In this document: positions 1 to 64,000 of the stretch, one piece after another
Layout of the letters: every line of letters starts with the position of its first letter
How positions within the stretch are numbered: position 1 is the first letter of the stretch
Assembly: GCA_041665165.1 (NCBI GenBank)
Contig: JBAYJJ010000001.1
Coordinates: 7,210-71,209, forward strand
DNA length: 64,000 nt
Direction of reading: 5' to 3'
DNA from: Patescibacteria group bacterium
GTDB lineage: Bacteria > Patescibacteriota > Patescibacteriia > 2-12-FULL-60-25
The notes under the pieces: model-generated
Database searches by the model: none
Told to the model about the DNA's origin: nothing
Seen by the model: only the letters and a program-made list of their open reading frames with translations
Position numbers and translations under genes: made by a program

Positions 1-691
1 GCATCATGCTCAGGATAACGACTGATGAAAGGATGGCTACACTGCCATATGCCTTAAGGTCGAGCGGTTTGCCGGCTTCAGCCTTGCCCATCAGCTTGGC
101 CACGAGCAAAGATCCGATGGTGGATCCGCCATACCAAGCAAAGATGAACTGGAAAACCGTCAAACCCTTGAGCGCGAAATACCTTTCGGCAAAACCCACG
201 ACTCCCCAGATGACGCTGTAAATTGCGATCCAGCCGAAGATCTTGAGCGGATAGCCTTTTTGGGACTTATCTCGGTTGCGCATGACCGTGAAAACCAGGG
301 CTCCGCCCAAGCACAATGCCACGCCCAGCAAAAGAACTGGTTTGACCAAGCTGCCCTCGCCCAGGATGATGAGTCCCAAGGAAATGGCGATCAGGTCATC
401 GGCCTGCGTGAACAATGACGTGCCGCTCAGGCTGATATCCATAGCCCTCCATTGGGCATAGGCACCGAAACTGTTGGCGATCCCCAAGCCTGCCACGAGC
501 AGCATGGTGTGGCCCAAGGTCAAAGGCGTCCTTGTCACAAGCAGGAGAATCGCGGACAGGATGAAGCAGAACAGGAACTGGAACGTCAACCGTCTGGTCC
601 GCGAAGGAAGGCCCACCATTCTTTTCAGGATAATGGGAGCAACGCAATAGACAAAAAAGACTCCACAGATAACTACTGCTTGCCACGGCAT
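1..691 (-). CDS. EamA/DMT-family permease; N-terminal ~230 aa, 3' end lies beyond the left edge
   Basis: The minus-strand frame is open from the ATG at 691-689 (preceded by GGAGGAAAGCC) to the window edge. It is absent from the ORF track because it has no stop in the window. Hand translation MPWQAVVICGVFFVYCVAPIILKRMVGLPS...LVAGLGIANSFGAYAQWRAMDISLSGTSLFTQADDLIAISLGLIILGEG is multi-pass hydrophobic and EamA-like. Confidence 0.55.
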   Translation of the reverse strand, partial: MPWQAVVICGVFFVYCVAPIILKRMVGLPSRTRRLTFQFLFCFILSAILLLVTRTPLTLGHTMLLVAGLGIANSFGAYAQWRAMDISLSGTSLFTQADDLIAISLGLIILGEGSLVKPVLLLGVALCLGGALVFTVMRNRDKSQKGYPLKIFGWIAIYSVIWGVVGFAERYFALKGLTVFQFIFAWYGGSTIGSLLVAKLMGKAEAGKPLDLKAYGSVAILSSVVILSMM

Positions 692-816
692 GGCTTTCCT
701 CCAAGTTTCTTATTTCGATGTCCGGCCTCAGCTTACACTCTAAACCGCTTTTGTCAAGGGCAAAACCACTCGAATTTTTGTAATTCTAGCCTTTTTTCGC
801 TTTCATAGAGTTCAGC

Positions 817-845
817 TTGCTTTTAGCCTTGTTTTGGGCTAAGAT
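817..845 (+). promoter_or_regulatory. Possible sigma70-type promoter for the pseI operon
   Basis: TTGCTT (817-822), a 17-nt spacer, then TAAGAT (840-845), 20 nt upstream of the ATG at 866. Confidence 0.3.
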
Positions 846-865
846 TAGAGAATTCATCAAGAGAT

Positions 866-1951
866 ATGCCCCAGCCCATGTTAATCAAAACGCCCAAAGG
901 AGACAGGAAAATCGGGCCTGGATATCCGACTTTTATAATTGCCGAACTTTCTGGTAACCACCAGCAAAGTTATGAGCGCATACTCAAACTGATCGACGCA
1001 GCGATTGAGGCTGGAGTGGATGCCGTAAAGACCCAAACATTCAAACCTGAAACCATAACCCTGGAATCTGACAAAGAATATTTTCAAGTCAAAGTCAATG
1101 ATGCCTGGGCAGGCCAGACCTTGTTCAGCCTTTATCAAAAAGTCGTCACGCCCTGGGAATGGCAGCCGAAGATGAAAGAATATTGCGAATCACGCGGCGT
1201 CTTGTTTTTCTCCACGCCTTTTGACCCTTCGGCTGTAGATTTTTTGGAAAGCTTGGATGTCCCTTTGTATAAAATCGCATCGTTCGAGACCGGCGACATC
1301 GGGCTTCTGCGCAAAATCGGACAGACAAAAAAGCCAGTCATCATGTCGCGCGGCTTATCGACCGAAGAGGATATCAAGCTCGCGTTAGAGACTTTGAAAC
1401 AGGCCGGTTCTCCCAGCGTCTCGGTTCTGCATTGCGTCAGCTCTTACCCAGCCACGATAGACCAGATGAACATAGCCACCATCCCGGATATTACAAAGCG
1501 TTTTGACGTGGTGTCCGGATTGTCCGATCACTCCTTGGGGACGACCGCGGCCGTGGCCAGTGTTGCGCTCGGGGCCAGCATCATAGAAAAGCATCTGACC
1601 CTGCGCCGGACTGACGGCGGACCAGATGCGGCCTTCTCGCTTGAACCCGAGGAAATGAAAGATTTGGTAAAGACTATTCGCGAGGTTGAATCAGCTATAG
1701 GTGTTCCATCATACACACCAGATAAAAAAGAATCCGAAAATATTATCTTTAGGCGTTCTCTTTTTGTGACCAAAGACATCAAGAAAGGTGAAAAATTCAC
1801 AAACGAGAATGTGCGCTCAATCCGCCCGGGCAATGGCCTGCACCCCAAATTCCTGGACGATGTGCTTGGGAAGTCAGCCACGCAAGACATTGAATATGCG
1901 ACTCCTTTAGCCTGGGAAATGGTGGACAAAGAATCAAATAAAAAAATATGA
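866..1951 (+). CDS. pseI: Pseudaminic acid synthase (NeuB/PseI family, with C-terminal SAF domain)
   Basis: 361 aa. Motifs IAELSGNH, KTQTF, YKIASFE and GLSDHSLG are present. The C-terminal RSLFVTKDIKKGEKFTNENVRSIRPGNGLHPKF closely resembles PseI proteins. pseB and pseC lie in the same locus. Confidence 0.8.
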   Translation: MPQPMLIKTPKGDRKIGPGYPTFIIAELSGNHQQSYERILKLIDAAIEAGVDAVKTQTFKPETITLESDKEYFQVKVNDAWAGQTLFSLYQKVVTPWEWQPKMKEYCESRGVLFFSTPFDPSAVDFLESLDVPLYKIASFETGDIGLLRKIGQTKKPVIMSRGLSTEEDIKLALETLKQAGSPSVSVLHCVSSYPATIDQMNIATIPDITKRFDVVSGLSDHSLGTTAAVASVALGASIIEKHLTLRRTDGGPDAAFSLEPEEMKDLVKTIREVESAIGVPSYTPDKKESENIIFRRSLFVTKDIKKGEKFTNENVRSIRPGNGLHPKFLDDVLGKSATQDIEYATPLAWEMVDKESNKKI

Positions 1952-2880
1952 AAAAAATAAACCGAATACTTTTCACTTGTGCCGGCGGCAGCGGCCCGTT
2001 GTACTTGGCAAAAAAGATGCGGAAAAAATACAAAGTCTTTTTGGTTGATGCCAGCCCCAATTCCCCTGCCCCGCAGCTTGGTTTGCCCTTCAGGGTCGTG
2101 CCCTTCGGCAGCGACCCCAAATACATAAATAAACTCAGTGCCTTGATCCGCCAGTGGCGCATCCAGTGCATCGTGCCTGGTGCGGATGAGGAGCTTTTGC
2201 CGGTCAGGCAGCTGTGCGAAAAAATCCCTGGCTTAATGGCTGTGATGCCCAGCGCCAGTTTCACCCGGCTTTGCCTAAACAAAAAAAATCTCATGGTGGC
2301 GCTCGAAAAACTCGGGATTTCATCCATCGAAACTTACCGCAGCCCAGGCCAAGTCAGATATCCGGCCATCATCAAGCCCATTTTTGGGCGCGGCTCAAGA
2401 GGCGTGCACACGGTCAAGGATAAAAAACAACTCTCTGGATATTTGGCGCTTTACAATAAAAAATTCAATGACCTGTTGGTCCAGCCCTATATCCCTGGCG
2501 ACGAGTATACTGTTTCTTTGATAGTAAACAATCGCAACCAATTGCAAGGCATTGCACCCAAGAAAATCATCCAAAAAACCGGGATTACCAAAGCCGCTGT
2601 TTCCCAAGGCCAGCCTGCGATAACGAAAGCCTGCAAAAAAATCGTGGAAAAACTAAAACCTATGGGGCCATGCAACATCCAGCTCAAGATCTGGAAAGGC
2701 AAAGCCTATATCTTCGAAATCAATCCCCGTTTATCGACCACTTCAGTATTGACGGACAAGTGCATGGGCAATGAGGTTGAGCTTTACATCCAATCCTATG
2801 ATGCGCAACCTAAAAAGATGGGCTTTATTCAGGGCATCAAGCTTTTCAGATACGATGAAAATGTTTTTCAGAATCCATGA
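1948..2880 (+). CDS. ATP-grasp domain protein (carboxylate-amine ligase type)
   Basis: 310 aa with a 4-nt ATGA overlap onto pseI. YPAIIKPIFGRGSRGV...LVQPYIPGDEYTV...IFEINPRLSTT matches the ATP-grasp fold pattern. Confidence 0.7.
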   Translation: MKKINRILFTCAGGSGPLYLAKKMRKKYKVFLVDASPNSPAPQLGLPFRVVPFGSDPKYINKLSALIRQWRIQCIVPGADEELLPVRQLCEKIPGLMAVMPSASFTRLCLNKKNLMVALEKLGISSIETYRSPGQVRYPAIIKPIFGRGSRGVHTVKDKKQLSGYLALYNKKFNDLLVQPYIPGDEYTVSLIVNNRNQLQGIAPKKIIQKTGITKAAVSQGQPAITKACKKIVEKLKPMGPCNIQLKIWKGKAYIFEINPRLSTTSVLTDKCMGNEVELYIQSYDAQPKKMGFIQGIKLFRYDENVFQNP

Positions 2881-3569
2881 ACTACATAATTGGAGACATC
2901 CACGGCAATTTTACGGAACTGGAAAAACTACTGACCATCATAAAACCCCAGGCGAACGACCGACTGATTTTTCTTGGTGACTACCTAGACAAGAACTCAG
3001 GCACGAAACGTACGCTAGACCTGCTTCACCAGCTCGCTGATACTCATGACTGCGTTTTCCTTAAAGGCAACCATGAATACGTGTGGGAAAAATATTTGCT
3101 TGGCCATGAATTGCAGCGTCGGGATTTCTTGCTGAAGTTCGGCGGACTTGAGATGCTCAAGGAATTTTCGCCTGAAGCAGAGCGTTTATTGCTCGAGGAC
3201 AAGATTGATGCTATTTCGGTATTTCTAAAGGAATATCTAAATCTACTTCCGCACATGAAAAATTATGCGACTGTTGGATCTTATTTAGCACTTCATGCAG
3301 GAATCACGGATGAACAAATGGATTCGACCCCTCTGGTCTTTGATGAACCTAACTACTTTTTGCGGCCTGATCACATTCCGACTGAGCTCAAATATCTCGG
3401 CCAATACACACTAGTGGCCGGCCATACGCATTTAAGCCCAGAGCCAGTAAAGCTCCCGGGCTACATTAATGTTGATTTAGGCGCTGGCTTTGGCAAATAT
3501 CTAGGCGCTTTTTGCCCTGAAACAAGCCAAGTCATCCGGTCTGACGGCAAAATCTTTGAACTGGGCTAG
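2877..3569 (+). CDS. Metallophosphoesterase (calcineurin-like, PP1/ApaH type)
   Basis: 230 aa. Carries the canonical GDIHGN...GDYLDKN...GNHE...GHTH motif series and has a 4-nt overlap with the upstream gene. Confidence 0.8.
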   Translation: MNYIIGDIHGNFTELEKLLTIIKPQANDRLIFLGDYLDKNSGTKRTLDLLHQLADTHDCVFLKGNHEYVWEKYLLGHELQRRDFLLKFGGLEMLKEFSPEAERLLLEDKIDAISVFLKEYLNLLPHMKNYATVGSYLALHAGITDEQMDSTPLVFDEPNYFLRPDHIPTELKYLGQYTLVAGHTHLSPEPVKLPGYINVDLGAGFGKYLGAFCPETSQVIRSDGKIFELG

Positions 3570-3613
3570 CCCTTGAACTTGTTTGATGGATATGGTAATA
3601 AAAGACAGACATT

Positions 3614-4288
3614 ATGCCTAAAAACATACTAGTCGTAGCCGCCCATCCGGATGACGAGCTGCTGGGAGCCGGGGCCACGCTCCGCAGACATGTCGAGAAC
3701 AACGACCAGGTTTTTGTATTGATACTGGGCCAGGGTGCTTTATCGCGCGATCCCAAGGCGCAAGACGAGGTAAAGAACCTGCAGGAACAAACTCGCCGAG
3801 CAAGCGAGATCATCGGTTTCAAAGGAATATTTTTTGCAGGTCTACCGGACAATGCTTTTGATGCAGTAAGCCTTCTTTCGATCACAAAAGAGATTGAAGA
3901 AGTTTTGGCCAAAATCAAACCTGCGATAGTCTACACTCATCATGAATACGATTTAAATATAGACCACCAACTTGCTTTCCAAGCCGTGCTCACAGCCTGC
4001 CGCCCGTGCAACCCCTGTGCGCCCAAAACAATCTATTCTTTCGAAACTTTGTCCTCGACAGAGTGGCAGACCAAAGACAGCAAGCAGTTCGCACCGAATG
4101 TTTATGTTGATATCGGGCAGCAACTCGAGAAAAAAATCCAGGCGCTCAAATGCTACACATCTGAAATGAGGGAATATCCGCACTCCAGGTCCGAGCAAGG
4201 CGTGCGCATTCTTGCCCAATATCGCGGGCTGGAATCAGGTTTGCGCGCAGCCGAGGCTTTTCGCTTAATCCGCAAAATACAGAAATGA
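3614..4288 (+). CDS. PIG-L/LmbE-family N-acetyl-sugar deacetylase
   Basis: 224 aa. The N-terminal VVAAHPDDELLGAGATL motif and a later HHEYDLNIDH motif are typical of the PIG-L family. Confidence 0.8.
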   Translation: MPKNILVVAAHPDDELLGAGATLRRHVENNDQVFVLILGQGALSRDPKAQDEVKNLQEQTRRASEIIGFKGIFFAGLPDNAFDAVSLLSITKEIEEVLAKIKPAIVYTHHEYDLNIDHQLAFQAVLTACRPCNPCAPKTIYSFETLSSTEWQTKDSKQFAPNVYVDIGQQLEKKIQALKCYTSEMREYPHSRSEQGVRILAQYRGLESGLRAAEAFRLIRKIQK

Positions 4289-4872
4289 ACTCTTTAGCCG
4301 CAGAACTCCAAGACATGGTGCTGGCACAGCCTCCTTGCAAAGCTGACGCCATTATTTGGCTCCAAGGGGACAGGTTTAATCGCGCCCAAAAATGCCTGAA
4401 TCTTTATCAGGCTGGCTTTGCGCCATTACTGGTGCTGACTGGAAACAATCAACTTTTAGGAAAAGACGTACGGCCCGAAGAAGACAATGTCTCGCTCCAA
4501 CAGATGCAAGACTGGCTGATGGAGCGCGGCGTTCCAGAGGGCGACATCTTGATCGAAGATAAATCCTTGAACACACGGGATCAGGCTGTCCAGATGATCG
4601 ACTTGGCAGTTTCAAGAAACTGGTCTGCCTTGCTTTTGGTCGGCTCATCCTACTATCAGATGCGCGCCTTCCTGACTTTCTTGAAATACGCGCAAGAAAT
4701 GAATTGGACAGGAAGAATAGTGAATCAACCTGTCATCATCCCGACTGAATCTATTCCCCAAGGACGCGAAAAAACCGCAGCCGAATATTTTACGCTTGAA
4801 TTGGAAAAAATAAACAAGTACCAAGACCACGTGGCCAGCATCCAGGCTGGCGTGGACTATTTGAACAAATAA
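4285..4872 (+). CDS. DUF218/YdcF-like protein
   Basis: 195 aa. ADAIIWLQGD...LLVLTGN...DKSLNTRDQA...LLLVGSSYYQMRAF fits the DUF218 pattern (E/D-x-S-x-NT...A, then H/Y-x-x-R). Confidence 0.6.
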   Translation: MNSLAAELQDMVLAQPPCKADAIIWLQGDRFNRAQKCLNLYQAGFAPLLVLTGNNQLLGKDVRPEEDNVSLQQMQDWLMERGVPEGDILIEDKSLNTRDQAVQMIDLAVSRNWSALLLVGSSYYQMRAFLTFLKYAQEMNWTGRIVNQPVIIPTESIPQGREKTAAEYFTLELEKINKYQDHVASIQAGVDYLNK

Positions 4873-4896
4873 AAAACCCGGGATTTGGCACCGGGC
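4871..4896 (-). terminator. Hairpin plus T-run downstream of the GNAT gene
   Basis: CCCGG (4877-4881) pairs with CCGGG (4891-4895). On the minus strand this is followed by TTTTTT (the complement of 4871-4876). It lies directly after the GNAT stop codon at 4900-4902. Confidence 0.45.
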
Positions 4897-4899
4897 AAG

Positions 4900-5349
4900 C
4901 TACCGCAGATTCAGGCGGTAATAATTGACATCAAGGCGTTCGAAGCCCAACGAAAGGTAGAGCCTGTTCGCAGCCTCGCGGTCCGGCCAAGTCGTGAGCA
5001 CGACCCTCTTTACGCCCCGCACTTGGGCGATTTTGAGCAACTGCAGCATCATTTCTTTGCCGATTCCGCGGCCTTCATAAGACTGGCTGACAACAACGTC
5101 CTCAACGACTGCTTCATGGCCAACCAGCATCGGCACTTCGATGAGGCGCGCCATGCCGACAAGCAAGCCATTAGCTTCCGGGTCCTTGGCCAATACAATG
5201 TGCATGCCAACAATGGCGCTGATCCGCTTCAGGTCAGCCTCAGTAAGTACCGGGCTATTCGGGCTCAAGCGCTTCAGGAGGCTGTTGATAGCCTCCAGAT
5301 CCTCGTGGCCAATGGAGCTCGGGCTTTCGCTCAGTAAAAGGTAAATCAT
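4900..5349 (-). CDS. GNAT-family N-acetyltransferase (candidate PseH-like step)
   Basis: 149 aa. Has the acetyl-CoA motif YEGRGIGKEMMLQLLKIAQVRG and a GAGGAG ribosome-binding site 4 nt upstream of the ATG. Confidence 0.75.
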   Translation of the reverse strand: MIYLLLSESPSSIGHEDLEAINSLLKRLSPNSPVLTEADLKRISAIVGMHIVLAKDPEANGLLVGMARLIEVPMLVGHEAVVEDVVVSQSYEGRGIGKEMMLQLLKIAQVRGVKRVVLTTWPDREAANRLYLSLGFERLDVNYYRLNLR

Positions 5350-5363
5350 AACTCCTCTTGGGC

Positions 5364-6656
5364 TTATCTGACCTTAAAAATATTGGTTATCGGTTCACCG
5401 ACCAGCTCTTTTTTGAGCGTGCCTTTTTCAAGCACTTGCTTCAGCTTGGGCAGGACTTTGGCATAAGCCCGGATGGTCGTATCCAGATCTTTCTGCGAAT
5501 GGCTGAAGCTCATGTTGTGCTGGCCATACCAAAGGATGCCTTCTTGCAAAATTTCCTGTTGCACATAGCTCTTTATCTCTAAGTCTGAAAAACCATTTGA
5601 CGGCGTAAAGAAAATAACTTGCCAGCATGGTTTGCCTTTTATTTTGATGACCGAGTCCAGGCCGTTCTTCTTGATGAGCGCATTCACTTTCTCCTTAAGA
5701 TATGTGCCTTTTTTCCAGATAGTCGGAATCACATTCTTTTTTTCCATTTCCTTGATGGTGGCAATGGCCGCAGCCAACGAAAGCGCCTCACCTCCATTGG
5801 TGAAAGAATAGAATATGTCTGCCACGCGCTTCATATATATCTTTTTTCCGACCAAGGCGGAGATAGGCATACCATTAGCCATGGATTTTCCGAAAGTCGC
5901 AAGGTCAGGCGTAATCCCGAAATATTTTTGGGCGCCGCCCAGGCCCCAGCGGAAACCGGTTATGACTTCGTCAAAAACCAGGAGCGCTCCGTTTTTATGC
6001 GCGATTTCCTTGACCTGCTTCAAAAAATCCTTGTCCGGCTCATAATAATTCATGGGTTCCATTATTACAGCCGCGATTTTCCCGTGATATTTCTTGAAAA
6101 GCTTTTTAAGCGAGGCAATGTCATTGTAGGCGAACGGGTGGGTCAATTTTTGGGTCGACACCGGAACGCCCAGTTTCCTGGTCGTGGATCCGATATACCA
6201 ATCGTGCCAGCCGTGATAACCGCAAGCAGCCACGTGTTCGCGGCCTGTGACTGCCCTGGCCACGCGAATCGCTCCGGAAGTGACATCGCTGCCGTTCTTT
6301 CCGTAGCGCACCATCTCAGCGCAAGGGATGTGCTTTATGAGAAGCTTGGCCAGCTCATCTTCCAAGGGCGAAGGCAATGGGAAAGCAATCCCCTTTTTAA
6401 GTTGTTTTTTTATGGCCTCGTCCACCGGCCCGTAGCAATGGCCCAAAATGACAGGCAAAAGCCCGTTGATGAAATCAATATACTCATTCCCATCCACATC
6501 CCAGACATGCGAGCCTTTGGCATGGGTCACGAACAACGGAGAGCCGCCTTTGACGTATTGCAGATAGCATTTACTGAAAGTCTGCGCAGCCAAAGGGATC
6601 CTCTCCTTGACAGAGCTGAACATCTTTTGGCTTTTGGCAAATGAACGTTTTTTCAT
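5364..6656 (-). CDS. Class III PLP aminotransferase (glutamate-1-semialdehyde aminomutase-like)
   Basis: The track ORF begins at a TTG at 6740 and overlaps the upstream gene. The first ATG at 6656 gives MKKRSFAKS.... Motifs GSHVWDVDGNEYIDF, EPMNYY, LVFDEVITGFR and FGKSMANG (the PLP lysine) are present. Confidence 0.8.
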   Translation of the reverse strand: MKKRSFAKSQKMFSSVKERIPLAAQTFSKCYLQYVKGGSPLFVTHAKGSHVWDVDGNEYIDFINGLLPVILGHCYGPVDEAIKKQLKKGIAFPLPSPLEDELAKLLIKHIPCAEMVRYGKNGSDVTSGAIRVARAVTGREHVAACGYHGWHDWYIGSTTRKLGVPVSTQKLTHPFAYNDIASLKKLFKKYHGKIAAVIMEPMNYYEPDKDFLKQVKEIAHKNGALLVFDEVITGFRWGLGGAQKYFGITPDLATFGKSMANGMPISALVGKKIYMKRVADIFYSFTNGGEALSLAAAIATIKEMEKKNVIPTIWKKGTYLKEKVNALIKKNGLDSVIKIKGKPCWQVIFFTPSNGFSDLEIKSYVQQEILQEGILWYGQHNMSFSHSQKDLDTTIRAYAKVLPKLKQVLEKGTLKKELVGEPITNIFKVR

Positions 6657-6664
6657 ATTTTCGG

Positions 6665-7621
6665 TTAAGAAAGAATATTTTCTAAAGTCATGGTAGCAAA
6701 AGCGATGGGATTTTGCGAGGCTTTTCTTGTGTTGATGCAAGATAAAAATTCCGACACTTCCTTCAGATACATGTTGTTGTTGTCCGCTTTTTTGAACTCA
6801 ACTATTTTTTTTGTGGTATTTTTTGTTTCCAGCCAGACTGCATTCTGGTTCATATCCCAATTCAAGCTGCCTTTTTCTCCGATGACCCTGCATTTGCGCG
6901 AGTAAGACTGCTGCAGATAATCGCAGGATACGGAACCGATGACCTTGTTCTTGAATTGATAAGCGGCAATGCACATATCCTCGGTCTGGATGCTCAATCC
7001 CCCGACCTTATCGGAAATCAGCGCGCGCTTCTGGACAGGCGAGAAACCATTCAACCAAAACAGCAGATCAAACTCATGGATATCATCCAGGATTATGCCG
7101 CCGCCCGTAGATTTTTTGGCTGCATAGTTCTTCCTGTAATCCTGATGCGGCCTCCAATACGGCAAAAAATAACCAAACTCGTGCCTGATGCTGTAGATTT
7201 TACCCAGCCTGCCTGAATCCAGGTATTTCTTGATGAAGGCTGGCCCAGGATGAAACCTTATGTTGCATCCTACCATGGTAATAAGTTTCTTCCTCTTGCA
7301 TTCGTCGCCCAGCGCCCGGACTCCGTTCAGGTTATGGGACAGTGGTTTTTCAATGAACAAATCGCACCCAGCCTTGGCGCAGATGGCAGCATGTTTGATG
7401 TGCAGGTTATTCGGCGTGCATATAAAAGCGACCTTGAATTTCTTGGCTGTCGCAATATCAAATTTCTGGATCCGGCCGATGACAGCTTGGCTATCAAAAG
7501 CCGAATCCAGCGGGTCAAAGACCGCGATATTCGTGTAGCCCAAAGCCATCAGATTGCTATAATGCCTTTTGCCGATAGACCCGAAGCCTGCGATTAAGAT
7601 TGGCGTAGATTTGCTCAGCAT
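6665..7621 (-). CDS. Gfo/Idh/MocA-family NAD(P) oxidoreductase
   Basis: The track start at 7633 is a TTG; the ATG at 7621 sits right after the pseC stop. Has the N-terminal Rossmann motif ILIAGFGSIGKRH, the EKP motif (LFIEKPL) and a C-terminal alpha/beta domain. Confidence 0.8.
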   Translation of the reverse strand: MLSKSTPILIAGFGSIGKRHYSNLMALGYTNIAVFDPLDSAFDSQAVIGRIQKFDIATAKKFKVAFICTPNNLHIKHAAICAKAGCDLFIEKPLSHNLNGVRALGDECKRKKLITMVGCNIRFHPGPAFIKKYLDSGRLGKIYSIRHEFGYFLPYWRPHQDYRKNYAAKKSTGGGIILDDIHEFDLLFWLNGFSPVQKRALISDKVGGLSIQTEDMCIAAYQFKNKVIGSVSCDYLQQSYSRKCRVIGEKGSLNWDMNQNAVWLETKNTTKKIVEFKKADNNNMYLKEVSEFLSCINTRKASQNPIAFATMTLENILS

Positions 7622-7622
7622 A

Positions 7623-8753
7623 TTATTGGGCAAGGATGTTTTTTAGAGTCTGGATCACAAAATCCTGATCTGTTCCGCTCAGCCCCGGAAACATGGGCAA
7701 AGATATTTCAGCCGCATAATAGTCCTCGGCCTTGGGGCACAGGCCTTTGGCATAGCCGAGCTTTTGGTAGTATGGATGCAGATGAACCGGGATATAATGG
7801 ACTTGTACACCGATGTTGGCCGCGCGCAGGGCTTCAAACACCTCTCTACGGCGCTTGATCCATTCACCCTGCAAGCGCACAGGGTACAAGTGCCAGCCCG
7901 AACGTGCGCCCTGGTGGACTGTCGGCAACTTTAATTCTTTGATGTCTTGGAAGGCTTCGTCGTATCTTAAAGCGATCTTCTCGCGCGCAGAAATGAACTG
8001 ATCGAGTTTTTTCAGCTGGCTCAGACCCAAAGCGCATTGGAAGTCAGTCAGCCTGAAATTTTCTCCCAAAGCCTGCATTTCATAATACCAAGGCCCGTCT
8101 GGCTCGTGTTCAAAATTCTCTTTTGTTATTCCGTGCGTCCGGAAAAGCTTCAGTCTGCGCGCAAAATCAGGATTGTCCGTCAGCACTGCGCCGCCTTCGC
8201 CTGTAGTGATGGGTTTGACCGGATGGAAACTGAAAACCGTCATATCAGACAAGGTTCCGACTTTTTTTCCGTTTTGCGAGGCGCCGAGCGCATGGCAAGC
8301 ATCTTCGATGACGATCAACCCGTGTTCTTTCGCGATTTTATTTATTTCCTCGTGCTGGATCGGGTTGCCTGAATAGTCTATGGGCACGATAGCCTTTGTT
8401 TTCGGCGTAATCAAAACCTTGATCTTTTCAGGATCAATGTTCCCCGTCTCAGGATCAATATCCGCAAATATTGGTTTGCCGCCCTGCCAGATGCCGGCAT
8501 TGGATGTGGCAGCAAAAGTCAGAGGTGAAGTGATGAACTCATCGCCCGGCTGGAAATCAGCGGCAAAATAAGCTGCCTGGAGCGCAGACGTGCCGTTGTT
8601 GAAGACGATTGCGAAAGAAGCTCCGCAATAATCTGCCAGCGCTTTTTCGAATTCTTCGACTTTAGGCCCCTGGGTCAGCCAATCAGAACGCAAAACATCG
8701 GCAACAGCCTTAATGTCCTCTTCGTCTATGGATTGGTGGCCGTAAGGAATCAT
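7623..8753 (-). CDS. pseC: UDP-4-amino-4,6-dideoxy-N-acetyl-beta-L-altrosamine transaminase (DegT/PseC type)
   Basis: 376 aa. Features are IPYGHQSIDEEDIKAV..VLRSDWLTQGPKV, FSFHPVKPITTGEGG (the PLP lysine), NFRLTDFQCALGLSQLKKL, and a C-terminal AEISLPMFPGL. Confidence 0.8.
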   Translation of the reverse strand: MIPYGHQSIDEEDIKAVADVLRSDWLTQGPKVEEFEKALADYCGASFAIVFNNGTSALQAAYFAADFQPGDEFITSPLTFAATSNAGIWQGGKPIFADIDPETGNIDPEKIKVLITPKTKAIVPIDYSGNPIQHEEINKIAKEHGLIVIEDACHALGASQNGKKVGTLSDMTVFSFHPVKPITTGEGGAVLTDNPDFARRLKLFRTHGITKENFEHEPDGPWYYEMQALGENFRLTDFQCALGLSQLKKLDQFISAREKIALRYDEAFQDIKELKLPTVHQGARSGWHLYPVRLQGEWIKRRREVFEALRAANIGVQVHYIPVHLHPYYQKLGYAKGLCPKAEDYYAAEISLPMFPGLSGTDQDFVIQTLKNILAQ

Positions 8754-8754
8754 A

Positions 8755-9933
8755 TTATTTGCTCCCGATTAAATATTTAATCTCGCTGTTTTCTTCAAAG
8801 ATTTTTTTTACGGATATTATCCGCATCTTTCCGCCCAGGCCCTCAAGGAAACTTGTGATTTCGCGGTCATAATCTATGGCGCAGACGAAAATCACGTCTA
8901 CTGGGTCGGACAGCAGATTCTGCGGAGGCTCCACAGGCTGGGCTGAGCACGACATGAACTTGCCTTGCTTGGCCGCGTCCGTGTCGAACAATCGCGGCTC
9001 TACCTTGAATTCAAGCGACCCAATCAATACGTCGCTGCCGGCATACATACCGATTGTCTTGCCGTTATTTTCAAAAACATCAATCAGGGCCTGCAAGCCA
9101 GAAAGATTCTTCTTGAGATTCTGCTGAAAGCTCTCAAATATCTCAAGACCGTCCGCCTGGACAAGATTCTCGCTTTTTTTTGCGTCCTTATTCGAGCCCC
9201 AAGCATAGAGCATGGACCGTTCATCTGAGCTGATGACTTCAACCTCAGAAAATCCGGCGGCTTCCAGGATATTCGTCAGCGAACTTTTTGTGAAATAATT
9301 CAAGTGCTGGTGCGAGATGATGGAAGGATCGCCGATGCGCAATTTCTTCTCGCAATCCGGGACAGCGAAAAAAGCCAAGCCATCGGGAGCTAATATCCGC
9401 TTCATTTCTTGGATAAAAACTTCGGGCTGCTCGACATGCTCCAGCACAAGGTGAGTCAAAGCCACGTCATACTTTTCAATTATCTGATCTGAAGGAAAAA
9501 AATCCCTGAGCATGGGAATGTGATACTTTTCTGAGCCACTTATCCCCTCTTTCCCGGGCTCCACTCCAAGTATTGATTTGGCGCCGGCTTTTCCCAAAAG
9601 ATGCAGCAAATACCCATAAGCGCAGCCTATTTCGATGAAGCTTGAGCCCTGAATTGTTTTATCGGCTTTTTCCAGAGCCTGCTCCAAAATCAAATAGACC
9701 TGGTCTGCCTGTTTGCTGGCGAACTCGCCTTCGCCCAAAGGGGTAGATCCATAGCCGCCCTGTTCATAATATTTGCGCAAGGCTGATTTGGTTTCCTGGT
9801 CAGGCACCTGAGTTATCAAACCGGTTTCTTCGTCAACCTGCAAAGTAAAAGGCAAAAACCGCGGAAAAACAATGCTCCTTTCAGCGCAATACCCGACATC
9901 GAACGGAAGGCGTGAAAGAAAGAGCTGCTTCAT
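8755..9933 (-). CDS. SAM-dependent methyltransferase with an NDP-hexose C-methyltransferase-type C-terminal domain
   Basis: 392 aa. Has the SAM motif FIEIGCAYGYLLHLL. The C-terminal ...FDTDAAKQGKFMSCSAQPVEPPQNLLSDPVDVIFVCAIDYDREI resembles the TylCIII-like C-methyltransferase tail. Confidence 0.6.
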   Translation of the reverse strand: MKQLFLSRLPFDVGYCAERSIVFPRFLPFTLQVDEETGLITQVPDQETKSALRKYYEQGGYGSTPLGEGEFASKQADQVYLILEQALEKADKTIQGSSFIEIGCAYGYLLHLLGKAGAKSILGVEPGKEGISGSEKYHIPMLRDFFPSDQIIEKYDVALTHLVLEHVEQPEVFIQEMKRILAPDGLAFFAVPDCEKKLRIGDPSIISHQHLNYFTKSSLTNILEAAGFSEVEVISSDERSMLYAWGSNKDAKKSENLVQADGLEIFESFQQNLKKNLSGLQALIDVFENNGKTIGMYAGSDVLIGSLEFKVEPRLFDTDAAKQGKFMSCSAQPVEPPQNLLSDPVDVIFVCAIDYDREITSFLEGLGGKMRIISVKKIFEENSEIKYLIGSK

Positions 9934-9936
9934 AAC

Positions 9937-10938
9937 TTATGAACGGATCAGGGCCAATAGCTCCTTCAGGCCAGCATCGTCCAGCCAGTTCGGATTTGTA
10001 TCGCTGCAAAAAGAGAACCCGCTCTCAAGCATCCGGCCGCCTACCCTTTCTTTTGCCTGCTGGTCAAACGAAAACTCCGGATAGATGACATATGTGCTTT
10101 CGAGTTCGACCGCATGGTGCGATTCTTCGGGCGTTATCAAGACTTCGTGCAGCTTCTCGCCAGGCCTGATGCCGATGATCTTCAATTCGCATTCAGGCGC
10201 CAAAGATGTAAGCAAGTCCTTTACCCGCATGCTCGGGATCTTTGGTATGAAAATCTCTCCGCCGTTCATGCATTCCATGCTGTTCATCACCAGCTCGACT
10301 CCTTGGTCCAGGGTAATCCAAAAACGCGTCATGTCCTCGTGAGTCAAAAGGACCACGCCTGTCTTGCGCTGGTCTTCGACCAATTTAAGCAAGCTGCCGC
10401 GGCTGCCCAGCACGTTACCGTATCTGACGGCGCTGAAAAGCGTCTTGTTGTTGGAATAGACGTTGGCGCTTATGCACAAACGTTCGGCGCAAAGTTTGGT
10501 TGCGCCATAAAGGTTCGCCGGATTGGCGGCTTTGTCCGTGGAAATCAACAGCACTTTTTCGACGCCGTTGTTTATGGCCGCAGTGATTACATTTTGAGTG
10601 CCGATGATATTCGTCTGAATGGCTTCAAACGGGTTGTATTCCAAAGCCGGGACTTGTTTGAGCGCGGCCGTATGGATCACAAAATCCACGTCGCGGAAAG
10701 CCAGCTGGAGGCGCGGCAGGTCGCGGACATCGCCCAGAAAAAAGCGAAGGTTGCTGTCCATGCCTTTGAAGGCAGTCTGCATCTGCGATTGCTTCAGCTC
10801 GTCGCGGCTGAAAACGATGATGCGCCTGGCCTGTGATTTTTCGATCAAAGTCCTGACTAGCCTCTGGCCCAATGAGCCTGTGCCGCCGGTCACCAAGATG
10901 GATTTGCCGTTGAGATATTCTAAGTTCATATGTTTCAT
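9937..10938 (-). CDS. pseB: UDP-N-acetylglucosamine 4,6-dehydratase, inverting (PseB/FlaA1 type)
   Basis: The track start at 10950 is a TTG; ATGs occur at 10938 and 10929. Motifs ILVTGGTGSLG, IIVFSRDELKQ, STDKAANPANLYGATK, MTRFWITL and GGEIFIPKIPS match PseB rather than CapE. Confidence 0.85.
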   Translation of the reverse strand: MKHMNLEYLNGKSILVTGGTGSLGQRLVRTLIEKSQARRIIVFSRDELKQSQMQTAFKGMDSNLRFFLGDVRDLPRLQLAFRDVDFVIHTAALKQVPALEYNPFEAIQTNIIGTQNVITAAINNGVEKVLLISTDKAANPANLYGATKLCAERLCISANVYSNNKTLFSAVRYGNVLGSRGSLLKLVEDQRKTGVVLLTHEDMTRFWITLDQGVELVMNSMECMNGGEIFIPKIPSMRVKDLLTSLAPECELKIIGIRPGEKLHEVLITPEESHHAVELESTYVIYPEFSFDQQAKERVGGRMLESGFSFCSDTNPNWLDDAGLKELLALIRS

Positions 10939-10952
10939 TTTAGAAGGCAAGA

Positions 10953-11954
10953 TTAGACGTTTTTCAGCACAATGTCAACAATTTTCAGGATAGTGCTTTC
11001 AGTGATTTCTTGGTGGCAAGGCAAACCGACGCATACCCGATAGTCAGGCTTAAGCATGTTCTGTCGAATGTCAAAATGGTAAAGCCCTGTTTCAATGCCG
11101 CTGGCCTTCAATTTATCAACTACACGTTTGGCTGAGCTGGGCTTCAGGAACAAAGGCATGGCCCAAGGCAAGACATCATCAACATATAAGGAGTGCACGT
11201 CGAACCGGGCAAAAGCCGACCTTAAAAGTTCATAATTTCTTTTCCGCTTCGCCAGCGCCCCTTCGTTCAAGCCTTGGCGTACGATGTTCAGCGATATCCC
11301 TGGGCAAGGAAACAGCCTGTCATAAATCGCGTAGTTCCTCTCGAGTTCGATGCTGTTTTCATGAGTGGAATTCTTTTCGCATAAGAATCTGCGCAAAAAA
11401 ACTTGTTTGGACAGTTTGTCTTCGTGTATTTTTAATTTATCAGCCACAAATCTTTTCAATGCCCTGTTTCTTGTCCAGATAGCGCCTCCGACCACGCTTG
11501 GGAAAAATTTAGCCAAGCTGAAGATTGAAGCGTCCCCCAGCGTGCCCAACCTCTGGTCTTGATAGTTGCTGAAAGCCGCGTGCGCGCAATCTTCTATGCA
11601 GAACAGATTCTTATCCGAACAGAATGCCTTAATGGCTTTCATGTCCTGCGGAAAGCCCCATTGGTGATAGACCAGGATGCCTTTCACTTTTTTATTGAAA
11701 ACCGTGGTCGGGAAACAATGCTTATGCATGGTCATGTACACCCAATAGCCTATCCATTCCGGGACTAAAACCTGCTCTGACTTATCTTTCAAGCGGCCTA
11801 TGCTCCGATAATATTGGAGCAAAATGGCCAGCGCTGACTTTCCGGAAAATGTATACAAGATATCCTTGTCGAGCCCGGCCCCAAAAATGTTGCCTGACAA
11901 GCGGGGCTTGATGGGTTTTATGGCCACTGGAAAAGGGTTGAAATTTATCCTCAT
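10953..11954 (-). CDS. Divergent DegT-like PLP enzyme (fold type I)
   Basis: 333 aa. ILVYHQWGFPQDMKAIKAF...FCIEDCAHA...GTLGDASIFSLAKFFPSVVGGAIWT follows the DegT pattern (vh..G.p.dm, iEDaAhA, fSf..K). It is shorter than canonical members. Confidence 0.55.
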   Translation of the reverse strand: MRINFNPFPVAIKPIKPRLSGNIFGAGLDKDILYTFSGKSALAILLQYYRSIGRLKDKSEQVLVPEWIGYWVYMTMHKHCFPTTVFNKKVKGILVYHQWGFPQDMKAIKAFCSDKNLFCIEDCAHAAFSNYQDQRLGTLGDASIFSLAKFFPSVVGGAIWTRNRALKRFVADKLKIHEDKLSKQVFLRRFLCEKNSTHENSIELERNYAIYDRLFPCPGISLNIVRQGLNEGALAKRKRNYELLRSAFARFDVHSLYVDDVLPWAMPLFLKPSSAKRVVDKLKASGIETGLYHFDIRQNMLKPDYRVCVGLPCHQEITESTILKIVDIVLKNV

Positions 11955-13075
11955 ATTTGCTCAGGCATCGAAAACAACAAAGCGTTATCAACGAACTGGC
12001 CTGTTTTCTGTTTTAATTCGGCTCTCATGGCACCATTGTCCAAATACCCCATCCATTTTATTTTTGGCAAAAACATGCCCCCGTACCGCTCCTTGAAAAC
12101 GCTGATGGAAAGCTCCTTTGCGCTGGGAACATGATAAAGCTGGGGCGTAAAATACCTCTCGCCGATTTCATAGTATTTGAAACCTTTTTGTTTGTAATAC
12201 AGTATCGCTTCCCATTCCAACAAATGCCGTGGTGAATACTCTTTCTCGAATTCATCCAAATTGATTTGGGACCAGCCAAAGGCCATGCAATCGAATTCGC
12301 CGCAATACAAAAAACTGATTGCCTCGTCTTTCAGGTATGTTACGAACAGCGTGGCCTTGCCCTGGCGCATGCCGTCAAGCATGGAATCCCACGTCGCTTG
12401 CGGCCTGGTCATGCGGCCAGCCGACTTGATGTGCGTATCTTCGAAAATCTTGAAGATCCGATCGATTTGGTCCGCGTTGTTCTCTCTATTGAATACACGG
12501 ACCGCTAAGCCCTTTTTGTAACCGCGCTTTATATGCCTCAAATGGTACTTGCTCACATCCGCGCTCAAGTCCTCGATTTTCTTTTCCAGATCAACAGCGA
12601 TTGTGTTCTCGACCTCATAAATCAGGTTGTAGCGGAGCAGCTCGAACGTCGCGGGCTGGATGACTCCTCCCTCGTGCATAAACAGAGTGTTTAACGGATC
12701 CCAAAAAAAAGAAACTTCACTCGCCTTGTTTTCTTTGGCGAAGGCAAGGATTTCCGAAATAATGTTGTCCAGTATTTTCTTACGGTCTTGCCTGGGCATA
12801 GGCGCTACCACCGGCACGCCGCAAGGAGCATGGCCGAACGAAATAGAATGCACGCCCCTGTCTTTCAGATAACTGGACGCCAAGCTACAGATGGCGAGCG
12901 GCTTGCCTGTATGGTCGATGAACGCGAAAGAAGCGTTTTTTTCCACTTCCTCGAATTTCGAAAAATAGTCCAGCAGAGCCGCGGAATGAAAATGACAAGA
13001 ACCTGGCACGTTCAGCACCCAGGCATCCCACTCTTTTGCCGAAACATCAGAAAAAAGTACTTTTTTATACTCCAT
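11951..13075 (-). CDS. FemAB-like / BioF2-like GNAT-fold acyl(aminoacyl)transferase
   Basis: 374 aa with an ATGA overlap onto the next gene. The layout is W..W....HF.....L, then YHLRHIKRGYKKGL, then ATLFVTYLKDEAISFLYCGE....SPRHLLEWEAILYYKQKGFKYYEIGE. This is typical of the FemX/FemAB fold. Confidence 0.6.
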   Translation of the reverse strand: MEYKKVLFSDVSAKEWDAWVLNVPGSCHFHSAALLDYFSKFEEVEKNASFAFIDHTGKPLAICSLASSYLKDRGVHSISFGHAPCGVPVVAPMPRQDRKKILDNIISEILAFAKENKASEVSFFWDPLNTLFMHEGGVIQPATFELLRYNLIYEVENTIAVDLEKKIEDLSADVSKYHLRHIKRGYKKGLAVRVFNRENNADQIDRIFKIFEDTHIKSAGRMTRPQATWDSMLDGMRQGKATLFVTYLKDEAISFLYCGEFDCMAFGWSQINLDEFEKEYSPRHLLEWEAILYYKQKGFKYYEIGERYFTPQLYHVPSAKELSISVFKERYGGMFLPKIKWMGYLDNGAMRAELKQKTGQFVDNALLFSMPEQI

Positions 13076-13077
13076 AC

Positions 13078-14868
13078 CTACTGCCTTACATTATATACCT
13101 TATAAAAATATGATTCTGGATCTTTGAGCAAGTCCTGCGGTGCTCCTTGTTCGATGATTTTCCCTTCGGATAAAGCCATAATCCTATCCGCGCACAATAC
13201 GGTCGAGAGTCTGTGGGCGATGATGAGCACGGTTATCTTGCCCTTGAGCGACTCGATTACGTTTTGGATCTGCACCTCGGACTCGTTGTCCAATGCGCTC
13301 GTAGCCTCGTCCAAAACAAGCAACTTCGGCTTGCGGGCAAGGATTCTTGCGATAATGATCCTCTGGCGCTGCCCGTTCGAGAGCATGGTCCCGCGTTCGC
13401 CGACCAGCGTCTCGAATTTATTCGGCAAAGTCTGGATGAAATCGTATATATTGGCGCTCTTCGCCGCTTCCTCGATCTCGGCGTCGGAAATGCGCTTGTA
13501 GAAACGGATATTCTCCGCAATGGTGCCGTTCAGCAAAAACATGTCCTGTGATACATAGCCGATGCTGTTGCGCCATTTATCGAGGTTTATTTCGCTCACA
13601 TCGCGGCCATCCAACAGGATTTTTCCGGATGACGGATCAAGCAAACGCAAGGCCAAATCCATAAGCGTTGTCTTGCCCGCACCTGAAGGCCCGACTATGC
13701 CCACTATCTCTCCCCGCTTCACCGAAAAACTGACGCTGTTCAAGATTGGCCTGTCTTGGGCATAGGCAAAACCGACATCATCGAAATCAAAACTTTTCTT
13801 GAAGACAAAATCCGAAGCCGAACCCGTCTTTTCCTTACGTGATTTCATCTCATCTTCCAGCATATTCACTGACTGGAGGTAAGGCGCATACTCATTCAAC
13901 GCCCGATAATTGGATTGCATGGCCTGAAAATAAGTAAAAATGCGCTGGATCAAATAGACAATGGCTGCAAAAGCGCCGAGCTGGAAAGCTGCGGTCTTAT
14001 AATAAAATGCGAACAAGAAACAAATAAAGACAACCCCCATCGGCTGCATCAAGGCATCTCCCAGGGAGCGCTGAAATGCGATCTTGACGTAAGCATTCCG
14101 GTACTGTTCAAAATCATTTTTGCCCACGGTCGCGATTGAGTTGGCCACGGCCATGGTCTTGACAGTTTTCATGCCCATGACATTCTCGTTCAAAAAATGG
14201 GCAATGGTTTTGTTAACGGTTTCCATAATCCGCGAATTTTTGCGTGTTTTTCCGAAACTGGATTTCAAGAACCAGAAAAATACGACCCCGAGAATCAAGG
14301 TCATGGCCGTAATCGGCGCAGAGATGCTGAAAGCGATCAGCACATATACGGCCAAATTAGTGACGATTATGATTAGGGAACTGGTGTTCTCCAGAACCAA
14401 GGTCGCATAACGGACATTGGTCATTAAGACAGTTTCCAAATGACCCAAGCGCTGTTTGAGCAAAAACGACCAATCCGCATCCAAAAACAGTTCAAGCAAG
14501 GCCTGCCGCTTGTGATACTCATAGTTTGCCGAAATTCTGACTTTTATCCAGTTGCTCAAAATCAACATCAATGACCTTAAGATAAACAGACCGGCTATGA
14601 AAAGCAAAAGATATTTGAGGGTAAAACTCAATCCCAAAAGATTAAAAAAGCTTCCGATGAATTGGGTGAGCGCGTCTTGAGCGCCTGGGCCGCCAGAACT
14701 TTTGGTCAACAGCGAGAACAGCGGTATGAGCGAGCCCACGCCCACGCCTTCGAGCAAGCCGCTGAAAAAACCCAAAAAGACCATGACCCCGATACCCCAT
14801 TTGTATTTGCCAAATCCGTTGCTGACAAGCTTGATGAAGCGGACTGCGCGCAGTTGGTTCCAAGACAT
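13078..14868 (-). CDS. ABC exporter, fused permease-ATPase (MsbA/PglK type)
   Basis: The track start at 14892 is a GTG; the ATG at 14868 avoids overlap. It has six N-terminal hydrophobic segments, Walker A GPSGAGKTT, signature LSNGQRQR and Walker B LLVLDEATSALD. Confidence 0.85.
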   Translation of the reverse strand: MSWNQLRAVRFIKLVSNGFGKYKWGIGVMVFLGFFSGLLEGVGVGSLIPLFSLLTKSSGGPGAQDALTQFIGSFFNLLGLSFTLKYLLLFIAGLFILRSLMLILSNWIKVRISANYEYHKRQALLELFLDADWSFLLKQRLGHLETVLMTNVRYATLVLENTSSLIIIVTNLAVYVLIAFSISAPITAMTLILGVVFFWFLKSSFGKTRKNSRIMETVNKTIAHFLNENVMGMKTVKTMAVANSIATVGKNDFEQYRNAYVKIAFQRSLGDALMQPMGVVFICFLFAFYYKTAAFQLGAFAAIVYLIQRIFTYFQAMQSNYRALNEYAPYLQSVNMLEDEMKSRKEKTGSASDFVFKKSFDFDDVGFAYAQDRPILNSVSFSVKRGEIVGIVGPSGAGKTTLMDLALRLLDPSSGKILLDGRDVSEINLDKWRNSIGYVSQDMFLLNGTIAENIRFYKRISDAEIEEAAKSANIYDFIQTLPNKFETLVGERGTMLSNGQRQRIIIARILARKPKLLVLDEATSALDNESEVQIQNVIESLKGKITVLIIAHRLSTVLCADRIMALSEGKIIEQGAPQDLLKDPESYFYKVYNVRQ

Positions 14869-14872
14869 AGGT

Positions 14873-15124
14873 TTACCATTTATTGATTTCACTCACGACT
14901 TTGCTCTTGACCTTCAGGTATGATTTCACGGCATTTTTTTCGGCTTCGGGTGAAACCAGCCTCAAGATTTCTTTGCCCAAAATACGGTACTGACGTCCGA
15001 TTTTATTGGCTCTGATCAGGCCCTTTTTCAACAACCTCTTGATTGTACTATTGCTGATGTTAAGAATCGCCTGTGCTTCGCCAGTCGTATAGATAGCCAT
15101 GGGCTTGATTTCTTCTTTAACCAT
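14873..15124 (-). CDS. Small excisionase/MerR-type HTH DNA-binding protein
   Basis: The track start at 15172 is a TTG inside the predicted -35 element; ATGs occur at 15124 and 15100. YTTGEAQAILNISNSTIKRLLKKGLIRANKIGRQYRI is a classic HTH_17-type motif. Confidence 0.6.
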   Translation of the reverse strand: MVKEEIKPMAIYTTGEAQAILNISNSTIKRLLKKGLIRANKIGRQYRILGKEILRLVSPEAEKNAVKSYLKVKSKVVSEINKW

Positions 15125-15143
15125 ACAATAGCAAGTATGGGAC

Positions 15144-15172
15144 AGTTTATCCTGAGTGCCATAAGGTGTCAA
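15144..15172 (-). promoter_or_regulatory. Sigma70-type promoter for the HTH gene and the long minus-strand sugar operon
   Basis: On the minus strand: TTGACA (15172-15167), an exact 17-nt spacer, then TAAACT (15149-15144). Confidence 0.55.
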
Positions 15173-15182
15173 TAAGGTTCAC

Positions 15183-15211
15183 TTGATGCTATATCTTACA
15201 TCTGTTATAGT
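15183..15211 (+). promoter_or_regulatory. Sigma70-type promoter for the kpsS-like operon
   Basis: TTGATG (15183-15188), an exact 17-nt spacer, then TATAGT (15206-15211), 17 nt upstream of the ATG at 15229. Confidence 0.55.
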
Positions 15212-15228
15212 TTTGTTCGAAATAGCAT

Positions 15229-16740
15229 ATGTCTGAACTACAAGGCAAAAAAATCCTCCTTTTACAGCAACGCAGATGGGCCACGAATATCGGCCATTTT
15301 TTAGCCATAAAACTACAGGCCCAAGGTTGCAGGCTCGCTGCGCTGACACTAAAAAGATCTGCCCATGAATTCATCCTTTCGCAAACCGAGGTCCGTTACG
15401 ATTTGGTGATAGGCAACGACGAAATCATGGATGACCCAAAAAAATATCTTGGTAACGACAACATTACCCTTAAGCAGGTCTGTGACGATTTAGGGATTGA
15501 CTCGGTTTGGCCGATAGCAAATGCGCTCAGGAACCATGTGCGCACATACCGCGATAAATTTTATTATGGCTACATGCAGAACGTATCCGATGAAGGAATC
15601 GCGGATTATGTTAAAGCTGTTTATAAATATACTGTATTGATATTTAATGAGTTCAGCCCTGATATAATAATCTCGCCGAACTTCGTATCCCTGCCCCATA
15701 TAATGCTCAGGCTGTATGCTGCAAAAAAAGGAATCAAGATGTTCGGACTGACGGATTCGAAAGTCAAGCACGTTAATATTTTCACTTACGGTGAATACGA
15801 CGACCGAGGTCCTTTTTTCGACCGTTTAGATGACCTGAACAACGGAAAAGCTACGAGCGACAACTTAGAAAAAGCTATCTCATACATCTCGGACTTCAGG
15901 CAACAATTCAGACAACCTACCTACGCTGTCAATCCGGATGCCAAAAAAACCTTGTACCGCGCGATCCGCAACGAACTGAGCCCTTATAAACAGATTTGGT
16001 CATGGTATACCAAGCCGCAAAAAAATTATCTCAAAAGTACTGGCATAACTTTGGATTACCGCCCCCCACGCATTATATTGCGCGATTTTTACTATAGTAA
16101 ATACTACCGGCATGCTGCAAAAAAATTCCCTTACGAGAAAATTGAAAACATCGATAAATGTATTTATTTCCCACTCCAGTTCCAGCCAGAAATTTCAATA
16201 GAAGTCATGGCGCCTTATTTCTGCAATCAGCTGGAAGTAGCGAGGCAGATAGCTATGTCCCTCCCGGACGATTACACTCTGATGGTGAAAGAACACCCGG
16301 CAATGGTAGGCTTAAGACCGCCTTCATCCATGATAAAACTCTCCAGGACACCAAACGTCAAAGTCATTGATTATCATGTCCCGAGCGATGTCGCCCTGAA
16401 AAAAGCCGACTTAGTCATAAGCCCAAACAGCACGGCGCTTGTTGAGGCCTCGTTCTACCATAAGCCAGCAATCCAATTAGGTAATCTTGGCACAACACAG
16501 ATGCTGCCGAATGTAGTCAGACATACGGACATGACTACCCTCTCAGGCACCATTAAACGGCTTTTGACGACCGACTTCAAGACCGAAGATTACGAGATGC
16601 GGTTAAGAAATTATATTGCAGCGGCTTATGATACGGGTTTTTCCATCGATTACACTGCTATCTGGGAAGAGGGCAACAAAAAAGAACTGGAAACGCTGCT
16701 GAATATCTACATAGAGGAAGTTAGGAAAAATATAAAATGA
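15229..16740 (+). CDS. KpsS/KpsC-like capsule-synthesis-family transferase (ulosonic acid transferase family)
   Basis: 503 aa. GKKILLLQQRRWATNIGHFLAIKL at the N-terminus and IYFPLQFQPEISI....LMVKEHPAMVG match the FPLQ...D/E and KEHP signatures of the capsule polysaccharide biosynthesis (KpsS/LpsZ) family. Confidence 0.55.
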   Translation: MSELQGKKILLLQQRRWATNIGHFLAIKLQAQGCRLAALTLKRSAHEFILSQTEVRYDLVIGNDEIMDDPKKYLGNDNITLKQVCDDLGIDSVWPIANALRNHVRTYRDKFYYGYMQNVSDEGIADYVKAVYKYTVLIFNEFSPDIIISPNFVSLPHIMLRLYAAKKGIKMFGLTDSKVKHVNIFTYGEYDDRGPFFDRLDDLNNGKATSDNLEKAISYISDFRQQFRQPTYAVNPDAKKTLYRAIRNELSPYKQIWSWYTKPQKNYLKSTGITLDYRPPRIILRDFYYSKYYRHAAKKFPYEKIENIDKCIYFPLQFQPEISIEVMAPYFCNQLEVARQIAMSLPDDYTLMVKEHPAMVGLRPPSSMIKLSRTPNVKVIDYHVPSDVALKKADLVISPNSTALVEASFYHKPAIQLGNLGTTQMLPNVVRHTDMTTLSGTIKRLLTTDFKTEDYEMRLRNYIAAAYDTGFSIDYTAIWEEGNKKELETLLNIYIEEVRKNIK

Positions 16741-16747
16741 GTATTTT

Positions 16748-18646
16748 ATGATGAACCCTGAACAGATACTGAGTTGCCCAAACTGCAAAAATAATTTCAC
16801 ACAGAACACATGCCGAAATTGCGGTTTTATTCTGGATCAAGTCAACGGCGGCATCTATCAGATGGCTAAAAACAAGAACTTCTATTTCCGCGAGAAAATG
16901 CCCCAACCGATCTTGGCGGAAATAAATAAGTCCGAGGATATATTCGCGGCGACTTATGCGGCATTCAAAAAAACCTTGCCTTGGAAGTACGACTTTTATG
17001 CGCTCGAATCAAACCGCGGGGCCGGCACGATTTTGAGCAAATTAGGTCCTGATTCAATCGTATTGGATTACGGAGCAGGCTGGGGCAACTTGGCAAAATT
17101 CGCCTCTTTATACTGCAAGCATGTTTTCGCCATGGACCTGACTTTGGAAAGCCTAGAGTTCTGCGACAAGACGTCGAAGCATGAGAACATGACATTCATC
17201 CACGGCGGAGACTACAAATATCTTCCTTTCAAGGATAAGTCGCTTGATGCCGTATTTTTGAATGGTGTTTTGGAATGGATACCGGAATATGACCTTTCAG
17301 CGCCCCCGCGCACGATTCAACTCAATTTTCTGAAAGAAATCCGTCGGGCGTTGAAAGATGATGGCCAAGTATTCATCGGCATCGAAAATCGTATCGGATT
17401 CCCCTATTTTTTCGGAAAGTCAGACGAACACTCTAAAATCAGGTTCGGCACTCTCATGCCCCGTGTTCTGGCGGACTTAGTCTCCAGGATAAAATTCCAC
17501 AAACCCTACCGTACATTTACTTATGGGCCTCGCGGCTATAAGCATCTTTTGAAAGAAGCTGGCTTTGAAGACAACGCCATAAATGTCCCCGCGTCTGACT
17601 ACAGGGAAATCATACAGATATTTTTACCTGAAGCTAAAAAAAGCTCAGTCTCGGCTCCGGAAGGTGACCTTAATTGGAAAAGGAAGGTCAAAAACCTTGC
17701 CCGGCGCTTATTCTACCCCTCATTTTTATCCAAATACTTTGCCCACGCGTTCTTGATAACTTCGAACTGGCACGAACCAAACCTGCTTAAAGATGTCTTG
17801 CTTATGAAAGGAGAGCATCTTAAAGATGCCAAAAAAGTGGTCAATAACAATCTCAAAGGCACAATCTTGGTTGAAACGGAAAATTATATCTATAAAATCC
17901 CAGCTCACTCAAAAGCCAGCGCAAATCTTAAAACCGAAATCAACACAATCGAAGAACTCGCAAAATCAGGCTGGATAAGCCCTTATTTGCCGAAGATCGA
18001 GCTTGCATCCATCAACAGCACGAACATCCAAATAATCACTAAGGAAAAACAGGTTAAAAAAGATAAAGGATATTTCGTGGAGATAAAAAAGTTCCTTGAC
18101 CTAAAAAACCGTGACGCTCAATATAAATCGCTTTCAGACGCAATCCAAGACCTGGATCTGCAAAATGTGAGGGGATATCTAAGACTGAACGAAAAAAGCG
18201 ATTTGATTGATCGGCTCATAGCCAAATCCACTGAAATAAAAACTCCAGTCGCGTTCGCTCATGGAGACCTCCATACTAACAATATTTTGGCGACCGCTGG
18301 AGGCATCAAAATCATAGACTGGGAATTTTATGCTAAAAAGGCGCCTACGGAATTCGATTTGATCAGCTTGGTCCTATATGAGGAGACCTTTGTCAAAAAA
18401 ACTCCTTATCACGATTTGATGGAGCGGTTCTTAAACCAGACATTTGTCCCGTCGCCTGAAAATAATTTCTCTGAACTTTTTCCAATCATCAAGGCAGCGC
18501 ATCCCCTGGTGCTGGTTGGACATTTCCTATATCAACTCAGCCAAGCACTAGGAAGATATGAAAACGTGGCGTTCGTACCTTATCAAAAAGATCAAAAATA
18601 TAAGAAAACCTTGGAAATCATCGAAAAATACATGGAATCCATATGA
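16748..18646 (+). CDS. Fusion protein: Zn-ribbon + class I SAM methyltransferase + APH/choline-kinase-like kinase
   Basis: 632 aa. Contains CPNCKNNFTQNTCRNCGF, the methyltransferase motif I VLDYGAGWGNL with LDAVFLNGVLEWIP, and a C-terminal kinase catalytic loop HGDLHTNNIL...IKIIDWEF. Confidence 0.7.
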   Translation: MMNPEQILSCPNCKNNFTQNTCRNCGFILDQVNGGIYQMAKNKNFYFREKMPQPILAEINKSEDIFAATYAAFKKTLPWKYDFYALESNRGAGTILSKLGPDSIVLDYGAGWGNLAKFASLYCKHVFAMDLTLESLEFCDKTSKHENMTFIHGGDYKYLPFKDKSLDAVFLNGVLEWIPEYDLSAPPRTIQLNFLKEIRRALKDDGQVFIGIENRIGFPYFFGKSDEHSKIRFGTLMPRVLADLVSRIKFHKPYRTFTYGPRGYKHLLKEAGFEDNAINVPASDYREIIQIFLPEAKKSSVSAPEGDLNWKRKVKNLARRLFYPSFLSKYFAHAFLITSNWHEPNLLKDVLLMKGEHLKDAKKVVNNNLKGTILVETENYIYKIPAHSKASANLKTEINTIEELAKSGWISPYLPKIELASINSTNIQIITKEKQVKKDKGYFVEIKKFLDLKNRDAQYKSLSDAIQDLDLQNVRGYLRLNEKSDLIDRLIAKSTEIKTPVAFAHGDLHTNNILATAGGIKIIDWEFYAKKAPTEFDLISLVLYEETFVKKTPYHDLMERFLNQTFVPSPENNFSELFPIIKAAHPLVLVGHFLYQLSQALGRYENVAFVPYQKDQKYKKTLEIIEKYMESI

Positions 18647-21333
18647 TTAATTCTATCCTGCTGATAAGGCCTTTCGCAGCGGAGAAAAAACAATTTCCTT
18701 TAGGCTTGCTGTATGTAGGCACTGCCTTAAAGCGCAAAGGCTATCAAGTCCAGATAATCGATTTGCAGGACGAACCCGAGCGTGAGAACGAAATCATCGA
18801 AACACTCAAGTCCCGGCCAGACATGCTGCTCGGCATAAGCGCACTAGCCCCCCAATATCATTGGGTAAAGCGTTTTACGCTCCGCCTGAAACAGATCATC
18901 CCACAGACCCCCGTGGTCATCGGCGGCCATATCGCAATCTGTCGCAAACAACTCCTGGAAAATACTGGGATTGATTATGTGTGCGTAGGCGAAGGCGAAG
19001 AAATGCTCCCCGAGCTGATTGAGGCGCTGAACAATGGTTCTTCGCTCGAAAATATCACAGGAATGGCTTTTAGAGGCAAGGATAGTGCGATGCTGAAAAC
19101 CGCTTGGCGACCACAGATAAAGGATTTCGGATTGCCGGATTACGACCTGATCAATGTCGAAAAATATATAATCCATCCGGATGAGGACAGTTTTTTCCAT
19201 AAATCAACCGAATACCAGAAACAAGCCACTCCGCAAGATAAGTCGTGCGTGATCATGTTCTCAAGAGGCTGTATCGGGCATTGCGGCTTCTGCTACAGGC
19301 ATCATGCTGGCTATCGGCAGCTCACGATTGAGGAAAGCTGGGAGAACCTGATGATCCTTTACCATAAGTATGGGGTCAGATATTTCAGGATCGATGATGA
19401 GCTCTTCACGAATAATCCGGAATGGCTAAAGGCGATTTGCGAAAAAATCCGCGAATCCGGGCTTGGCATAATGTTCAGGATCACCGGGTTGCGTGTTGAT
19501 ACTGTTGACGATGAACGCCTAGAAATACTCAAACAATCCGGCTGTATCGCTATCAATTATGGCATCGAATCCCTGTCCCAAACCACGCTGAACACTATGC
19601 TTAAAGGCGTGTCAGTCCAGCAAAACGAGGACGCTTTGCGCAAGACCCTGGCTCATGGCATGGCGACCATGGCTTATATCATTTGGGGTTACCAGGGAGA
19701 AAACAAAAAAACCATCCTGGAAACCATCGATACCCTGATTTCTTTAGGGCTCCCACCCCACCTGGTATCTATCTTTTATCTTGTCGCCCTGCCTGGCACT
19801 ACCATGTACGCCTATGCTTTGCGCACCAAAAAAATCACGGACGAAGATGCTTACTTGGATTCTTTGAACATACTCATGCAGAAGTGGGGCGGATTCCATA
19901 AACGATATCTCATCAACTATTCCGAGTTGTCGCGCAAAGAACTCAAAAAATACGAAGAGATGCTGATGCTCATCCTTAAGCTGCGCGTTCGTTTCGGAAA
20001 GAATAGTATCTTGTCGAAAATCGTACGCCAAACAGTTCCGAGCCTGCCAGCCAGCCTCTTTCTGGGCCTCACGAACGCCACATACTCGATTTTCAGGAAA
20101 ACTAAATCTTTTTTCGCCCCTAAAAAACCAAGAGCACAAAAAAAACCTGGTTCGCCTCTCTGTGTCTTATGCCTGTCGTTCAGGACCCCTCCTGCCGTGC
20201 GGCCGCAAGCGATATTGATCGGCAAAATGATACCCGAGTGGATCAGGCAAGGTGTCCAGCCTGTTATCGTCAACTACGACAACAATGGCGACTGGGGCAT
20301 TGACGTGCCGATATACAGCGTCCCCTTTTTCAGGATCAACCGTTTCGCAGCCAAGCTGCCTTTTGTGCGCGAAACTTTGGAATACATATATTTGAGGCGC
20401 CTGTGCCGAAAGCTCAAGCCCATAATCCATGAACATGAAATAGATCTGATTTTTTCCTTTGCCAATCCACAAGCCAGCAACGCGCTTGGAGCAATGTTGA
20501 AAAAACAGACCCGTTTGCCGTTCGTAGCCCATTTCAGCGACCCTTGGTATGACATGCCTCTTGAAAAAAAATCCTGGGTTTCCAACCGGCTGGTGCGGGC
20601 TTGGGAAAAATATGTCATCAAGAACAGTGATCGCGTAATTTTTGTTAACCCTATTTTGCGCGATTTGGTCATGAAAAAATATCCGACGGCTTGGGCTGAA
20701 AAAACCAGCATCATACCCCACTGCTTCGATCCTAAGCTATATGCCAAGGTTGAAAAACCAGCCGGTCGTCCTTTCCTCTTCAGCCATCTTGGGGCTTTTT
20801 ATGAGCAGCGTCGGCCAGAGCCTTTGCTGGAAGTCATGTCTAGAGTCGAAAAATCCGGCTTGAATAACTTCAAACTCGAACTCGTGGGCGCAGATCAGGC
20901 CTATACAGGCTTCGCGACCAAAGAGTTGAGCGGTTCTATCCAAAGCTTCGGACTTGCAGACATGGTTGAGGTCAAGCCGGCCGTTAACTATATCGAAAGC
21001 CTGAGGTTGATGTCCGAAGCCGACTGTTTGCTGGTCATGGACGCCAACTTGGCCTCAAGCCCGTTCTTGCCGTCCAAGCTGATTGATTATGCGGGTAGCG
21101 GCACAATGATCGTGGGCTTTACGCCACAGGGCAGCCCGACCCAGCACTTCCTGGAGAAGCTTGGTTACAGATCTTTCAACTATCAACAGATCGACCAAGC
21201 AGCCCAATATCTGGCTGACCTAGTCCAGACAAAAAAACAAATCATTCCGAACCGCGAATACCTGGAAGCTTTCGACGTGAAGCAAACCACCTCTGGATTG
21301 ATTGATGTTTTCAAACAAGCGCAAAAAAGATAG
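18643..21333 (+). CDS. Fusion protein: B12-binding radical SAM enzyme + GT-B (GT4-like) glycosyltransferase
   Basis: 896 aa. The N-terminal B12-binding-like domain is LLIRPF...GLLYVGTAL...VVIGGH. The radical SAM cluster motif is SRGCIGHCGFCY (CxxxCxxC). The C-terminal ~390 aa (DLIFSFANPQASN...FLPSKLIDYAGSG) is GT-B-like. Confidence 0.7.
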   Translation: MINSILLIRPFAAEKKQFPLGLLYVGTALKRKGYQVQIIDLQDEPERENEIIETLKSRPDMLLGISALAPQYHWVKRFTLRLKQIIPQTPVVIGGHIAICRKQLLENTGIDYVCVGEGEEMLPELIEALNNGSSLENITGMAFRGKDSAMLKTAWRPQIKDFGLPDYDLINVEKYIIHPDEDSFFHKSTEYQKQATPQDKSCVIMFSRGCIGHCGFCYRHHAGYRQLTIEESWENLMILYHKYGVRYFRIDDELFTNNPEWLKAICEKIRESGLGIMFRITGLRVDTVDDERLEILKQSGCIAINYGIESLSQTTLNTMLKGVSVQQNEDALRKTLAHGMATMAYIIWGYQGENKKTILETIDTLISLGLPPHLVSIFYLVALPGTTMYAYALRTKKITDEDAYLDSLNILMQKWGGFHKRYLINYSELSRKELKKYEEMLMLILKLRVRFGKNSILSKIVRQTVPSLPASLFLGLTNATYSIFRKTKSFFAPKKPRAQKKPGSPLCVLCLSFRTPPAVRPQAILIGKMIPEWIRQGVQPVIVNYDNNGDWGIDVPIYSVPFFRINRFAAKLPFVRETLEYIYLRRLCRKLKPIIHEHEIDLIFSFANPQASNALGAMLKKQTRLPFVAHFSDPWYDMPLEKKSWVSNRLVRAWEKYVIKNSDRVIFVNPILRDLVMKKYPTAWAEKTSIIPHCFDPKLYAKVEKPAGRPFLFSHLGAFYEQRRPEPLLEVMSRVEKSGLNNFKLELVGADQAYTGFATKELSGSIQSFGLADMVEVKPAVNYIESLRLMSEADCLLVMDANLASSPFLPSKLIDYAGSGTMIVGFTPQGSPTQHFLEKLGYRSFNYQQIDQAAQYLADLVQTKKQIIPNREYLEAFDVKQTTSGLIDVFKQAQKR

Positions 21334-21342
21334 AATCAGTCT

Positions 21343-22440
21343 ATGAAAGTCGCAATCATAATCGGCACTAGGCCTGAAATAATCAAAATGTCCCCCTTGA
21401 TTAGGACCTGCACCGAAAAAAGGCTTGATTTTTTTATTGTCCATACCGGCCAGCACTATGATTATGAGCTTGACGGAAAAATGTTCAAGGACCTTGGCCT
21501 GCCCAAGCCAAAATACAATCTGAACGTCGGCGGCAAGCCATACCGCATCCAAAAAAGCCTGATGATCAGGGAGATGGCTGATATTTTTAAACGCGAAGGA
21601 GTTGATGTAGTAGTGGTCCAAGGCGATACCAACAGCGTGCTGGCCGGGACCCTGGCCGGCCTCAAGACCAATTGCAGGGTCGCCCACCACGAGGCTGGTT
21701 TACGCAGCCACGATCTGGGTATGCTGGAAGAAGTGAATCGCATTATCACGGATAACGTGGCTGATTATCTATTCGCTCCGACCAAGACAGCGCTGAAGAA
21801 CCTCGAGCAAGAGGGTTTGAAAAAGCATTCTTATTTGACAGGCAACACGATTACTGACGCGGTTATCCAGAACTCAGAAATTGCCCGAAAAAAATCCATG
21901 ATCTTGCGCAAACTGAAACTGAAAAAATCAAGCTTTGTCTTGGTCACGACCCATCGTGCCGAAAACGTCGATGACAAAAATAAGCTCAGTAATATTTTGG
22001 CTGGATTGGACGCAGTCTCCAAAAAACTAAAACTCCCGGTCATTCTCCCCTTGCACCCGCGCACAAAATCCAATATCGAAAAATTCAGCCTCAAAAAACC
22101 CAAATCCATCAAATTCATCAAGCCTTTAGGCTATTTGGACTTCCTTAATCTGGAAGCTAATGCCAAATTGATAATCACCGACTCCGGCGGCATCCAGGAA
22201 GAGGCTAGTATCCTGAAAATACCCTGCGTGACCATCCGCGAGAATACTGAACGGCCTGAAACCATAAAAGCCGGGATAAACTTATTGGCCGGCACTGACC
22301 CGAAAAAAATCCTGGCATGTTCTGAACGGATCATAAAAAACAAAAAAAAATGGGGCAACTTGTACGGCAATGGCGATGCAGCTGAAAAAATAATGGACCA
22401 TATCATAAGGTTGGAAGCAGAATATGGCAATTTATATTAG
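21343..22440 (+). CDS. wecB: UDP-N-acetylglucosamine 2-epimerase
   Basis: 365 aa. Motifs are MKVAIIIGTRPEIIKMSPLI, VVVQGDTNS, HHEAGLRS and TDSGGIQEE. Whether it is hydrolysing or non-hydrolysing cannot be decided by eye. Confidence 0.85.
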   Translation: MKVAIIIGTRPEIIKMSPLIRTCTEKRLDFFIVHTGQHYDYELDGKMFKDLGLPKPKYNLNVGGKPYRIQKSLMIREMADIFKREGVDVVVVQGDTNSVLAGTLAGLKTNCRVAHHEAGLRSHDLGMLEEVNRIITDNVADYLFAPTKTALKNLEQEGLKKHSYLTGNTITDAVIQNSEIARKKSMILRKLKLKKSSFVLVTTHRAENVDDKNKLSNILAGLDAVSKKLKLPVILPLHPRTKSNIEKFSLKKPKSIKFIKPLGYLDFLNLEANAKLIITDSGGIQEEASILKIPCVTIRENTERPETIKAGINLLAGTDPKKILACSERIIKNKKKWGNLYGNGDAAEKIMDHIIRLEAEYGNLY

Positions 22441-23146
22441 GCCGTCAAAAACATTCTTTTTCTCTTTCCTGACGAAAGAGATCCAAACCGTAGGCAACGG
22501 CATAGGCTTGGACGCTGCCTGCGCAAACATGAAAAACAGGCACATGTTCAGGACTGCAAGTTATTACGGGGTTGATATCAATCTTGAACTCGTCAAAACC
22601 GGTCTAAACAAATATCAAGATTCCTCGACTTTTGGCATCTTGGCTGACATGTCCAAGCTCAATCCTATCCCCGAAGGCAGCGTTGATCTGATTGTTTCAA
22701 GCAATACTTTGTATACGATACCTGATGCGCAAAGGATTGATGCTATCCAACATTTGATTCGCATCACTGCTCCATCAGGCAAGCTGATATTAGAAGTTCC
22801 GATAGCAAATGATTTTGTGACTATACAAAAATTGACGAACGAATACTTTGAGCAAGTCCAAATAGTCCATTACCAAAACTTCCTGAGCTTAGCTTATGAA
22901 AAGATCTTTGAAAGAAACGGGAACTTAGGATCTCACCCGATTGCCGGATCCAAACCCTTTCTAGTACTGTCTTGGCTGATTAGCCGAGCCGAGTATCTGA
23001 CCAGGTATTTCAGATTCTTGAATAAGCATGTCGTTTTTATTTGCACGCACAAAAAATCACAAATCAAAAATGAGTTTGACTTAAAAAACCTGCCTGTATT
23101 GTCTGATAAAATCTACGTCCTCCCTGGGGTCAAAGCCACTTCCTGA
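22424..23146 (+). CDS. Class I SAM-dependent methyltransferase (tentative)
   Basis: 240 aa with a 17-nt overlap onto wecB. GIGLDAACAN (motif I-like) and VDLIVSSNTLYTIPDAQRIDAIQHLIRITAPSGKLILEVP (motifs II-III) are present. Confidence 0.5.
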   Translation: MAIYIRPSKTFFFSFLTKEIQTVGNGIGLDAACANMKNRHMFRTASYYGVDINLELVKTGLNKYQDSSTFGILADMSKLNPIPEGSVDLIVSSNTLYTIPDAQRIDAIQHLIRITAPSGKLILEVPIANDFVTIQKLTNEYFEQVQIVHYQNFLSLAYEKIFERNGNLGSHPIAGSKPFLVLSWLISRAEYLTRYFRFLNKHVVFICTHKKSQIKNEFDLKNLPVLSDKIYVLPGVKATS

Positions 23147-26039
23147 GCCAAGCCTTCAATTTTTCTGGTGGCTTGATATTGCTTTGGCGCAAACTGCGGC
23201 TCAAACGTTTGAAAGATGTCACTAAGACGATTGATACCGGACTTACGACACTTGCCCAAACTCTCCAAAAACCTTTGGCACGTCCCAAAGAATCAAGGCT
23301 AAGCTTATTTTTGCTTAAAACGTATTCGCCCTGTTTTAAGGCGCTTAAAATCGCGCCAGGATTTAAGTTTGCAGCGTTGACCTTAATTGACGGTCCGCCC
23401 AAATGTTCCTTGCGGTGCATATCCAAACCAGCAAAAGCTTTGAGCTCTGGATCGCTCTTGCGCAAAGTATCCAAGAGCTTGATGGCCTTGGTACGCGGCG
23501 CGTATTTGCCGTCATAATGCGCGTTCCAGATTTCTATGCCATCAAGCAATGCGCCGAATTGTCCTGTCGTAAATTTGTTTCTGTGCGGATGAGCTAGGAC
23601 CACAAGCGCTCCGTCTTTTTTCGCTGTCTCAATCATCTCAAGCGGCGACAGGTTGAGATCCAAATCAGTAACATTGATGAGCATCACGTGCTGGCCATTG
23701 CATGGCACCTCAAAACCAGGGATGAAAACAAAATCCGGATCGCTCTGCTCATGACAGCGACGAATATACTCCTGGACTTTGTCTTGAGCAAAATTCTCAA
23801 TATGCTCAGTCAAACATACAAAAGATACTCCTCGGGACTTAAAAATAGACTTTAGTTGCTCCAGATCCAGTTTCGCATCATAAGAATAGGCTGAATGCAC
23901 ATGCATCACGCCTTTATATCCAGTCTCCGTAGATTTTCCCCGCTGCATCACATCAAACGGTTCAACCAAAGCAGGCTTTAGATCAACCCAAGAAAAAATA
24001 TCACCTTTTGATTCGCTTCTGAAAAAATCAAAAATAAAATCTTTCAAAGAAACCCACTTTGACGGTTGGGGTAAGCCGCTTATTTTTCCACCAAACCAAA
24101 CAGACGTCAGATGCTTTACGTCAGCCAACAAGTGTCGCGAGGTAACTCCCTTCCTATATCCGGACGCGACAACATTGTGTCCTTGAGCCATTCCTAGGAG
24201 CAAAGCCGGAAAATCAACTCCAGAATGGATAGCCAAGGGCAAAGACCCCCAGAAACGCCCATTGATTTCCATGAGCACAAGCTTGCCAAATGCATCTCTC
24301 TTGAACTCGACCATGGCCACACCCGTCCAATCCAGAGCTTTGAGCAGATCAAGCGATGCTTTTCTCATATCTGCCGGCATTTCAATACTCTCACGCACAC
24401 AGCTCGCACCACCATAAGGCGAAATAGATCGGACGCGGCGATGAGCGAATTCTGACTTGACTTCTCCGTTCTGCATAAGGAAAAAGGCTCCGAATTCCTC
24501 GCCTTGGACATATCTCTGGATCAGCGGCCACTCCCCTGTCTTGTCTGCGATCTCTTGGGCTTTTTCTCCCAATTCCTGGGCATTTTGGATAGTGATTGTC
24601 CTACCCGAGGCTCCGCGACCGTTTTTCCACTGACAACTGTGTCGAGGTTTCAGTATGCAAGGAAAATTGACCTCAACTCCCGCAGCTTCTGCTTGTTCGC
24701 GGGATTCTGGCTTTTTTGTCCCAGGAATCGCAATCCCAAGTCTTTGAGCAAGCTCAAGCGTCTTAGACTTATCGAACGCGACCTCAACGCTTTCCGGCGT
24801 GGGCAATATTTTTTCTAAACCTGTAAATAGGTTTCTGTTTTTTGAAAGTGGCAAAAATGTAGCGTCGCTGCACGATAGAACCATCATATTCCCGCCATTG
24901 TCATCGTAGACTTGTTTGATTGCCTTGATAAAACCTTCCGGATCTGTGATTGGCGACGGATAAACAAAGGATTGCGTGCAATATCTTGAATGCAAGGCCA
25001 TGCCTGTTTTTCTTTCTGCTCCGCAAATGACTCTTATGTCTTTCGACCCCAGTGACCTCACAATAGCTAATGCGCTTTGCACACTTCCATCCAAAACCAT
25101 GACAGACTGTCTTGCTGTCGCGAGTTGACCAATTTCGCCCATCACGACCTGATCCATCAAACCCTGACGTTTAAGCTCAGCCACGCGCGCAAATATTTGG
25201 TCCAAGCCGCGCAATAATTCATCCGGGTTTGATGCCAAATTGAACGGATGGAACCAAAGATGAAAAACTTTTTTCTCTTTGACAGCTCGATCTATTCCAA
25301 GCAGGACTTTAGAAACCCGAAATGAAACCGGAAGATATTTCGCCCAGCCGCGTGCATGCGGATAAAAATAACTGCCTGGAATTGACGTCAAGCCGTCTTG
25401 TTGTTTTGGCGATACTGATCGGACTGGAAACACAAGGTAGTTGTCCAAAACGTGCGCAAGTCTTTTTAAGATGCCGGACAACCCCGCGTACCAATTCTCA
25501 TCAGGGGCGCGAAAGACCTCAATCCCCTGCTCTTTCAAGATCGAAGTATGAGCTACATGATTTTTTGGATAAACAAAAGACCTCAACTCCAAGCCTCTAC
25601 TTGAGGCCAAGTTCTTACACGCGATAAGCTCTGACCTGAACCATTCAGGGGTACAGGCAGGATCATCAGCAATGACATGCGAGAAAGTGTGGCACCCGAT
25701 TTCTTGTTTGACCGGACAGGAAAGGATCCGATCGATGATATCTTTGCCATACCAAATCGGATCGGATTGGATGTTTGAATGCGGGTCAATATCAAACCAA
25801 TTCGCTGGTGCAAAAATTTCAGGATGATTGTTGCATGAATCCAAAAATAAATGCCCGACCGTTGCCCAAGTGGCCTTGATGTCGTATTTGACGAACAGTT
25901 CCAGCAAACGAGTGATGGCTTGTCTCGTGTTCAGATAATCGTTTTTCAGATGGTCTGCGCCGCGCGTGCCCCAGGCTAATTCAAAATCAAGAGACAAAAC
26001 AAATGCTCCTTTTTTCAGCTCCAAATCGCGGCTTTGCAT
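23130..26039 (-). CDS. Three-domain protein: CE4 polysaccharide deacetylase + ATP-grasp + PHP phosphoesterase
   Basis: 969 aa. The N-terminal LSLDFELAWG...ATWATVGHLF...CHTFSH is NodB/CE4-like. The middle ILKPRHS...LIQRYVQGEEFGAFF...VAMVEFK...LMEINGRFWGS is ATP-grasp. The C-terminal VMHVHSAYSYD...LTEHIE...LAHPHR is PHP-like. Confidence 0.7.
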   Translation of the reverse strand: MQSRDLELKKGAFVLSLDFELAWGTRGADHLKNDYLNTRQAITRLLELFVKYDIKATWATVGHLFLDSCNNHPEIFAPANWFDIDPHSNIQSDPIWYGKDIIDRILSCPVKQEIGCHTFSHVIADDPACTPEWFRSELIACKNLASSRGLELRSFVYPKNHVAHTSILKEQGIEVFRAPDENWYAGLSGILKRLAHVLDNYLVFPVRSVSPKQQDGLTSIPGSYFYPHARGWAKYLPVSFRVSKVLLGIDRAVKEKKVFHLWFHPFNLASNPDELLRGLDQIFARVAELKRQGLMDQVVMGEIGQLATARQSVMVLDGSVQSALAIVRSLGSKDIRVICGAERKTGMALHSRYCTQSFVYPSPITDPEGFIKAIKQVYDDNGGNMMVLSCSDATFLPLSKNRNLFTGLEKILPTPESVEVAFDKSKTLELAQRLGIAIPGTKKPESREQAEAAGVEVNFPCILKPRHSCQWKNGRGASGRTITIQNAQELGEKAQEIADKTGEWPLIQRYVQGEEFGAFFLMQNGEVKSEFAHRRVRSISPYGGASCVRESIEMPADMRKASLDLLKALDWTGVAMVEFKRDAFGKLVLMEINGRFWGSLPLAIHSGVDFPALLLGMAQGHNVVASGYRKGVTSRHLLADVKHLTSVWFGGKISGLPQPSKWVSLKDFIFDFFRSESKGDIFSWVDLKPALVEPFDVMQRGKSTETGYKGVMHVHSAYSYDAKLDLEQLKSIFKSRGVSFVCLTEHIENFAQDKVQEYIRRCHEQSDPDFVFIPGFEVPCNGQHVMLINVTDLDLNLSPLEMIETAKKDGALVVLAHPHRNKFTTGQFGALLDGIEIWNAHYDGKYAPRTKAIKLLDTLRKSDPELKAFAGLDMHRKEHLGGPSIKVNAANLNPGAILSALKQGEYVLSKNKLSLDSLGRAKGFWRVWASVVSPVSIVLVTSFKRLSRSLRQSNIKPPEKLKAWLRKWL

Positions 26040-26040
26040 A

Positions 26041-28122
26041 TTAAGCGCTCATTTCGTCAATCAATTTGTTGATCAACCTCTTCAAATCATGCTCTTGCAC
26101 GATTCCCTGCCTGGCTCGTTCATCAGTGATTGGATTGGACAACAACCCTGCGAGTTTAACCAGAGCCGCCTCGTGATCAATCAAGGATGTGACTCCTGGC
26201 AATCCAAAATATTCTTCACCTTGAGCGAACACGGGCGTACCACAAGCCAAAGCCTCAAGCACGACCTTATCCAAGCTCCCGGTTTGGCTGGTGCTAATAA
26301 AGGCTGTTGCGCGCGCATAAATTTCCGGAAGATCCTCGCGCTTAATCGCACCAGTAAAAATCAGATGACCATCAACCCCAAGCTCGATTGCTTTTTTCTT
26401 CATCAGCTCCAGATAATCTTCGTGTCCCTCTGCTGTTCCGATCACTTTTAGTTTCCAATTAACATCCGGATGTTTGTGTTTAAACTCAGACATGAACTCC
26501 AGAGTATCTTCCAAGTGCTTGCGCGGATGAATGCGTGAAATCCAAAGAAGTTGAGGTTCGCGTTTCACGTCGAGTACTTTGAATTGTTCTGTGTCGATGC
26601 CATGGCCTACAATCGTCTTTTTCGGATGAGGAAGTCGTAAGCTCAAATCTGAAGCTGTAAAAGTCTTTTTGTTGAACCAGAGCGCGACCTTCAGCCACCA
26701 GGTGACGCTGCGGTGCATATACCACATGTACTTGCGCTTACCCAGCAAAATCCAAATAGGCGCGCCCAAAACCATAAGCTGGGGCGTCATATGCACCAGC
26801 ACAGCATCATATTGTTTGCGCAAGCGGAATGAGTAGTACCAGAGCTTCAGAACGCGCATGATTACTGATTTGCCCAAATCCTGACCCACAGCACCGCGCG
26901 GAAGGTCGGCAACCACCATGTGCCGCGTAAAGACAGCCATCTCACAGCCAGCATCCAAGAATTCTTGGATCCAACCGGCTGTAAACGCCAAAATCGGGTC
27001 ATTCTTATCAACAGACTGAGTCACGAACAATAATCGCAATTTTTTGTGGTTTTGGATTGCTGTTTGTAAAAAATCCATCATCTTGAACTGCGACGCGTTC
27101 CAAACAAATTCTTGTGCGCCTTGTTTGAATGCTTCTTGATTTTGGACAAGCGATTCCATGGCCTCAGCGAATTTTAGGGCATTGTCGATTGGCACAATCA
27201 GCCCGTTCTTCCCTGGCATGATGATTTCTTCAGCGCACCCCACGTCAGTCATGATCACAGGCGTTTTGTTTATCAATGATTCCAAGGCTGTCATGCCAAA
27301 ACCTTCGCGATCTGAAGTGATTAAGGTCGCGGTTGCGTTTCGGTAATAATCCGTCAAACTGTCTGCCCAAGGAATCAATTCAACCCTGTCCTCGAGTTTA
27401 AAATCCGCAATCAAACTTTTGATTTCAGCTACAAGCTGCCCAGATCCGATAATCAGCAGCTTGTATTCAGGCTGATTCGCTGAAAAAATCTTAAAAGCCT
27501 GGATGGCCAGGTCGATGCGTTTGATTTTAGTAAATCTGGCAACCAATAGAAAATACGGTTTCTTGTCTTCTAAATTAAGGCCGACTGGAACTGAATGAGT
27601 ATTCATCAAAGCTACCGGGAACCTCATAATTTTGTCTTGGCGAACTCCAAGCCTTAGCAAAGCTAGTTCTGTTTTTTTGCTTACAGCCCTGATCGCATCG
27701 GCGCGCTTTATTGCCCAGTGCGCAAAAATCGAGCGCAATCGGTTTGAGAATGATTCGCGCGCATAATAATCTCTATGAAAATGGTAGCCATGGTCTTGGA
27801 TGGCGAGCGCGCACTTAAAATATTTAGACGCGAACCAGCCTGCCAAAGCCGATTCTGCCGGGTCATATGTTGTCACAACATCAAACTTTTCTTGGCGCAT
27901 ACGGCGCGCGATCCGAATCGCGTCCCAGACATAAAACCAGCGGCTTTTTGAATTGGTCGAGATTATCCTGGTATTGCCGATGGCTTGGTCGAATTTGTTT
28001 TTAGCAAAAACCAAAATGACTGCTTTCTCAACTTCGTCCAGCTGCTCCAAAATCCTGCGCCTGATCGGCCCATCTTCAAACAGCTTTTTTTCTATGCTGA
28101 TGGATAAGACGCGGATTGCCAT
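26041..28122 (-). CDS. Two-module glycosyltransferase (GT4-like N-terminal half plus second GT-B module)
   Basis: The ATG at 28122 (MAIRVLS...) sits directly after the upstream stop at 28124; the track start at 28173 overlaps. The first module ends with ...LITSDREGFGMTALESL...PVIMTDVGCAEE. The second ends with ...STSQTGSLDKVVLEALACGTPVF. Confidence 0.7.
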   Translation of the reverse strand: MAIRVLSISIEKKLFEDGPIRRRILEQLDEVEKAVILVFAKNKFDQAIGNTRIISTNSKSRWFYVWDAIRIARRMRQEKFDVVTTYDPAESALAGWFASKYFKCALAIQDHGYHFHRDYYARESFSNRLRSIFAHWAIKRADAIRAVSKKTELALLRLGVRQDKIMRFPVALMNTHSVPVGLNLEDKKPYFLLVARFTKIKRIDLAIQAFKIFSANQPEYKLLIIGSGQLVAEIKSLIADFKLEDRVELIPWADSLTDYYRNATATLITSDREGFGMTALESLINKTPVIMTDVGCAEEIIMPGKNGLIVPIDNALKFAEAMESLVQNQEAFKQGAQEFVWNASQFKMMDFLQTAIQNHKKLRLLFVTQSVDKNDPILAFTAGWIQEFLDAGCEMAVFTRHMVVADLPRGAVGQDLGKSVIMRVLKLWYYSFRLRKQYDAVLVHMTPQLMVLGAPIWILLGKRKYMWYMHRSVTWWLKVALWFNKKTFTASDLSLRLPHPKKTIVGHGIDTEQFKVLDVKREPQLLWISRIHPRKHLEDTLEFMSEFKHKHPDVNWKLKVIGTAEGHEDYLELMKKKAIELGVDGHLIFTGAIKREDLPEIYARATAFISTSQTGSLDKVVLEALACGTPVFAQGEEYFGLPGVTSLIDHEAALVKLAGLLSNPITDERARQGIVQEHDLKRLINKLIDEMSA

Positions 28123-28123
28123 A

Positions 28124-30358
28124 TTAAATTTCGCTGACCAAAACCTCCAAAGTTGATTTGGCCATGTCCTCAAAACTATTTTGCTTCATGTTTTGCCCTG
28201 ATATAGAGTTCTGGGCTTGCAAAGCCTCAACCCAGGCCCGCTGGTCCAGATAAGGCAAGACCTTTACGCATCCAGGAAACAATTCAGCGGTTTCAGGATT
28301 GCCTCCGCGATCGCTCACCAAGCAAAATAGATTTTTAGAAACCGCCTCGACTACCACATGCGGAAAACCTTCATAGCCAGACGGCAAAACAAACACATCC
28401 GCGGCTGTGTACCATTTTGCCATTTGGTCCCTGGAGACACGGCCTAAAAACTTGACCCGATTGGAAACGTTTTTCGTTTCTGCAGAGTGTTTCAGATCTT
28501 CCAGCAAGGGGCCGTCGCCAGCCACGATAAGTATATAGTCGCTCGGCAAATCAGCGATGCATGAAACCAAAAAATCAACGTTCTTCCAAGGCACTGCCCT
28601 GACAGCAGTCAAGATCGCTTTTTTGCCGACAAGGCCGAACTCTTGCCTTATCTGCTCGCGGTCTGCGGTCAAAGCCAAAGGCGCAATGCTGTTGTAAATG
28701 ACTTTGATCTTGTCTGGCTTTACTCCCCACTTTTCCACGATTGTCTTCAAGTATTTGCTCGGCACAATCACAGCATCAGACCTTTTTGCCACAAATCTCT
28801 CAATCCCTTCCAAAATCCTGATGCTTCCTGAATGTTTGTGCGCGACAAACTCATCCAACAATTCTAATTTACGTCCTGCGTCGCTCGTCCCACGTCCTGC
28901 GTCAGTTTGATACTTTTCCCAAGCTTGGTCGCCGACGACTTTGATGACAAAACGGACGTTGCGGAGACGCGCGGCAAAATACGCCGGAAGACCGTCTGAG
29001 GCCGCACCCATGGCATATACTACATCCGCGCCTTTGACCTGTTTATAGACTTCCTTGAAAAACCGCCAAAACCTTAGTGCGGATTTGCGCCCAATCCTGA
29101 TGACTGGAAACTCTGTGTTGGTTTTTTCCGGCCTGTCTCCATATGCAACTACAAATGGAGCGTGCCCTATTTTCACAAGCTCTGTTGAAAAGCCTTTGAC
29201 ATATCCAGCTGGCCCGCCAATATCCGGCGGATAAATGCTGGAGGCAAACACAATCCTTTTTTGCGCAGCAAGCTTATCCCAAAGCGTATGGTATTTTGAG
29301 ATACAGGCTGCCCAATCGAAGTTCTCGGCGAATAACTGACCCTCTTTGCCCATTTGTTCTGCGAGTTGTTGGTCGTTGAGCAAAGTGATTAATTTCTCGG
29401 CCGCGGCCTGGTAATCATCGCGTTCGACGAGATAACCAGTCTTGCCATCAATCAATGCTTCTGGGATTCCGCCGACCCTTGTTGCTACTGTCGGCAAACC
29501 CGCAGCCGCGGCCTCAAGCAAAACAATACCTTGACCTTCGCCGCGCGACAAAAGCGAGAAGACAGAGCCTGTACGCAACACGCGCATTGCACCTTCATGA
29601 TCTTTTTTGCCGGTGAATGTCACTTTCTCAGAACAGCCCTGATCTTTTGCAAGCTGCTCAAGTGATGATTGCTCATCACCGTATCCGACCAAGTAGAGCT
29701 CTGCTTGCGGAACTTGTTTCAAGACCAGTGCAAAAGCTTTTATCAGACAGTCCACGCCTTTTTCTTTGGAGTAGCGCGCAATGCACACGATGCGATTTGG
29801 AGTTTTTTGTTCAGGAAGATTCTTGACCAAGTTCAAATCAACGCCATTGGGGATGACCTCGACATTACCGCCACCCCTGATCTTAAGTGCGCGATTTGCC
29901 AAAAATTGGCTGATGGCCGTGACTTCATCTGGCACGGTGTGGATTTTTTCCCAAAGCCAACTCATGGGCCATTTTCTCAATTTAGGATCTTCATCCAAAT
30001 TGCCGCTTTGCAAAGTCAGGACTGCACGGATTTTCGGTCTCAGCCATTTGATCAAAATCAAACCCATGGCCGCATGGCTTTCCATGACTGCATGCACGAT
30101 TTGCGGCTTGAGCTTCAAAACCGGGATTACGCACAAAAACGGATATAGAAACTTATCGAAAAGATGCCCTACCCCAACCCGGATAATAAGCACCCCATTG
30201 TCATTTTCGCGCCTGGCCAGGCTCCTGTCCCTAAGGCCGGCTATGACCACAATCTGCCTGTCGCCATGCCTGTCTGCCAGCTCCTGGACGCATAATTCAG
30301 CCCCGCTGATGAAGGGCTTATAGAACGTGGTTAAGATGACAATCGGACTTTTTTGCAT
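28124..30358 (-). CDS. Two-module GT4 glycosyltransferase
   Basis: 744 aa. Module 1 carries ...LLSRGEGQGIVLLEAAAAGLPTVATRVGGIPE and module 2 carries ...LPSGYEGFPHVVVEAVSKNLFCLVSDRGGNPE (two EX7E-type motifs). The modules are joined by a linker that carries a heptamer array. Confidence 0.75.
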   Translation of the reverse strand: MQKSPIVILTTFYKPFISGAELCVQELADRHGDRQIVVIAGLRDRSLARRENDNGVLIIRVGVGHLFDKFLYPFLCVIPVLKLKPQIVHAVMESHAAMGLILIKWLRPKIRAVLTLQSGNLDEDPKLRKWPMSWLWEKIHTVPDEVTAISQFLANRALKIRGGGNVEVIPNGVDLNLVKNLPEQKTPNRIVCIARYSKEKGVDCLIKAFALVLKQVPQAELYLVGYGDEQSSLEQLAKDQGCSEKVTFTGKKDHEGAMRVLRTGSVFSLLSRGEGQGIVLLEAAAAGLPTVATRVGGIPEALIDGKTGYLVERDDYQAAAEKLITLLNDQQLAEQMGKEGQLFAENFDWAACISKYHTLWDKLAAQKRIVFASSIYPPDIGGPAGYVKGFSTELVKIGHAPFVVAYGDRPEKTNTEFPVIRIGRKSALRFWRFFKEVYKQVKGADVVYAMGAASDGLPAYFAARLRNVRFVIKVVGDQAWEKYQTDAGRGTSDAGRKLELLDEFVAHKHSGSIRILEGIERFVAKRSDAVIVPSKYLKTIVEKWGVKPDKIKVIYNSIAPLALTADREQIRQEFGLVGKKAILTAVRAVPWKNVDFLVSCIADLPSDYILIVAGDGPLLEDLKHSAETKNVSNRVKFLGRVSRDQMAKWYTAADVFVLPSGYEGFPHVVVEAVSKNLFCLVSDRGGNPETAELFPGCVKVLPYLDQRAWVEALQAQNSISGQNMKQNSFEDMAKSTLEVLVSEI
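28869..28903. repeat. Degenerate heptamer tandem array inside a CDS linker
   Basis: Plus-strand units are TTACGTC CTGCGTC GCTCGTC CCACGTC CTGCGTC. On the coding strand these read GACGCAG GACGTGG GACGAGC GACGCAG GACGTAA and encode TDAGRGTSDAGRK between the two GT modules. Confidence 0.7.
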
Positions 30359-30413
30359 ATTTTAGCCAAAAATCAGGCTTTAGCTTGAACTTATTCTACA
30401 GCCAATTAAGCGA

Positions 30414-30442
30414 AAAATACACTAGATTGCGCAATTAATCAA
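30414..30442 (-). promoter_or_regulatory. Possible promoter for the large glycosyltransferase operon
   Basis: On the minus strand: TTGATT (30442-30437), a 17-nt spacer, then TATTTT (30419-30414). Confidence 0.35.
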
Positions 30443-30456
30443 GACTGTTGCCAATT

Positions 30457-31953
30457 ATGCCTTTTCAGGACATAATGCCAAAAGATATGACCATCCTCAT
30501 CACTGGCGGAGCCGGCGCTTTAGGGTCTTACCTAGTCCGCAAATACCTGGCCGAAGGGCACAGGGTTATTTGTTTGGACAATCTGATGAAAACGCGGAAT
30601 ACGGAAAATATCGATGCATTCATGCACGACAAGAACTTCACGTTCATCAAACACGACATAAACGACAAAATAGACTTCTCGGAAAAAATCGATTGGATTT
30701 TCAATGCCGCTTGCCCGGTCTCGTGCATTTCTCTGCAGATCGATCCGATCCACACGGTCCAATCCTGCACAACCGGGGTAATCAACATGCTTGAGCTGGC
30801 GCGCAAGCACAACGCAAAGTTTTTGCAATGCTCTTCGGCTGATATTTATGGCGAGATGGGCGACCATCCGTTCAAGGAGACTGACCGCGGCTCAACCAAT
30901 ACCCTCTCCCCTCGCGCCTGTTATGAAGAGGGAAAAAGAATTGCCGAGACTCTTTGCATGGATTTCCACCGCAAATACGGAGTGGAAATCAAGATCGCAC
31001 GCATCTTCAACACTGCTGGTCCGCACACGCAGATGACGGACGGCCGCATACCTTCGATTTTCATCTACAATGCCTTGGCTCAACGCCCGCTCAGGATCTA
31101 TGGCGATGGAACACAAACACGCTGCTTTCAGCATGTAGAAGATTTGGTTGAGGGCATGGATAAATTCATGAAGACATCAGCTGACGTGACCGGCCCGATC
31201 AATATCGGCAACACGCAAGAAATCACAGTACTGGAGCTGGCCAAAAAGATAGTCGAAAAGACCAGATCAAAATCAGAGATAATCTTCGATCGTGCGGACG
31301 ATGCTCCGAAATTGCGCAAGCCTGACACGTCATTGGCCAAATCTGTTTTGAATTGGGAGCCAAAAAAATCTTTGGATGAATTATTGGATGACATGATTGC
31401 GCACTACAGGTCAAAAGGCCTGCCCGAAAGCACAGTGCTGGTTTTCGCGGTCACCTATTACCCGAACAACGGCCCAGCAGAAAATGCGCTCATGGCTTTG
31501 GCGCGTCAAATGCCAGAAACAGAGTTCCATGTCGTGACTACGCGCTTCAGCCGTGACAACCGCGCATTTGATCATTACGACAATGTCACGGTCTACCGCG
31601 TTGGCTTTGGCTCGCCTTTTGACAGGTTTTTGCTGCCGATTTTGGGCGCAATCAAAGCCAGAAGCCTTAACCGCAAATACCATTACCGTTTCATGTGGTC
31701 TATCATGGCCAGCTATGGCGCACTGATAGGGTTATTTTTAAAACTCCTGGGCAACAAAGCTTCGTTCATCCTCATGCACGATGACAGCGAAAAAATCTCA
31801 GGCTGGCGCAAAAAATTGGCAAACTATATTGAGAAGCGCTCAGACTCTGTGGTAGACAAGGCGCTCGAGACCGACATTTTTATCCATAAAATCCGCGAAA
31901 CATATCACGAGCTGACCGCCAAACAGGAAGGCAAATTACTGAGGCCACTGTAA
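30457..31953 (+). CDS. UDP-glucuronate decarboxylase-like SDR fused to a GT4 N-terminal-type half domain
   Basis: The track start at 30448 is a TTG; ATGs occur at 30457, 30475 and 30487 (MTILITGGAG). The SDR part has GGAGALGS and YEEGKR (YxxxK) with a UXS-like overall pattern. The last ~180 aa (VLVFAVTYYPNNGPAEN...HVVTTR...) resemble only the N-terminal half of a GT-B enzyme. Confidence 0.7.
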   Translation: MPFQDIMPKDMTILITGGAGALGSYLVRKYLAEGHRVICLDNLMKTRNTENIDAFMHDKNFTFIKHDINDKIDFSEKIDWIFNAACPVSCISLQIDPIHTVQSCTTGVINMLELARKHNAKFLQCSSADIYGEMGDHPFKETDRGSTNTLSPRACYEEGKRIAETLCMDFHRKYGVEIKIARIFNTAGPHTQMTDGRIPSIFIYNALAQRPLRIYGDGTQTRCFQHVEDLVEGMDKFMKTSADVTGPINIGNTQEITVLELAKKIVEKTRSKSEIIFDRADDAPKLRKPDTSLAKSVLNWEPKKSLDELLDDMIAHYRSKGLPESTVLVFAVTYYPNNGPAENALMALARQMPETEFHVVTTRFSRDNRAFDHYDNVTVYRVGFGSPFDRFLLPILGAIKARSLNRKYHYRFMWSIMASYGALIGLFLKLLGNKASFILMHDDSEKISGWRKKLANYIEKRSDSVVDKALETDIFIHKIRETYHELTAKQEGKLLRPL

Positions 31954-31965
31954 TTTAGATTTAAT

Positions 31966-32041
31966 CCTCTTCGCTTCTCCTTTTTGTAATTAATCAGTCA
32001 GTCCAGCTTTCAATTAATTAGGAAAGGAGACTTTAACGCAC
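31966..32041 (-). repeat. Repeat family B, copy 3 (reverse orientation, with an insert in the loop)
   Basis: CCTCTTCGCTTCTCCTTT (31966-31983) and AAAGGAGACTTTAACGCAC (32024-32041) are reverse complements of the two ends of the core GTACGTTAAAGTCTCCTT..AAAGGAGAAGCGAAGAGG found at 57385-57420 and 58268-58306. The two ends are separated by a 40-nt AT-rich palindromic insert. Confidence 0.6.
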
Positions 32042-32045
32042 AGGA

Positions 32046-32073
32046 AACAAAAAAGCCGCGAGAAGTTGCGGCT
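32046..32073 (-). terminator. Rho-independent terminator overlapping the stop codon
   Basis: Stem AGCCGCG/TGCGGCT (32054-32060 / 32067-32073). On the minus strand it is followed by TTTTTGTT. The stop codon of the 32072 gene lies inside the stem. Confidence 0.6.
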
Positions 32074-32773
32074 ACGATTCCAGCAGATGCGCCATATATT
32101 GGCGCATCTTTTCGAGATCAGCGAGGTGACCCTTGTCCGTGTAAGTCAGGCGCCGATCGACTTCGGCCTCAGCGGTCTTGACCAACCCGTCGATCCCCGA
32201 GGCGTATCCGGACTGTTTGTGGAGCTCGGAGGCGGCCTTGATCTGCGATCCGATGCCCGTGTCCACCAGCAACGGATAAATCCGCGGAAGCGGCAGACGC
32301 GCCTCGTCGAAGAGCTCAATGCAAGCCTGGATGAACGTGAGATATGAGCGCGGCGTATGCCACGAACCGCCGGTCTGCAGAACTATGCCAGTGGGCGGCT
32401 CGGCGACCAACCTCTTGGCCGCATTCATGGACTGCATGCGTGCGTGGTTTCCGACTTCGTCGGCTTCGATGCGGAAAAAGGGTGGATGAGCGACACCGCC
32501 AACAGCGGCCCACAACTTGTTAATGAGCTCTTTGTTGTACAATTCGCCCTTTTCCCTCTCCTCGGGATTGGTGCCAGTACAGATGAAGCGCTTGGCTTGA
32601 ACACGTTCTGCACACTTAAGCGCCTGGGATACTCGATTGCGCTCAAACACACCAGGCATGACCACCAAAATTTCCGCCCGGCGAATCGTGTTCGCATGAG
32701 TCATAAGGCACATAAGCAAACCGTCGATGATGGCGAGATCTTTCAAGGCCTTGAATTCGGCTTCTGTAGACAT
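32072..32773 (-). CDS. Hypothetical protein, weakly DUF218-like; G+C-rich single gene
   Basis: The start at ATG 32773 is preceded by GAAGGAGG, 6 nt upstream; the track start at 32818 is less likely. It has its own consensus promoter. ILVVMPG...EADEVGNHARMQSMNAAK...LQTGGSWHTPRSYLTF loosely follows the DUF218 pattern. A hand count on 32161-32220 gives 37/60 G+C. Confidence 0.55.
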   Translation of the reverse strand: MSTEAEFKALKDLAIIDGLLMCLMTHANTIRRAEILVVMPGVFERNRVSQALKCAERVQAKRFICTGTNPEEREKGELYNKELINKLWAAVGGVAHPPFFRIEADEVGNHARMQSMNAAKRLVAEPPTGIVLQTGGSWHTPRSYLTFIQACIELFDEARLPLPRIYPLLVDTGIGSQIKAASELHKQSGYASGIDGLVKTAEAEVDRRLTYTDKGHLADLEKMRQYMAHLLES

Positions 32774-32816
32774 CTTGTACCTCCTTCTGGTTGATGGGTC
32801 GAAACAGCGATTCCGC

Positions 32817-32845
32817 ATTTAAGCACTGTTTTTAAGGTTTGTCAA
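32817..32845 (-). promoter_or_regulatory. Sigma70-type promoter of the 32072-32773 gene
   Basis: On the minus strand: TTGACA (32845-32840), an exact 17-nt spacer, then TTAAAT (32822-32817). Confidence 0.5.
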
Positions 32846-32913
32846 TGGAGAAACCACATCAAATATAAGTAAAAATTTGACTAAATACAGCGTTTTCCTG
32901 TCTAATAGGCAGC

Positions 32914-34101
32914 ATGGACCAAAAAGGCCTGACAATGATCCTGGTCACGAGCCAGGATTGGGGCGGCGTACAAGCCTATGTTTTGGATTTGGCTCTGGCT
33001 CTAAAGTCACGGGGTTTGCCGGTGATTGTTTGTGCAGGAAGACCCGAGAAGTTAGAAGTTAGAAGTTTGAAGTTAGACGTAGGACGAGAACTGGGCGATA
33101 AATGTCTAGAAGCAGGAATTGAGTTTATCGAGTTAAAAAGAATGATCCGTGACATTAACCCGATCTCAAATACGCGCGCTTTATTTGAATTGATCTCTTT
33201 GTTTAAAAAACATCAGCCGCATACAGTCCACTTGAACTCCAGCATGATGGGCGCAGTCGGATCTTTGGCAGCAAGAATCGCTGGTATTCAGCGCGTTGTA
33301 TATTGCATTGGCGGCTGGGCATTCAATGAGCAGATCTCCAGCTGGAAAAAAAGTCTTTACATAACAATCGAAAAAATCTCAGCGCGCTGGAAAGATGTGA
33401 TCATCTGCGTACACCCTGGCGATGAAAAACTGGCGTTGGACATAAAAATCAAACCGCGCGAAAAAGTCATGACCATCCCAAATGGCATTGACGTCAACTT
33501 ATTCCAATCTCAACTTCGTGATCGCGAAACCGCGCATTCGTTGTTAGCTGAACGATGTACGATGTACGATGTACGATGTACGGTTGTTGGCACGGTCGCC
33601 AATTCTTATCCACCGAAAAATCTTTTTTGGTATCTTGAAGTGTGCAAAACAATCACAGACAAGCACCCTGATTTCAAATTCGTGATTATCGGAGATGGCC
33701 CGCAGTTTGAAGAGTTGAAAGCCAAGCATGCGTCTCTGAATCTACAAGACAAGGTGATTCTGACAGGCCGCTTTGAATCAAAACTGCTTTACACGGCTTT
33801 TGATATTTCTGTCTTGCCTTCAACCAAAGAAGGCATGCCACTTGCAGTCTTAGAATCCATGGCTGCCAAAGTCCCCTGCGTCGTGACTGACGTCGGCGGG
33901 TGCAGATGGATGCTGCAGGACGAACAAGGCAGCGCTGGACTCGTGATCCCGCCAAACGACGACAAAGCCCTTGAGCAAGCTATCGAAAAACTTGCGTCAA
34001 ATTCCCTATTACGCCAAGAATTAAGCCAGCGCGCCTACAACCTAGTCACTGAGAAATTTAACTTGCAGGACACTCTGAACAAAACAATTGAAACACTGTG
34101 A
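32914..34101 (+). CDS. GT4 glycosyltransferase carrying two in-frame heptamer arrays
   Basis: 395 aa. MILVTSQDWGGVQAYV (an alternative start at 32935 is possible), then ...LPSTKEGMPLAVLESMAAKVPCVVTDVGG (EX7E). Two low-complexity inserts, KLEVRSLKLDVGRE and ERCTMYDVRCTVVG, are encoded by period-7 DNA. Confidence 0.8.
   Translation: MDQKGLTMILVTSQDWGGVQAYVLDLALALKSRGLPVIVCAGRPEKLEVRSLKLDVGRELGDKCLEAGIEFIELKRMIRDINPISNTRALFELISLFKKHQPHTVHLNSSMMGAVGSLAARIAGIQRVVYCIGGWAFNEQISSWKKSLYITIEKISARWKDVIICVHPGDEKLALDIKIKPREKVMTIPNGIDVNLFQSQLRDRETAHSLLAERCTMYDVRCTVVGTVANSYPPKNLFWYLEVCKTITDKHPDFKFVIIGDGPQFEELKAKHASLNLQDKVILTGRFESKLLYTAFDISVLPSTKEGMPLAVLESMAAKVPCVVTDVGGCRWMLQDEQGSAGLVIPPNDDKALEQAIEKLASNSLLRQELSQRAYNLVTEKFNLQDTLNKTIETL
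33048..33089. repeat. Heptamer array, 6 units (42 nt, in frame)
   Basis: GAAGTTA GAAGTTA GAAGTTT GAAGTTA GACGTAG GACGAGA. Confidence 0.8.
33552..33586. repeat. Heptamer array: (ACGATGT)x4 perfect plus one degenerate unit
   Basis: ACGATGT ACGATGT ACGATGT ACGATGT ACGGTTG, inside the GT4 coding frame. Confidence 0.85.
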
Positions 34102-34123
34102 TTTGCACTAGTTTCGAATCTTG

Positions 34124-34151
34124 AGTTACAAGTTACGAGCTACGAGTATTA
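34124..34151. repeat. Heptamer array in a spacer, reaching the stop codon of the convergent gene
   Basis: AGTTACA AGTTACG AGCTACG AGTATTA. The last unit contains the TAA (34149-34151, minus strand) of the Wzy_C-TPR gene. Confidence 0.7.
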
Positions 34152-36545
34152 GCGTCTCGGTCCGCCCTGGGTCGGTTCCTGGACAGTAGTGACAGGCGAA
34201 GCTTGAGTCTGGACTACGTTTATGCCTGTTGGCAACTGAGAAGTGCCGGGCGTGGTGGTAGTAGCCAACTTGATGGATTCATCTATTGTCTTAGCGCGTC
34301 CGTCAATCAAAGCCTGAAATTTAGGCTGGGATGTCGGGTCCATTTTGATGACTGCGCCCAAAATCATATCCCTTTGTTCCATAAGGCCCTGGTGTTCCAT
34401 GCTCTTGGCGATTTCTATATAACTTGCGGCCGGAGCAGCGGCTAAATTAGGAAGCATATCAAAAAGTTTTTTCAATCCTTCTTTGTCGTTTTCCATATCA
34501 TAAGCTTGAGCTACTAAAACCGCATCCTGGCCGCCGCGTAAACTAAACGGATGGGCAGCACTCATGGATTTGATTATATATTTTGCGCCCTCTTTCTGGT
34601 TGCCTAGGTCAAACCAGGTGCTCACGCCCACATACCACCAGCCCTCACCGATGCTCTCGTCAAACGAAGCAGCTTCTTTATATTTGTCCAAACCCTCTTG
34701 CGCTCTGCCCATTTGTATGAGCAGGCGGCCGTAGGCGAAGTACAACTGCTGTCTTTTCGGGCTCGTTTCAATAGCTCGCTTAAAATACGTCTCAGCTTCC
34801 TGATATAGTGCCGTGTTGTTAGTGGCCTGGCCTACGCTTTGTAAAAGGCTGGCATAAATAAACAGCGGATGGGTATTCATTCCATGCGATGCCAAGTGCC
34901 TCTTTGAAACATCCTGGATTAGGGCAAACATCTCTTTCCATTTCGGCCACTGCTGCAATGCTCCTCCATCTATCATGTTGATCATGTTCCTGGAATGCAG
35001 GAACGTCTGTTCATCCAGATACGGGGTTTGAATGACTGCTGCTTCTTTTGCATATGCCAACCACGATTCAGCATCTCCGCTTGCAAACGCATTATTGGAT
35101 TTTATACTCAGATACGAAGCATACGCAGGTAGTACTGAGGTGAAATACGCGATTAGGATAAAAATAACCTGCAAAATACCGAACGTAATCCAGGGTACTG
35201 GTTTTTGGGACGGAACTTTTTGAACGGCATTCGGGTCGGGCTGGCCTGAGAATATCGGAAACCCGATGCAAATCACAAAAGCATATAAGAGGAAGCTCAT
35301 GCTGAACGCAGCCGGATGGTCGAACACGAACAGGTTCTGCAGAAAATATCCGGCAGGCAAACCCATGAGAATTGCCGTGGTCGTAATGTCTATGAAGCGT
35401 TTTTTACGTGCACGAATGATTGACGCGTAAAGCAGGACCCAAACAGCAGCAAAAGTCAGGAAGCCCACGATGCCTGTCATGCTGATAACATCAAAAACCG
35501 TATTGTGCGCCCGGTCAAACCAGGTTTCATAATATCCGCTTTCCAAAGATTTTGGATTATAGTATTTATTGAACAGGATGTGAAAATCATCAAGGCCCCA
35601 GCCTGTTAAAGGCCGGGCTATAAAGCCCTCCCAGGCAATATTCCAGGCAATAAACCGCCCGGTTGTGCCGGTCTGCAAGCTGAACATGCGGGAAGCGGTT
35701 GGAAATTCTTTTGAAAACGATTGGAAAGCTTGGGTCTTGATGCCAACGGTCACAATTCCGACGTAACACAAGACGCCGGCAAAAATCACGGAAAATAGTA
35801 TTATCTTGATTTTTTTACTGCCCACCAGCACACCGACAGTGATTGCGGAAACGGCAATACCGAAAATCAAACCCATGAAAGGGCCTCTGGAACCGGCCGC
35901 GAACATGGCTCCCATGGAAAAAATAAAGGCCACGACATACCAAGCCCTCCATGCTACGGATTTATTTTTTACCCAGAGCAAGGCCAAGAAAAATAAGATG
36001 AAAATCTGGTATGCCCCCATGTAAATCGGGTTGTCCAGCAAGCCCCCTACTCTGCTGGCGGCCGGAAAAAGCAATAAGGCCGGGTAAGGTTTTTGGAGCA
36101 AAGCGACAATGGCCATGAACACGCCGAGAATCACTTGGTAATTCAGGAGCTTGTTCCACTGGGTCCAAGTTTTGATCACTGAAACCGTCATTGTCAGCCA
36201 AATGAAGAAATGCAAAAGCGTAAAAAAGCCGTTCATCCTTTCTTGATTTCCCCACCAGGCACGCACAGGATCCACAGCAAAGATAACCGACAAAAGCAGG
36301 GCTAAAAAATAGGCGCAGATGGCCAGATACAACATAGACTTTTTTGGCCGGAATTCAGGTTCGATCCAGGCTAAAATAATATATGCCGGAAAAGTCAGGC
36401 CGATCAAAACCTGGAAAAAAATCAATTTGGAGAAAACGAACGGGAAGATCACGACCGGCACAAACATCAGAGGCATAAGCAAGCCTCCGTAAATCCCTAC
36501 GTAAACCAATGCTTTCAGCATTTTAATGGCAGATTGTCTTTGCAT
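34149..36545 (-). CDS. O-antigen ligase/Wzy_C-domain membrane protein with C-terminal TPR repeats
   Basis: 798 aa. It has about 12 hydrophobic segments and a central FAAGSRGPFMGLI... region typical of Wzy_C. A soluble C-terminal TPR-like region (AETYFKRAIETSPKRQQLYFAYGRLLIQMGRAQEGLDKYKEA...) and a T/P/Q-rich tail follow. Confidence 0.7.
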   Translation of the reverse strand: MQRQSAIKMLKALVYVGIYGGLLMPLMFVPVVIFPFVFSKLIFFQVLIGLTFPAYIILAWIEPEFRPKKSMLYLAICAYFLALLLSVIFAVDPVRAWWGNQERMNGFFTLLHFFIWLTMTVSVIKTWTQWNKLLNYQVILGVFMAIVALLQKPYPALLLFPAASRVGGLLDNPIYMGAYQIFILFFLALLWVKNKSVAWRAWYVVAFIFSMGAMFAAGSRGPFMGLIFGIAVSAITVGVLVGSKKIKIILFSVIFAGVLCYVGIVTVGIKTQAFQSFSKEFPTASRMFSLQTGTTGRFIAWNIAWEGFIARPLTGWGLDDFHILFNKYYNPKSLESGYYETWFDRAHNTVFDVISMTGIVGFLTFAAVWVLLYASIIRARKKRFIDITTTAILMGLPAGYFLQNLFVFDHPAAFSMSFLLYAFVICIGFPIFSGQPDPNAVQKVPSQKPVPWITFGILQVIFILIAYFTSVLPAYASYLSIKSNNAFASGDAESWLAYAKEAAVIQTPYLDEQTFLHSRNMINMIDGGALQQWPKWKEMFALIQDVSKRHLASHGMNTHPLFIYASLLQSVGQATNNTALYQEAETYFKRAIETSPKRQQLYFAYGRLLIQMGRAQEGLDKYKEAASFDESIGEGWWYVGVSTWFDLGNQKEGAKYIIKSMSAAHPFSLRGGQDAVLVAQAYDMENDKEGLKKLFDMLPNLAAAPAASYIEIAKSMEHQGLMEQRDMILGAVIKMDPTSQPKFQALIDGRAKTIDESIKLATTTTPGTSQLPTGINVVQTQASPVTTVQEPTQGGPRR

Positions 36546-36574
36546 ATGGGCAATAGAATAACAGCCGGTATATA

Positions 36575-36608
36575 CAAAAACAAGACCCTTTGCAGGGTCT
36601 TGTTTTTT
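36575..36608 (-). terminator. Rho-independent terminator after the giant surface-protein gene (bidirectional shape)
   Basis: 8-bp stem CAAGACCC/GGGTCTTG (36581-36602) flanked by A5 and T6 runs. A second small hairpin TGCTTC-TTGC-GAAGCA sits next to it. Confidence 0.7.
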
Positions 36609-36643
36609 GCTTCTTGCGAAGCAGAGCCTATTTCCTTGCGGAA

Positions 36644-39600
36644 TTAGTTGCTCAATGAAGCGCTCGATGAGAGGTCTTCGACGTTGACGTCGTTGGACCA
36701 GTCGCGAGAGATGGTCGAAGGAATGCTACCCACTAATACTGCCGTTGAGGCATGTGGGACTTCCGAGTTGTCTGACCAGACAAACGTACCGAGCTTGAGG
36801 CTTGCACCTGGTGCACCGCCAGCAGCAGATTGATCTAAGTTGAAGATCGATGTGCTGGAGACAGCGAAGATGCCCGTGCTCTTGGTTGACAAGTAGCCAG
36901 TGACCACCGGGGCCGTTGGGTCGCGGTAGAATGAAGTGGTTACGTTGTTACCAGTGCCAGTGTAGGCCACAGTGGCGCGGAGCGAATAGATATTGCCCGA
37001 GCCGCTGATTGAATCCTCACCAGTGAAAGCAACGATAGCCTTAAAGCTGTTGACGCCAGCTTGGGTCTCCTGCTGCGCTGCCTTGATATCCGTGGCCGAA
37101 GTTGAGTTCACGATTGTGTACTCACCGGTCGGGACCAAGGTTGAGCCGCGATACAACCTGAATGAGCTCAAGCCCACGTTGGCTGACTTGGAGATGTTGA
37201 ACACCATCTGTTTCAAGGCAATGGAACCGGCTGAATCAGCGCCCACCTGAGCGCGATAGAGTTCGAGTTCACCGGCCGAGAGAACAGTGTTGGTCAAGTT
37301 CTGCTTGGTGACAACAGGCTTTGTCTTGCGGATGACCTGGGTGTTGCCAGCTGCTGCGCCTGAAGCTGCGTACACGCGCTCACCAGACGAAACGCCTGTG
37401 GTGCGGATGTTGAGCTTGGAAGCATAGTTGGTATCCCATTCACCAGTCTGCAAGTTGTCGCGGATGCCGATGCCAGGAGCATGGCCAGAGCGAGCCACAT
37501 TGGTGGTTGCGCCGTTGACCGAAGATGATGGCGAGACATTGGAAAGCTTGGCCCACAATTCAAAGTTGGTCGAGCTATCCTTAAGAACCGTGAACTCATT
37601 GCCTGTTAAATCAATGTCCACGCTGCCAATTGCGCCAGACGATAATACGTTGGAGCTCTTGATTGCGCCGCCTGTAGCTATGCCGATGGCTACGAAGTCT
37701 GCGTTATCGCCGCCGGTGGTCGAGCTGACCGTGATGCGATCGATCTGCATGTCTTCGTACTGAGCTGTAGCCTTATAGCGAGCAAACGGTACCCAGACGT
37801 CCTTACCAGCCACGACGATTGAAGTGGAAGGATGAGCGTCAGCAGACACCGTAATGTTACCCTTGGACAAGATTGTGGTGTAGACAGAAGGAGCGGCGCC
37901 CAACTGAGTGGTCTTCAAAGCGGTTGAAACGCTTGCAGTCACTGTGTTGGCGTCGTCGTCCTGAGCTGTGATATCACCGTTTGCAGCAATACCGACTTCA
38001 ACCTTGTCAAACGGTGCCGTTGTAGCTGCCGTTGAGGTGAAGGTGGCTTTGACTGTCAAATCCTTGGTCGTGCCCTTGAGAACCTTCAAATTCATGTTTG
38101 TGATTTGTGCGGTTCCAAGAGTCGTGTCCGGAGCCTTGGCAATACCGACTTGCGTGGCGCCATCCCACAGGGAGAGCGAAGCAACGCGGCTTACGCAAGA
38201 ACCAACGGCATAAGCCACACCAGCCAAGCTAGCCTTACAAGTCAAGGTCAGGTTAGTGATCGTGACATCAGACTGAGCACCGGCTGAGAGGGAAATGCCG
38301 ACTACTGACTTATTGATGGACTTTTTAACCACAGTGGCTGACACCGGGTTAGAGGCCAAATCAGCAGTCAAACTGGATGACTTGATGGTTTGCACGTTAC
38401 CAGCTGTTGAAGCATTCGGGACGATCTTGGTGATATCCAGGCTTTCACCAGTGGATACGACCTTGACATCGCCAGCGATGAACGGGCTGAAAGTAGCCTT
38501 GTACTTGTGCGTGCCATTCAAGTAGAACTCGTTGATTACATCTTCAGTGTTAGAGAGGTCAGCGGCCAGAGCCAAATTTAAGGTCGTGCCAGCCTTCAGG
38601 GTGAAGGTGTCATTGAAGACCAAAGCCTCGCTGGTTGAAGAAGCTGCCGAGGTCAATTCCTTGGGACCCATTATTGTTGCGCCCGTATCAAGATTATAAA
38701 TCTTGATGTTGCGGAAGTACTTTGTGCTGGCTGAGCCTACGATCAAGTCGTTGGCTGAGTTGCCGGCCAAAGTAAAGCGCAGATAGCGGATTTCCAAATC
38801 ATTGTCAGCAGATGTGAGTGCGAACTTGTAGAACGGAACTGACAATTTGCCCTTGGCTACGTTAGCCGACGGAGGACCGTTGAAAGCAAATGACAAGTTG
38901 CCGCCCTGAGTTGTGACTGATACGCCCTCAGCTGAAGTATCGAACGCAGAAATCGTGATGCTTGCACCTGAGTTATAGACAGTGTCTGTGGCGTTGATAT
39001 CAGCAGCGTACTCAATGTAGGTAACGATTGTGCGACCAGAGCGGCCAGCCACATCGCCACGGAGTGAGAATACGCGCGTCACACCATTCGGGATGAGATA
39101 CGCAGTGTCGAAAGTGAGCACGATCTGGCCCTTGGCATTGATCGAAGCGGCAGAAGCCACCTTGGTCGAACCCTGGTACAGTTCAAAGTTGCTCAAATCC
39201 GAGTTGTCCACCGTGCCGCCCTGATACAGAGCCACGCGGTTGACGCGGATATCATTGGTGTTGGCTGTGAGTTTGAAGCTTGAGATCTCAACATTCTTGG
39301 AACCGATGACCGGGTTGGCCGGGGTCGGGCCTGGTTGAATGGTGAGTGTGCCGGCCGATGAAGCACCGATGACAAACACATTGCCGCGGACCGGGAAAGA
39401 ACCCGAGACCGTGCCTGTGCCTGTGAGCACTACACTGGCTGCATCAACCAATTCGAAAGCATGATTGCCTCCGGTTACGGTTGGGCTGTTGAAGTCAGCA
39501 TAAACATAGTATGACTTCATGCCTCCAGCCGGAATCGTGACGTTCAACGAGTTGAACTCAGTGACATTGGTGGTGGCATTTACCGAGCGGCCCGTGGTTA

Positions 39601-40519
39601 AACGGTTGCCGTCCTGGTCATACAAGTAGACGTTGGCGAAATCTGAAGTTGAACCGACACCTACGCGATGGAAGCGCATGCCGGAGACCAAAGCGTCAGC
39701 ACTGCCGGCAGTCAAGTTGACCTTGACCATCGGGACGCCCATGGCGTTCTTCGGAACTGTTGCGCCAGACGGGGTATCAGAGGCCAAGGCCACTGTTACG
39801 CTGCCGTTGACTGAAGTTGAACCGCTGCCGCATGAAACGGACCAGAAGTTATCAGCTTCCAAGCCAGTCACGTCTGCACCGTCAGGATACGAGATCGTGG
39901 TGGTGATGACATTGATGGCATTGAACTTGTTGTCTGTTAAAGCAGTACCAGCAAGCTTGCGCTTCTGTCCATTCATTACTACGTAGCGATTTGCATCGCC
40001 GGCATAGGTAACGAGCGAACCATCCGGGTGGACGTTCGATGAGACTGAAGCACCAGTCGTGTAGTTGACGAAGAATGAATCAGGCACGTCGATGACGCGC
40101 GTGGCCCAAGCATCTCCATAGAGGGCCTTGGCAATGGCTTCGGATTCGATCCAATGCAAGGTTCCGCACTTGGTGACGGCATAGGTCTTAGGGTCTGTGG
40201 TGATCTTCACGAGCTTGGTGCCCGGGCGGACCGTCACATTGCCCCCAATCATGATGGCAGCGAGTTCTGCATCTGTAATTGTTTTAACAGCTGAGAAATC
40301 GTTATACCAAGAGAAGTACGTCTTTTCATCTGGGAAAACATAGCGTTTTCCATCGGTGGCGTAGAAGTACACTGCTGGACCCGAAGCCTTGATCAAGTCG
40401 CCATTTACTAAAGTGGCTGCCTGAGCTGAGACTGGGAAAGCTAATGCACCGGCTCCGACTGACCAAAGAATGGTCACGAAAGAGACGACCGCGGAAAAGA
40501 CTTTCTTTAATGAATTCAT
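36644..40519 (-). CDS. Giant secreted surface protein (S-layer/adhesin-like, S/T/A/G/V/N-rich)
   Basis: 1291 aa. Has an N-terminal signal peptide MNSLKKVFSAVVSFVTILWSVGAGALAFPVSAQA and no other hydrophobic segments. Beta-rich repetitive modules are of the type (...SGATV...VKVNLTA..., ...FKLTAN..., ...FALTSAD...). It is moderately G+C-rich (33/60 on 37081-37140). Confidence 0.8.
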   Translation of the reverse strand: MNSLKKVFSAVVSFVTILWSVGAGALAFPVSAQAATLVNGDLIKASGPAVYFYATDGKRYVFPDEKTYFSWYNDFSAVKTITDAELAAIMIGGNVTVRPGTKLVKITTDPKTYAVTKCGTLHWIESEAIAKALYGDAWATRVIDVPDSFFVNYTTGASVSSNVHPDGSLVTYAGDANRYVVMNGQKRKLAGTALTDNKFNAINVITTTISYPDGADVTGLEADNFWSVSCGSGSTSVNGSVTVALASDTPSGATVPKNAMGVPMVKVNLTAGSADALVSGMRFHRVGVGSTSDFANVYLYDQDGNRLTTGRSVNATTNVTEFNSLNVTIPAGGMKSYYVYADFNSPTVTGGNHAFELVDAASVVLTGTGTVSGSFPVRGNVFVIGASSAGTLTIQPGPTPANPVIGSKNVEISSFKLTANTNDIRVNRVALYQGGTVDNSDLSNFELYQGSTKVASAASINAKGQIVLTFDTAYLIPNGVTRVFSLRGDVAGRSGRTIVTYIEYAADINATDTVYNSGASITISAFDTSAEGVSVTTQGGNLSFAFNGPPSANVAKGKLSVPFYKFALTSADNDLEIRYLRFTLAGNSANDLIVGSASTKYFRNIKIYNLDTGATIMGPKELTSAASSTSEALVFNDTFTLKAGTTLNLALAADLSNTEDVINEFYLNGTHKYKATFSPFIAGDVKVVSTGESLDITKIVPNASTAGNVQTIKSSSLTADLASNPVSATVVKKSINKSVVGISLSAGAQSDVTITNLTLTCKASLAGVAYAVGSCVSRVASLSLWDGATQVGIAKAPDTTLGTAQITNMNLKVLKGTTKDLTVKATFTSTAATTAPFDKVEVGIAANGDITAQDDDANTVTASVSTALKTTQLGAAPSVYTTILSKGNITVSADAHPSTSIVVAGKDVWVPFARYKATAQYEDMQIDRITVSSTTGGDNADFVAIGIATGGAIKSSNVLSSGAIGSVDIDLTGNEFTVLKDSSTNFELWAKLSNVSPSSSVNGATTNVARSGHAPGIGIRDNLQTGEWDTNYASKLNIRTTGVSSGERVYAASGAAAGNTQVIRKTKPVVTKQNLTNTVLSAGELELYRAQVGADSAGSIALKQMVFNISKSANVGLSSFRLYRGSTLVPTGEYTIVNSTSATDIKAAQQETQAGVNSFKAIVAFTGEDSISGSGNIYSLRATVAYTGTGNNVTTSFYRDPTAPVVTGYLSTKSTGIFAVSSTSIFNLDQSAAGGAPGASLKLGTFVWSDNSEVPHASTAVLVGSIPSTISRDWSNDVNVEDLSSSASLSN

Positions 40520-40822
40520 AATAATACTAATGTATTGTTGTTTTGCAGGAATAAATTTCCCGCTAATTTTGAATGAGTGACCCTTCCCTCCCGCCGTTGG
40601 CGGGAATCGACCTTTTTTGGAGGATCGTGGTACGTCATTTTTACGAACGACGTGTCGTGGCGAGGATTTAACATCTGCGGGCGCTGGAGTTCGAGATCCC
40701 TGTGTTTGTGGGAGTCCGGCAAGGATACGTTCAAGGCAAACGCCGAGTCCGCAACCAAGCTCTTCTTCCCCCGCCCGTCAAGGCATCCGTCTGAGACAGG
40801 TGCCTTGTTTAGAGGGGAAGAC
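40520..40822 (-). other. 303-nt G+C-rich untranslated spacer upstream of the surface-protein gene (candidate structured leader)
   Basis: There is no convincing ORF. On the minus strand, nested hairpins are CTTCCCC..AAGGCA-loop-TGCCTT..GGGGAAG and CCCGCC-AA-CGGCGGG. There is no Shine-Dalgarno sequence before the ATG, and TAGTAT lies 4 nt upstream of the ATG. Confidence 0.4.
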
Positions 40823-41959
40823 TTATTTTGTTTGTGTTTGTGTTGAGCTGGATGTGTTAACGGGCGATGTGCTGCTGCCTGACGCTGTGCCAGGAAGCGC
40901 CCCCGACGTACTCGAGGCTGCTCCAGCCACCAATTTCACATCGCTTTCCTCTAATGTTTTTTGGGCCGTGAAGACTTGCGTGGTTCCGGTTTTTATTAAA
41001 TCCACTGCTTCATCAATTTTATTTTCTGATACGAGCTTATCTGCACTGGAAAATGTTTTCTGAGCCTCTGCAACCTGCTTGATGGCTGTGCTGGCTGGCG
41101 TTGATGTGCCAGACGCTTGCAACAGATTGCAATTACCGCAAGTAGTGCTGGTCGCCAAACTCAAAGTCTCGGCGATTGTGCGCACCACAGATTCATTGTG
41201 GTTCTTTATGGCATCAACCATATCTTGCTGGGTGACTGCGCCTGAATCTTGCTGATGAGCGTCGGCTAGCACTTCCAAAGCTTTCACAGCCGTATCAGAT
41301 GCGGCCATTTGCGCTTCAGAAACTTTTGCCTTATCTTCGGGAGACAAGTCCTGCTTGCTCTCCTGCAAAGTCTGGACAACCGTAGCAGCCTGTTGATCAA
41401 CAACCTTGGCCACGTCTTTAACCTTGTCCGGCGAAACAACATTCTTCGTATCTTCCAATTGCTGCTTCAGTGTATGCAAATCGCGCTTGAGAACCTCAGC
41501 GGTTTGGACAATTTTATTTGACCTGTCAGCCGAGGGCTTGGCAATCGCCAGCTTCATTTCATCAACGCGGCGGCCCGTAAATTCGGATTTAAGCAAAACT
41601 TTATCTTCTGGATTTTTAGCCAAAGCCAAGCGCGCTTGTTCGGTTGCGAGCTTGACGCTGTATAAAAGATCACCAGGCAAAGATTGTTCTGCCGCAGAAA
41701 CAGAAAGCAACGAGCCGCCGAAAAGGGCTAGCAAAATGCCGACGATCGCGAATGCAGGAGTGCGCAACCATTTGAACGAAAAAACCGGAGCTAAATATTT
41801 CATCAGATCCAAAGGTGAGCTGGCTGTTTCTTTCGGCAATGTATTTTTTACCTGCATCAACAAAATAGACCGAGTGTCTTTCTTCCACTGTTCGTTCGGT
41901 TCGACTTGGCGCACGGCCAGTCTTATATCTTTAATTTTCTTGAAAAGATTGTAGTTCAT
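40823..41959 (-). CDS. DUF5667-type membrane-anchored protein (putative anti-sigma partner)
   Basis: 378 aa with an ATGA overlap onto the sigma gene. It has one TM segment (FAIVGILLALFGGSLLSV) followed by the hallmark LPGDLLYSVKLATEQARLAL, a coiled-coil-like extracytoplasmic region, and an S/T-rich tail. Confidence 0.55.
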   Translation of the reverse strand: MNYNLFKKIKDIRLAVRQVEPNEQWKKDTRSILLMQVKNTLPKETASSPLDLMKYLAPVFSFKWLRTPAFAIVGILLALFGGSLLSVSAAEQSLPGDLLYSVKLATEQARLALAKNPEDKVLLKSEFTGRRVDEMKLAIAKPSADRSNKIVQTAEVLKRDLHTLKQQLEDTKNVVSPDKVKDVAKVVDQQAATVVQTLQESKQDLSPEDKAKVSEAQMAASDTAVKALEVLADAHQQDSGAVTQQDMVDAIKNHNESVVRTIAETLSLATSTTCGNCNLLQASGTSTPASTAIKQVAEAQKTFSSADKLVSENKIDEAVDLIKTGTTQVFTAQKTLEESDVKLVAGAASSTSGALPGTASGSSTSPVNTSSSTQTQTK

Positions 41960-42519
41960 GTTTCAAAACCTTTCATGGCTTTTAAAGCTTTCATGCCCCG
42001 GTGATAAATGACCCTGACATTCCCTGGCGCCTTGCCCAAGACAATGCCGATATCAGAGAATGACAACTGGTCAATCAACCTCAAGGCAAGCACGTCGCGA
42101 TAATCTTCCTTTAACATCTCTAACTGTTTAAGAATCAATGACACCTCTGATCTGGCTTCCATAATCTCTTTACCGCGGCCTACGTCATCTAACAGAGTAG
42201 ACGCGAATTCAGCCTGTTCTGTTACAGAGTCCAAACTAGTAGTCTTGTCTGAGTTGCGATAAAAATCAGCTATTTGGTTCCTGCAAATCCTGTAGAGTAG
42301 GGCCCGAATATTAGTAACTGGCTTAGGTTGTTGCAAAAATTGCCATAATTTAGTAAAAACTTCAGCCGTAATATCCTGTGCATCTTCTTGCTTAGGCAGC
42401 TTCAAAATCGCGAATCTATAAATAGAGGACACGTAGTTATCGTAAATTTTAGCAAAAGCTTCAGGGTCCTTCTTGACCTTAAGCCGGTATAATAAATAAC
42501 GGTCTATTAATTGGCTCAT
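41956..42519 (-). CDS. ECF-type sigma-70 family RNA polymerase sigma factor
   Basis: The track start at 42546 is a GTG lying inside a heptamer array; the ATG at 42519 gives MSQLIDRYLL.... Region 2 is SSIYRFAILKL...AQDITAEVFTKLW and region 4 is DVLALRLIDQLSFSDIGIVLGKAPGNVRVIYHRGMKALK. Confidence 0.8.
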   Translation of the reverse strand: MSQLIDRYLLYRLKVKKDPEAFAKIYDNYVSSIYRFAILKLPKQEDAQDITAEVFTKLWQFLQQPKPVTNIRALLYRICRNQIADFYRNSDKTTSLDSVTEQAEFASTLLDDVGRGKEIMEARSEVSLILKQLEMLKEDYRDVLALRLIDQLSFSDIGIVLGKAPGNVRVIYHRGMKALKAMKGFET

Positions 42520-42530
42520 TTTGCTTATCT

Positions 42531-42607
42531 TAAACGCTGAACGCACAACGCTAAACCCTAAACGCGTCGAAGCCTAAGGGTTAAGGGTTAAGCTTTAAGG
42601 GTTAAGC
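42531..42607. repeat. Heptamer array, 11 units in two sub-arrays, immediately upstream of the sigma gene
   Basis: TAAACGC TGAACGC ACAACGC TAAACCC TAAACGC GTCGAAG CCTAAGG GTTAAGG GTTAAGC TTTAAGG GTTAAGC. Confidence 0.8.
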
Positions 42608-42678
42608 TGATTTAGTAGGTCTAGATTGCCAGAAAAACCCATAAATATCAATGCCTAAAGCACTTATTTTGATGATAC

Positions 42679-42718
42679 TTGACGTTTTTTCTTTTTATGT
42701 CTAATCTATTCTAGACAT
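42679..42718 (+). promoter_or_regulatory. Sigma70-type promoter with an overlapping inverted repeat (possible operator) for the HTH gene
   Basis: TTGACG (42679-42684), an exact 17-nt spacer, then TAATCT (42702-42707). The inverted repeat ATGTCTA-N8-TAGACAT (42697-42718) overlaps the -10 element. Confidence 0.5.
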
Positions 42719-42722
42719 AACT

Positions 42723-42995
42723 ATGGAAAACTCGCCTATCCGTTTAAGTATTTCCCAGGCCGCACGCCTTTTTGGCATATCTGATCGCACTCTGCGCCGA
42801 GCAATCAGCTCTAACCAAATTAGATATGTAGTCGTGAAAAATCGATATCAACTTAACTTCGAATCCGTGCTGTCTTGGTCACAATCCAAACCCAAAGTTT
42901 TAAATAAACTTGAAAAGCAAGGCATAGGCCAATGGGTGGAGAAGTGGAAGATCAAAAATCCAAAATTCTCTCCTCGTCCGCCCCAAACCAACTGA
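42723..42995 (+). CDS. Small excisionase/MerR-type HTH DNA-binding protein
   Basis: 90 aa. LSISQAARLFGISDRTLRRAISSNQIRY is a helix-turn-helix, and the C-terminal tail is basic. Confidence 0.6.
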   Translation: MENSPIRLSISQAARLFGISDRTLRRAISSNQIRYVVVKNRYQLNFESVLSWSQSKPKVLNKLEKQGIGQWVEKWKIKNPKFSPRPPQTN

Positions 42996-43059
42996 CAACT
43001 CTAAACTTACAACTTACAAGAGCGTTCTGGTTACTCTTGTCAGTTGTACGTTGTCAGTT
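42990..43059. repeat. Inverted pair of heptamer arrays forming a long imperfect hairpin between convergent genes
   Basis: The left array is AACTGAC AACTCTA AACTTAC AACTTAC AAGAG and the right array is CTCTT GTCAGTT GTACGTT GTCAGTT. The reverse complement of the right array (AACTGAC AACGTAC AACTGAC) mirrors the left one. The left array includes the TGA at 42993-42995. Confidence 0.75.
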
Positions 43060-43071
43060 TTTGGTGTTTGA

Positions 43072-44289
43072 TCAAATAATTGACTTGTAGATTTTTTCGA
43101 GTTTATCGAGATGGTCATTCCAATTGAATTTTTTAACAAATTCTCCAGCCGCTTTTCCCATTGCGATCCTTTCGCCTTGATACATCCTTTCCATTTTTGA
43201 GATTGCAGCCACCCAAGATTCTACCTGGCCTGGTTCGGCCAAGAAGCCGGTCTTGCCATCCTCAACCATTTCTGGCAGGCCGCCGATTCTTGATGCAATC
43301 ACCGGCAGATTCATGCCCATGGCTTCGAGGACCGTGAGCGGCGCATTTTCATACCAGACCGACGGTATGAGCATGGCCTTTGCATTCACCCGAATGTTTT
43401 CCAGATCTTTGCCTGTTTTAAATCCCAAAAATTCTATGCACCCAGGCGCCAATCCGCGCGCCAAAGTCTCAAGCCTGATTTTTTCCGGGCCCGAACCTAT
43501 GATCTGAACTTTTATGTCTTTCAATAAAGCTGCGGCGCGAATTATTGTTTCAACGCCTTTTTCAGGGTACAGCCGGCCGACAAAAATATACGATCCATTC
43601 TCATTCCCCAGCGCTTTGACAGAATTTTCGTCAGCTGGATTCGGCACATACTGAAATTTGCCGGGTGGCTCGCCCCATTCAACCATCTTGTCCATCAAAA
43701 AGCGCGAAGGCGAAATAAACGTTGAGATTGTTTTTTCGTATGACTGAGAAACTTTAGTCATGCCCATTTCTAAAGCGCCCAAAATATTCGGCGCTATTCC
43801 GTTGAATAAGCATTGATGTGCGATCGCCTGATAATATTTCCCTCCCTTGCATCTTTCGCAAACTTGGCCTTGTGTGAACATCTTATAATTCGGACAAGCC
43901 AGCTTGTAATCATGCAAAGTCTGGACTGCTGGCACTTGCTTTTGCCTGATCACTTTAAGGATGCTGCTTGATAGATGGTGATAGATGTTGTGCAAATGAA
44001 CCACATCCGGCTTGACTTCATCGATCATCCTGGCAAGTTCGCGCGCCGCCTCGCTGTTCCATAAAAAGTTTTTAGCTTTTTTCGCATCTTTCGCCAGACC
44101 TTCGCGCTTGTCATAGGCATAGCGCGTAACGAAGTACTGGCTATCAAGGGATGGACGATTGCCTTCGCTCTTGGTGGAAAATATATGGACTTCATGCCCT
44201 CTGGCCTTTAATTTTTCCATCAAGGCAGGTATGTAAAACTCCGGCCCGCCGCGGTAATCAAAAAATTTATTTACTTGCAAGATTTTCAT
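43072..44289 (-). CDS. GT4 glycosyltransferase with a Cys-rich insertion
   Basis: 405 aa. MKILQVNKFFDYRGGPE, a CPNYK...CERCKGGKYYQAIAHQC insertion, and ...IPSVWYENAPLTVLEAMGMNLPVIASRIGGLPE (EX7E). Confidence 0.8.
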   Translation of the reverse strand: MKILQVNKFFDYRGGPEFYIPALMEKLKARGHEVHIFSTKSEGNRPSLDSQYFVTRYAYDKREGLAKDAKKAKNFLWNSEAARELARMIDEVKPDVVHLHNIYHHLSSSILKVIRQKQVPAVQTLHDYKLACPNYKMFTQGQVCERCKGGKYYQAIAHQCLFNGIAPNILGALEMGMTKVSQSYEKTISTFISPSRFLMDKMVEWGEPPGKFQYVPNPADENSVKALGNENGSYIFVGRLYPEKGVETIIRAAALLKDIKVQIIGSGPEKIRLETLARGLAPGCIEFLGFKTGKDLENIRVNAKAMLIPSVWYENAPLTVLEAMGMNLPVIASRIGGLPEMVEDGKTGFLAEPGQVESWVAAISKMERMYQGERIAMGKAAGEFVKKFNWNDHLDKLEKIYKSII

Positions 44290-46037
44290 ACATGGAAGAT
44301 GGTTGATGTTTTAATGGCTTCGGCCGAAAAAGGCGCCGGTAAATCCCCTTGTCCCAACATTTTTCGATAGAGGCCGGCATAGGCCTGAGCCATTTTTTCT
44401 TCGGAAAACTCATTCCACTTTTCTTTCATGGCCGTGGCATTGGCTTTAGCCACAAAATACATTGGCTTGTTCAGTACCTCTGCCAGCGCCTGCTGCAAAT
44501 CCTCCTCGCTGTTCGGTTTAACGAAAAGGACTTCATCTTGGTCAAATAGTTCTTTCAGCGGCCCTATGTCCGAAGCCACAATCGGCAAGCCAGCGACTGC
44601 AGCTTCAATCACAGCCAGGCCCAAGCCCTCCCACAAAGAGGGGAAGACAAAGACATCGTATTCAGCATACAAGTCAGCTGTGCTCACATTGCCCAAAAAT
44701 CTGACCCTGGCTTCAAGACTGAGCTGAGCGACTAAGCCTTCGAGCGCTGGTCGCAAACTGCCGCTGCCAGCGATATCCAATTTCCAGGGTCGTTTGATAT
44801 TGGCCAAAGCGCGCAAAAGCAGGATTGGATTTTTTTGTTCTTCCAGCCGTCCGACAAACAAGACGCGCGGCACGTCATGGAAAGGGCTAGCTGACCTTTT
44901 TTTGATTTTTGATAGGTCAATGCCGTTGTAAATGACTTTTATCTTTTCCTTTTTTATCCAGTAATCGCGCGCCATGTGTATTTTGACCTGATTGGAAACC
45001 GCCACATATGCGTCGCTGAAGCCGGAAAGCAGAATCAAGCTGACGCGCCCCAAAGTTCCATAATCGCAAAAAACATTATGCTCGGTCGTGATAACTCTTT
45101 CTGCTCCGGCAAACTTGGCTGCCAGCCTGCCCCAAGTATCAGACGCGAAAAGATGGGTATGCACGATCTGCGGCTTAAGATTTTTCAGGATATTGATCAG
45201 CTCGAAAAATATCTTGATTCGGCCATAACCTGGCACACGCTCAAGCTTGATGTAGTTTATGCCTTTGCTTTTTATCCTAGATTCAAGCGCGCCGCCGCTG
45301 ACTAAGCTGAGCATCATTGTCTCAAAACCGAGCTCTGGCAGTTTCTCGGACAGGTTCATGGCCACGATTTCTGCGCCGCCCATCAAAAAAGTCGGGAGCA
45401 CTTGCAAAACCAACGGGGATTCGGAAGAAGGGAAGAGCTCCAAGAGCCAGGCCCTGGAAAAATATTCAGGCAAACAGGCGGCAGTCAGCCCGTCCAGCCA
45501 ATCTGTAAGATGGAAATATTTATCTTTTTTCAAGCCTTTGCTACCGGACGCAATCCCTAAATTCATTGATCTAAAAACTCTAAAAGCATGTCCTCTTGTC
45601 GCATCTCTGATTTTTTCAAGCTTTTCCTTTTTCGATTCGACTTTGACGAACAGCCGGCCATTGTCTTTGATCTTGTTTTTTAATGCATCCAAAACAGACA
45701 AATCAAAATCAGGGGACACGATTGAATTGAATGTCTTGTTCGGCAGCTGCTCAAAATTGCCGATTATTCCGTTGAGTTCCAAGCCCGCGGCCGCAGCGAT
45801 TTCCTTGGCTTGTTCAAGATCCTTGTCCGAATCAAATGTCGCGGTCACTTGCATGCCCAAGGCCAAAAACGGAAGCGCGAGCTGAGGATCTTTGTTGCAC
45901 AAAATCGCGATGCCACAAGCTTCGTCGCTTGATTCCCAATGCCGGAGCGCGCCTTGCACGTAAAAATCCAACTCGCGCAGACCACCGAGCCGACGGTAGT
46001 GATTGCTTAAAGAGTGATAAGGTTGAGTTGGACGCAT
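44286..46037 (-). CDS. GT4 glycosyltransferase with an N-terminal Rossmann/methyltransferase-like domain
   Basis: The track start at 46046 is a TTG; the first ATG is at 46037. The N-terminal ~200 aa is GIAILCNKD...LGMQVTATFDSDKDLEQAKEI.... The C-terminal part is LQVLPTFLMGGAE...FPSLWEGLGLAVIEAAVAGLPIVASDIGPLKE. Confidence 0.7.
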   Translation of the reverse strand: MRPTQPYHSLSNHYRRLGGLRELDFYVQGALRHWESSDEACGIAILCNKDPQLALPFLALGMQVTATFDSDKDLEQAKEIAAAAGLELNGIIGNFEQLPNKTFNSIVSPDFDLSVLDALKNKIKDNGRLFVKVESKKEKLEKIRDATRGHAFRVFRSMNLGIASGSKGLKKDKYFHLTDWLDGLTAACLPEYFSRAWLLELFPSSESPLVLQVLPTFLMGGAEIVAMNLSEKLPELGFETMMLSLVSGGALESRIKSKGINYIKLERVPGYGRIKIFFELINILKNLKPQIVHTHLFASDTWGRLAAKFAGAERVITTEHNVFCDYGTLGRVSLILLSGFSDAYVAVSNQVKIHMARDYWIKKEKIKVIYNGIDLSKIKKRSASPFHDVPRVLFVGRLEEQKNPILLLRALANIKRPWKLDIAGSGSLRPALEGLVAQLSLEARVRFLGNVSTADLYAEYDVFVFPSLWEGLGLAVIEAAVAGLPIVASDIGPLKELFDQDEVLFVKPNSEEDLQQALAEVLNKPMYFVAKANATAMKEKWNEFSEEKMAQAYAGLYRKMLGQGDLPAPFSAEAIKTSTIFHV

Positions 46038-46043
46038 AACTAT

Positions 46044-46155
46044 CAATTAAAAATTCAAAATTGATAATTCAAAATTCAGGAGGCCTTTGGCTTTTATCTG
46101 GTAATCCGCGAAGCGGCACATGAACTTTGAATTTTGCATTTTTAATTTTGAATTA
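46044..46155. repeat. Inverted pair of AT-rich heptamer arrays flanking a 42-nt core
   Basis: The left array (46044-46078) is CAATTAA AAATTCA AAATTGA TAATTCA AAATTCA. The right array (46121-46155) is TGAACTT TGAATTT TGCATTT TTAATTT TGAATTA. TGAATTT is the exact reverse complement of AAATTCA. The right array covers the stop codon and last codons of the 46142 gene. Confidence 0.75.
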
Positions 46156-47647
46156 TTTCAGTTTCATTCGTCTCAAATATCTTAAGCGCAGCGAACAGGA
46201 TTCCGATGGGCAGCCAAAGATGGGCCGTCCAATAAGCTGTGTTGAAAAACTGATAGATGACAGCGCCCGCGGCACTGGCCGCCAAAATCACGCACACAAT
46301 CCGGGCCGTATCCTTCATGGGCTTGATTTTGGAAAACGCCAGCCAAAAACTTTCCAAAAGCACTAAGGCATAGGCAATGAGCCCCAGCGCGCCGGTTTCA
46401 GTCATAAGCTTTTGCGCAAACCCGTGCGCATCCAGCGGGGCGCCGAATTCCTGGGCAAACACTTGGGCATTAGCCACGCGCCCCAAAAAAGTGCCGGCAC
46501 CGCTGCCAATGACGGGCTGTTCCAAAAAAGAATAATAAGCGATTTCAGACAGCATCAAGCGCGTTGCATTTGAATCTTGCGCTGTGCGCGAAAAACTGAA
46601 ATATAATTGGAAGATGGCGAGCGGCGTGATGATCAAAATCAAAGTCGCGATCTCAAAAGCATATTGTTTTATCTTGTGCCTCCACAGAGTCAGCATCAAA
46701 AACACGATCTGGATGATCAGCACGATCCAGGCTGTGCGCGCCAAAGTCAGCAATGCGACAAGAGCTTGGAGGGCCGCCGCACCATACAGAAGATGGCGCG
46801 TGCGTGATTTTTTCGCCAGATATGCCAAAGCCAAAGTGCTCGGCGCAGTGAACAATAAAGTCTCAGCCAAAAGATTATGATTGTTGCCGAACAAATCAAA
46901 TCCAAACAAAGGTATGGGATGGGCGCGCCTGATTGTTTGGTTTGTGAACTCAAGGCTTACCAAAGACAACAACCCATCAACAGATGCGATAAGCCCAACT
47001 GTTGTCAAAATGCCCAGCGCGGCTTTAAGGCGCCGCAGAGATCTGATCAAATTGGCTGGCAAAGCAATGAATGCCACATAGCAAAAAACTACGGGTCGTA
47101 AAATAAATTTCAAGATTAAAACCGGATCCGGGCCATACGAGCTAAAAATTGAAATCAGATGTGCTGCAACCAATCCCAGATACGAACGCCAGATTGGCAA
47201 TTGAGGTTTCCAATTCGTGTCCCTGCGTCTGAACCAAAGAATGAAAACTTTAATGGCCCACGCCCCTATCACTAAGACCAAAAAGATTTCCCCCAGAAAA
47301 AGATCAATTGATCCGGCAAAGGCACTTTCTGCTGTGTCTGAAGTTCCTAATGGCACAGATACGGTCAAACCCAGCATGCAAGACAAAAAAAGCGCTATAT
47401 ATAGAAAAAAATACGTATATCTGTATGCCAAAATCATGCCTAAAATGGCGCAACCCAGCAAAACTGGGCCAAAAGGTAGGCCAAAAGCGACTAAAACTGA
47501 ACCAATGAACAAGACTAAAAACACTCCCCAGGAAAGCAAGGGCAAACTCCTGATTTTTTCGCTCAACCAAGGCGTTTTTAAGGCTTTAACGCTTTCCTCC
47601 ATTGTCCTAAAAGCATACCATGAGTTAGCCCTGGTAAAAAAGTGCAT
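46142..47647 (-). CDS. O-antigen ligase/polymerase-like (Wzy_C) membrane protein
   Basis: 501 aa with at least 10 hydrophobic segments. The central LTLARTAWIVLIIQ... region is typical of the O-antigen ligase family. Confidence 0.65.
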   Translation of the reverse strand: MHFFTRANSWYAFRTMEESVKALKTPWLSEKIRSLPLLSWGVFLVLFIGSVLVAFGLPFGPVLLGCAILGMILAYRYTYFFLYIALFLSCMLGLTVSVPLGTSDTAESAFAGSIDLFLGEIFLVLVIGAWAIKVFILWFRRRDTNWKPQLPIWRSYLGLVAAHLISIFSSYGPDPVLILKFILRPVVFCYVAFIALPANLIRSLRRLKAALGILTTVGLIASVDGLLSLVSLEFTNQTIRRAHPIPLFGFDLFGNNHNLLAETLLFTAPSTLALAYLAKKSRTRHLLYGAAALQALVALLTLARTAWIVLIIQIVFLMLTLWRHKIKQYAFEIATLILIITPLAIFQLYFSFSRTAQDSNATRLMLSEIAYYSFLEQPVIGSGAGTFLGRVANAQVFAQEFGAPLDAHGFAQKLMTETGALGLIAYALVLLESFWLAFSKIKPMKDTARIVCVILAASAAGAVIYQFFNTAYWTAHLWLPIGILFAALKIFETNETEIIQN

Positions 47648-47774
47648 AAACTACTTAAAAAAATGACACAGCTTTCCAAAGCTCCCCTCTTGACAAAGGA
47701 GCCAAATTACTGGTAAGAAGCTCTCACTAGAGATGAAGGAGCGATCCTTCGACAACTCAAACAGGAGGTTGGTG

Positions 47775-49694
47775 ATGCGACGTCAGAATGCGATTCGGTA
47801 CATGTTGTTGGGAGGGATCGTTCTTGCGGGATCGATCGACACCGGGTGCCAAGGGAGCTACGACCACAAGGAGCAGTACAGCCAGGTGCAACAGGCCTTG
47901 TCCTGCGCACCGGGTGTTTTCACCCACGGATGTACCTACGAGCAGCAGAACGAGACTTGCTATTTCGACGGCAAGCCCCTCGTCTGCGCGAACTGCATCT
48001 GGTGGGACCAAGCAGCTCTGACCAAGAGCGGTGGGCACATCCCCGATAATTCCAAATGCCAGCCCAGCGAAGCTGGTGCCGGTGGAACGTCCACGGGCGG
48101 GACTGGTGGAAACCAGGACGCCTCGGCTGGCTCTGGAGGTACGTCTGTCGGAGGAACGGGCGGAACCTCAACCGGAGGCACGGGTGGTACCGACCAGGAT
48201 GCGGCAGCTGGAAGCGCAGGAACCGGTGGAACCGTTTGCTCCTGCACACCAGGAACCAAGTTCGGTCCGTGCGAAGGTGATGGCTGGCAGTACTGTCTTG
48301 CGGACTGCATCAACCTGACCGCTTGTCTCCACACTGGAGCAGGAGGCTCGGGCGGCAGCTCGACCGGCGGCGCAGCAGGCAGCGGCGCTGGCGGGACCAC
48401 GACTGGCGGCAACGCGGGCGCAGCAACCGGAGGCACGGCTGGTGTCGGCGGAACTTCCACAGGTGGATCGTCCGGAACCGGAGGCACAGCAACCGGCGGA
48501 AGCGCAGGTGCAGCTGGTGCTTTGACTGGCGGATCTGGCGGCACGGCTGGCACGGGCGGAACCTCTACCGGAGGAACTGCAGGCCAGGCTGGTGTGGCTG
48601 GAAGTGCGGGGTCCTCGACCGGAGGCACGAACGCTGGCGGCGCTGGCGGGACCACGACTGGCGGCAGTGCAGGCGCAGCAGGTGCTTTGACCGGTGGATC
48701 TGGCGGCACGAGCGCAGGCGGAAGCGCAGGCGCAGCTGGCACGGGCGGAACGTCAGGAGATTGCAAGGGTGGCCAGGAATGCGCCACGTATTCCTTCCCC
48801 CCGGACTACAGCTGCAAGGAAACACTGCCTCAAGAGCCAGGATCAGACGCCGGACTGGAAGTCGTGACGTTCGGCTGCGTCTGTGGCTGGGTTATGTCGA
48901 TCGACGCCATCCCGTACATGGTCTGCCAAGATGGCGGAGCAGGAGGCTCGGGCGGCACCGGAGGCACTTCGTCGACCGGCGGAAGCGCTGGCGCAGCTGG
49001 TGCTTTGACCGGCGGCGCAGGCGGAACGACAGCCGGTGGTTCAGGTGGCACGAGCACGGGTGGCACGGCAGGCAATGCCGGTTCATCCACTGGTGGCACG
49101 TCGGCCGGAGGTGCAGGCGGATCTGGCGGTGTTCTGCCGGACGCAGGTTCCTCGCTCAAGAATCCCGAATTCCTGACCGACCCATGCGTGGACGCGGATC
49201 GCGCGATCTCGCCGACCACGCTCCCCGCAATCGGACTCTGGCTCCAATACCAGGCGCCGATCAAGCTACCGGACACGCTGCTCGGCGAGTACGACTGGAC
49301 CAACTACACTACGCCAGGGTACACGGATACCAAGTGGCAGATTCGAACAGCCACTTCCTCGACCGCGGCCACGAGCATCTTCGCCCTGCTCATCAACACC
49401 CCGGGCCTGTCCTATGACCGCTGGTTCATGGTCAAGCAGATCGACCCTCTGTCCACGCAGGATTGCCTGTTCTACAACAGCGACGGGTACTACTGCAACT
49501 ACTCACCGGATGCCACGCAGACCGGAACCCTGTTCTGCTCTGGCACCTGGACCCTGTGGCTGGACAATGTCCAGGTCACGACCTACACGGATGCGGCAGG
49601 TGTGACACCCGCTCTGCCCTTCGTCAAAACCTTCACGTTCAAGGATGGAAATTGGGCGCCCAAGATCGGCGTCCGTCTCCCCCTCGCTACGTGA
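47775..49694 (+). CDS. Secreted Gly/Thr/Ser/Ala-repeat protein with Cys-rich modules (possible lipoprotein)
   Basis: The ATG at 47775 is preceded by AGGAGG with a 6-nt spacing; the track start at 47733 lacks a ribosome-binding site. It has the signal-like MRRQNAIRYMLLGGIVLAGSIDTGC, then four GGTSTGG/GGSAGAAGALTGG tracts separating Cys-containing modules. It is very G+C-rich. Confidence 0.7.
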   Translation: MRRQNAIRYMLLGGIVLAGSIDTGCQGSYDHKEQYSQVQQALSCAPGVFTHGCTYEQQNETCYFDGKPLVCANCIWWDQAALTKSGGHIPDNSKCQPSEAGAGGTSTGGTGGNQDASAGSGGTSVGGTGGTSTGGTGGTDQDAAAGSAGTGGTVCSCTPGTKFGPCEGDGWQYCLADCINLTACLHTGAGGSGGSSTGGAAGSGAGGTTTGGNAGAATGGTAGVGGTSTGGSSGTGGTATGGSAGAAGALTGGSGGTAGTGGTSTGGTAGQAGVAGSAGSSTGGTNAGGAGGTTTGGSAGAAGALTGGSGGTSAGGSAGAAGTGGTSGDCKGGQECATYSFPPDYSCKETLPQEPGSDAGLEVVTFGCVCGWVMSIDAIPYMVCQDGGAGGSGGTGGTSSTGGSAGAAGALTGGAGGTTAGGSGGTSTGGTAGNAGSSTGGTSAGGAGGSGGVLPDAGSSLKNPEFLTDPCVDADRAISPTTLPAIGLWLQYQAPIKLPDTLLGEYDWTNYTTPGYTDTKWQIRTATSSTAATSIFALLINTPGLSYDRWFMVKQIDPLSTQDCLFYNSDGYYCNYSPDATQTGTLFCSGTWTLWLDNVQVTTYTDAAGVTPALPFVKTFTFKDGNWAPKIGVRLPLAT

Positions 49695-49724
49695 TTCTCG
49701 ACGCGTTCCTAGAACGTGTCTCTC

Positions 49725-49751
49725 GACGCCCTTAAGCAAGGCGTCTTTTTT
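49725..49751 (+). terminator. Rho-independent terminator
   Basis: Stem GACGCC/GGCGTC (49725-49730 / 49740-49745) followed by TTTTTT (49746-49751), 30 nt after the stop codon. Confidence 0.65.
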
Positions 49752-49765
49752 ATTCGCTTCGCTCG

Positions 49766-49799
49766 TACGAATTACGAATTTGTATACGAATATACGAAT
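49766..49799. repeat. Four copies of TACGAAT (two in strict 7-nt tandem)
   Basis: TACGAAT occurs at 49766, 49773, 49785 and 49793. The region is also partly palindromic (ACGAATTCGT). Confidence 0.6.
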
Positions 49800-49824
49800 T
49801 CGTTTGCAAAAAAAACGAGGCATA

Positions 49825-49940
49825 CCAGAGGCTGCCAGTTGGCTCCCCTCCTCCTTCTGTCATTTCGAGCGCTTCCTCCCCTTTTTGTCATTTCGAGCGG
49901 AGTTTGACGGAGTCGAGAAATCGTCGATTCTTGTGTTACC
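49825..49940 (+). repeat. Repeat family A, copy 1 (composite palindromic element)
   Basis: CCAGAGGCTGCCAGTTGGCTCCCCTCCTCC is followed by two TGTCATTTCGAGCG boxes and GAGTCGAGAAATC. It aligns with the reverse complement of 50245-50428 over about the first 75 nt. Confidence 0.7.
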
Positions 49941-49982
49941 ATTTTTCTGCCAAATCTTCCCAAGTCGGATTCATTGAAGTAA

Positions 49983-50216
49983 TCAAATCACCTTCTTTGT
50001 TCTTGACCAGCGCTTTATTTGCTTCTCACGTTCAATTACTGCCATGACATCATTGCCAACTTCAAAATAAACTAGGCGATCACATCCATATTTTTTAGTA
50101 AAACCAGGAACAGCATGCATTCTATGTTCTGCGATACGCCTATTTAGATCATTAGTCATCCCGACATACAAAGTACCCGAAGGAGATGACGTGATATAGA
50201 TAAAATAATCCTTCAT
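49983..50216 (-). CDS. Small GIY-YIG nuclease-family protein
   Basis: The ATG at 50216 gives MKDYFIYITSSPSGTLYVGMTNDLNRRIAEHRMHAVPGFTKKYGCDRLVYFE...AIEREKQIKRWSRTKK, a classic GIY...YVG...R..EH...E.K motif series. The upstream part of the track ORF is read through repeat A and was discarded. Confidence 0.8.
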   Translation of the reverse strand: MKDYFIYITSSPSGTLYVGMTNDLNRRIAEHRMHAVPGFTKKYGCDRLVYFEVGNDVMAVIEREKQIKRWSRTKKVI

Positions 50217-50244
50217 ATAATTAGAATAAACAAAATTTGCATTC

Positions 50245-50428
50245 TTGTCATTTCGAGCGAAACGAAGTGAAGTCGAGAAATCTCCGAATCCAACGTTACC
50301 AAGTAACTTCAGTTTCCGAGATCTCTCGACTGACGCTCGAGATGACAAAAGGGGGTACAGTCGAGATGACAAGGGGAGGAAATAGTCAAGATGACAAAGC
50401 AGGCGGGGAACCAACTAGCAGCCTGTGG
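50245..50428 (-). repeat. Repeat family A, copy 2 (longest copy)
   Basis: Its reverse complement reads CCACAGGCTGCTAGTTGGTTCCCC...TTGTCATCTTGAC...TTGTCATCTCGAC...TTTGTCATCTCGAGCG...GAGAGATCTCGGAAACTGAAGTTACTTGGTAACGTTGGATTCGGAGATTTCTCGAC...CGCTCGAAATGACAAG. Confidence 0.75.
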
Positions 50429-50550
50429 TTATCAAACCGTCCCATTATCAAGGGGACAGCTTTGATGCCCGCATCAAAGCAGGGGATCTTCGGGTATAAA
50501 AAGAGGGCGCGCACAGAGTCGTACGCGCCCAAAGGAAGTTAACTAAGCTT

Positions 50551-52422
50551 TCACCAGTCAGTCACACCGTTGCAGTTCGCATCCGGGCCGCCGACCAAGT
50601 CAGTCGCACCAGGGTGCGTGTCACCGCTCAGGTCATTACAATCGTGAGGAAGAACGAAACCGTCCGTGTCCCAGTCCGTGGCGCCAGAAGCCTGGACCAT
50701 GACCCTGAGATTGCATCCATTGTGCTGGTTGTTCCATACGCCCTGCACTTCGGGAGTGGCATACTTGTTGCCGTTCTTCTCGATGTAGCAGGCGAATTCG
50801 AACTGCAGTTGGGAAGGATTGTCCCACTGACAGCCAGCATACTGCCAGATGTTATTGCTCGGCGGGTCGCGGTAGGTGCTGAACAAGAACTCGTCGTTCT
50901 CCTTGGGGTTCTGCACCGTGAACGTGCCCCACACAGCATTGTATGTTGGCACGGTCTGCGAGCCAGCGCCCCACAGCACGGCATAGTAGTCGTGCTTGGC
51001 AACGTCCGGCAGAAACACGCGGTAGAAGCACACGAGCTTGGTTGCGCTCGGCGTGCCGCAGCCTTCGTCGATCTGCCCGTCGCAATCGTTGTCCTTGCCA
51101 TCGCAGAGCTCAGTCGCGGCTGGCTGATTTCCGTTGGGGCCAAAGATGTTTGCATCGTTGTCGTTGCAATCACCCTGGGCCACGGTCCTGCCGTCGCCAT
51201 CCTTGTCCTGCGAAACGCTGCAGCCTTCGTCCGTCTGGCCGTTGCAGTTGTCGTCGACTCCGTTGCACTGTTCGGCCGCGCCGGGATTGACATCCGACTT
51301 GGTGTCGTCGCAGTCGCCAATCTTGAGGACGTAGCCCTGAGGCTGAAGGTTGGTATACTGCCAGATCGAGCTGACACCATACCCGTCTCCGTCAACATCC
51401 CTGTACCACATCTGTGGCGGAACGCCGCAGCCTTCGTCAACCAACCCGTTGCAGTCATTGTCTTTGCCATCGCAGGACTCGTACGAAACCCCGGGGTTCA
51501 TCGCCGGGTCGTTGTCGTTGCAGTCGCCCTGGGCCACGGTGAAACCGTCACCATCCTTGTCCTGCGAGACACTGCAGCCTTCGTCAATCTGGTTGTTGCA
51601 GTTGTCGTCGACTCCGTTGCAGAGCTCGACGGCCTTGGGATGGACGCTGGCGTTGTTATCGTCGCAATCGTCGTTGCCAGTAATCCAGTTTACGTAGCCC
51701 GGGAGCCACGCGTCGCAGGGGCTGACGAACAAGTAATCGTTCGGGTCCCCGTAGCCATCGCCGTCCTTGTCGTGCAAACGCCGTTCCTTGGTGTTGCAGG
51801 AGTTCCATCCGCCTGTGCCGCCAGTTCCGGATGATCCGCCTTGCGCGGTTCCACCGGTTCCGGACGATCCACCCGTGGGAGTTCCGCCAACACCAGCTGA
51901 ACCTCCTTGCGAGGTCCCTGCTGTGCCGCCAGTCGAGCTTCCGCCCGTGGAAGTTCCGCCGACGCCACTCGATCCTCCTTGTGAGGATCCTCCAGTTGAC
52001 GAGCCTCCAGTCGAGCTTCCGCCCTGACTCGAACCGCCGGCGCCGCCGGCAGACGTGCCGCCGGTTCCACTGGACCCGCCTGTGGAGGGCTGGCCTGACC
52101 CACCCGCACCGGATGTTCCGGCATCGGGCTGGGTGCAATCGCAAGCGCCGTACGTGTTCTGCGCGTTGCAGACCTGAACGCCCTTGAGGCCTCCAGCGCA
52201 ATCACAGACGATCTGCTGTCCCTGCACGCACTTTGCAGGTGTTCCAGCTGATCCGCCTTGTGCGGTTCCGCCGACACCGGACGAGCCTCCGATTGAGGTG
52301 CCGGCGCTTCCTGCACTGCCTGCAGCAGCCGGAAACTCGGCTTCGTCGCCACTGGTGTCGATGCCGCATCCGACTGCAAGAACCGAAAGCACAACCACGG
52401 ACAATGCCTTGATATTTCTCAT
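50551..52422 (-). CDS. Lipoprotein with a Gly/Ser/Thr linker and five MopE-like putative metal-binding motif repeats
   Basis: 623 aa. Has the lipobox MRNIKALSVVVLSVLAVGC and a GGSSGTGGT linker. Repeats follow the pattern D(K/V)DGDG..........DC(D/N)D......PG..E.C(N/D)G.D(D/N)(N/D)C(N/D)G..DEGC, for example DCDDNNASVHPKAVELCNGVDDNCNNQIDEGC. Confidence 0.75.
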   Translation of the reverse strand: MRNIKALSVVVLSVLAVGCGIDTSGDEAEFPAAAGSAGSAGTSIGGSSGVGGTAQGGSAGTPAKCVQGQQIVCDCAGGLKGVQVCNAQNTYGACDCTQPDAGTSGAGGSGQPSTGGSSGTGGTSAGGAGGSSQGGSSTGGSSTGGSSQGGSSGVGGTSTGGSSTGGTAGTSQGGSAGVGGTPTGGSSGTGGTAQGGSSGTGGTGGWNSCNTKERRLHDKDGDGYGDPNDYLFVSPCDAWLPGYVNWITGNDDCDDNNASVHPKAVELCNGVDDNCNNQIDEGCSVSQDKDGDGFTVAQGDCNDNDPAMNPGVSYESCDGKDNDCNGLVDEGCGVPPQMWYRDVDGDGYGVSSIWQYTNLQPQGYVLKIGDCDDTKSDVNPGAAEQCNGVDDNCNGQTDEGCSVSQDKDGDGRTVAQGDCNDNDANIFGPNGNQPAATELCDGKDNDCDGQIDEGCGTPSATKLVCFYRVFLPDVAKHDYYAVLWGAGSQTVPTYNAVWGTFTVQNPKENDEFLFSTYRDPPSNNIWQYAGCQWDNPSQLQFEFACYIEKNGNKYATPEVQGVWNNQHNGCNLRVMVQASGATDWDTDGFVLPHDCNDLSGDTHPGATDLVGGPDANCNGVTDW

Positions 52423-52492
52423 CTCTCACTCAGCCTTTCAAGGTGCTTTTTGCACCAATCTGCCAGTTGTAATCCATTACTGTTAACGCGTC

Positions 52493-52521
52493 AATATAGC
52501 ACAAAATGAAGGTTTTGTCAA
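52493..52521 (-). promoter_or_regulatory. Near-consensus sigma70 promoter of the lipoprotein gene
   Basis: On the minus strand: TTGACA (52521-52516), an exact 17-nt spacer, then TATATT (52498-52493). The leader is about 65 nt and contains the hairpin GGTGC-AAAAA-GCACC. Confidence 0.6.
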
Positions 52522-52638
52522 CCCTCTATGCCAGAATTTGGCTAATTATACACAACCTATAAAATGTCTATTTTATAACAAAAATTGAGTTTTTGGCTCA
52601 ATCATGCGCATTCTTCTTCCAATGTCTGTTAGCGCTGG

Positions 52639-52667
52639 TTGACAATAAGGCAAAATGGTGTTAAATT
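52639..52667 (+). promoter_or_regulatory. Near-consensus extended -10 promoter with no annotated gene downstream
   Basis: TTGACA (52639-52644), an exact 17-nt spacer ending in TGT, then TAAATT (52662-52667). It is divergent from the lipoprotein promoter. Confidence 0.5.
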
Positions 52668-52673
52668 CGAAAC

Positions 52674-53040
52674 GTCCCTCAAAAGGTACCTGATGAATTC
52701 GGGACATGCTCGTTAGGAGAAGTGTCATGTTGTAACTAGCGCCATTGCAAAATATTTTCCGCCGGATCCACAAGTACAGCTGCGGCTTGGAAAGCGGGTC
52801 CAACTCAATGGAATGACATCTCCCGAAAGGGGGAGGCCATGGACTACATTTTGCTCGATGGACAAAAGATACGGGACGGCAAACGTCCCCGAAAACCGTG
52901 GATGAATCTAGTTCGAGCTCCAGGAAGCCCTCTCGGGGGTTAGCCAGGCTCGCATTGAATATAAGCGCGGAAAAGGCCGTTCACTCGTGCCGACGCGCTC
53001 ACTCCAATTGGTACACTCGTTCATTTTTTCAACCTCAGAG
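52674..53040 (+). ncRNA. Candidate structured non-coding transcript or small-peptide RNA (class unknown)
   Basis: It lies downstream of the orphan promoter and has no ORF of 60 aa or more with coding character. Tetraloop-capped hairpins are TCTCCC-GAAA-GGGGGA (52819-52834) and GGGACG-GCAAA-CGTCCC (52873-52889). The box AAACGTCCC occurs twice (52670, 52881). A T-run lies at 53024-53029. Confidence 0.3.
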
Positions 53041-53050
53041 TTTGACGAAC

Positions 53051-53076
53051 AAAAATAAATCCCGGCCCTCCGGGAT
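53051..53076 (-). terminator. Rho-independent terminator of the TrmB/GT4 operon
   Basis: 7-bp stem ATCCCGG/CCGGGAT (53059-53076) with a 4-nt loop. On the minus strand it is followed by TTATTTTT. Confidence 0.65.
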
Positions 53077-53120
53077 CTGTCCTCAAGCGCCTACATGCGC
53101 ACCCTGCGCAACCAGGCGCT

Positions 53121-53894
53121 TTATTTGTTTTCCGATTCAATTGGTTTTGCAATTCTCCAGGCAGATTCAAACATTGCCCTCAATAAATTGTATATTTCTT
53201 TGCTTTCAATCAAAAATATGATTGGCTTAGCTTTCATTACATCAAGCGTTACTTTGTTTCCGTCAAAAAAAATCACTTCGCCTGTAAAAGGAAACTCGGC
53301 ATATGGGATTTCGCGCGTGGGAAAGTTCTTAAAATTGACCCAAGGGAGCTTAGAGCCTTGTTTTATGGCGACTATATTCCTTCCTCTGAGATTATTGTTC
53401 AATTCTATTCTTCTTTGTTCATCAACCCTGATTGAATACGCTTCGGCCGTTTCATCAATAGCTAAAAAACAAAGCATTTCATCTTTTGTCTGCGCATACA
53501 TTTCGCGAACTGTCTTGAACCCCTCATCACCCTCAAAAAACCTGATGGCTGGCTTTTCCTGAGACGAGGAATTGAAAAGCGCCATGAAATTCGGCATTAT
53601 GTTGGCCAAGCGATCTTCTTTTTCCTGAGCCGCGTGCAATTCCGTATCTGCCAAGCGCTTTAATTTGTCTGGTGACTCTGCGACAAATACCGTCTTCCTG
53701 CCCTTTTCATAAGTTGACATCAATCCCCTCTTTTTCAAGGCTTCTATCATCACATATGTTGTCGCGCGATTCACGCCGGCTTTTTTCGCGATGTCCTGGA
53801 CGCTAGCCGGGCCAAGCTCCAACATGGACAAATAAACTTTGGACTCTTTGTCCGAAAGTCCATACTCAGCCAGGATGTCGATTAATTCTTTCAT
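53121..53894 (-). CDS. TrmB-family transcriptional regulator
   Basis: 257 aa. The N-terminal winged helix is LSDKESKVYLSMLELGPASVQDIAKKAGVNRATTYVMIEALKKRGL, followed by a C-terminal effector-type domain. Confidence 0.7.
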   Translation of the reverse strand: MKELIDILAEYGLSDKESKVYLSMLELGPASVQDIAKKAGVNRATTYVMIEALKKRGLMSTYEKGRKTVFVAESPDKLKRLADTELHAAQEKEDRLANIMPNFMALFNSSSQEKPAIRFFEGDEGFKTVREMYAQTKDEMLCFLAIDETAEAYSIRVDEQRRIELNNNLRGRNIVAIKQGSKLPWVNFKNFPTREIPYAEFPFTGEVIFFDGNKVTLDVMKAKPIIFLIESKEIYNLLRAMFESAWRIAKPIESENK

Positions 53895-53903
53895 ATGTTT
53901 AGA

Positions 53904-55034
53904 TTAATTCCATGTTGTTAAAACAGGCAAAGTTTTTTGGGCCGTATTTTTCCAAGTAAAGATTGCGGCACGACTCAACCCGGCAGTCCGTAATTTCTGG
54001 CGCAATTCAGGTTCGCTTAAAATGCGATTCATGCAATTGGCCATTGGTTCAAGCTGGTCTGGCGGAAAAAACAAACCTGCATCCGGCCCGATTACTTCGG
54101 GCAAAGATGCGGCGTTGGATGATAATACTGGACAGCCGCAAGCCATGGCTTGCACTGGCGGAATGCCAAAACCCTCATACCAAGATGGATGGATGAGCGC
54201 TTCAGCCGCATTGATCAAAGCCGGCAAATCAACCTCAGGCACATAGCCGAGCTGGATGATATCCTGCTTCACAGGCGATGTCTCAATTTCTTTTTTGATT
54301 TCTTCGTATCTGAAACCAGGGTTACCGATCAAGACCAGTTTGACTGGATCGCCAATGCCGCGCCGCGCTTTGAGCAGATTGAATGCGCGCACCAAGTTCA
54401 CGATATTTTTTTTGGCTTCCAAGCGGCCGATGCACAAAAAATAAGGCTTGGGCACTTGGTAGCGCCTGAGCTTATCCTCTATCTCAAACATGTCTGCGAT
54501 CGGGCGGTACACATCATGGTCAACTCCATTGTAGGTGATAGCAATGCGAGAAGGATCGATCCCATAGGCCTGGGAGATTTCGCGGCCGGAAAATTCTGAG
54601 ACTGTGATGATCCTGGCTGCGCGCTTGGCAATATCCTTAGTGCTCCATTCATGGAAAGCTTTGTCGCGCGGTTTGTACAGCGCTGGAAATTTATGGAAAC
54701 CAATGTCATGGACAGTGACCACGGATTTTTTCGGACACACGCGCGGCAGAACATGGGCTGGCACGAAAAATACTTCAGTCGGCCTGCGCCACAGTTCCCA
54801 CGAGAGCCTGACCTGGGTCCAGCCTTTGCCTACTGGCCAGTGCGCGCGCACTTCATACCAAGCCTCAGGCAATTTTTCCAAGCCGTTTTTGAGCATTTCA
54901 TTGGTATACAAAACCCAAGAATTGCCATCCCCTGGTGTAATCTTTTTCAATTCCTGGATCAAGTGCCAAGAATACCATTCCACCCCGGTCTTATTGCTTT
55001 TGTTGGCGCGTGAAGCATCAATGCCGATTAACAT
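53904..55034 (-). CDS. GT4 glycosyltransferase (mannosyltransferase-like)
   Basis: 376 aa. MLIGIDASRANKSNKTGVEWYSWHL and ...HPSWYEGFGIPPVQAMACGCPVLSSNAASLPE (EX7E). Confidence 0.8.
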   Translation of the reverse strand: MLIGIDASRANKSNKTGVEWYSWHLIQELKKITPGDGNSWVLYTNEMLKNGLEKLPEAWYEVRAHWPVGKGWTQVRLSWELWRRPTEVFFVPAHVLPRVCPKKSVVTVHDIGFHKFPALYKPRDKAFHEWSTKDIAKRAARIITVSEFSGREISQAYGIDPSRIAITYNGVDHDVYRPIADMFEIEDKLRRYQVPKPYFLCIGRLEAKKNIVNLVRAFNLLKARRGIGDPVKLVLIGNPGFRYEEIKKEIETSPVKQDIIQLGYVPEVDLPALINAAEALIHPSWYEGFGIPPVQAMACGCPVLSSNAASLPEVIGPDAGLFFPPDQLEPMANCMNRILSEPELRQKLRTAGLSRAAIFTWKNTAQKTLPVLTTWN

Positions 55035-55126
55035 GTCAACATTATAACATACCCCCTCTATCCGTCCCTCTATTTACTATACTGCGGGACTGCCTTTCCC
55101 CCCGCCGCAGGGGAAAGGCTGGTTAA

Positions 55127-55155
55127 CCAGAGGCGGCTAGTTGGTTCCCCTCCTC
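55127..55155 (+). repeat. Repeat family A, terminal fragment (copy 4)
   Basis: CCAGAGGCGGCTAGTTGGTTCCCCTCCTC matches the outer end of copies 1-3. It is flanked by the hairpins CCTTTCCCC..GGGGAAAGG and CCTCCTC-AACT-GAGGAG. Confidence 0.55.
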
Positions 55156-55217
55156 AACTGAGGAGCGGGCTAGGGGTGGTCGATACTAAAAAAGCTCATC
55201 AACTGATGAGCTCGAGA

Positions 55218-56015
55218 CTAGGATTTGACCGTGATGTAGCCGTGCGGCTTGAGCCAGCGTTCGGTCACGATTGCGTGATTGATGAGGCCGATGATGCCGC
55301 CGGCCAGCGCGCCAATGATGGCATGGTGTGCCATGTAACCAATGGCCGTGCCAAGCATGGCATCCACTCCGCAGATCAAACGCTTCTCCGAATGGATGCG
55401 GATGAACATCTGCCAGGCAAAGCGTTTGCAGAAACGGGCGAGCCCACCCACGGCCCAGGCTATGCTCATGCAAATAGCAATGGCTGCGCCAGGCAATTTG
55501 CGAGCAAACCAGACCAGTGCGCGCGGAATGTGCCAAAAAACCACGACCGGAGGGAAAGTGGCAATTGCGATTTTCCGTACCTTGGGCCAATCATCTTTCA
55601 TGTCCTCATGGACTGTGCTCACAAACAACATCACTGTGAAGATGCACGCGGAAATGGAGAAGGGCAAGATGATGAGGACCTTGAATAAGGGCGACGTATA
55701 TGAAAGGGGCAGTGACTTGAAAATCATTTCAGATGCACACAGGATGGACACCCAAAACATAAAGTTCCAAGTCAAGACGCCCAGCCCAAATGATATCGCG
55801 AAGCCAGGTCTTGGCAGACGGGCTTTTATTGCTGCGCGGAAAGCGTGCGGCACAGCTTGGACCACAGCCTTCCACTCGTATGAGAGATAGCCGACGATTC
55901 CGCCGACCAGCAAACCCACCCACCAGAACCAGTGGCTGAGCTGGAGCGCGACAAGCGACCCGATCCCGGCGCCGAATGCACAAGCCAAAAACACCTTCCA
56001 AGACTCTTTCTGCAT
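55218..56015 (-). CDS. Multi-pass membrane protein of unknown function
   Basis: 265 aa with about 7 hydrophobic segments. The ribosome-binding site AAGGAGGA lies 6 nt upstream of the ATG. No family was recognised. Confidence 0.6.
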   Translation of the reverse strand: MQKESWKVFLACAFGAGIGSLVALQLSHWFWWVGLLVGGIVGYLSYEWKAVVQAVPHAFRAAIKARLPRPGFAISFGLGVLTWNFMFWVSILCASEMIFKSLPLSYTSPLFKVLIILPFSISACIFTVMLFVSTVHEDMKDDWPKVRKIAIATFPPVVVFWHIPRALVWFARKLPGAAIAICMSIAWAVGGLARFCKRFAWQMFIRIHSEKRLICGVDAMLGTAIGYMAHHAIIGALAGGIIGLINHAIVTERWLKPHGYITVKS

Positions 56016-56100
56016 GGCGATCCTCCTTGAGTTGTAGGTACGAAATCAGGAGTATTTAGACTGAAAACAGAAGGGAAGTCAAGTCTGAAACCTGTCCCCA

Positions 56101-56243
56101 CCACAGGCTGCTAGCTAGTTCCACTCCTTTTGTCATCTCGACTGCAGCGGAGCGAAATGGAGAGATCTCGGAAACAGAAGTTACCTGGCCACGTTAGATT
56201 CGGAGATTTCTCGATTACGTCTGACTTCACTCGAAAAGACAGG
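56101..56243 (+). repeat. Repeat family A, copy 3
   Basis: CCACAGGCTGCTAGCTAGTTCC...TTTTGTCATCTCGAC...GAGAGATCTCGGAAACAGAAGTTACCTGGCCACGTTAGATTCGGAGATTTCTCGAT...CACTCGAAAAGACAGG is colinear with the reverse complement of copy 2. Confidence 0.75.
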
Positions 56244-56254
56244 AATGAGGGGCT

Positions 56255-57262
56255 CTATGAATTTCCAAGTATGCTTCTCTTGTAGGACTCGAGGTTCTCA
56301 AGCGCAATGCCTGTGCCTTTGGCCACGCAATATTGGGGCTCATCAGCTACGAAGGCTGGGATGCCTGTGGCCTCGGAAACAATGCGATCAAGATTCCTAA
56401 GTTGAGCTGAGCCACCAGAGAGCACCACGCCCTTTTCCATGACATCAGCCGAAAGCTCTGGCGGCGTGTTGCGCAAAACTTCTTTCATGGTATCGATAAT
56501 GCCTTGGAGCTCATGCTGGATGGCGTCTGTAATATCATCGGAATTGATGCCGACTGTGCGCGGCAAACCAGTGATCATGTCGCGGCCCTTCACATCCATT
56601 TCCAGTTTGTTCTCCAAATACAAGGCTGAGCCGATGCGGATCTTGGCATCTTCAGATGTGCGTTCGCCAATGGCCAAACCATACTTGCGGCGCACATGCT
56701 CTTGGATGGCCAAGTCCATTTTATTGCCTCCAATCCTGACTGAGGCTGAAGAGACAATGCCGCCCAAAGAAATCACAGCGATTTCTGATGTGCCGCCGCC
56801 AATATCTGTAATCATGTGGCCGGACGGTGATCCGATCGGTATATCAGCGCCAATAGCTGCGACGATTGGTTCTTTGATGATATAGGCTGCGCGCGCTCCA
56901 GCCGCGATGGTCGCGTCAATGACAGCGCGGCGTTCAGTTGATGTGATGCCGCCTGGCACTGCGACCATGACCTCGGGGCGGAAAAACCTGACACTGCCCA
57001 AAGCCTTGTTAAGAAAATACCGAAGCATGGCCTCGGTGGTGTGATAGTCGGCGATTACTCCGTCTTTGAGCGGGCGGCGTGCGACAATAGTGTCTGGCGT
57101 GCGCCCAAGCATGTCTTTTGCTTCCTTGCCCACGGCCAGCACGCGCTTGTCAGCCAAAGATATGGCAACAACCGAGGGCTCGTTCATCACAATGCCCTTT
57201 TTCGGGATATAGACCAAAACGGTCGTTGTCCCCAGGTCAATCGCCACCTTTTTGCCAAACAT
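56255..57262 (-). CDS. mreB: Rod shape-determining actin homologue MreB
   Basis: 335 aa. VAIDLGTTTVLVY, NEPSVVA, VMVAVPGGITSTERRAV, ITDIGGGTSEIAVISLGGIV and VLSGGSAQLRNLD form the canonical MreB motif series. Confidence 0.9.
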   Translation of the reverse strand: MFGKKVAIDLGTTTVLVYIPKKGIVMNEPSVVAISLADKRVLAVGKEAKDMLGRTPDTIVARRPLKDGVIADYHTTEAMLRYFLNKALGSVRFFRPEVMVAVPGGITSTERRAVIDATIAAGARAAYIIKEPIVAAIGADIPIGSPSGHMITDIGGGTSEIAVISLGGIVSSASVRIGGNKMDLAIQEHVRRKYGLAIGERTSEDAKIRIGSALYLENKLEMDVKGRDMITGLPRTVGINSDDITDAIQHELQGIIDTMKEVLRNTPPELSADVMEKGVVLSGGSAQLRNLDRIVSEATGIPAFVADEPQYCVAKGTGIALENLESYKRSILGNS

Positions 57263-57317
57263 AACGGCCTCATCTCACCATCTAAACAACCGCCTGGCAA
57301 GACGCTTTATTAACACA

Positions 57318-57428
57318 GAAAACCCTTGGCCCCTTTCTCAAGGGGCTGTGACCCTGCATGTTAAAACTTTATTGATTAGCCAGTACGTAAAAATCTCCTT
57401 GTGAAAGGAGAAGCGAAGAGGTTTTCCG
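57318..57428 (+). repeat. Repeat family B, copy 1
   Basis: GAAAACCC..GCCCCTTTCTCAAGGGGC...GTACGTAAAAATCTCCTTGTGAAAGGAGAAGCGAAGAGGTTTTCCG. It is a direct repeat of 58228-58313 with a ~27-nt indel. Confidence 0.75.
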
Positions 57429-57509
57429 AGTCTTGCGTATTAAAATAACCCCGCAGTTGACGCAAATCCAAGTTTCGGATTTTTGCATCAAACGGGGGTG
57501 AGAGAATGC

Positions 57510-58094
57510 CTAGGCCGCGAGCTCTTCCTCTTTGCGGACACAGAGGAACCGGTCGTTGCCATGCCAGTCACTGTCGAACCAAACCAGGCGGAGGCGCTGG
57601 CCAGCGCCATCGCTCCACAGACACGCGACATTGCGGTGACCGTCAACGTCCGTCTCGGAGCCGAGAGCGACCATCGGAAACTTTATCTTTTCCTCGGGGT
57701 ACTTGGCATCAAGTGCGAGAAGCTCCTCGGGCAGTGCGGACCGGAGACCGCGCTTATCAATCTCAGCCAGCACTTCCTCATAGGATGCGTTACGATTCAT
57801 GCAGACGTACTCGAACTCAACTTCGCGCGTCTCTCGGATGACATTCTCACAGGCCTTGATAGGTTTGAAAGCGATGCCGTCATAGGCCTGGTTGACGTAG
57901 TCCGGGAACCGGCGCTTCAGCTCGTCCATAGCCGGAATGGCGTAGACGACCAAGGCGACGAACTTTTCGGGTTGCCCTACATCCTCCAGCGCAATCCTCT
58001 TGGTTCGGCTGAGTACAGCATCTACTGCTGTCTCACCGCCGATCATATTGAAAACTGCTTCTACCTGACCAAGCGTATACTTTCCATACTTCAT
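57510..58094 (-). CDS. Hypothetical protein (G+C-rich single gene between direct repeats)
   Basis: 194 aa. The ribosome-binding site AAGGAG lies 6 nt upstream of the ATG, and the gene has its own consensus promoter. A hand count on 57541-57600 gives 38/60 G+C. No family was recognised (C-terminal ...WFDSDWHGNDRFLCVRK). Confidence 0.6.
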   Translation of the reverse strand: MKYGKYTLGQVEAVFNMIGGETAVDAVLSRTKRIALEDVGQPEKFVALVVYAIPAMDELKRRFPDYVNQAYDGIAFKPIKACENVIRETREVEFEYVCMNRNASYEEVLAEIDKRGLRSALPEELLALDAKYPEEKIKFPMVALGSETDVDGHRNVACLWSDGAGQRLRLVWFDSDWHGNDRFLCVRKEEELAA

Positions 58095-58182
58095 GGCGCG
58101 CTCCTTTTGGGCTGAAAGCCCATCCGGTCTTTACCCTTGCCCGGGGTCCAGGGCTCTCGACATAGGTGTAAAGAGCAGTGTT

Positions 58183-58211
58183 TGTATAGCAAAAAAAGGA
58201 CGGGGTGTCAA
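58183..58211 (-). promoter_or_regulatory. Sigma70-type promoter of the 57510-58094 gene
   Basis: On the minus strand: TTGACA (58211-58206), an exact 17-nt spacer, then TATACA (58188-58183). Confidence 0.55.
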
Positions 58212-58227
58212 GTGTAGCTATACCCCC

Positions 58228-58313
58228 GAAAACCCCGCAAGCCCCTTTCTCAAGGGGCAGCTTACTTGTACGTTAAAGTCTCCTTGAGAAAGGAGAAGCG
58301 AAGAGGTTTTCCG
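58228..58313 (+). repeat. Repeat family B, copy 2
   Basis: GAAAACCCCGCAAGCCCCTTTCTCAAGGGGCAGCTTACTTGTACGTTAAAGTCTCCTTGAGAAAGGAGAAGCGAAGAGGTTTTCCG. Confidence 0.75.
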
Positions 58314-58317
58314 TTTT

Positions 58318-60420
58318 CTAGTACTGCACTTCAAACATTCTGTCTTCCAGCGTATCAATTCTATATTCGTAGGCGTTATCTCCCCACTTGGCTTCTGCTT
58401 CGGCTGGGTCTGCTTTTTTGACTGTTGTCGGTAAAATTATTTTGACATCAATCTGAGTGTTGTCTGCGCCCGGTTGCTTGGGCCAATCAAGACGATAGTC
58501 GCCGCTCGTAACGTCCAGCGGCGGAAGTTGATAGGTAAAAGATAATTGACCGCTTTTGCCTGGTTCTATGGCCCAAAAAGCACCGTAGACTGTTTTGCCC
58601 AGCTCTTTCATGACATCTACTTTGCCTGCGACGAAGTTGCCGCCCGTGTTATGCAAATCATCGGCCATGGCGCCTTTGGCTGAAACAAAGGTGCTGCCAT
58701 CAGGTACATAAATGCGTGTGTAACTGCGATAGCGCGTATATCTCCAAGTGGATTGCTTGTTTGTATTCTTATAATTGAATGTGACGGTCGCTACTGGCTT
58801 TTGCGGATCGCGCGCATCCAAAACATATGAGACTGACTTTTGCATTACGCCATCAGTCTTAAGCGCCGCGAGATTCGCATCCACCACCCACAAGAAATCA
58901 CCAAGCGTTGGCTTAGCGCGCCCGCTCCAGCCATATTGATCCAGTTTTTTCTCAACATCCGCATTGCGCGAGTAGATGAGAATCTGCTTGCGGTTCAATG
59001 ACGTGGTCACAAGATCCAATAGCTCTGGCCAGCGCGACTTGGGCATATTTTGGATTTTGGCCATTATGGCCTGACCCACTTCGCCCATAAGCACCTTCCT
59101 ATCTTCGACTGAAATGCCTTGCTTGCCAAAACCGATTTCTACCTGATACTGCAAAGTATCAAAAAAGTTCTGGTCATTATATTCCTGGCCGCGGACATTT
59201 ACCGGCCCGGTTATCTTGAGTAGGGCTTCAAAAAACGCCGGCTCAAAAGCAACATAAACCGTTGGCTCAGAAATCTTGTTTCCAGCCAAGATGTTTTCTC
59301 TGGTATAAAAATCCAATACTTTATCGGCTGAAGTCGGGAAATCCGGCGACCAATTCGCATCGCGCATAAACCAAACTTTTGCCTTGAGATAATCCTGCAA
59401 AGGTTTCGGCGGAATTTCTTTCCAAGTTTGCGCTACTGGATTATCAACTTGATACACATCTGAAAAAACCATGTTCGTCATGTCCCCGCCTGTAACCTTG
59501 GCCGTGAACAAACTTCCGATAAAACCGCCCGAAGGGCGAATCTCGTCCGCATTCTGCAAAGCCACAAGATAATCTTGAGCATCTGGATAGCCAGCCAAAG
59601 GCACCATGACGTCGATCAAAGGAACGGCCTGGGTCAATGATTTTTGCATCACTGGCAAAGCATCAGCCAGTGGTTTCAAAGCTTGCTTGATGGGACCGGC
59701 GATCTGATTTTGCGGCAAAGCATTCCACAACCTGTAGGCCAAATCCATTTTGTCCCTGGCAAGCCTGATGTCTGGCAATGAATTGTATAAAACCCGAAGC
59801 AAGCTTAGTTTATTTTCCGGAGTCAGATCTTTCAGCCTGTCGCTGGGCGAAATCGGCACGCCGAGGCTATTGACTGCCTGCTGGCCAGTTGAAGCTGCAT
59901 CAAAAATCGCTGAAGCGACCTTAAGCAAATCCTCCATGCCTTCCATTGAATCCGCACTCACGACCGAGGCATCCTGCAGAATGCGCAACTGCGACCCTAT
60001 ATATGGGACATCTCTCCAAAAGCCCATGCCATTCAAAGCGACCTCCATGTTATTGAGTTCAAGTTTTGCCTTGGCCGAATACGCTTGGGCAGTGGCCATG
60101 TCCCCGGCCAGCAAAGCTGTCTGCATGTTAGAAAGCGCGACTCGGGCATTGTTGGCTGCCAAGCCAGCTTTAGCCAAAGCTATTCCCGGAGGCACGGTTG
60201 CAATCCCCAGCGCTATCACTAAAAACGCGACCACTATCCAAAAAAGCTTACGCTTCTTCCGCGGATTCGTAGCTCGTAGCTCGTAGCTCGTAGCTCGGTC
60301 TTTGTTTGTCGGCTGTGGTCTGTCGTCTGTGGTCTTAGTGTCGCGAAAAGCGTCCGCTTTGTGTGGCGGTTCGAGCTCGGGCACTCCCGGGCAAGTTAAA
60401 AAATTTGGATGCTCTTTCAT
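58318..60420 (-). CDS. DUF4012-type membrane-anchored protein
   Basis: The ATG at 60420 overlaps the upstream TAA by 1 nt (TAATG); the track start at 60540 overlaps 120 nt. It has one TM segment (LFWIVVAFLVIALGIATV) and then ...AKAGLAANNARVALSNMQTALLAGDMATAQAY..., typical of DUF4012. The N-terminal tail is encoded by a heptamer array. Confidence 0.7.
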   Translation of the reverse strand: MKEHPNFLTCPGVPELEPPHKADAFRDTKTTDDRPQPTNKDRATSYELRATNPRKKRKLFWIVVAFLVIALGIATVPPGIALAKAGLAANNARVALSNMQTALLAGDMATAQAYSAKAKLELNNMEVALNGMGFWRDVPYIGSQLRILQDASVVSADSMEGMEDLLKVASAIFDAASTGQQAVNSLGVPISPSDRLKDLTPENKLSLLRVLYNSLPDIRLARDKMDLAYRLWNALPQNQIAGPIKQALKPLADALPVMQKSLTQAVPLIDVMVPLAGYPDAQDYLVALQNADEIRPSGGFIGSLFTAKVTGGDMTNMVFSDVYQVDNPVAQTWKEIPPKPLQDYLKAKVWFMRDANWSPDFPTSADKVLDFYTRENILAGNKISEPTVYVAFEPAFFEALLKITGPVNVRGQEYNDQNFFDTLQYQVEIGFGKQGISVEDRKVLMGEVGQAIMAKIQNMPKSRWPELLDLVTTSLNRKQILIYSRNADVEKKLDQYGWSGRAKPTLGDFLWVVDANLAALKTDGVMQKSVSYVLDARDPQKPVATVTFNYKNTNKQSTWRYTRYRSYTRIYVPDGSTFVSAKGAMADDLHNTGGNFVAGKVDVMKELGKTVYGAFWAIEPGKSGQLSFTYQLPPLDVTSGDYRLDWPKQPGADNTQIDVKIILPTTVKKADPAEAEAKWGDNAYEYRIDTLEDRMFEVQY
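60267..60336. repeat. Heptamer array, 10 units, inside the DUF4012 coding sequence
   Basis: TCGTAGC x4 (perfect), then TCGGTCT TTGTTTG TCGGCTG TGGTCTG TCGTCTG TGGTCTT. On the coding strand the first block is (AGCTACG)n, the same unit as at 34138. It encodes ...TTDDRPQPTNKDRATSYELRATN.... Confidence 0.85.
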
Positions 60421-61298
60421 TAATCGATCGGACGAACGTGGGAATGCGGGTTTTTGGTCCCGCGGTACTTCCAGAAATAGTATACCGCACTTAAGATGTG
60501 TGCGCGCGCCGGCTTGTGGGTAATAAGGTGCCACGGCCAATCAATGGCACTTTCTCTTTGATGGTAATGAACAAGTTTGGCAGATGGCACATGCACCACT
60601 CTCCAGTTATAAACCCATGCCCTGCGGCAGATATCCAGCTCTTCCATGTACATGAAAAACTTTTCATCGAACACGCCAACTTCTTCCAAAGCTTTGCGCC
60701 TGATCATGATAGCCGAACCCATCATGGCATCCACTTCCAAAGGCTTTTGCTCGGACAAGACATCGCGCATGAAATAATGATGCAGATATCTTTTACCGGC
60801 CGATGTCTTACCCAAGATGGTGCGGCGGTAAAACGGCATCATGACTGTCGGGAATCTGTAGCAGGATTCTTGGCGCGTGCTATCCGGGTTATACAAAGCT
60901 GGGCCTGCCATTCCCACATCCGGGTGCGCATCCATAAACTCAACCAACTTCTCCATCTCGCCCGGAAAAATAGTGAGATCCGGATTGACTAGCATCACAT
61001 ACTCTCCCCTAGCTTGCCTTAAGGCCAGATTATTGCCCGCGCCAAAACCAACATTCCTGACAGAATCAATGACCTTGACCCACGAAAATCTTTCTTTGAC
61101 CATCTTGCCTGTGCCATCACCAACTGCGTTGTCCACCAAAAAATATTCAAAAGAAAAATCAAACTTAGCAGCCTCGGCGCCTTTGAGCAGCATACGGATA
61201 AGGCCCGGAGTGCGGAAGCAAACCGTAACAAAAGAAACTTTAGGATCAGGACCCCGCAACGGCTGTTGCGGGACTGAATTTTGGTTTATTTCGTTCAT
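60420..61298 (-). CDS. GT2 glycosyltransferase
   Basis: The track start at 61307 is a TTG; the ATG at 61298 forms an ATGA overlap with the upstream stop. Motifs are VSFVTVCFRT...YFLVDNAVGDGT...NVGFGAGNN...VMLVNPD (DxD). Confidence 0.8.
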   Translation of the reverse strand: MNEINQNSVPQQPLRGPDPKVSFVTVCFRTPGLIRMLLKGAEAAKFDFSFEYFLVDNAVGDGTGKMVKERFSWVKVIDSVRNVGFGAGNNLALRQARGEYVMLVNPDLTIFPGEMEKLVEFMDAHPDVGMAGPALYNPDSTRQESCYRFPTVMMPFYRRTILGKTSAGKRYLHHYFMRDVLSEQKPLEVDAMMGSAIMIRRKALEEVGVFDEKFFMYMEELDICRRAWVYNWRVVHVPSAKLVHYHQRESAIDWPWHLITHKPARAHILSAVYYFWKYRGTKNPHSHVRPID

Positions 61299-62356
61299 AC
61301 GAACCAAGGCCGGATTTTCTGCGCCCCCTCAGTGCAGATAGCCTTTAATTCTTTGCGCTTTTTCAGCATTTTTGGCAAACCGGCCAAAGCCGCTCCATAA
61401 CCCTTGAGCGATGACCATGAAAACAGCGCGGCAAGCATCTTACCTATTTCATACGGTAAAATCCAGAGCCCGTGCCATAAAAGGTCAGAAAAAGCCAGGT
61501 TCTTAGCCAAAACCCAGATATGATTGCGGCTCGAAAGATAGGTTACAAAAGCAGGATGCCCAAATCGCTTGAGCCAGACCGTAAAAACATTGGATCTTGG
61601 GCTGGAAGGCACACGGCGGTAGTGCCAGGCTACGGCCTTGGGCACTAAAGCTGATTTCATGCCCATGCGGCGCATGCGCCAAGCCACATCCACGTCTTCT
61701 TTATATGAATGGAAATCTTCATCAAAAAATTGACCATTGAGGCTGGAGCGCACCAAAGCTGAAGCGCGATAAAAAGCACAAGCGCCGGTCGGACCGAAAA
61801 TTTCCATTTCCTTGTCATACTGGCCCTCGTCGATTTGACCGGCTTTATCATCATAAGCGCGGCGCGCTTTTGTCATGTGTATGCCCAGCGAATCAATCAC
61901 ATTTGTTTTCTCTGTTTCTGCCCTGTCGCCAATGCCTGGACGCAAATGCGCCTTCAGAAGTTTTGGCATGGCGCTATCTATTTCCAAGTGGCTGTCCATG
62001 AAGCTGACCAATTCAAATATACAGTTTTGGTCCAGCACGATATCCGGATTGCATATCAAGATATAAGCGCGCGACAGATCTGAATCCTGCAGGCCTGAGA
62101 GAGCGAGTTGGATGGCCTGATTGTGAGCGCGCGTAAAACCATAGTTGCGCATGTTGCGCAAAACAGTCATACCCGGATATTCACTGGTCAGCCACTGCGC
62201 CACCCCATCAGTTGAGGCATTGTCCACCAAAATTATTCTATGCTGTTCGTTTTGGGCTTCAAGGCTTTCAAACAAGGATGGTAAATAAGCCATGGAGTTC
62301 CAGGCTACGATATTCACGGAAAGTCTTAGCTGATCCATATCTATTTCATGTAACAT
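61295..62356 (-). CDS. GT2 glycosyltransferase (rhamnosyltransferase-like)
   Basis: 353 aa. LSVNIVAWNS...IILVDNASTDG...NYGFTRAHNQ...ILICNPD. Confidence 0.8.
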   Translation of the reverse strand: MLHEIDMDQLRLSVNIVAWNSMAYLPSLFESLEAQNEQHRIILVDNASTDGVAQWLTSEYPGMTVLRNMRNYGFTRAHNQAIQLALSGLQDSDLSRAYILICNPDIVLDQNCIFELVSFMDSHLEIDSAMPKLLKAHLRPGIGDRAETEKTNVIDSLGIHMTKARRAYDDKAGQIDEGQYDKEMEIFGPTGACAFYRASALVRSSLNGQFFDEDFHSYKEDVDVAWRMRRMGMKSALVPKAVAWHYRRVPSSPRSNVFTVWLKRFGHPAFVTYLSSRNHIWVLAKNLAFSDLLWHGLWILPYEIGKMLAALFSWSSLKGYGAALAGLPKMLKKRKELKAICTEGAQKIRPWFV

Positions 62357-62410
62357 GTATCATATAACATATATCATCCGTCATGTTACATGTTGCGTGT
62401 TACATGTTTC
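62348..62410. repeat. Heptamer array, 9 units, spanning a gene junction
   Basis: ATGTAAC ATGTATC ATATAAC ATATATC ATCCGTC ATGTTAC ATGTTGC GTGTTAC ATGTTTC. It covers the start codon of the 61295-62356 gene, the 29-nt spacer, and the stop and last codons of the 62386-63903 gene. Confidence 0.8.
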
Positions 62411-63903
62411 GTGGATTCTTGTACGCGTTTAGGCGAAACATTAAAACCAAGCCGGCCAACACCTAGCATCATTCTGGTTTGGGCATCAATGGCCGGGAAC
62501 GCCCCGAAAATCACGAACGTCACAGGCAAAAGAAGCCACTGCAAGAATACGACTATCGGAGTCTGCCATTTAGAAACATGTTCTGGCCTGGGCGGTAGCA
62601 AAACCGCGGACAAGATAGCTGATGCGAACAAGCCAATCATGGCAAAACGCATAAGCCATTCCAAAGTAAACGGCGTGTTCTGAAAAATCGCATACGAACG
62701 GAAAGGCTCAGGTGCAAACCAAAACGGCAATCTGCCCAATAAAAAGATGAGCAAAGGCACAGTGGCCCAGGTATACATGCCCTCAACTTGCTTGAACATG
62801 AACCTGATTTTGACCATGAAAGGCATGGCCTTATCGCGCGAAAACTCCTGCGCCATGTAGGGAAAGTTTTCTACGCCCCAGGCCCAGCGCCGCATCTGCA
62901 GATACAGAGCTGTGAGAGCTTTTATATAAGATCCAGACATGACTGTGTCCATGGAAACTGGGAGATAAATAGGTGTGACGCGATAGTGGCCGTGGTACTT
63001 AATCAAACCTTTTAGAAAAATCCTGGAATCTTCATTCACCATATCATATGGATGAAAATCCACGTCCACCAGCATGCGCAAAGTCATGCTATGCGAAGAA
63101 AATGTCATCATGCCCTCGGACCTGGCCAACTCAGTCATGAGCCAAAATGTTGTACCGAACATGCAGACGCGCACCACGGCCGGTGATTCCCACAGATTGT
63201 TGTTATACAAAACAACCGGCTGGTAAGAGCTCCTATGCGGCTCAGGTATGGTCAAAAACTTATACGATACACAGGCCAAGTATTGAGGATGAGCCACTGT
63301 GTCAATATCAAAAGCCGAAACAATCACATCATCGATTTCAATGCCCATGCTCTTTATTTTTTCCAGCGCGGCCTGCTCCATCCAACGCATATTTGAACCT
63401 TTGCCCGGAATCTCCCCTGGCAGATCCTTAGGATGTACAGATGTGAGCAGAGCGGCAAATTTACCCCCGTATTCATTTACGATTGCTTTTGATTTTTCTT
63501 CAAAGCTTTCTTTGGCCCGTTCTTCGCCTCCCAACATCACAATCATCCTGTCTTTGGGATAGGTGGATTTAAGCAGCGAGTCCATGCAATCGCGAATTAC
63601 GATCAAATCTTCTTTGACCGTCGGAAGCATTATCAGATGATAGACTTTATCAAACCTGGGCAAAGCGCTGGCGTCTTTCAGCCAGTTACGCTTTGAGTCG
63701 CGACGGTAAGAATACCAGGCAACGACCACAAACGGCAGGTAGTAGATAACGCGGAACAGCCAATACAGATCGTACACGATCACGAAGTACACGATCCAAA
63801 GCGGCTGAAGAAAAGACAAAACCACCATGCCGATGATAGTAATCCAGACAAGAGCGCCTGGAATGATTTCGAAAAATCTTTTTTCCAATCTTGCTTTGTC
63901 CAT
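62386..63903 (-). CDS. Membrane-embedded processive-type GT2 synthase (cellulose/chitin-synthase-like)
   Basis: 505 aa. It has N- and C-terminal TM bundles around a cytoplasmic GT2 domain (VYHLIMLPTVKE...SAFDIDT...) and the QxxRW-type motif LQMRRWAWG. Confidence 0.7.
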   Translation of the reverse strand: MDKARLEKRFFEIIPGALVWITIIGMVVLSFLQPLWIVYFVIVYDLYWLFRVIYYLPFVVVAWYSYRRDSKRNWLKDASALPRFDKVYHLIMLPTVKEDLIVIRDCMDSLLKSTYPKDRMIVMLGGEERAKESFEEKSKAIVNEYGGKFAALLTSVHPKDLPGEIPGKGSNMRWMEQAALEKIKSMGIEIDDVIVSAFDIDTVAHPQYLACVSYKFLTIPEPHRSSYQPVVLYNNNLWESPAVVRVCMFGTTFWLMTELARSEGMMTFSSHSMTLRMLVDVDFHPYDMVNEDSRIFLKGLIKYHGHYRVTPIYLPVSMDTVMSGSYIKALTALYLQMRRWAWGVENFPYMAQEFSRDKAMPFMVKIRFMFKQVEGMYTWATVPLLIFLLGRLPFWFAPEPFRSYAIFQNTPFTLEWLMRFAMIGLFASAILSAVLLPPRPEHVSKWQTPIVVFLQWLLLPVTFVIFGAFPAIDAQTRMMLGVGRLGFNVSPKRVQESTKHVTRNM

Positions 63904-63905
63904 AC

Positions 63906-64000
63906 TTATTTGATGGTTATATTTGGTTCGCGATCGTACTCAGGAGCCACGAAAGCCTGAGGCTTCATGTGCTCGAGGTCCGCATTTGATATTTTACTCT
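63906..64000 (-). CDS. 3' end of an unidentified gene (runs off the right edge)
   Basis: The minus-strand frame ...SKISNADLEHMKPQAFVAPEYDREPNITIK stays open from the window edge to the TAA at 63906-63908. It is too short to classify. Confidence 0.3.
   Translation of the reverse strand, partial: SKISNADLEHMKPQAFVAPEYDREPNITIK

Follow-up and report, generated by a model that had tools for sequence, protein, structure and literature searches.

An ECF-type sigma factor gene, a DUF5667 gene, a gene for a 1291-aa exported protein, and a gene for a 798-aa Wzy_C-TPR protein, joined by a convergent GT4 gene as fifth member, form a cassette whose order is conserved far beyond chance in Candidatus Uhrbacteria. 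In the 64,000-nucleotide stretch analyzed here (the window), the ORF listing verified the first four genes at their reported coordinates, all on the minus strand, bearing out the one-strand order of sigma factor, DUF5667 protein, spacer, 1291-aa protein, and Wzy_C-TPR protein given in the initial annotation. Synteny in relatives, which that annotation proposed as a check, holds: the order recurs in nearly all of ~80 species-representative genomes. In Candidatus Uhrbacteria, the sigma gene lies upstream of the 1291-aa gene in 71/71 evaluable loci and the DUF5667 gene in 69/71, while the Wzy_C-TPR gene lies downstream in 58/60, followed by the GT4 gene in 52/54; the species-level genomes covered encode homologues of the 1291-aa protein with 42–96% identity. 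Beyond the GT4 gene, neighborhood gene content varies from genome to genome. Our favored interpretation, held tentatively and at slightly less than an even chance, is that the cassette encodes the major wall-anchored surface protein of the Uhrbacteria together with its glycosylating enzyme. This retains the surface protein/Wzy_C-TPR cassette of the earlier interpretation but not its sigma control through an ECF promoter. The Uhrbacteria are an uncultivated lineage with an undescribed envelope, and the cassette offers a testable handle on outer-coat construction in these ultra-small bacteria.

Table 1. Features of the cassette and of the surrounding glycan genes, in window coordinates
Feature	Position	Strand	Basis or remark
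Nonulosonic-acid part of glycan region	866..16740	.	NCBIfam and other matches
PseI	866-1951	+	NCBIfam 458 vs 340
PseC	7623-8753	-	NCBIfam 508 vs 423
PseB	9937-10950	-	NCBIfam 439 vs 408
MsbA/PglK/HepA-like ABC exporter	13078-14892	-	
Weak BFO_1060/Capsule_synth-like transferase	15229-16740	+	
GT4 glycosyltransferase, convergent, fifth cassette member	32914..34101	+	Pfam; 52/54 loci
798-aa ORF	36545..34149	-	Wzy_C E=5e-18
13th TM helix and superhelix of ~nine TPR-like repeats (residues 452-763)	34257..35192	-	AF2
WaaL-fold GT-C membrane domain, 12 TM helices (residues 1-430)	35256..36545	-	Pfam, AF2, Foldseek
Intrinsic terminator, 14-bp stem, A and U runs on flanks	36576..36607	-	Surface-protein/Wzy_C-TPR gene interval
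1291-aa ORF	40519..36644	-	ORF listing
~Ten Ig-like beta-sandwich domains, then C-terminal block	36644..39814	-	AF2, Foldseek
N-terminal alpha/beta region (residues 35-235) with ~125-aa module	39815..40417	-	Conservation, phmmer
Signal peptide, MNSLKK...PVSAQA-ATL, cleavage between A and A	40418..40519	-	Read off translation
Structured RNA leader ("long spacer"), 303 nt	40520..40822	-	Conserved blocks, covariation
Leader block UUCCCC	40819-40814	-	First in order
Leader hairpin P1	40806-40780	-	After UUCCCC
Leader block GACGGGCGGGGGAA	40779-40766	-	Directly after P1
Leader block GCGCCCGC	40684-40677	-	
Leader block AUCCUCGCCA	40667-40658	-	
Leader block AAAGGUCGA	40615-40607	-	
Leader hairpin	40605-40589	-	After AAAGGUCGA
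Leader block CUCAUUCA	40577-40570	-	
Leader hairpin	40561-40548	-	Last element ahead of start codon
DUF5667 single-pass membrane protein, candidate anti-sigma factor	40823..41959	-	PF18915, E=1e-11
ECF-type sigma-70 factor, regions 2 and 4	41956..42519	-	Pfam, TIGR02937, homologue start
Sigma-operon promoter candidate, sigma-70 (housekeeping)-like, TTGATA-N17-CAATCT	42623..42651	-	Family pattern
Small divergent HTH_17 (MerR/excisionase-like) regulator gene	42723..42995	+	Pfam HTH_17, E=5.5e-7
GT4 gene	43072-44289	-	Pfam
GT4 gene	44286-46046	-	Pfam
Second Wzy_C protein, 501 aa	46142-47647	-	Pfam

The 1291-aa protein has no match in Pfam or NCBIfam. Its N terminus reads as a Sec signal, with KK, a hydrophobic core (hydrophobic residues 10–28), and AQA followed by A, and its composition is typical of S-layer proteins, with a mature pI of 5.7, 0.3% Cys, and 22.3% S+T (compared with 11.4% in the other 39 genes), evenly distributed and not confined to linkers. 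Ig-rich surface proteins are typically rich in Ser/Thr, glycosylated or not. The gene has the lowest Nc of the 40 window genes (40.8), and thus the strongest codon bias, and in 54/64 loci an equivalent of its terminator follows at most 200 nt after the stop codon. The initial annotation had the Wzy_C protein immediately downstream of this S/T-rich protein; it is indeed the next gene, but the 14-bp intrinsic terminator intervenes, so the two are not tightly co-expressed. Invariant columns of the protein cluster at residues 40–160, and its most conserved part is the ~125-aa module, for which Pfam gave no match at E ≤ 10. By phmmer (E ≤ 1e-3) the module occurs in 4,414 cluster representatives, in proteins of 186–1565 aa, mostly right behind the signal peptide and sometimes C-terminal or duplicated, and is fused to Big_7, Big_1, fn3, peptidase C25, peptidase S11, DSBA/thioredoxin, chagasin, Kazal, GSDH, and ice-binding domains; two loci, L081 and L082, contain additional module-bearing genes. 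These sequence patterns suggest a new candidate domain for cell-wall anchoring or targeting. In the AF2 model (mean pLDDT 86.8, pTM 0.45), folded domains are arranged on a flexible string, with Foldseek matches to PrgB Ig-like domains, a mastigoneme, alpha-2-macroglobulin, and integrin legs, and the C-terminal block is highly conserved (FxWSDNSEVPH...SRDW.ND..V.DL). Based on the signal peptide, S-layer-like composition, lowest Nc, terminator, and extracytoplasmic module, the 1291-aa protein is probably an abundant wall-anchored surface protein, possibly with an S-layer role.

The "long spacer" upstream of this gene is no empty interval, as it holds a conserved, covarying structured RNA. Its blocks keep a fixed order across loci; AAGGTCGA is found within one mismatch in 74/75 and is followed by a hairpin in 72/73, in 69 distinct sequences. 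In hairpin P1, pairing reaches 95.9% and 7 of 10 pairs show compensatory changes, and the tested structure overall is 90.4% paired, compared with 39–46% when slid. The folding energy of the window leader is −102.6 kcal/mol (z = −4.78). It has no match in Rfam, and no further copy was found in 1.6 Mb of loci. This RNA bears directly on the earlier proposal that release from the DUF5667 anti-sigma factor lets the ECF sigma factor transcribe the surface-protein gene directly, from an ECF promoter in the 303-nt spacer, a proposal that we now consider very improbable. The proposal fits the invariant co-directional order of the three genes (71/71; 69/71) and the resemblance of GGGGGAAC...CGTG in short-spacer genomes to an ECF −35/−10 pair. 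However, the 12–14 nt that separate these two motifs in the short forms become 40–100 nt in most genomes, the window among them, through the insertion of variable hairpins, and variable-length hairpins between conserved blocks are incompatible with fixed −35/−10 spacing. Moreover, the motifs form base pairs with one another, in which one-sided G·U/A-U changes are seen. The suggested search upstream of position 40519 for ECF −35/−10 motifs (GGAAC-N14-18-CGT type) matched 5/75 leaders, the level in shuffled sequences (5.3), and in many genomes the gap between the DUF5667 stop codon and the first conserved RNA helix is only 10–25 nt, too short for a promoter there. Control through an ECF promoter is thus unsupported.

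The sigma factor itself matches Pfam Sigma70_r2 and r4_2 and exceeds the cut-off of the NCBIfam ECF superfamily model (TIGR02937, 78.7 vs. 42.9). Its listed ORF (42546..41956) is extended to a GTG at 42546, but the start is probably the ATG at 42519, as initially annotated, because homologues align from about residue 10. The DUF5667 gene overlaps the sigma gene by 4 bp, with translational coupling, and encodes a protein (PF18915, 45.4 vs. cut-off 27) with a K/R-rich N terminus, one TM helix at ~66–87, an extracytoplasmic DUF5667 domain, and an S/T/P-rich tail. The two constitute a candidate sigma/anti-sigma pair, although no anti-sigma domain family is recognizable in the DUF5667 protein even at E ≤ 10, a further point against direct ECF control. 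So is the housekeeping-type promoter of the sigma operon, where no clear autoregulated ECF promoter was seen: the strict pattern CTTGNNN-N16-18-TANNNT is present in 34/72 loci (shuffles mean 3.1, max 8) and a loose pattern upstream of the sigma gene in 66/72 (shuffles 22). The HTH_17 gene has an equivalent position in loci L001, L002, and L003. By eye, a palindrome, TTGTCNACAATANTGTNGACAA, is seen between the sigma and HTH_17 genes in ~12 loci.

The 798-aa protein scores 65.7 bits against the Pfam Wzy_C model (cut-off 31.7), a domain carried alike by WaaL-type ligases, Wzy-type polymerases, and O-OTases. Its Wzy_C loop, residues 267–349, is extracytoplasmic, and the protein carries invariant R220, R297, and H347 along with the motif H-N-x9-G-x-x-G; the residues equivalent to these three are R215/R288/H338 in E. 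coli WaaL and R224/R298/H349 in PglL (PMC3643930). The AF2 model (pLDDT 84.3, pTM 0.80) matches 7TPG, a WaaL and the sole solved relative, by Foldseek (E = 4.9e-5, TM-score (target) 0.65), and a profile also matches 7TPG (E = 8.9e-10). Residues 452–763 are modeled as helices with pLDDT >90, the final ~35 residues being disordered; the TPRs are weak in Pfam and match solved consensus TPR proteins at E = 1e-15 with the single sequence and 2e-40 with the profile. Judging by WaaL topology, the count of 12+1 helices, and where the catalytic loop lies, the superhelix is predicted to lie on the extracytoplasmic side. The identification of this protein as a surface-protein O-OTase draws support from architecture and adjacency but not from the PglL_A motif, which Pfam does not find in it, nor from its solved relative; none of the NCBIfam O-OTase or ligase models matches. 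WaaL-type ligases and O-OTases are inseparable by sequence (PMC3643930).

The cassette lies among further glycan genes. Upstream, a module of the 501-aa Wzy_C gene and two GT4 genes (43072..47647, minus strand) accompanies it in about half of the loci, including L001 and L003, and the two Wzy_C proteins of the window share no pairwise similarity. We counted ~11–12 GT modules, plus the two Wzy_C genes, where about 13 had been reported. Of the reported pse pathway, PseB, PseC, and PseI pass curated cut-offs, but PseF, PseG, and PseH were not found in the window and the three genes lie 25–40 kb from the cassette; proximity within the same 64-kb glycan region suggests that they may belong to its pathway.

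These genes allow a different reading, which we regard as less likely, in which the Wzy_C-TPR protein acts as ligase or polymerase for a secondary cell-wall polysaccharide or lipoglycan and the polymer is the wall ligand of the N-terminal module. The conserved GT4s and the second Wzy_C protein would build the polymer, and co-function of anchor polymer and anchored protein would keep the genes together. In Firmicutes, S-layer genes adjoin wall-polymer loci, TPR domains are also found in polysaccharide export scaffolds, and Wzy_C-type proteins are implicated in Bacillus anthracis SCWP synthesis. The top structural and profile match, a WaaL ligase labeled "polymerase/ligase" by its depositors, the absence of the PglL-specific motif, and the conserved glycan genes around the cassette (GT4 in 52/54; Wzy_C(501 aa) and two GT4s in about half) all fit this reading, as does the conserved ligand implied by a module nearly invariant and common to thousands of proteins. 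In addition, the Wzy_C-TPR gene lies within a large polysaccharide-type gene region, a location that Schulz et al. count as an indicator against an O-OTase. On the other hand, the 501-aa Wzy_C protein, clustered with GT4s, is already available as a possible polymerase, so that a second, TPR-fused one would be superfluous. The TPR/Wzy_C pair accompanies the protein gene even when split (L080), its fused and split arrangements are those of known S-layer O-OTases, and the occurrence of the module in >4,400 clusters across Patescibacteria makes a universal wall component a likelier ligand than a lineage-specific product. A lipid A-core acceptor is unlikely, because lipid A and LPS genes are missing from the CPR genomes examined to date (PMC5220378).

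Instead of a lattice-forming S-layer protein, the 1291-aa protein could also be a fibrillar adhesin or spacer with which the bacteria attach to host cells or particles, a minority view to our minds. Glycosylation by the neighboring enzyme would be compatible with this, and the Uhrbacteria are probably epibiotic. The flexible string of Ig-like domains (pTM 0.45), top matches to adhesin stalks and filament proteins (PrgB, mastigoneme, SspB/SpaP), the lack of a match to any solved S-layer protein, and an N-terminal module that would anchor many unrelated proteins are consistent with an adhesin. Against it stand a full-length conservation unusually high for an adhesin (50–70% identity over 1,290 residues, across hundreds of species), a single copy at a fixed locus, and the strongest codon bias in the window; moreover, some S-layer proteins, such as Sap of B. 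anthracis, consist of an anchor module and several beta-sandwich domains.

Our preferred reading, surface-protein O-glycosylation, builds on direct observations of gene content, synteny, folds, catalytic residues, N-terminal modularity, RNA structure conservation, the terminator, and codon bias; from these we infer both the acceptor, a protein and not a lipid or polysaccharide, and the identity of the glycan. Set against it are the loose co-expression that the terminator implies, the distance of the pse genes, the variable neighborhood past the GT4 gene, and an S/T content that Ig-rich surface proteins would show anyway. In this scheme the surface-protein mRNA, with its ~300-nt structured leader and own terminator, would be that of a highly expressed gene, and the 1291-aa protein would be exported by Sec and held at the cell wall by its N-terminal module, with ~ten Ig-like domains extending outward as an S-layer-like or fibrillar coat. 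The neighboring GT4 enzymes would build a glycan on undecaprenyl pyrophosphate, which a pseudaminic-acid derivative may cap in this genome and which the ABC exporter or a Wzx-type protein would flip. The WaaL-fold GT-C enzyme, with catalytic loop and TPR superhelix both facing outward, would bind the exported protein through its TPR domain and move the preassembled glycan en bloc onto Ser/Thr (or Tyr). The ECF sigma factor and DUF5667 membrane protein would act as a conserved envelope-signaling pair, transcribed in the direction of the cassette.

Comparison with known systems is what makes protein O-glycosylation the best reading of the Wzy_C-TPR enzyme, albeit one to which we give not quite even chances, because the enzyme has the architecture of S-layer O-oligosaccharyltransferases and a distant relative has the split form. 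Its TPR superhelix is similar to the TPRs with which the protein glycosyltransferases OGT and SPY bind their substrates. Among S-layer O-oligosaccharyltransferases, WsfB carries a C-terminal TPR, while WsaB is accompanied by an adjacent TPR protein, WsaA (PMC2943079); the fused 798-aa protein mirrors WsfB, and L080, a 32%-identical relative in which two genes, one for a TPR protein and right after it one for a Wzy_C protein, occupy the equivalent place, mirrors WsaA/WsaB. In L081, the gene after the big one encodes a TPR protein on its own. Location of an O-OTase gene beside its target gene is a validated predictor, seen for 21/31 pglL homologues and confirmed for ComP (PMC3643930), and S-layer O-glycans with a terminal pseudaminic acid are known from Tannerella forsythia (PMC5420450).

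The genes for an ECF-type sigma factor, a DUF5667 membrane protein, the 1291-aa secreted protein and the 798-aa Wzy_C-TPR protein lie, as the initial annotation read them, co-directionally on the minus strand, and the conservation of synteny that it suggested checking was borne out in related genomes. Relatives of the 1291-aa protein number at least 1,385 at full length (50-89% identity), and all the named ones among them are "hypothetical" and come from Patescibacteria or Candidatus Uhrbacteria. A scan of one genome per species gave at least 579 relatives. Eighty of these were fetched as loci, and each synteny count is over those with sufficient flanking DNA. The sigma gene lies upstream of the surface-protein gene in 71/71 loci and the DUF5667 gene in 69/71, while the Wzy_C-TPR gene follows downstream in 58 of 60 (directly downstream and within 1.5 kb in 56, within 3.2 kb in all 58). 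Behind it a convergent GT4 gene is present in 52/54 loci, and GT4 genes flank the Wzy_C-TPR gene on both sides. The gene tables of four long contigs show the same order. An upstream trio, consisting of the gene for a 501-aa Wzy_C protein and two GT4 genes, is retained in about half of the loci, and the glycan genes past the conserved GT4 vary among genomes, including in the four long contigs an Asn-synthase homologue, epimerases and radical-SAM enzymes.

Features of the cassette and its surroundings (window coordinates)
Feature	Position	Strand	Remark
HTH_17 regulator gene	42723-42995	+	Divergent from the sigma operon
ECF-type sigma factor	42519/42546..41956	-	Sigma70_r2 and r4_2; above TIGR02937 cut-off
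DUF5667 single-pass membrane protein	41959..40823	-	4-bp overlap with sigma
DUF5667 C-terminal tail	40823-40930	-	Ser/Thr/Pro-rich, low complexity
Spacer (RNA leader)	40822..40520	-	303 nt
1291-aa ORF	40519..36644	-	No Pfam or NCBIfam family
N-terminal module, residues 35-165	40025-40417	-	No Pfam family
C-terminal block, residues about 1235-1291	36644-36815	-	Almost invariant in the family
798-aa Wzy_C-TPR protein	36545..34149	-	Wzy_C
Second Wzy_C gene	46142-47647
BFO_1060-like protein	15229-16740		35 bits vs 200-bit cut-off
896-aa fusion protein	18643-21333	+	B12-binding radical-SAM enzyme and GT4-type glycosyltransferase domain
Secreted protein with low-complexity tracts	47733-49694	+	Gly/Ser/Thr tracts, Cys-rich modules
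Secreted protein with low-complexity tracts	50551-52422	-	Gly/Ser/Thr tracts, Cys-rich modules; MopE-like metal-binding motif

Two loci, both in a distant group (about 32% identity), have no homologue of the 798-aa protein, and in distant relatives the TPR part has a gene to itself that precedes the Wzy_C gene (domain fission). At locus L080 the surface-protein gene is followed by a gene for a 240-aa TPR protein and then directly by one for a 710-aa Wzy_C protein (4164-7015); at L081, left out of the locus count because its tblastn match stopped too early, it is followed by a stand-alone TPR protein gene and an IS200 transposase gene (14210-15599). The separate TPR genes of L080 and L081 therefore indicate that the association of surface protein, TPR domain and Wzy_C protein predates the fusion. 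IS200-type transposase genes are also inserted between the surface-protein and Wzy_C genes in L001 (14055-14642) and L005.

A Sec-type signal (KK, a hydrophobic core and AQA|A) opens the 1291-aa protein, which has a pI of 5.7 and 0.3% Cys and contains 22.3% Ser plus Thr, twice the content of the other 39 genes and evenly spread along the chain. Searches of Pfam and NCBIfam, including at E≤10, yielded no family for the protein or its N-terminal region, and a PDB sequence search with the family profile returned nothing meaningful. The AlphaFold model of residues 35-1234 (pLDDT 87, pTM 0.45) shows an N-terminal alpha/beta region of about 195 residues and then about ten beta-sandwich domains, for which the best structural matches in the PDB are Ig-like arrays: PrgB, mastigoneme, alpha-2-macroglobulin and integrin legs. 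The protein thus has the S-layer traits of being secreted, acidic and Cys-poor, with an Ig-like array and a candidate anchor module whose anchoring role is presumed. Its C-terminal block, GTFxWSDNSEVPH...SRDW.ND..V.DL, resembles no recognized sorting signal. Codon bias is the strongest among the 40 window genes (Nc 40.8, against a median of about 53 and 55.6 for the Wzy_C-TPR gene), and a strong intrinsic terminator stands behind the gene in 54/64 loci; both features suggest a gene that is highly expressed and largely monocistronic. The lowest Nc, the gene's own terminator and its long structured leader are indirect signs that the surface protein may be abundant.

The N-terminal 125 residues form the most conserved segment of the protein. 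Searched alone against 1.8 billion representatives, this module matched 4,414 clusters, and the usual identity was 60-70%. The proteins that carry it are 186-1565 aa long; it generally sits right behind the signal peptide, sometimes C-terminally or in two copies. Its partners in 88 proteins include Big_7, Big_1, fn3, peptidase C25, D-Ala-D-Ala carboxypeptidase and DSBA/thioredoxin domains, as well as chagasin and Kazal inhibitors, a sugar dehydrogenase and ice-binding-like domains. By analogy, the module behaves as a surface-retention module such as SLH or CWB2, and it is a candidate for a general cell-wall anchor of Patescibacteria. No further copy was found in the window. The distant group carries extra module-bearing genes near the cassette (L081, 15613-17376 and 18152-19726; L082, about 9091-9423), among them one for a Big_1/invasin-like protein and one for a subtilase with the module at its C terminus.

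What had been taken for a long spacer before the surface-protein gene proved to be a conserved structured RNA leader of ~230-500 nt, found at the same position in related loci L002-L082. Its blocks keep a fixed order in nearly all loci: UUCCCC, the hairpin CAGGG...CCCUG, GACGGGCGGGGGAA, GCCCGCUCGU, AUCCUCGCCA, AAAGGUCGA with a hairpin, UUAUUCA, another hairpin and a hairpin bearing an AGG(G)U ribosome-binding site. Invariant single-stranded blocks are AAAGGUCGA, AUCCUCGCCA and UUAUUCA; AAGGTCGA occurs within one mismatch in 74/75 loci, with a hairpin 3' of it in 72/73 that is built from 69 different sequences (stems of 5-20 bp). Pairing in the first hairpin is 95.9%, and 7 of its 10 pairs show compensatory changes; for the tested structure, which adds the ACGGGCGG/CCGCUCGU helix, it is 90.4%, compared with 39-46% when slid. 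The covariation score of the tested structure, 0.44 versus 0.23 in shuffles, was reached by 0/500 of these, and the window leader folds at -102.6 kcal/mol (z=-4.8). The RNAalifold consensus recovered only the first hairpin and the helix between the C-run and the G-run; this C-run helix and the ACGGGCGG/CCGCUCGU helix compete for one G-run. The G-rich strand GGCGGGGG has three different possible pairing partners, which suggests alternative leader structures. No relevant Rfam match was obtained at gathering or at E≤5, and no further copies of the leader blocks occur in the window or in 1.6 Mb of related loci, where exact AAAGGTCGA appears elsewhere within coding sequence at chance frequency. Longer spacers (L005, L006, L036, L038, L012) begin with short tandem repeats, such as GTACCTA x4, TGGTAAT x3, CACGACT x4 and GGAAGCT x4, 5' of the conserved blocks.

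The sigma factor has regions 2 and 4 only, as in the ECF type, and the DUF5667 protein spans the membrane with a single helix and has a K/R-rich cytoplasmic N terminus of 61 residues, with no family match to an anti-sigma domain at E≤10. Its low-complexity tail, present in the window and most loci, is itself a possible glycosylation site. A housekeeping-type promoter pattern (CTTGNNN-N16-18-TANNNT) precedes the sigma operon in 34/72 loci, compared with 3.1 in shuffles. The divergent HTH_17 gene was seen in the window and the three long contigs checked, and a palindrome of the form TTGTCNACAATANTGTNGACAA in the intervening region (up to 42520) of about a dozen loci is probably the operator of this regulator. 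The proposal that a sigma/anti-sigma pair controls the surface protein found no counterpart in the leaders, which hold no ECF promoter above chance: the suggested search for ECF-type -35/-10 motifs upstream of position 40519 gave matches in 5/75 leaders versus 5.3 in shuffles. The GGAAC-like and CGT-like motifs lie 12 to about 100 nt apart and pair with each other. An ECF promoter in the spacer was rejected on these shuffle-level counts, the variable spacing and this mutual pairing, and it is very improbable that the ECF sigma transcribes the surface-protein gene directly from there. A sigma-70 consensus scan of 34000-43200 gave 8 sites versus 9.3 expected, none of them within the spacer. In many genomes the first leader helix begins 10-25 nt past the DUF5667 stop codon with no intervening terminator, and therefore the surface-protein gene appears to be read from further upstream, probably by transcription of the sigma operon or from a promoter that lies within the DUF5667 gene and is not conserved. 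Given such an upstream start, the leader would act post-transcriptionally.

The 798-aa protein matches Wzy_C (PF04932) with 65.7 bits against a gathering score of 31.7 (E=5e-18). Its TPR region, weak in Pfam, matches solved consensus TPR proteins: a single-sequence search gave E=1e-15 and a profile search 2e-40. Of the twelve TM helices in the AlphaFold (AF2) model (pLDDT 84, pTM 0.80), helices 9 and 10 are joined by a large extracytoplasmic loop; the chain then continues in a thirteenth TM helix (452-475) and about nine TPR-like repeats, which form a superhelix reaching residue 763. Foldseek aligns the membrane part with 7TPG, the WaaL O-antigen ligase, at a TM-score of 0.65 over 446 columns, and the family profile also picks 7TPG by sequence (E=8.9e-10). 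Residues R220, R297 and H347 are invariant across 25 homologues; matched by position and motif, they appear to correspond to WaaL R215/R288/H338 and PglL R224/R298/H349 (PMC3643930). With the WaaL topology, the extra helix would leave the TPR domain outside the membrane, where the catalytic loop also lies, and in structural and profile comparisons this domain is similar to the substrate-binding TPRs of OGT and SPINDLY. The Pfam scan of the protein gave no PglL_A (PF15864) match at E≤0.01, and none of the NCBIfam O-OTase models matches it; because PglL_A is absent, we do not assign the enzyme to the PglL family. Simple sequence analysis and BLAST cannot separate WaaL ligases from PglL-type O-OTases, and O-OTase genes usually lie beside their target gene (PMC3643930).

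The region around the cassette is one of glycan synthesis, and the glycosyltransferase richness noted earlier stands, at about 11-12 modules instead of about 13. The window also encodes an MsbA/PglK-like ABC exporter and a second Wzy_C protein; BLAST between the two Wzy_C proteins gave no similarity, and they are therefore not recent paralogues. The pse pathway reported by the initial annotation was found in part: PseB, PseC and PseI all score above NCBIfam equivalog cut-offs, while PseF (CMP activation), PseG and PseH had no match among the window proteins scanned. These three may be encoded outside the window or replaced by other enzymes (FemAB-like, PIG-L-like). Involvement of pseudaminic acid, as in the Tannerella forsythia S-layer (PMC5420450), is possible, the link to the cassette being one of proximity only. 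The radical-SAM part of the 896-aa fusion is encoded by its own gene in L001. The genes for the two secreted proteins with long Gly/Ser/Thr tracts (GGTSTGGSSGTGG...) have 61-64% GC compared with about 47% for the window, and such tracts are the kind of site favored by general O-OTases.

The best-supported reading, which we put at somewhat under an even chance, is a surface-glycoprotein cassette. The multi-Ig protein would be abundant and anchored at the wall, forming either a lattice or a fibrillar coat, and the TPR-fused WaaL-fold enzyme would O-glycosylate it outside the membrane, using as donor a lipid-linked glycan made by the neighboring glycosyltransferases. Surface-protein O-glycosylation had been proposed before; the cassette itself and a TPR-Wzy_C architecture like that of S-layer O-OTases argue for it, and its nonulosonic-acid element comes down to proximity. 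In the main rival reading, somewhat less likely, the enzyme would ligate or polymerize a polysaccharide of the wall, which might itself be what the anchor module binds. The fold, the catalytic residues and the setting among glycan genes suit either reading. The fusion and fission of the TPR domain track the surface-protein gene, the second Wzy_C protein is available as a candidate polymerase, and CPR bacteria are reported to lack the lipid A-core acceptor (PMC5220378), all of which favor a protein acceptor.

A wider version of the surface-glycoprotein reading, improbable when taken as a whole, would make the cassette a core envelope module of Uhrbacteria that joins a wall-anchoring domain, a cis-regulatory RNA class and a TPR-fused O-glycosylating enzyme, all undescribed. 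Here the ~125-aa domain, in >4,400 clusters, would by analogy serve Patescibacteria as SLH and CWB2 serve Firmicutes; a ~250-300-nt cis-regulatory RNA with alternative pairings around the G-rich strand would set the output of the surface gene; and the WaaL-fold enzyme would O-glycosylate folded Ig-like domains extracellularly.

The formation and structure of the CPR/Patescibacteria envelope "remain unclear" (2017 genome paper, PMC5220378). Our literature searches on Patescibacteria/Uhrbacteria S-layer glycosylation, DUF5667 and O-antigen ligase gave nothing specific: they found no paper on DUF5667 or Uhrbacteria surface proteins and no description of this surface protein, anchor module or leader RNA. 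With at least 579 matches in species-level genomes, the cassette is a concrete candidate for the locus that encodes the principal surface protein of a whole class-level lineage. The candidate anchor module would let the Patescibacteria surface proteome be predicted from sequence, and the structured leader adds an RNA motif that is new and clearly associated with one gene. The candidate glycosylating enzyme is testable in E. coli and, if active, would modify proteins as an O-OTase on folded Ig-like domains, which would make it a possible glyco-engineering tool.

Among known systems, the slg loci of Paenibacillus alvei (SpaA/WsfB) and Geobacillus stearothermophilus (SgsE/WsaA-WsaB) also lie among glycosyltransferase genes, belong to envelopes with a single membrane, and can have a separately transcribed OTase gene (PMC2943079). 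The TPR domain is C-terminal in WsfB, as in PglL, and is encoded just upstream in the WsaA/WsaB case (PMC2943079); both forms of this feature of WsaB/WsfB-type S-layer O-OTases recur here, fused in the window and separate in L080. In contrast, the Uhrbacteria surface protein has no detectable sequence relationship to SpaA or SgsE, its anchor module is new and not SLH, and the cassette adds an ECF sigma, a DUF5667 protein and a structured RNA leader; moreover, glycosylation in Uhrbacteria is predicted, the enzyme being likened to WsfB/WsaB by described architecture. The T. forsythia S-layer proteins TfsA/TfsB, substrates of general protein O-glycosylation in that species, carry an O-glycan ending in a pseudaminic or legionaminic acid derivative (PMC5420450, PMC5378307, PMC6120980), and their locus combines NulO synthesis genes, glycosyltransferases and a NulO transferase, the BFO_1060 family of which is weakly matched in the window. 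However, T. forsythia is a Gram-negative Bacteroidota with a known sequon, and the window pse genes are far from the cassette and incomplete.

PglL/PilO (TfpO) enzymes, found next to pilin genes, have in common with the 798-aa protein a Wzy_C core with conserved R, R and H, and their gene is commonly adjacent to and co-oriented with that of the protein target (PMC3643930). PglL_A separates PglL from WaaL and is detected neither in the window enzyme nor in PilO. The candidate target here is a 130-kDa multi-Ig protein and not a pilin, and the TPR domain of the window enzyme is much longer. WaaL (PDB 7TPG/7TPJ) shares the 12-TM GT-C fold and Wzy_C loop but has neither a thirteenth helix nor a TPR domain, and its acceptor is lipid A-core. 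The SLH and CWB2 domains of Firmicutes resemble the N-terminal module in being short, conserved, N- or C-terminal and carried by numerous secreted proteins that are unrelated to one another, the main surface protein among them, and swappable anchor modules have been described (bioRxiv 10.1101/2025.04.02.646754); the module has no sequence or Pfam relationship to them and is a candidate for wall binding only. As in OGT and SPINDLY, whose TPRs the window TPR matches structurally, a TPR superhelix that holds protein substrates is joined to a glycosyltransferase, but these are soluble GT-B enzymes using nucleotide sugars, making this a design analogy only, with no catalytic homology. The TMTC O-mannosyltransferases are further TPR-bearing protein glycosyltransferases. 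In kind, the cassette matches known S-layer O-glycosylation systems; what is new is the setting, in that the envelope of this CPR lineage is undescribed, neither the surface protein nor the anchor module has a family, and the structured leader RNA is unclassified.

Follow-up and report, generated by a model that had tools for sequence, protein, structure and literature searches.

Between two convergent genes of a groundwater Patescibacteria genome stands a hairpin of about 70 nt whose arms are runs of tandem heptamers. The question that this locus raises is whether such a structure was built in place, as a terminator or by inverted duplication of a local array, or whether it arrived from elsewhere as a mobile element. 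Coordinates are given as positions in the window, the whole 64,000-nt stretch of DNA that was analysed. The source genome (G000) is a 1.18-Mb draft assembly of 58 contigs with 48.6% G+C, for which the ORF-based gene calls are crude; related genomes (G001 and so on) are draft MAGs, and contigs of G000 are designated C17 and the like.

Sequence and fold of the hairpin

On the plus strand, the left arm consists of four heptamers (AACTGAC, AACTCTA, AACTTAC and AACTTAC; 42990..43017), which TRF scores as 4.4 copies of period 7. These are followed by AAGAG, an 11-nt loop (CGTTCTGGTTA; 43023-43033), CTCTT and a right arm of three heptamers (GTCAGTT, GTACGTT and GTCAGTT; 43039..43059) that complements the left arm except at one variable position of the units. 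TTT and GG come next, and a run of five T lies directly 3′ of the stem (43058..43062). The inner stem, ACAAGAG and CTCTTGT on either side of the loop, forms with it a core of 25 nt (43016..43040). This arrangement, with four AACTNAC and three GTNNGTT units around AAGAG, an 11-nt loop and CTCTT, is exactly that given for 42990-43059 by the sequence-only reading that preceded our analysis.

That reading had also placed the start of the hairpin within the end of a gene, and it was correct in doing so. An ORF for an HTH_17-type protein of 90 aa occupies 42723..42995 on the plus strand, so its stop codon TGA (42993-42995) sits in the first heptamer, which supplies the last codon (AAC) as well. On the other side, beyond some extra bases (GGTGTTTGA; 43063..43071) that separate the hairpin element from the stop codon of the next gene, an ORF on the minus strand (43072..44289) encodes a GT4-family glycosyltransferase of 405 aa. 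Because the two ORFs are on opposite strands, the HTH and GT4 genes are convergent.

The sequence folds far better than shuffled controls with both RNA and DNA parameters (z about −4.6). The plus-strand RNA reaches −31.1 kcal/mol, compared with −17.3 ± 3.0 kcal/mol for shuffles (z −4.55; 0 of 200 shuffles as good), the minus-strand RNA reaches −33.1 kcal/mol (z −4.60) and the DNA-parameter fold −18.0 kcal/mol (z −4.60), again with no shuffle as good in either case. About 24 pairs make up the stem, which contains one 8-nt bulge, where the four units of the left arm face three on the right, and two single mismatches that fall on the variable seventh position of the units. The arms had been described as mirror images, but they are not exact ones: the seventh position varies freely and is unpaired as often as expected by chance. 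A scan of the window against Rfam at the gathering threshold gave no matches, and the hairpin is therefore not a described RNA family.

In position and shape the hairpin resembles a terminator, as was recognized earlier: two convergent genes have their 3′ ends here, and TTTTT comes after the stem on the plus strand. It might accordingly be an ordinary intrinsic terminator that evolved in place and whose stem was lengthened by 7-nt slippage, within a genome-wide tendency to heptamer simple-sequence repeats of the Mrazek 2007 type. Heptamer arrays are indeed about 15-fold over-represented in G000, perfect arrays exist, and the two arms differ by one unit (four versus three). However, a consensus terminator scan does not call the hairpin, and the copies found elsewhere in the genome weigh against such an origin.

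Family A is a dispersed repeat

The core pattern matches the window once, compared with 0.02 matches expected. Sequence comparison identifies the hairpin as a member of a dispersed family, family A, that has about 22-25 near-identical copies in G000, and not as a local inverted duplication. The family is built of three to four AACTNAC units, ACAAGAGT, a loop of about 9 nt, ACTCTTGT and three to four GTNAGTT units; in phase, the stem can be read throughout as repeated ACAANNN units. Clean copies with an 11-nt loop number 23, and about 25 loci are found by a covariance model derived from an alignment of 19 copies (mean column identity 82%). Intact copies have 3.1-3.2 units per arm on average, with a range of 2-4.

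The 25-nt core, ACAAGAGT-loop-ACTCTTGT, is present in all copies. This is not expected if an array is duplicated locally in inverted orientation, and the earlier proposal to that effect fails on this point. The same finding already largely refutes a terminator lengthened by slippage, since the core and the arm sequence are common to about 25 dispersed loci. Furthermore, arm length is fixed tightly at 3-4 units, unlike the product of open-ended slippage, the same ends flank a PF05635 gene, and the site is empty in a relative with a 93%-identical HTH protein (see below). We consider evolution in place quite improbable.

The family A loop is asymmetric, reading either TAACCTRGNCA or its complement, and the reverse complement of the loop at the present locus (TAACCAGAACG) agrees with this consensus. 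Because the loop occurs in either sense, family A copies have been inserted in both orientations; relative to the flanking genes, their loops show no orientation bias. Eight of the 23 copies lie between convergent genes, an arrangement that accounts for 17% of all gene junctions. Between same-strand genes, 10 of 12 copies touch or overlap the upstream stop codon, and only two copies lie between divergent genes. A T-run accompanies about one third of the copies, not always on the transcribed side.

Across 145 family A units, conservation is about 95% at six of the seven positions, and the remaining one, the seventh, varies freely (C 53, A 47, T 28, G 17). In the innermost unit this seventh position is paired across the stem in 5 of 19 copies, which is the chance level. 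Compensatory changes were sought in 22 stem pairs and found in none, so covariation is unable to support the family A structure. The conservation of the arms could reflect sequence recognition instead of pairing.

With the covariance model, about 37 family A loci are found in G002, 33 in G018, 28 in G013, 17 in G021 and 15 in G020, all of the same genus. None is found in seven sister species, and none in 19 genomes of other genera except for two marginal matches. Within G000, three copies have nested or replaced parts (C12 24123-24226, C36 5188-5281 and C21 10712-10835): one carries two small GC hairpins between inner stem and arm, one has a loop that is 32 nt larger, and in another a GC hairpin replaces one arm.

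A coding cassette with the same ends

A full family A cassette occupies positions 5434-5877 of contig C17. It reads AACTAAC AACTGAC AACTTAC AAGAGT, GAAATAGTAAT, a reading frame of 120 codons from ATG to ACC AGG TGA, then CTTGATA, ACTCTTGT and CAGTTGT CAGTTTT TAGTTGT. The arms are inverted arrays of three to four heptamers (ACAACTN/NAGTTGT) that span 27 nt, the inner stem is ACAAGAGT/ACTCTTGT, and both are the same in type as those of the short copies. The ORF (5472-5831) encodes a 120-aa protein of PF05635 (113.8 bits), and the sequence at its 3′ end (CACCAGGTGA) is similar to the consensus for the short-copy loops. No recognizable transposase is found in this element, which encodes the PF05635 four-helix-bundle protein only.

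In G013 and G002, the orthologues of the C17 protein (74% and 68% identical, respectively) are flanked by the same arms and inner stem. The gene upstream is also the same one, with a C-terminus that reads ...GARF[VI]KPK..., and the C17 master locus is thus orthologous and inherited vertically. G013 further encodes a 60% paralogue whose arms are diverged but related (GAAACTN/NAGTTTC, with GAAAGAGT/ACTCTTTC). Among the genomes searched, those that lack family A hairpins have a best match to the C17 protein of at most 49% identity.

The genome contains 10 PF05635 genes, all above the Pfam cut-off, and eight of them have inverted heptamer arms on both sides. PF05635 genes with such arms also occur in G024, G022, G004 and G015, which include two other genera of the same family. 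The arm units of the other G000 cassettes are AATTCAA (family B), AAACACC/AAGAAAC (C), CGTACNN (D), CATGTAA (E), AGGAAGT and AAGATAA. Three cassettes, with arms of families B, D and E, stand head to tail within 2.2 kb on contig C13 (12044-14230), which carries two further PF05635 genes.

PF05635 genes without heptamer arms are found at C19 20244-20558 and C2 19575-19889. They have a distinct N-terminus in common, and the C19 copy is flanked by an 18-nt non-heptamer inverted repeat (CAAAAAACGGGCGCGCAA). PF05635 is homologous to the Avd protein of diversity-generating retroelements (PMC10053308), and these arm-less genes may form a different subfamily, for example true Avd genes. The sole reverse transcriptase of G000 is encoded on another contig (C14:8141-8728). 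Copying linked to a reverse transcriptase was considered and rejected: the distribution of PF00078 (RVT_1) across 41 genomes does not follow the arrays, the domain being absent from array-rich G007, G018, G021 and G037 and present in array-free G005, G028 and G033, which leaves this route unsupported.

Filled and empty sites at the HTH/GT4 junction

The HTH gene is present once and is conserved throughout the genus. In the MAG L071, which encodes an HTH protein of 93% identity and closely matches the flanks in nucleotide sequence, the junction is empty (...CAAACC GAA TAA T CTA TAG AAT...). The HTH and GT4 stop codons are 1 nt apart there, compared with 82 nt in G000 (42990-43071). The net gain in G000 is about 75 nt, and the insertion has remodelled the 3′ end of the HTH gene; relative to L071, the last codons of both genes are slightly altered. 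The GGTGTTTGA bases beyond the hairpin are likewise missing from the empty site. L071, L075 and other public MAG records of this genus are titled ‘uncultured Gammaproteobacteria bacterium’, an apparent labelling error.

The junction is also empty in six other species of the genus (G008, G009, G013, G002, G010 and G005), and in G013 and G002 this is so despite many family A copies elsewhere. Three further relatives have a different structure at the same place: a family C-like heptamer hairpin in G004 (AACCAAA.../TTGGTGT...), a third type of heptamer hairpin in G012 (AAACAGC/GCTGTTT) and a conventional G+C-rich terminator in G003. In G000 itself, GGTGTTT (43063-43069) is an arm unit of cassette family C. 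Together with the heptamer hairpins of G004 and G012, this unit indicates repeated hits at this site. Comparison of the filled G000 and empty L071 junctions revealed no target-site duplication. These alignments identify the hairpin as a recent insertion in the lineage of this species.

Origin of the hairpin

The hairpin is probably a gene-less derivative, about 70 nt long, of the family A PF05635 cassette that was inserted between the HTH and GT4 genes. The arms and inner stem of the cassette are preserved in this short form and the ORF is lost, which makes it a MITE-like counterpart. It would have entered a 1-nt gap between the two genes in this species' lineage, and the HTH stop codon now lies within it.

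Interpretation of the locus as an array duplicated in a MITE-like manner, as first put forward, is thus partly supported, and the MITE-like part of it is largely right. In its favour are the arms and inner stem shared with a coding element, the roughly 22-25 copies and the empty site in close relatives. As with MITEs, a short copy and a longer coding element share termini in one genome, copy number is high, presence and absence are polymorphic among related genomes, and copies favour gene ends. In contrast with MITEs, the family A coding element has no recognizable transposase, no target-site duplication was seen, and the termini are tandem arrays of variable unit number, not fixed terminal inverted repeats. 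The hairpin therefore has the structural characters of a MITE except for the transposase and the target duplication.

A transposase acting in trans would offer another route, in which the hairpin is a REP/REPIN-like palindrome moved by a RAYT (an IS200/IS605-type Y1 transposase). The hairpin is a short, dispersed, imperfect palindrome at gene ends, and some genomes of the genus encode Y1 transposases; REP and BIME elements are likewise extragenic palindromes at gene 3′ ends, able to stabilize upstream mRNA. However, their architecture is unlike that of family A: REP elements have no heptamer arrays and do not form the arms of a PF05635 gene. Moreover, G000 has no RAYT. A search for PF01797 in G000 and G013 gave no match, although each carries 25-28 family A copies, and the model was dropped on this result; G001 has Y1 transposases but no family A copies. 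Mobilization of this kind is very improbable.

Heptamer arrays in the genome and its relatives

The hairpin was said to be assembled from the same period-7 material as other arrays, and this holds. For G000, TRF returns 399 period-7 rows and 84 period-14 rows, compared with 13-36 and 3-4, respectively, in three genomes simulated with a third-order Markov model. Merging gives 326 arrays of at least 21 nt, with 49% of their bases in the 10% of the genome that lies outside ORFs, and heptamer arrays make up about 4% of intergenic DNA. With tandem 7-nt units at many loci, above chance, G000 belongs among genomes with heptanucleotide long simple-sequence repeats (STRR-like).

A reverse-complement partner within 120 nt was found for 119 arrays, a threshold that random controls pass at a rate of 0.5%. 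These partnered arrays resolve into 75 hairpin loci of inverted period-7 arrays, and the objection that the genome might hold no other inverted pairs is thereby removed. Resident cassettes match most of them: 57 of the 75 gene-less hairpins correspond to five cassettes (A 22, B 14, C 8, E 7 and D 6). Likewise, the consensus unit is exactly a resident arm unit in 156 of 304 arrays, compared with 3.7% for random heptamers.

For a comparison across genomes, period-7 arrays of at least three units were counted in 20-kb samples (one of 10 kb) from 14 related genomes. Arrays are present in all eight PF05635-positive samples (G002 8, G007 4, G004 5, G036 7, G019 14, G021 11, G037 9 and G001 4) and in none of the six PF05635-free ones (G023, G008, G005, G028, G040 and G033, 0 each), although G008 and G005 are of the same genus as G000. 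Because the samples are small and the genomes related, this association is suggestive and no proof, and the same correlation would arise were the arrays merely cassette debris.

The regularity of the units permits a different view, namely that a trans-acting protein with a footprint of about 7 nt, for example the PF05635 pentamer or a cold-shock-domain protein, binds the arrays, and that the hairpin is a regulated element, for instance in protein-controlled termination or antitermination or in processing, and not merely selfish DNA. Cold-shock domains bind about 6-7 nt of single strand. Six unit positions conserved at about 95%, with a seventh that is free and pairs at chance, would suit this view, as would the co-divergence of arm sequence with the PF05635 protein and the restriction of arrays to PF05635-positive genomes among the 14 sampled. 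Binding by S1, Csp or CsrA has also been proposed for TAACTGA heptamer repeats (MacGregor, 2015; PMC4679880). However, the candidate sites are read from sequence, and co-divergence also follows from co-inheritance of one cassette. In addition, insertions in both orientations, at unrelated genes and inside ORFs look selfish rather than regulatory. We judge a regulatory binding array to be unlikely.

Predicted processing of the transcripts

In either transcript, the arms would pair to form a stem of about 24 bp that is interrupted by a mismatch at each seventh base. The S23p-bearing intervening sequences of rRNA suggest by analogy that RNase III, whose gene is present on contig C28 of G000, would cut this stem. 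In the plus-strand transcript, the stem and the five U would end or stabilize the HTH mRNA. The hairpin is thus likely to serve as an RNase III-cut stem, as a terminator or as both, to judge from these parallels. Where an intrinsic terminator has a G+C-rich stem, a short loop and a U-tract directly after the stem, the hairpin has an AT-rich stem, an 11-nt loop and five T on the plus strand only; on the minus strand no equivalent T-run follows the stem (GGTTTGGGG). Because the terminator scan makes no call and T-runs are inconsistent among copies, we infer that processing or stabilization ranks above classical termination.

Relation to rRNA intervening sequences

PF05635 is the ‘23S rRNA intervening-sequence protein’ (S23p), named for the ORF in large intervening sequences (IVS) of 23S rRNA. 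Such IVS occupy helix 25 or 45 of the 23S rRNA, for example in Coxiella burnetii (helix 45) and Leptospira. We know of no nuclease or transposase activity of PF05635. S23p forms a pentameric four-helix bundle of unknown function (PMC4990558). [quoted passage not shown] On its 5′ side are two to three strain-variable tandem heptamers, GACAGAT, and RNase III cuts at the first repeat (PMC4990558).

The full family A cassette resembles these IVS in its complementary termini, with a long stem around a PF05635 gene of about 120 aa. The stem region consists of tandem heptamers in both cases (GACAGAT x2-3 in Coxiella), short ORF-less IVS exist in rRNA too, and the IVS-excising enzyme, RNase III, is encoded in G000. 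The differences are equally clear. The present hairpin and all ten G000 cassettes lie between or inside protein-coding genes, in a draft assembly in which a search found no LSU (23S) rRNA. Many families coexist in one genome, each with dozens of ORF-less copies, and the arrays are longer, with 3-4 units on both arms; RNase III excision would apply here by analogy. The hairpin, with its 11-nt loop, has no ORF and lies outside rRNA, between the HTH and GT4 genes. It is therefore not a classical IVS, although it has the long complementary stem of one.

Relation to other repeats

In cyanobacteria, heptanucleotide repeats called STRR reportedly occur with small dispersed repeats, as Mazel in 1990 and Elhai in 2008 are said to have described. 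To our knowledge, no link to PF05635 cassettes has been reported for STRR or TAACTGA repeats. The latter occur in Beggiatoaceae, Cyanobacteria and Bacteroidetes, with no mechanism given (MacGregor, 2015; PMC4679880). In several phyla, no class of long simple-sequence repeat is commoner than the heptanucleotide one. The arrays of G000 are similar to both in being few-unit tandem heptamers that are spread genome-wide, mostly intergenic, near start or stop codons and of several unit families per genome; the hairpin unit AACTGAC is one position off TAACTGA. They differ from both in that the phyla are others and in that the arrays here are the arms of PF05635 cassettes and their derivatives.

Rickettsia palindromic elements of 100-150 bp, attributed to work by Ogata in 2000, are said to be tolerated inside genes and translated. 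The HTH gene, to which the hairpin gives its last codon and stop, and the TsaD gene, with three arrays as loop insertions, are comparable cases. However, the Rickettsia elements are 100-150 bp long, are not built of heptamers and have no ORF-bearing master. The TsaD (tRNA t6A) gene of G000 (C2 33198-34319) has its three heptamer arrays, (AATTCAA)x4.7, (AGCGAAA)x4.6 and (CAACGTA)x3.9, translated in frame, the last with an inverted partner. In an alignment with Thermotoga TsaD (6n9a_D), the arrays fall at additional loops of 5, 8 and 17 residues.

As the sole element-encoded product, the PF05635 protein is the only candidate partner for the spread of the copies. We raise, tentatively and as a possibility that we ourselves find somewhat doubtful, the idea that PF05635 cassettes are a distinct kind of transposase-less mobile element. 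The pentameric protein would recognize its own heptamer arrays, as ssDNA or RNA, and promote copying into hairpin-prone sites such as gene ends, protein loops and rRNA helices, which would yield both the rRNA IVS and the heptanucleotide repeats of bacteria (STRR and TAACTGA). Full-text literature searches returned no paper on PF05635 cassettes with heptamer arms outside rRNA, or on their gene-less derivatives, in Patescibacteria.

Two puzzles go back to about 1990, one being the intervening sequences of rRNA with their S23p gene and the other the abundance of heptanucleotide repeats in some bacteria. In G000 the two are one object, as the arrays are the arms of PF05635 cassettes and gene-less derivatives. 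A 120-aa protein and a 70-nt hairpin make a testable candidate for mobility or processing without a known transposase. PF05635 cassettes account for a good part of the intergenic DNA in the ultra-small genomes of Patescibacteria, and heptamer repeats explain some differences in protein length. Annotation of such genomes should allow for this, since stop codons, spacers and protein loops are often repeat-derived.

Further observations on the arrays

The lengths of period-7 arrays in G000 peak at 31-32 nt (100 of 399 rows, for example 33552-33582 and 60267-60297 of the window), and the longest perfect array is at most 33 nt (4.7 units). Near-complete relatives exceed this ceiling, with perfect arrays of up to 47 nt and imperfect ones that reach about 90 nt; examples are a perfect array in G002 (6.7 units) and an imperfect array in G019 (12.9 units). 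The ceiling of 31-33 nt in G000 is either a real size limit or an assembly effect. Of 30 perfect arrays in this genome, 25 lie inside long ORFs.

Other arrays occur in the window. In the divergent spacer between an ECF sigma gene and the HTH gene (42531-42607) are two partly complementary sub-arrays, one TAAACGC-like and the other of TAAGGGT, whose units match none of the ten resident cassettes. A gene-less family B hairpin (46045-46154) with AATTCAA arms and a 45-nt core containing two small GC hairpins separates two minus-strand glycosyltransferase genes, and a gene-less family E hairpin with CATGTAA arms (62347-62413) extends across a stop codon, a spacer and a start codon. In a relative, locus L035 (G002:C4:100001-120000) carries period-9 arrays in inverted pairs (AGTCCATAA / TTAAGGACT) beside heptamer arrays.

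Follow-up and report, generated by a model that had tools for sequence, protein, structure and literature searches.

A spacer between two genes of a patescibacterial genome is occupied by two facing arrays of heptamers around a G+C-richer core, and the question raised by this locus is what kind of sequence it is: drifting AT-rich DNA, a signal serving the two genes, or a mobile element. We have analyzed the locus within a window of 64,000 nt (the whole stretch of DNA under study), within the source genome (G000, 1.18 Mb in 58 contigs) and among 21 further genomes of the genus, the closest relative of the source genome being G020. All of the genomes compared are draft MAGs. Genomes of the class measure 0.7-1.5 Mb at near-full completeness, sizes on which the assignment to Patescibacteria leans here. 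An earlier note, made from the letters of the window, had likened the architecture to a miniature inverted-repeat element. Our comparison upholds that likeness, since the core is multi-copy in the source genome and its congeners and empty orthologous sites exist, but it refines the reading with respect to the parent, which appears to be a ~480-nt element with a PF05635/S23p gene and not a transposase-encoding IS. The locus is probably, with odds of about three in four, a MITE-like, gene-less, non-autonomous copy (~110 nt, 46045-46154) of a genus-restricted, intervening-sequence-like selfish element bearing a PF05635/S23p gene.

The locus and its neighbours

The features of the locus are summarized in Table 1. 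Tandem arrays were called by TRF in the window and in the whole source genome. The left array (46045-46078) has the consensus AATTCAA and the right array (46121-46154) the consensus TGAATTT, each with 4.9 copies and 81% matches. The earlier note had called the two unit types exact reverse complements; this holds for the consensus units, but AATTAAA, AATTGAT, TTTTGCA and TTTTTAA are imperfect, and the predicted stem is ~25-28 bp with internal mismatches and not the ~35 bp that had been proposed. The G+C-richer core of 42 nt was found as described (46079-46120; 23 G+C, 55%). The mini-hairpin noted within it is also present, with a 4-bp stem and a 3-nt loop, but its reading as a UUCG tetraloop did not hold: the minus strand gives CCGC-UUC-GCGG, which has the letters UUCG and no canonical C(UUCG)G. 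The fold prediction that had been suggested as a check came out in favour of structure, the region folding better than shuffled sequence on both strands (plus strand, MFE -31.8 kcal/mol, z -2.96, none of 200 shuffles as good; minus strand, MFE -26.9, z -2.1).

Both flanking genes are on the minus strand. The Wzy-like ORF (46142-47647) has a Wzy_C domain (PF04932) and the C-terminus ...ETEIIQN-TAA; its last five codons and stop lie within the right arm, and the next start codon is 7 nt from the left arm, both as the earlier note had stated. At this locus the element has certainly rewritten the end of the Wzy-like gene, both its final codons and its stop, and the same IIQN* tail is donated to a second gene at G000:C10:25730. 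No Shine-Dalgarno sequence was found between the left arm and the GT4 ATG. The copy at 46045-46154 contains no ORF, and there is no rRNA in the window. Rfam gave no matches in the window at the gathering threshold; at a permissive threshold the locus meets only chance-level matches to miRNA precursors (E 0.27 or higher), and a promoter and terminator scan returned no promoter-like or terminator-like signals. The window is rich in further period-7 arrays called by TRF, several of which form facing pairs with other units; two such gene-less hairpins are included in Table 1. Other heptamer arrays lie inside a bona fide GT4 gene.

Table 1. Features of the locus and two related hairpins of the window (window coordinates).
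Feature	Position	Strand	Description
GT4 glycosyltransferase start ATG	46035..46037	-	7 nt outside left arm; gene 44286-46037 (Glycos_transf_1 / Glyco_transf_4)
Left arm	46045..46078	+	4.9 heptamers, AATTAAA AATTCAA AATTGAT AATTCAA AATTCA; outer half of stem P1 (TRF; inverted-repeat pairs I1-I5; alignment A3 columns 9-45)
Hairpin A (P2)	46083..46091	+	GCC-TTT-GGC, with GGAG just before; stem near-invariant family-wide, loop variable
A-B linker	46092..46105	+	AT-rich; equivalent position occupied by the PF05635 gene in the full-length element (comparison with G000:C13:12044-12522)
Hairpin B (P3)	46106..46116	+	CCGC-GAA-GCGG; stem covaries (TCCC/GGGA, TCGC/GCGA, CCGC/GCGG, TCAC/GTGA, TTGC/GCAA)
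Right arm	46121..46154	+	4.9 heptamers, TGAACTT TGAATTT TGCATTT TTAATTT TGAATT; complementary to left arm (TRF)
Wzy-like gene end	46142..46159	-	Codons E-I-I-Q-N and TAA stop, contributed by right arm
Second-family gene-less hairpin	42989..43060	+	(AACTNAC)n-CAAGAG..loop..CTCTTG-(GTNAGTT)n; gene-bearing form G000:C17:5434-5874
Third-family gene-less hairpin	62342..62413	+	(AACATGT/AACATAT)n facing (ACATGTT)n; gene-bearing form G000:C13:13826-14230

A multi-copy family within one genus

A covariance model (R1) built on the arms-plus-core architecture of the element was run on the source genome, its congeners, other genera and the class. The search for further copies of the core that the earlier note had recommended was productive: the source genome holds 15 full copies and 2 that lack the core, and the family is found in 16 of the 21 congeners, with 0 to ~41 copies each. 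It is absent by the same model from three other genera of the taxonomic family and from nearly all of the class. The model matches are 124-137 nt long, and the other copies of the family lie, like this one, between protein genes. A metagenome scan with the two-hairpin signature recovered 13 stretches, almost all from one sample. In the genome with the most copies (G013) these are up to 97% identical to one another. Those of the source genome are at most 83% identical to one another, and their sequences thus give no sign of recent activity there. The locus is more than a product of chance, as seen at the level of the family from the 15 copies and from the base pairing in 53 aligned copies.

Period-7 arrays dominate the TRF output for the source genome, with 399 rows; periods 6 and 8 give 36 and 69 rows. 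The period-7 arrays comprise 122 unit classes, and their lengths are concentrated at 4.4-4.6 units (90th percentile 4.9).

Predicted structure and strand neutrality

Copies of this quasi-palindrome are oriented by arm asymmetry in both MAFFT and the covariance model; we re-oriented them by the order of the core hairpins, A before B. The resulting alignment (A3) contains 53 copies, for which a three-way-junction structure was specified by hand: P1 (the arms and an inner extension), P2 (hairpin A) and P3 (hairpin B). Overall 80.8% of cells pair, compared with 31-52% when the partners are slid, and the arms by themselves are 78% paired over 37 columns against the same slid range. Pairs changed on both sides number 30, whereas 500 shuffles gave 19.4 +/- 1.8 and none of them reached 30. 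Hairpin A (GGCC-loop-GGCAT) is paired in 96.9% of cells, with GCC/GGC in 31 of 56 copies. In hairpin B (ATCCC/ATCGC/CCGC-loop-complement) each of the four pairs shows two-sided changes; the pair formed by columns 87-97, for example, is CG 34 times, GC 13 times and AU twice. The arm heptamers are of the type AA-NN-CAA, in which the AA..CAA skeleton pairs and the two variable positions are often unpaired.

The core is oriented in the sense direction of co-directional flanking genes in 22 cases and antisense in 17. On the mRNA strand G.U is not favoured over A.C (56 vs 43, p 0.23), and the folding energy is strand-symmetric, with one strand favoured in 9 of 16 copies. With no strand bias in any of these three measures, the constraint is strand-neutral, and this fits recognition at the level of DNA or single-stranded DNA and not an RNA selected in one orientation.

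Insertion sites and termini

The earlier note had proposed looking for an empty site in orthologous spacers. The flanks of ten copies of the source genome were joined without the element and searched against the congeners. Five sites proved empty in G020, with straight alignment across the junction, only 13-31 extra bases and flanks 87-94% identical; several sites are also empty in G008, G014, G005, G010, G009 or G013. At one junction G020 reads tttcaTAgtttaaac where the source genome has ctcaTA[ATTC...GAAT]TGttaaac; at another, gccaTAttttt in three genomes with an empty site corresponds to gccaTA[...]TAttttt in the filled one. The base just outside the first AATTC unit is T at 73 of 102 ends, where continuation of the array would give A, and the family termini therefore read TA|ATTC...GAAT|TA; the copy studied here has C, not T, just outside its left end. 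Such TA termini are listed as a hallmark of Correia, ERIC, RUP and some RPE elements (PMC2229807, Table 1). In 4 of 5 clean empty sites the junction carries a single TA, which makes a TA target duplication plausible, on 4-5 junctions in AT-rich DNA.

For the locus itself the outcome of the empty-site comparison was different. Both flanking genes are kept in G020 at 80-87% identity, and conservation extends to ...GGACGCAT on one side and to ...LFAALKIFET on the other; between these points G020 has a different heptamer-armed hairpin, (AAGTAGN)3-16 nt-(AACTTCN)3, and there, too, the Wzy-like gene takes its tail (EKLEVGS) and stop from an arm of the hairpin. Three other sites of the source genome likewise hold a different heptamer element in G020, so it would seem that short spacers have been repeatedly occupied and re-occupied. 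These alignments show an apparently rapid turnover of sites within the genus.

A probable gene-bearing parent element

PF05635 has undergone a strong expansion in the genus: the source genome has 10 genes with a match and its congeners have 0-15, whereas only 1 of 14 control genomes has a match. Eight of the 10 genes lie between inverted heptamer arrays, each gene with its own unit, and these units are those of the gene-less hairpin families. The gene-bearing relative of the present family is found at G000:C13:12044-12522 (~480 nt) and combines the arms of this family with an A-like hairpin, a PF05635 ORF and hairpin B. Its parts are, in order, a left arm (AATGCAA AATTCAA AATTCAT AATGCAA AAT), a degenerate hairpin A (GGTAGCTTCGCAT), an AT-rich linker, the 120-aa ORF, hairpin B (AATCCCGCAGGGCA) and a right arm, (AATTTTG)4.6. 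The predicted protein is similar to the "four helix bundle protein" model TIGR02436 (E 1e-27) and to the five-chain structure PDB 2RLD (E 1e-24). A second example, at G013:C3:175924, has an intact hairpin A, the PF05635 gene and hairpin B between (AATGCCA)n arms, and its protein is 59% identical; the same arm variant also occurs in gene-less copies such as L107. In an intermediate in contig C5 of G013 the left arm is truncated and runs directly into the C-terminal half of a homologous gene, beyond which come hairpin B and the right arm. Because gene-bearing and half-deleted forms share these arms and hairpins, the ~125-nt copies are probably internal-deletion derivatives that have lost the gene from the A-B linker. 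Gene-bearing copies were found upstream of lexA or recA.

We sampled 39 PF05635 genes in the genus: a heptamer array adjoins 30 of them, and 21 are bracketed by two arrays, which are inverted with respect to each other in 20 of these 21 cases. Arm-unit similarity is correlated with the identity of the proteins (Spearman -0.23, permutation p 0.0004), a correlation that could reflect simple co-inheritance and not recognition; it shows at the least that gene and arms are inherited as one unit. The match between genes and arrays differs from genome to genome. In G018 there are ~13 gene-less copies, yet the cognate PF05635 protein lacks a close homologue there, and G010 has 7 PF05635 genes, few arrays and no copy of the family. 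The element encodes no enzyme for cutting or joining DNA, PF05635 has no known catalytic activity, and we infer that the copies move in trans.

The density of strong period-7 arrays, measured in unbiased samples of 80-240 kb per genome, rises with the number of PF05635 genes (Table 2; rho 0.93, p 0.0026, n = 7 genomes). Over 22 genomes the PF05635 count also correlates with the copy number of the family (rho 0.57, p 0.0056). G008, which lacks the gene, has no period-7 enrichment at all, and G005 (84% complete) has no PF05635 gene and retains some residual arrays. Density varies ~100-fold within a single genus, a spread that general replisome slippage cannot explain.

Table 2. PF05635 genes and strong period-7 arrays in seven genomes of the genus.
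Genome	PF05635 genes	Strong arrays per 10 kb
G008	0	0.04
G005 (84% complete)	0	0.49
G017	1	0.33
G010	7	0.62
G000	10	2.26
G019	15	2.75
G021	15	4.88

Comparison with known elements

The closest counterparts of the gene-bearing form are the intervening sequences (IVS) of rRNA, selfish sequences bordered by complementary stems and cut out of the transcript by RNase III (PMC4990558). Some IVS carry S23p, whose function is unknown and of which one solved example is a homopentameric ring; IVS with S23p are found in the 23S rRNA of Leptospira, Coxiella burnetii and Brucella (PMC4990558). PF05635 also resembles Avd, an accessory protein of retroelements (PMC10053308). IVS of this kind measure ~430-760 nt and combine a long complementary stem and a ~120-aa four-helix-bundle S23p gene with a sporadic distribution (PMC4990558), a layout that is exactly that of G000:C13:12044-12522. 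IVS, however, sit in helices 9, 25 or 45 of 23S rRNA (or in 16S rRNA), whereas the present elements lie between protein genes or in 5' leaders. Their stems, moreover, consist of ~4.5 tandem heptamers with a separate unit for each paralog, there are up to 15 gene copies per ~1.3-Mb genome, and gene-less derivatives of ~70-125 nt, among them the ORF-less copy described here, occur at dozens of sites. The parent looks like an IVS, except for one defining feature, the location in rRNA.

The gene-less copies most resemble the Correia/NEMIS MITEs of Neisseria, which are 100-200 bp long, non-coding and multi-copy, with a long stem-loop and TA termini (PMC2229807, PMC10969869, PMC2649163). The two have in common filled and empty sites, insertion at gene ends and the donation of codons to ORFs, and the RNA stem of Correia elements is cut by RNase III (PMC10969869). 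They differ in that the arms here are tandem heptamer arrays and not a unique TIR, in the absence of promoter-like sequence, and in a longer relative that encodes PF05635. The element behaves like a bacterial MITE, except for one defining feature, a parent that encodes a transposase. Rickettsia palindromic elements (RPE) are likewise small palindromes that join coding sequences in a reduced genome, as the IIQN tail and stop do here for two genes (PMC10969869, PMC2229807); RPEs, in contrast, lie in frame in gene interiors and have neither heptamer arms nor a known gene-bearing parent. REP/REPIN sequences share the condition of gene-less palindromes between genes, a few copies of which flank a small associated gene (PMC3116915), but that gene is here PF05635 (in one case PDDEXK_3) and not a Y1 HUH transposase.

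Heptanucleotide arrays as such have been described as STRR, as the TAACTGA repeats of Beggiatoaceae, cyanobacteria and Bacteroidetes (PMC4679880), as the GGGAATC repeats of Xanthomonas (PMC4692102) and as the long simple-sequence repeats of Mrazek. Like the arrays of this genus, they consist of 2-6 heptamers, are mostly intergenic, often lie within a few bases of a start codon that lacks a Shine-Dalgarno sequence and have a patchy phylogenetic distribution. The reports treat them as direct repeats or regulatory sites, with no inverted pairs around a hairpin core, no filled/empty polymorphism and no link to PF05635. Small dispersed hairpins nested in Nostoc heptamer arrays were reportedly described by Elhai et al. 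in 2008. Our literature search found no description of heptamer arrays as the paired arms of a hairpin element, none that links heptamer arrays to PF05635, and none of MITE-like elements in Patescibacteria.

Proposed origin and effects of the element

The full-length element consists of arms of ~4.5 heptamers, hairpins A and B, and between the hairpins the gene for a 120-aa four-helix-bundle protein of the PF05635/TIGR02436 type (S23p, 23S-rRNA-intervening-sequence-protein). Internal deletion of that gene would have given the ~125-nt copies, of which the one at 46045-46154 may have inserted into the spacer between the Wzy-like and GT4 genes or replaced another heptamer hairpin there. Gene-less copies would be moved or maintained in trans by factors linked to gene-bearing elements. 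The likeliest such factor is the PF05635 protein itself, acting perhaps as a pentamer ring that reads about five sites at 7-nt spacing in each arm. An array of ~31 nt (4.4-4.6 units, 4 x 7 + 3) would offer five sub-sites and thus suit one pentamer per arm. The TRAP ring, which reads spaced triplets, provides an analogy for a pentamer on such arrays.

When transcribed as part of a polycistronic mRNA, the 25-30-bp arm stem may be a substrate of RNase III, by analogy with rRNA intervening sequences and Correia elements. In the intercistronic RNA of the Wzy-like and GT4 genes the stem is, on the same analogy, likely to be such a substrate and to occlude the region just upstream of the GT4 start. 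This effect on the mRNA is likely a by-product and not what maintains the family.

A broader proposal is put forward tentatively, as a possibility that we hold to be somewhat less than even. PF05635/S23p proteins and bacterial heptamer arrays might be two halves of one undescribed class of selfish element, in which the pentamer reads the sub-sites of the arms, paralogs co-evolve each with its own heptamer, and gene-less forms owe their spread to gene-bearing copies in leaders under SOS control (lexA, recA).

Alternative explanations

An RNA selected by the host would account for several features of the locus without any mobility: the stem would link translation of GT4 with the termination of the Wzy-like gene, or serve as a site of processing or stability. 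The upstream stop lies in the 5' arm and the downstream start, which lacks a Shine-Dalgarno sequence, follows 7 nt past the 3' arm; hairpin B covaries, the loops resemble stable RNA loops, and at 25-30 bp the stem reaches the length that RNase III needs (PMC4990558; for Correia elements, PMC10969869). We nevertheless regard such a cis-acting role as unlikely in view of the mixed orientation of the core, the lack of a G.U preference and the strand symmetry of the folding energy; the sites are, moreover, polymorphic between close relatives and next to unrelated genes, and no Rfam family, promoter signal or terminator signal was found. Simple drift of an AT-rich spacer, or local polymerase slippage producing facing arrays in place, has a negligible probability. 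The former was the outcome that the earlier note had set against its own reading, and for the latter it may be said that heptamer SSRs are over-represented in many bacteria and that slippage has been proposed for them (Mrazek 2007, as represented in PMC4679880 and PMC4692102). Both are ruled out by the recurrence of core and arms at at least 15 unrelated loci and in 16 congeners, by the empty sites, by an arm length that is near-fixed at ~4.5 units and not broadly distributed, and by an array density that tracks PF05635 gene number over a ~100-fold range among congeners.

The other alternatives accept a mobile element and differ in its parent. A classical MITE would be a deletion derivative of a DDE insertion sequence of the IS630/Tc1-mariner type, which targets and duplicates TA, and would be mobilised in trans by the transposase of that IS. 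Size, terminal inverted repeats, a long stem-loop and TA termini at 72% of ends all match Table 1 of Delihas (PMC2229807), TA duplication is consistent with 4 of 5 junctions in clean comparisons of filled and empty sites, and the sole DDE_3 (IS630-type) match of the genus is in G013, the genome richest in copies. That match, however, is fragmentary (pieces of 128 aa and 95 aa) and has neither heptamer arms nor matching terminal repeats; the source genome and 19 other congeners have none, and the gene found in the longer form, which shares arms and hairpins, is PF05635 and not a transposase. An IS630/DDE_3 parent was rejected on this single fragment among 22 genomes, and a classical MITE is accordingly quite improbable. 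A palindrome of the REP/REPIN type mobilised by a RAYT (Y1 HUH) transposase, or a derivative of an IS200/IS605 palindrome, would explain why the palindrome is scattered between genes, contains small GC hairpins and shows no clear long duplication of the target, and its strand-symmetric structure is as expected for hairpin recognition on single-stranded DNA. Yet in the 22 genomes searched Y1_Tnp (PF01797) is absent from both the source genome and G013, which speaks against a RAYT/Y1 parent, and bears no relation to copy number: G007 has 13 copies of Y1_Tnp but only ~3 elements. We consider a REP-like origin highly improbable.

Implications

In many bacteria no other long simple repeats are as over-represented as heptamers, for which the one explanation offered so far is a guess, polymerase slippage. 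S23p/PF05635 is a widespread protein of structural genomics that has no known function and is known mainly from IVS and as a relative of Avd. If the locus is a gene-less copy of a PF05635-bearing element, these two loose ends and a third, the movement of IVS, would join as one system in a single genus of ultra-small genomes, where forms with the gene, with half of it and without it can be seen together with sites both filled and empty and with an array density that rises with gene number in the manner of a dose-response. For annotation, the elements rewrite gene ends, as at the C-terminus of the Wzy-like protein, occupy operon spacers and the leaders of SOS genes, and probably cause breaks in assemblies. 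Should the broader proposal prove true, rRNA intervening sequences, cyanobacterial STRRs and repeats of the TAACTGA type would be manifestations of the same system.

Heptamer arrays at gene ends and within coding sequence

The tail I-I-Q-N-stop, supplied by an arm of the element, is common to two unrelated genes: the Wzy-like gene (window positions 46142-46159) and the gene upstream of the copy at G000:C10:25730, in the same genome (G000). The latter gene ends in EAHIRIIQN* in G000, versus EAHIKITK* at the empty site of the congener G005. Heptamer arrays were also found inside two ORFs of the window (see table). One of these ORFs is a bona fide GT4 glycosyltransferase, with Pfam domains covering residues 16-376, and both of its arrays lie within the gene, so arrays of this kind also occupy coding sequence. 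The two arrays in the DUF4012 ORF are direct rather than inverted.

Heptamer arrays and array-bounded genes (G, genome; C, contig; L, extracted locus)
Feature	Location	Context
(AGAAGTT)4.4, near-perfect	window 33047-33077	within GT4 glycosyltransferase ORF 32914-34101
(ACGATGT)4.4, perfect	window 33552-33582	within GT4 glycosyltransferase ORF 32914-34101
(TCGTAGC)4.4, perfect, then (TGTCGKC)4	window 60267-60335	N-terminal part of DUF4012 ORF 58318-60540 (-)
(TACGAAT)5 upstream, (TTCGTAA)2.9 downstream	G000:C8:17520-18035 (L196)	around PDDEXK_3 gene
Gene-bearing copy	G000:C13:12007-12530 (L192)	before lexA start
Gene-bearing copy	L198 (G013:C3)	before lexA start
Gene-bearing copy	L200 (G016)	before lexA start
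Gene-bearing copy	L199 (G004:C6)	before recA start
Gene-bearing copy	L204 (G015)	before recA start
Truncated copy	L193 (G013:C5)	before recA start

Related families and copy number

The family also has coreless members, with arms that abut directly (G000:C12:19751-19815) or lie only 11 nt apart (G000:C25:8494-8582). G000 also contains a second heptamer-armed family, of architecture (AACTNAC)n-CAAGAGT-loop-ACTCTTG-(GTNAGTT)n. Its gene-less copies number at least 17, including one in the window (42989-43060); additional small GC hairpins are nested in the loop of some of these (C12:24123, C36:5188). In one gene-bearing copy (G000:C17:5434-5874) the family's inner stem encloses a PF05635 gene, encoding an S23p four-helix bundle. 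In the congener G020 the flanks of the site orthologous to G000:C5:7498 are split over two contigs (G020:C80 and G020:C76). This split suggests that the heptamer-element repeats break short-read assemblies, in which case copy numbers from draft genomes would be underestimates. The congener G007 has 13 copies of a Y1_Tnp (IS200/IS605-type) transposase, 11 of them with identical scores; this IS has expanded separately and recently, with no connection to the heptamer elements.

Cargo and genomic setting of the gene-bearing elements

G000 has ten PF05635 genes, and five are found on a single contig (C13, 3816-23891), which holds a near-tandem trio of complete heptamer-armed elements with differing units (12044-12522, 13138-13558 and 13826-14230). 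The sole PDDEXK_3 (PF13366) gene of this genome likewise lies between inverted heptamer arrays, so cargo of at least two types is found between such arms; PDDEXK_3 is absent from several array-rich congeners (G004, G018, G020 and G002). Gene-bearing copies of the family also occur with the direct-repeat motif GTTC-N7-GTTC (or GAAC-N7-GAAC) on one side and the start of lexA or recA on the other. GTTC-N7-GTTC is the LexA box of the alphaproteobacterial type. Since the element sits between this motif and lexA or recA, the PF05635 gene of these copies may be co-transcribed under SOS control.
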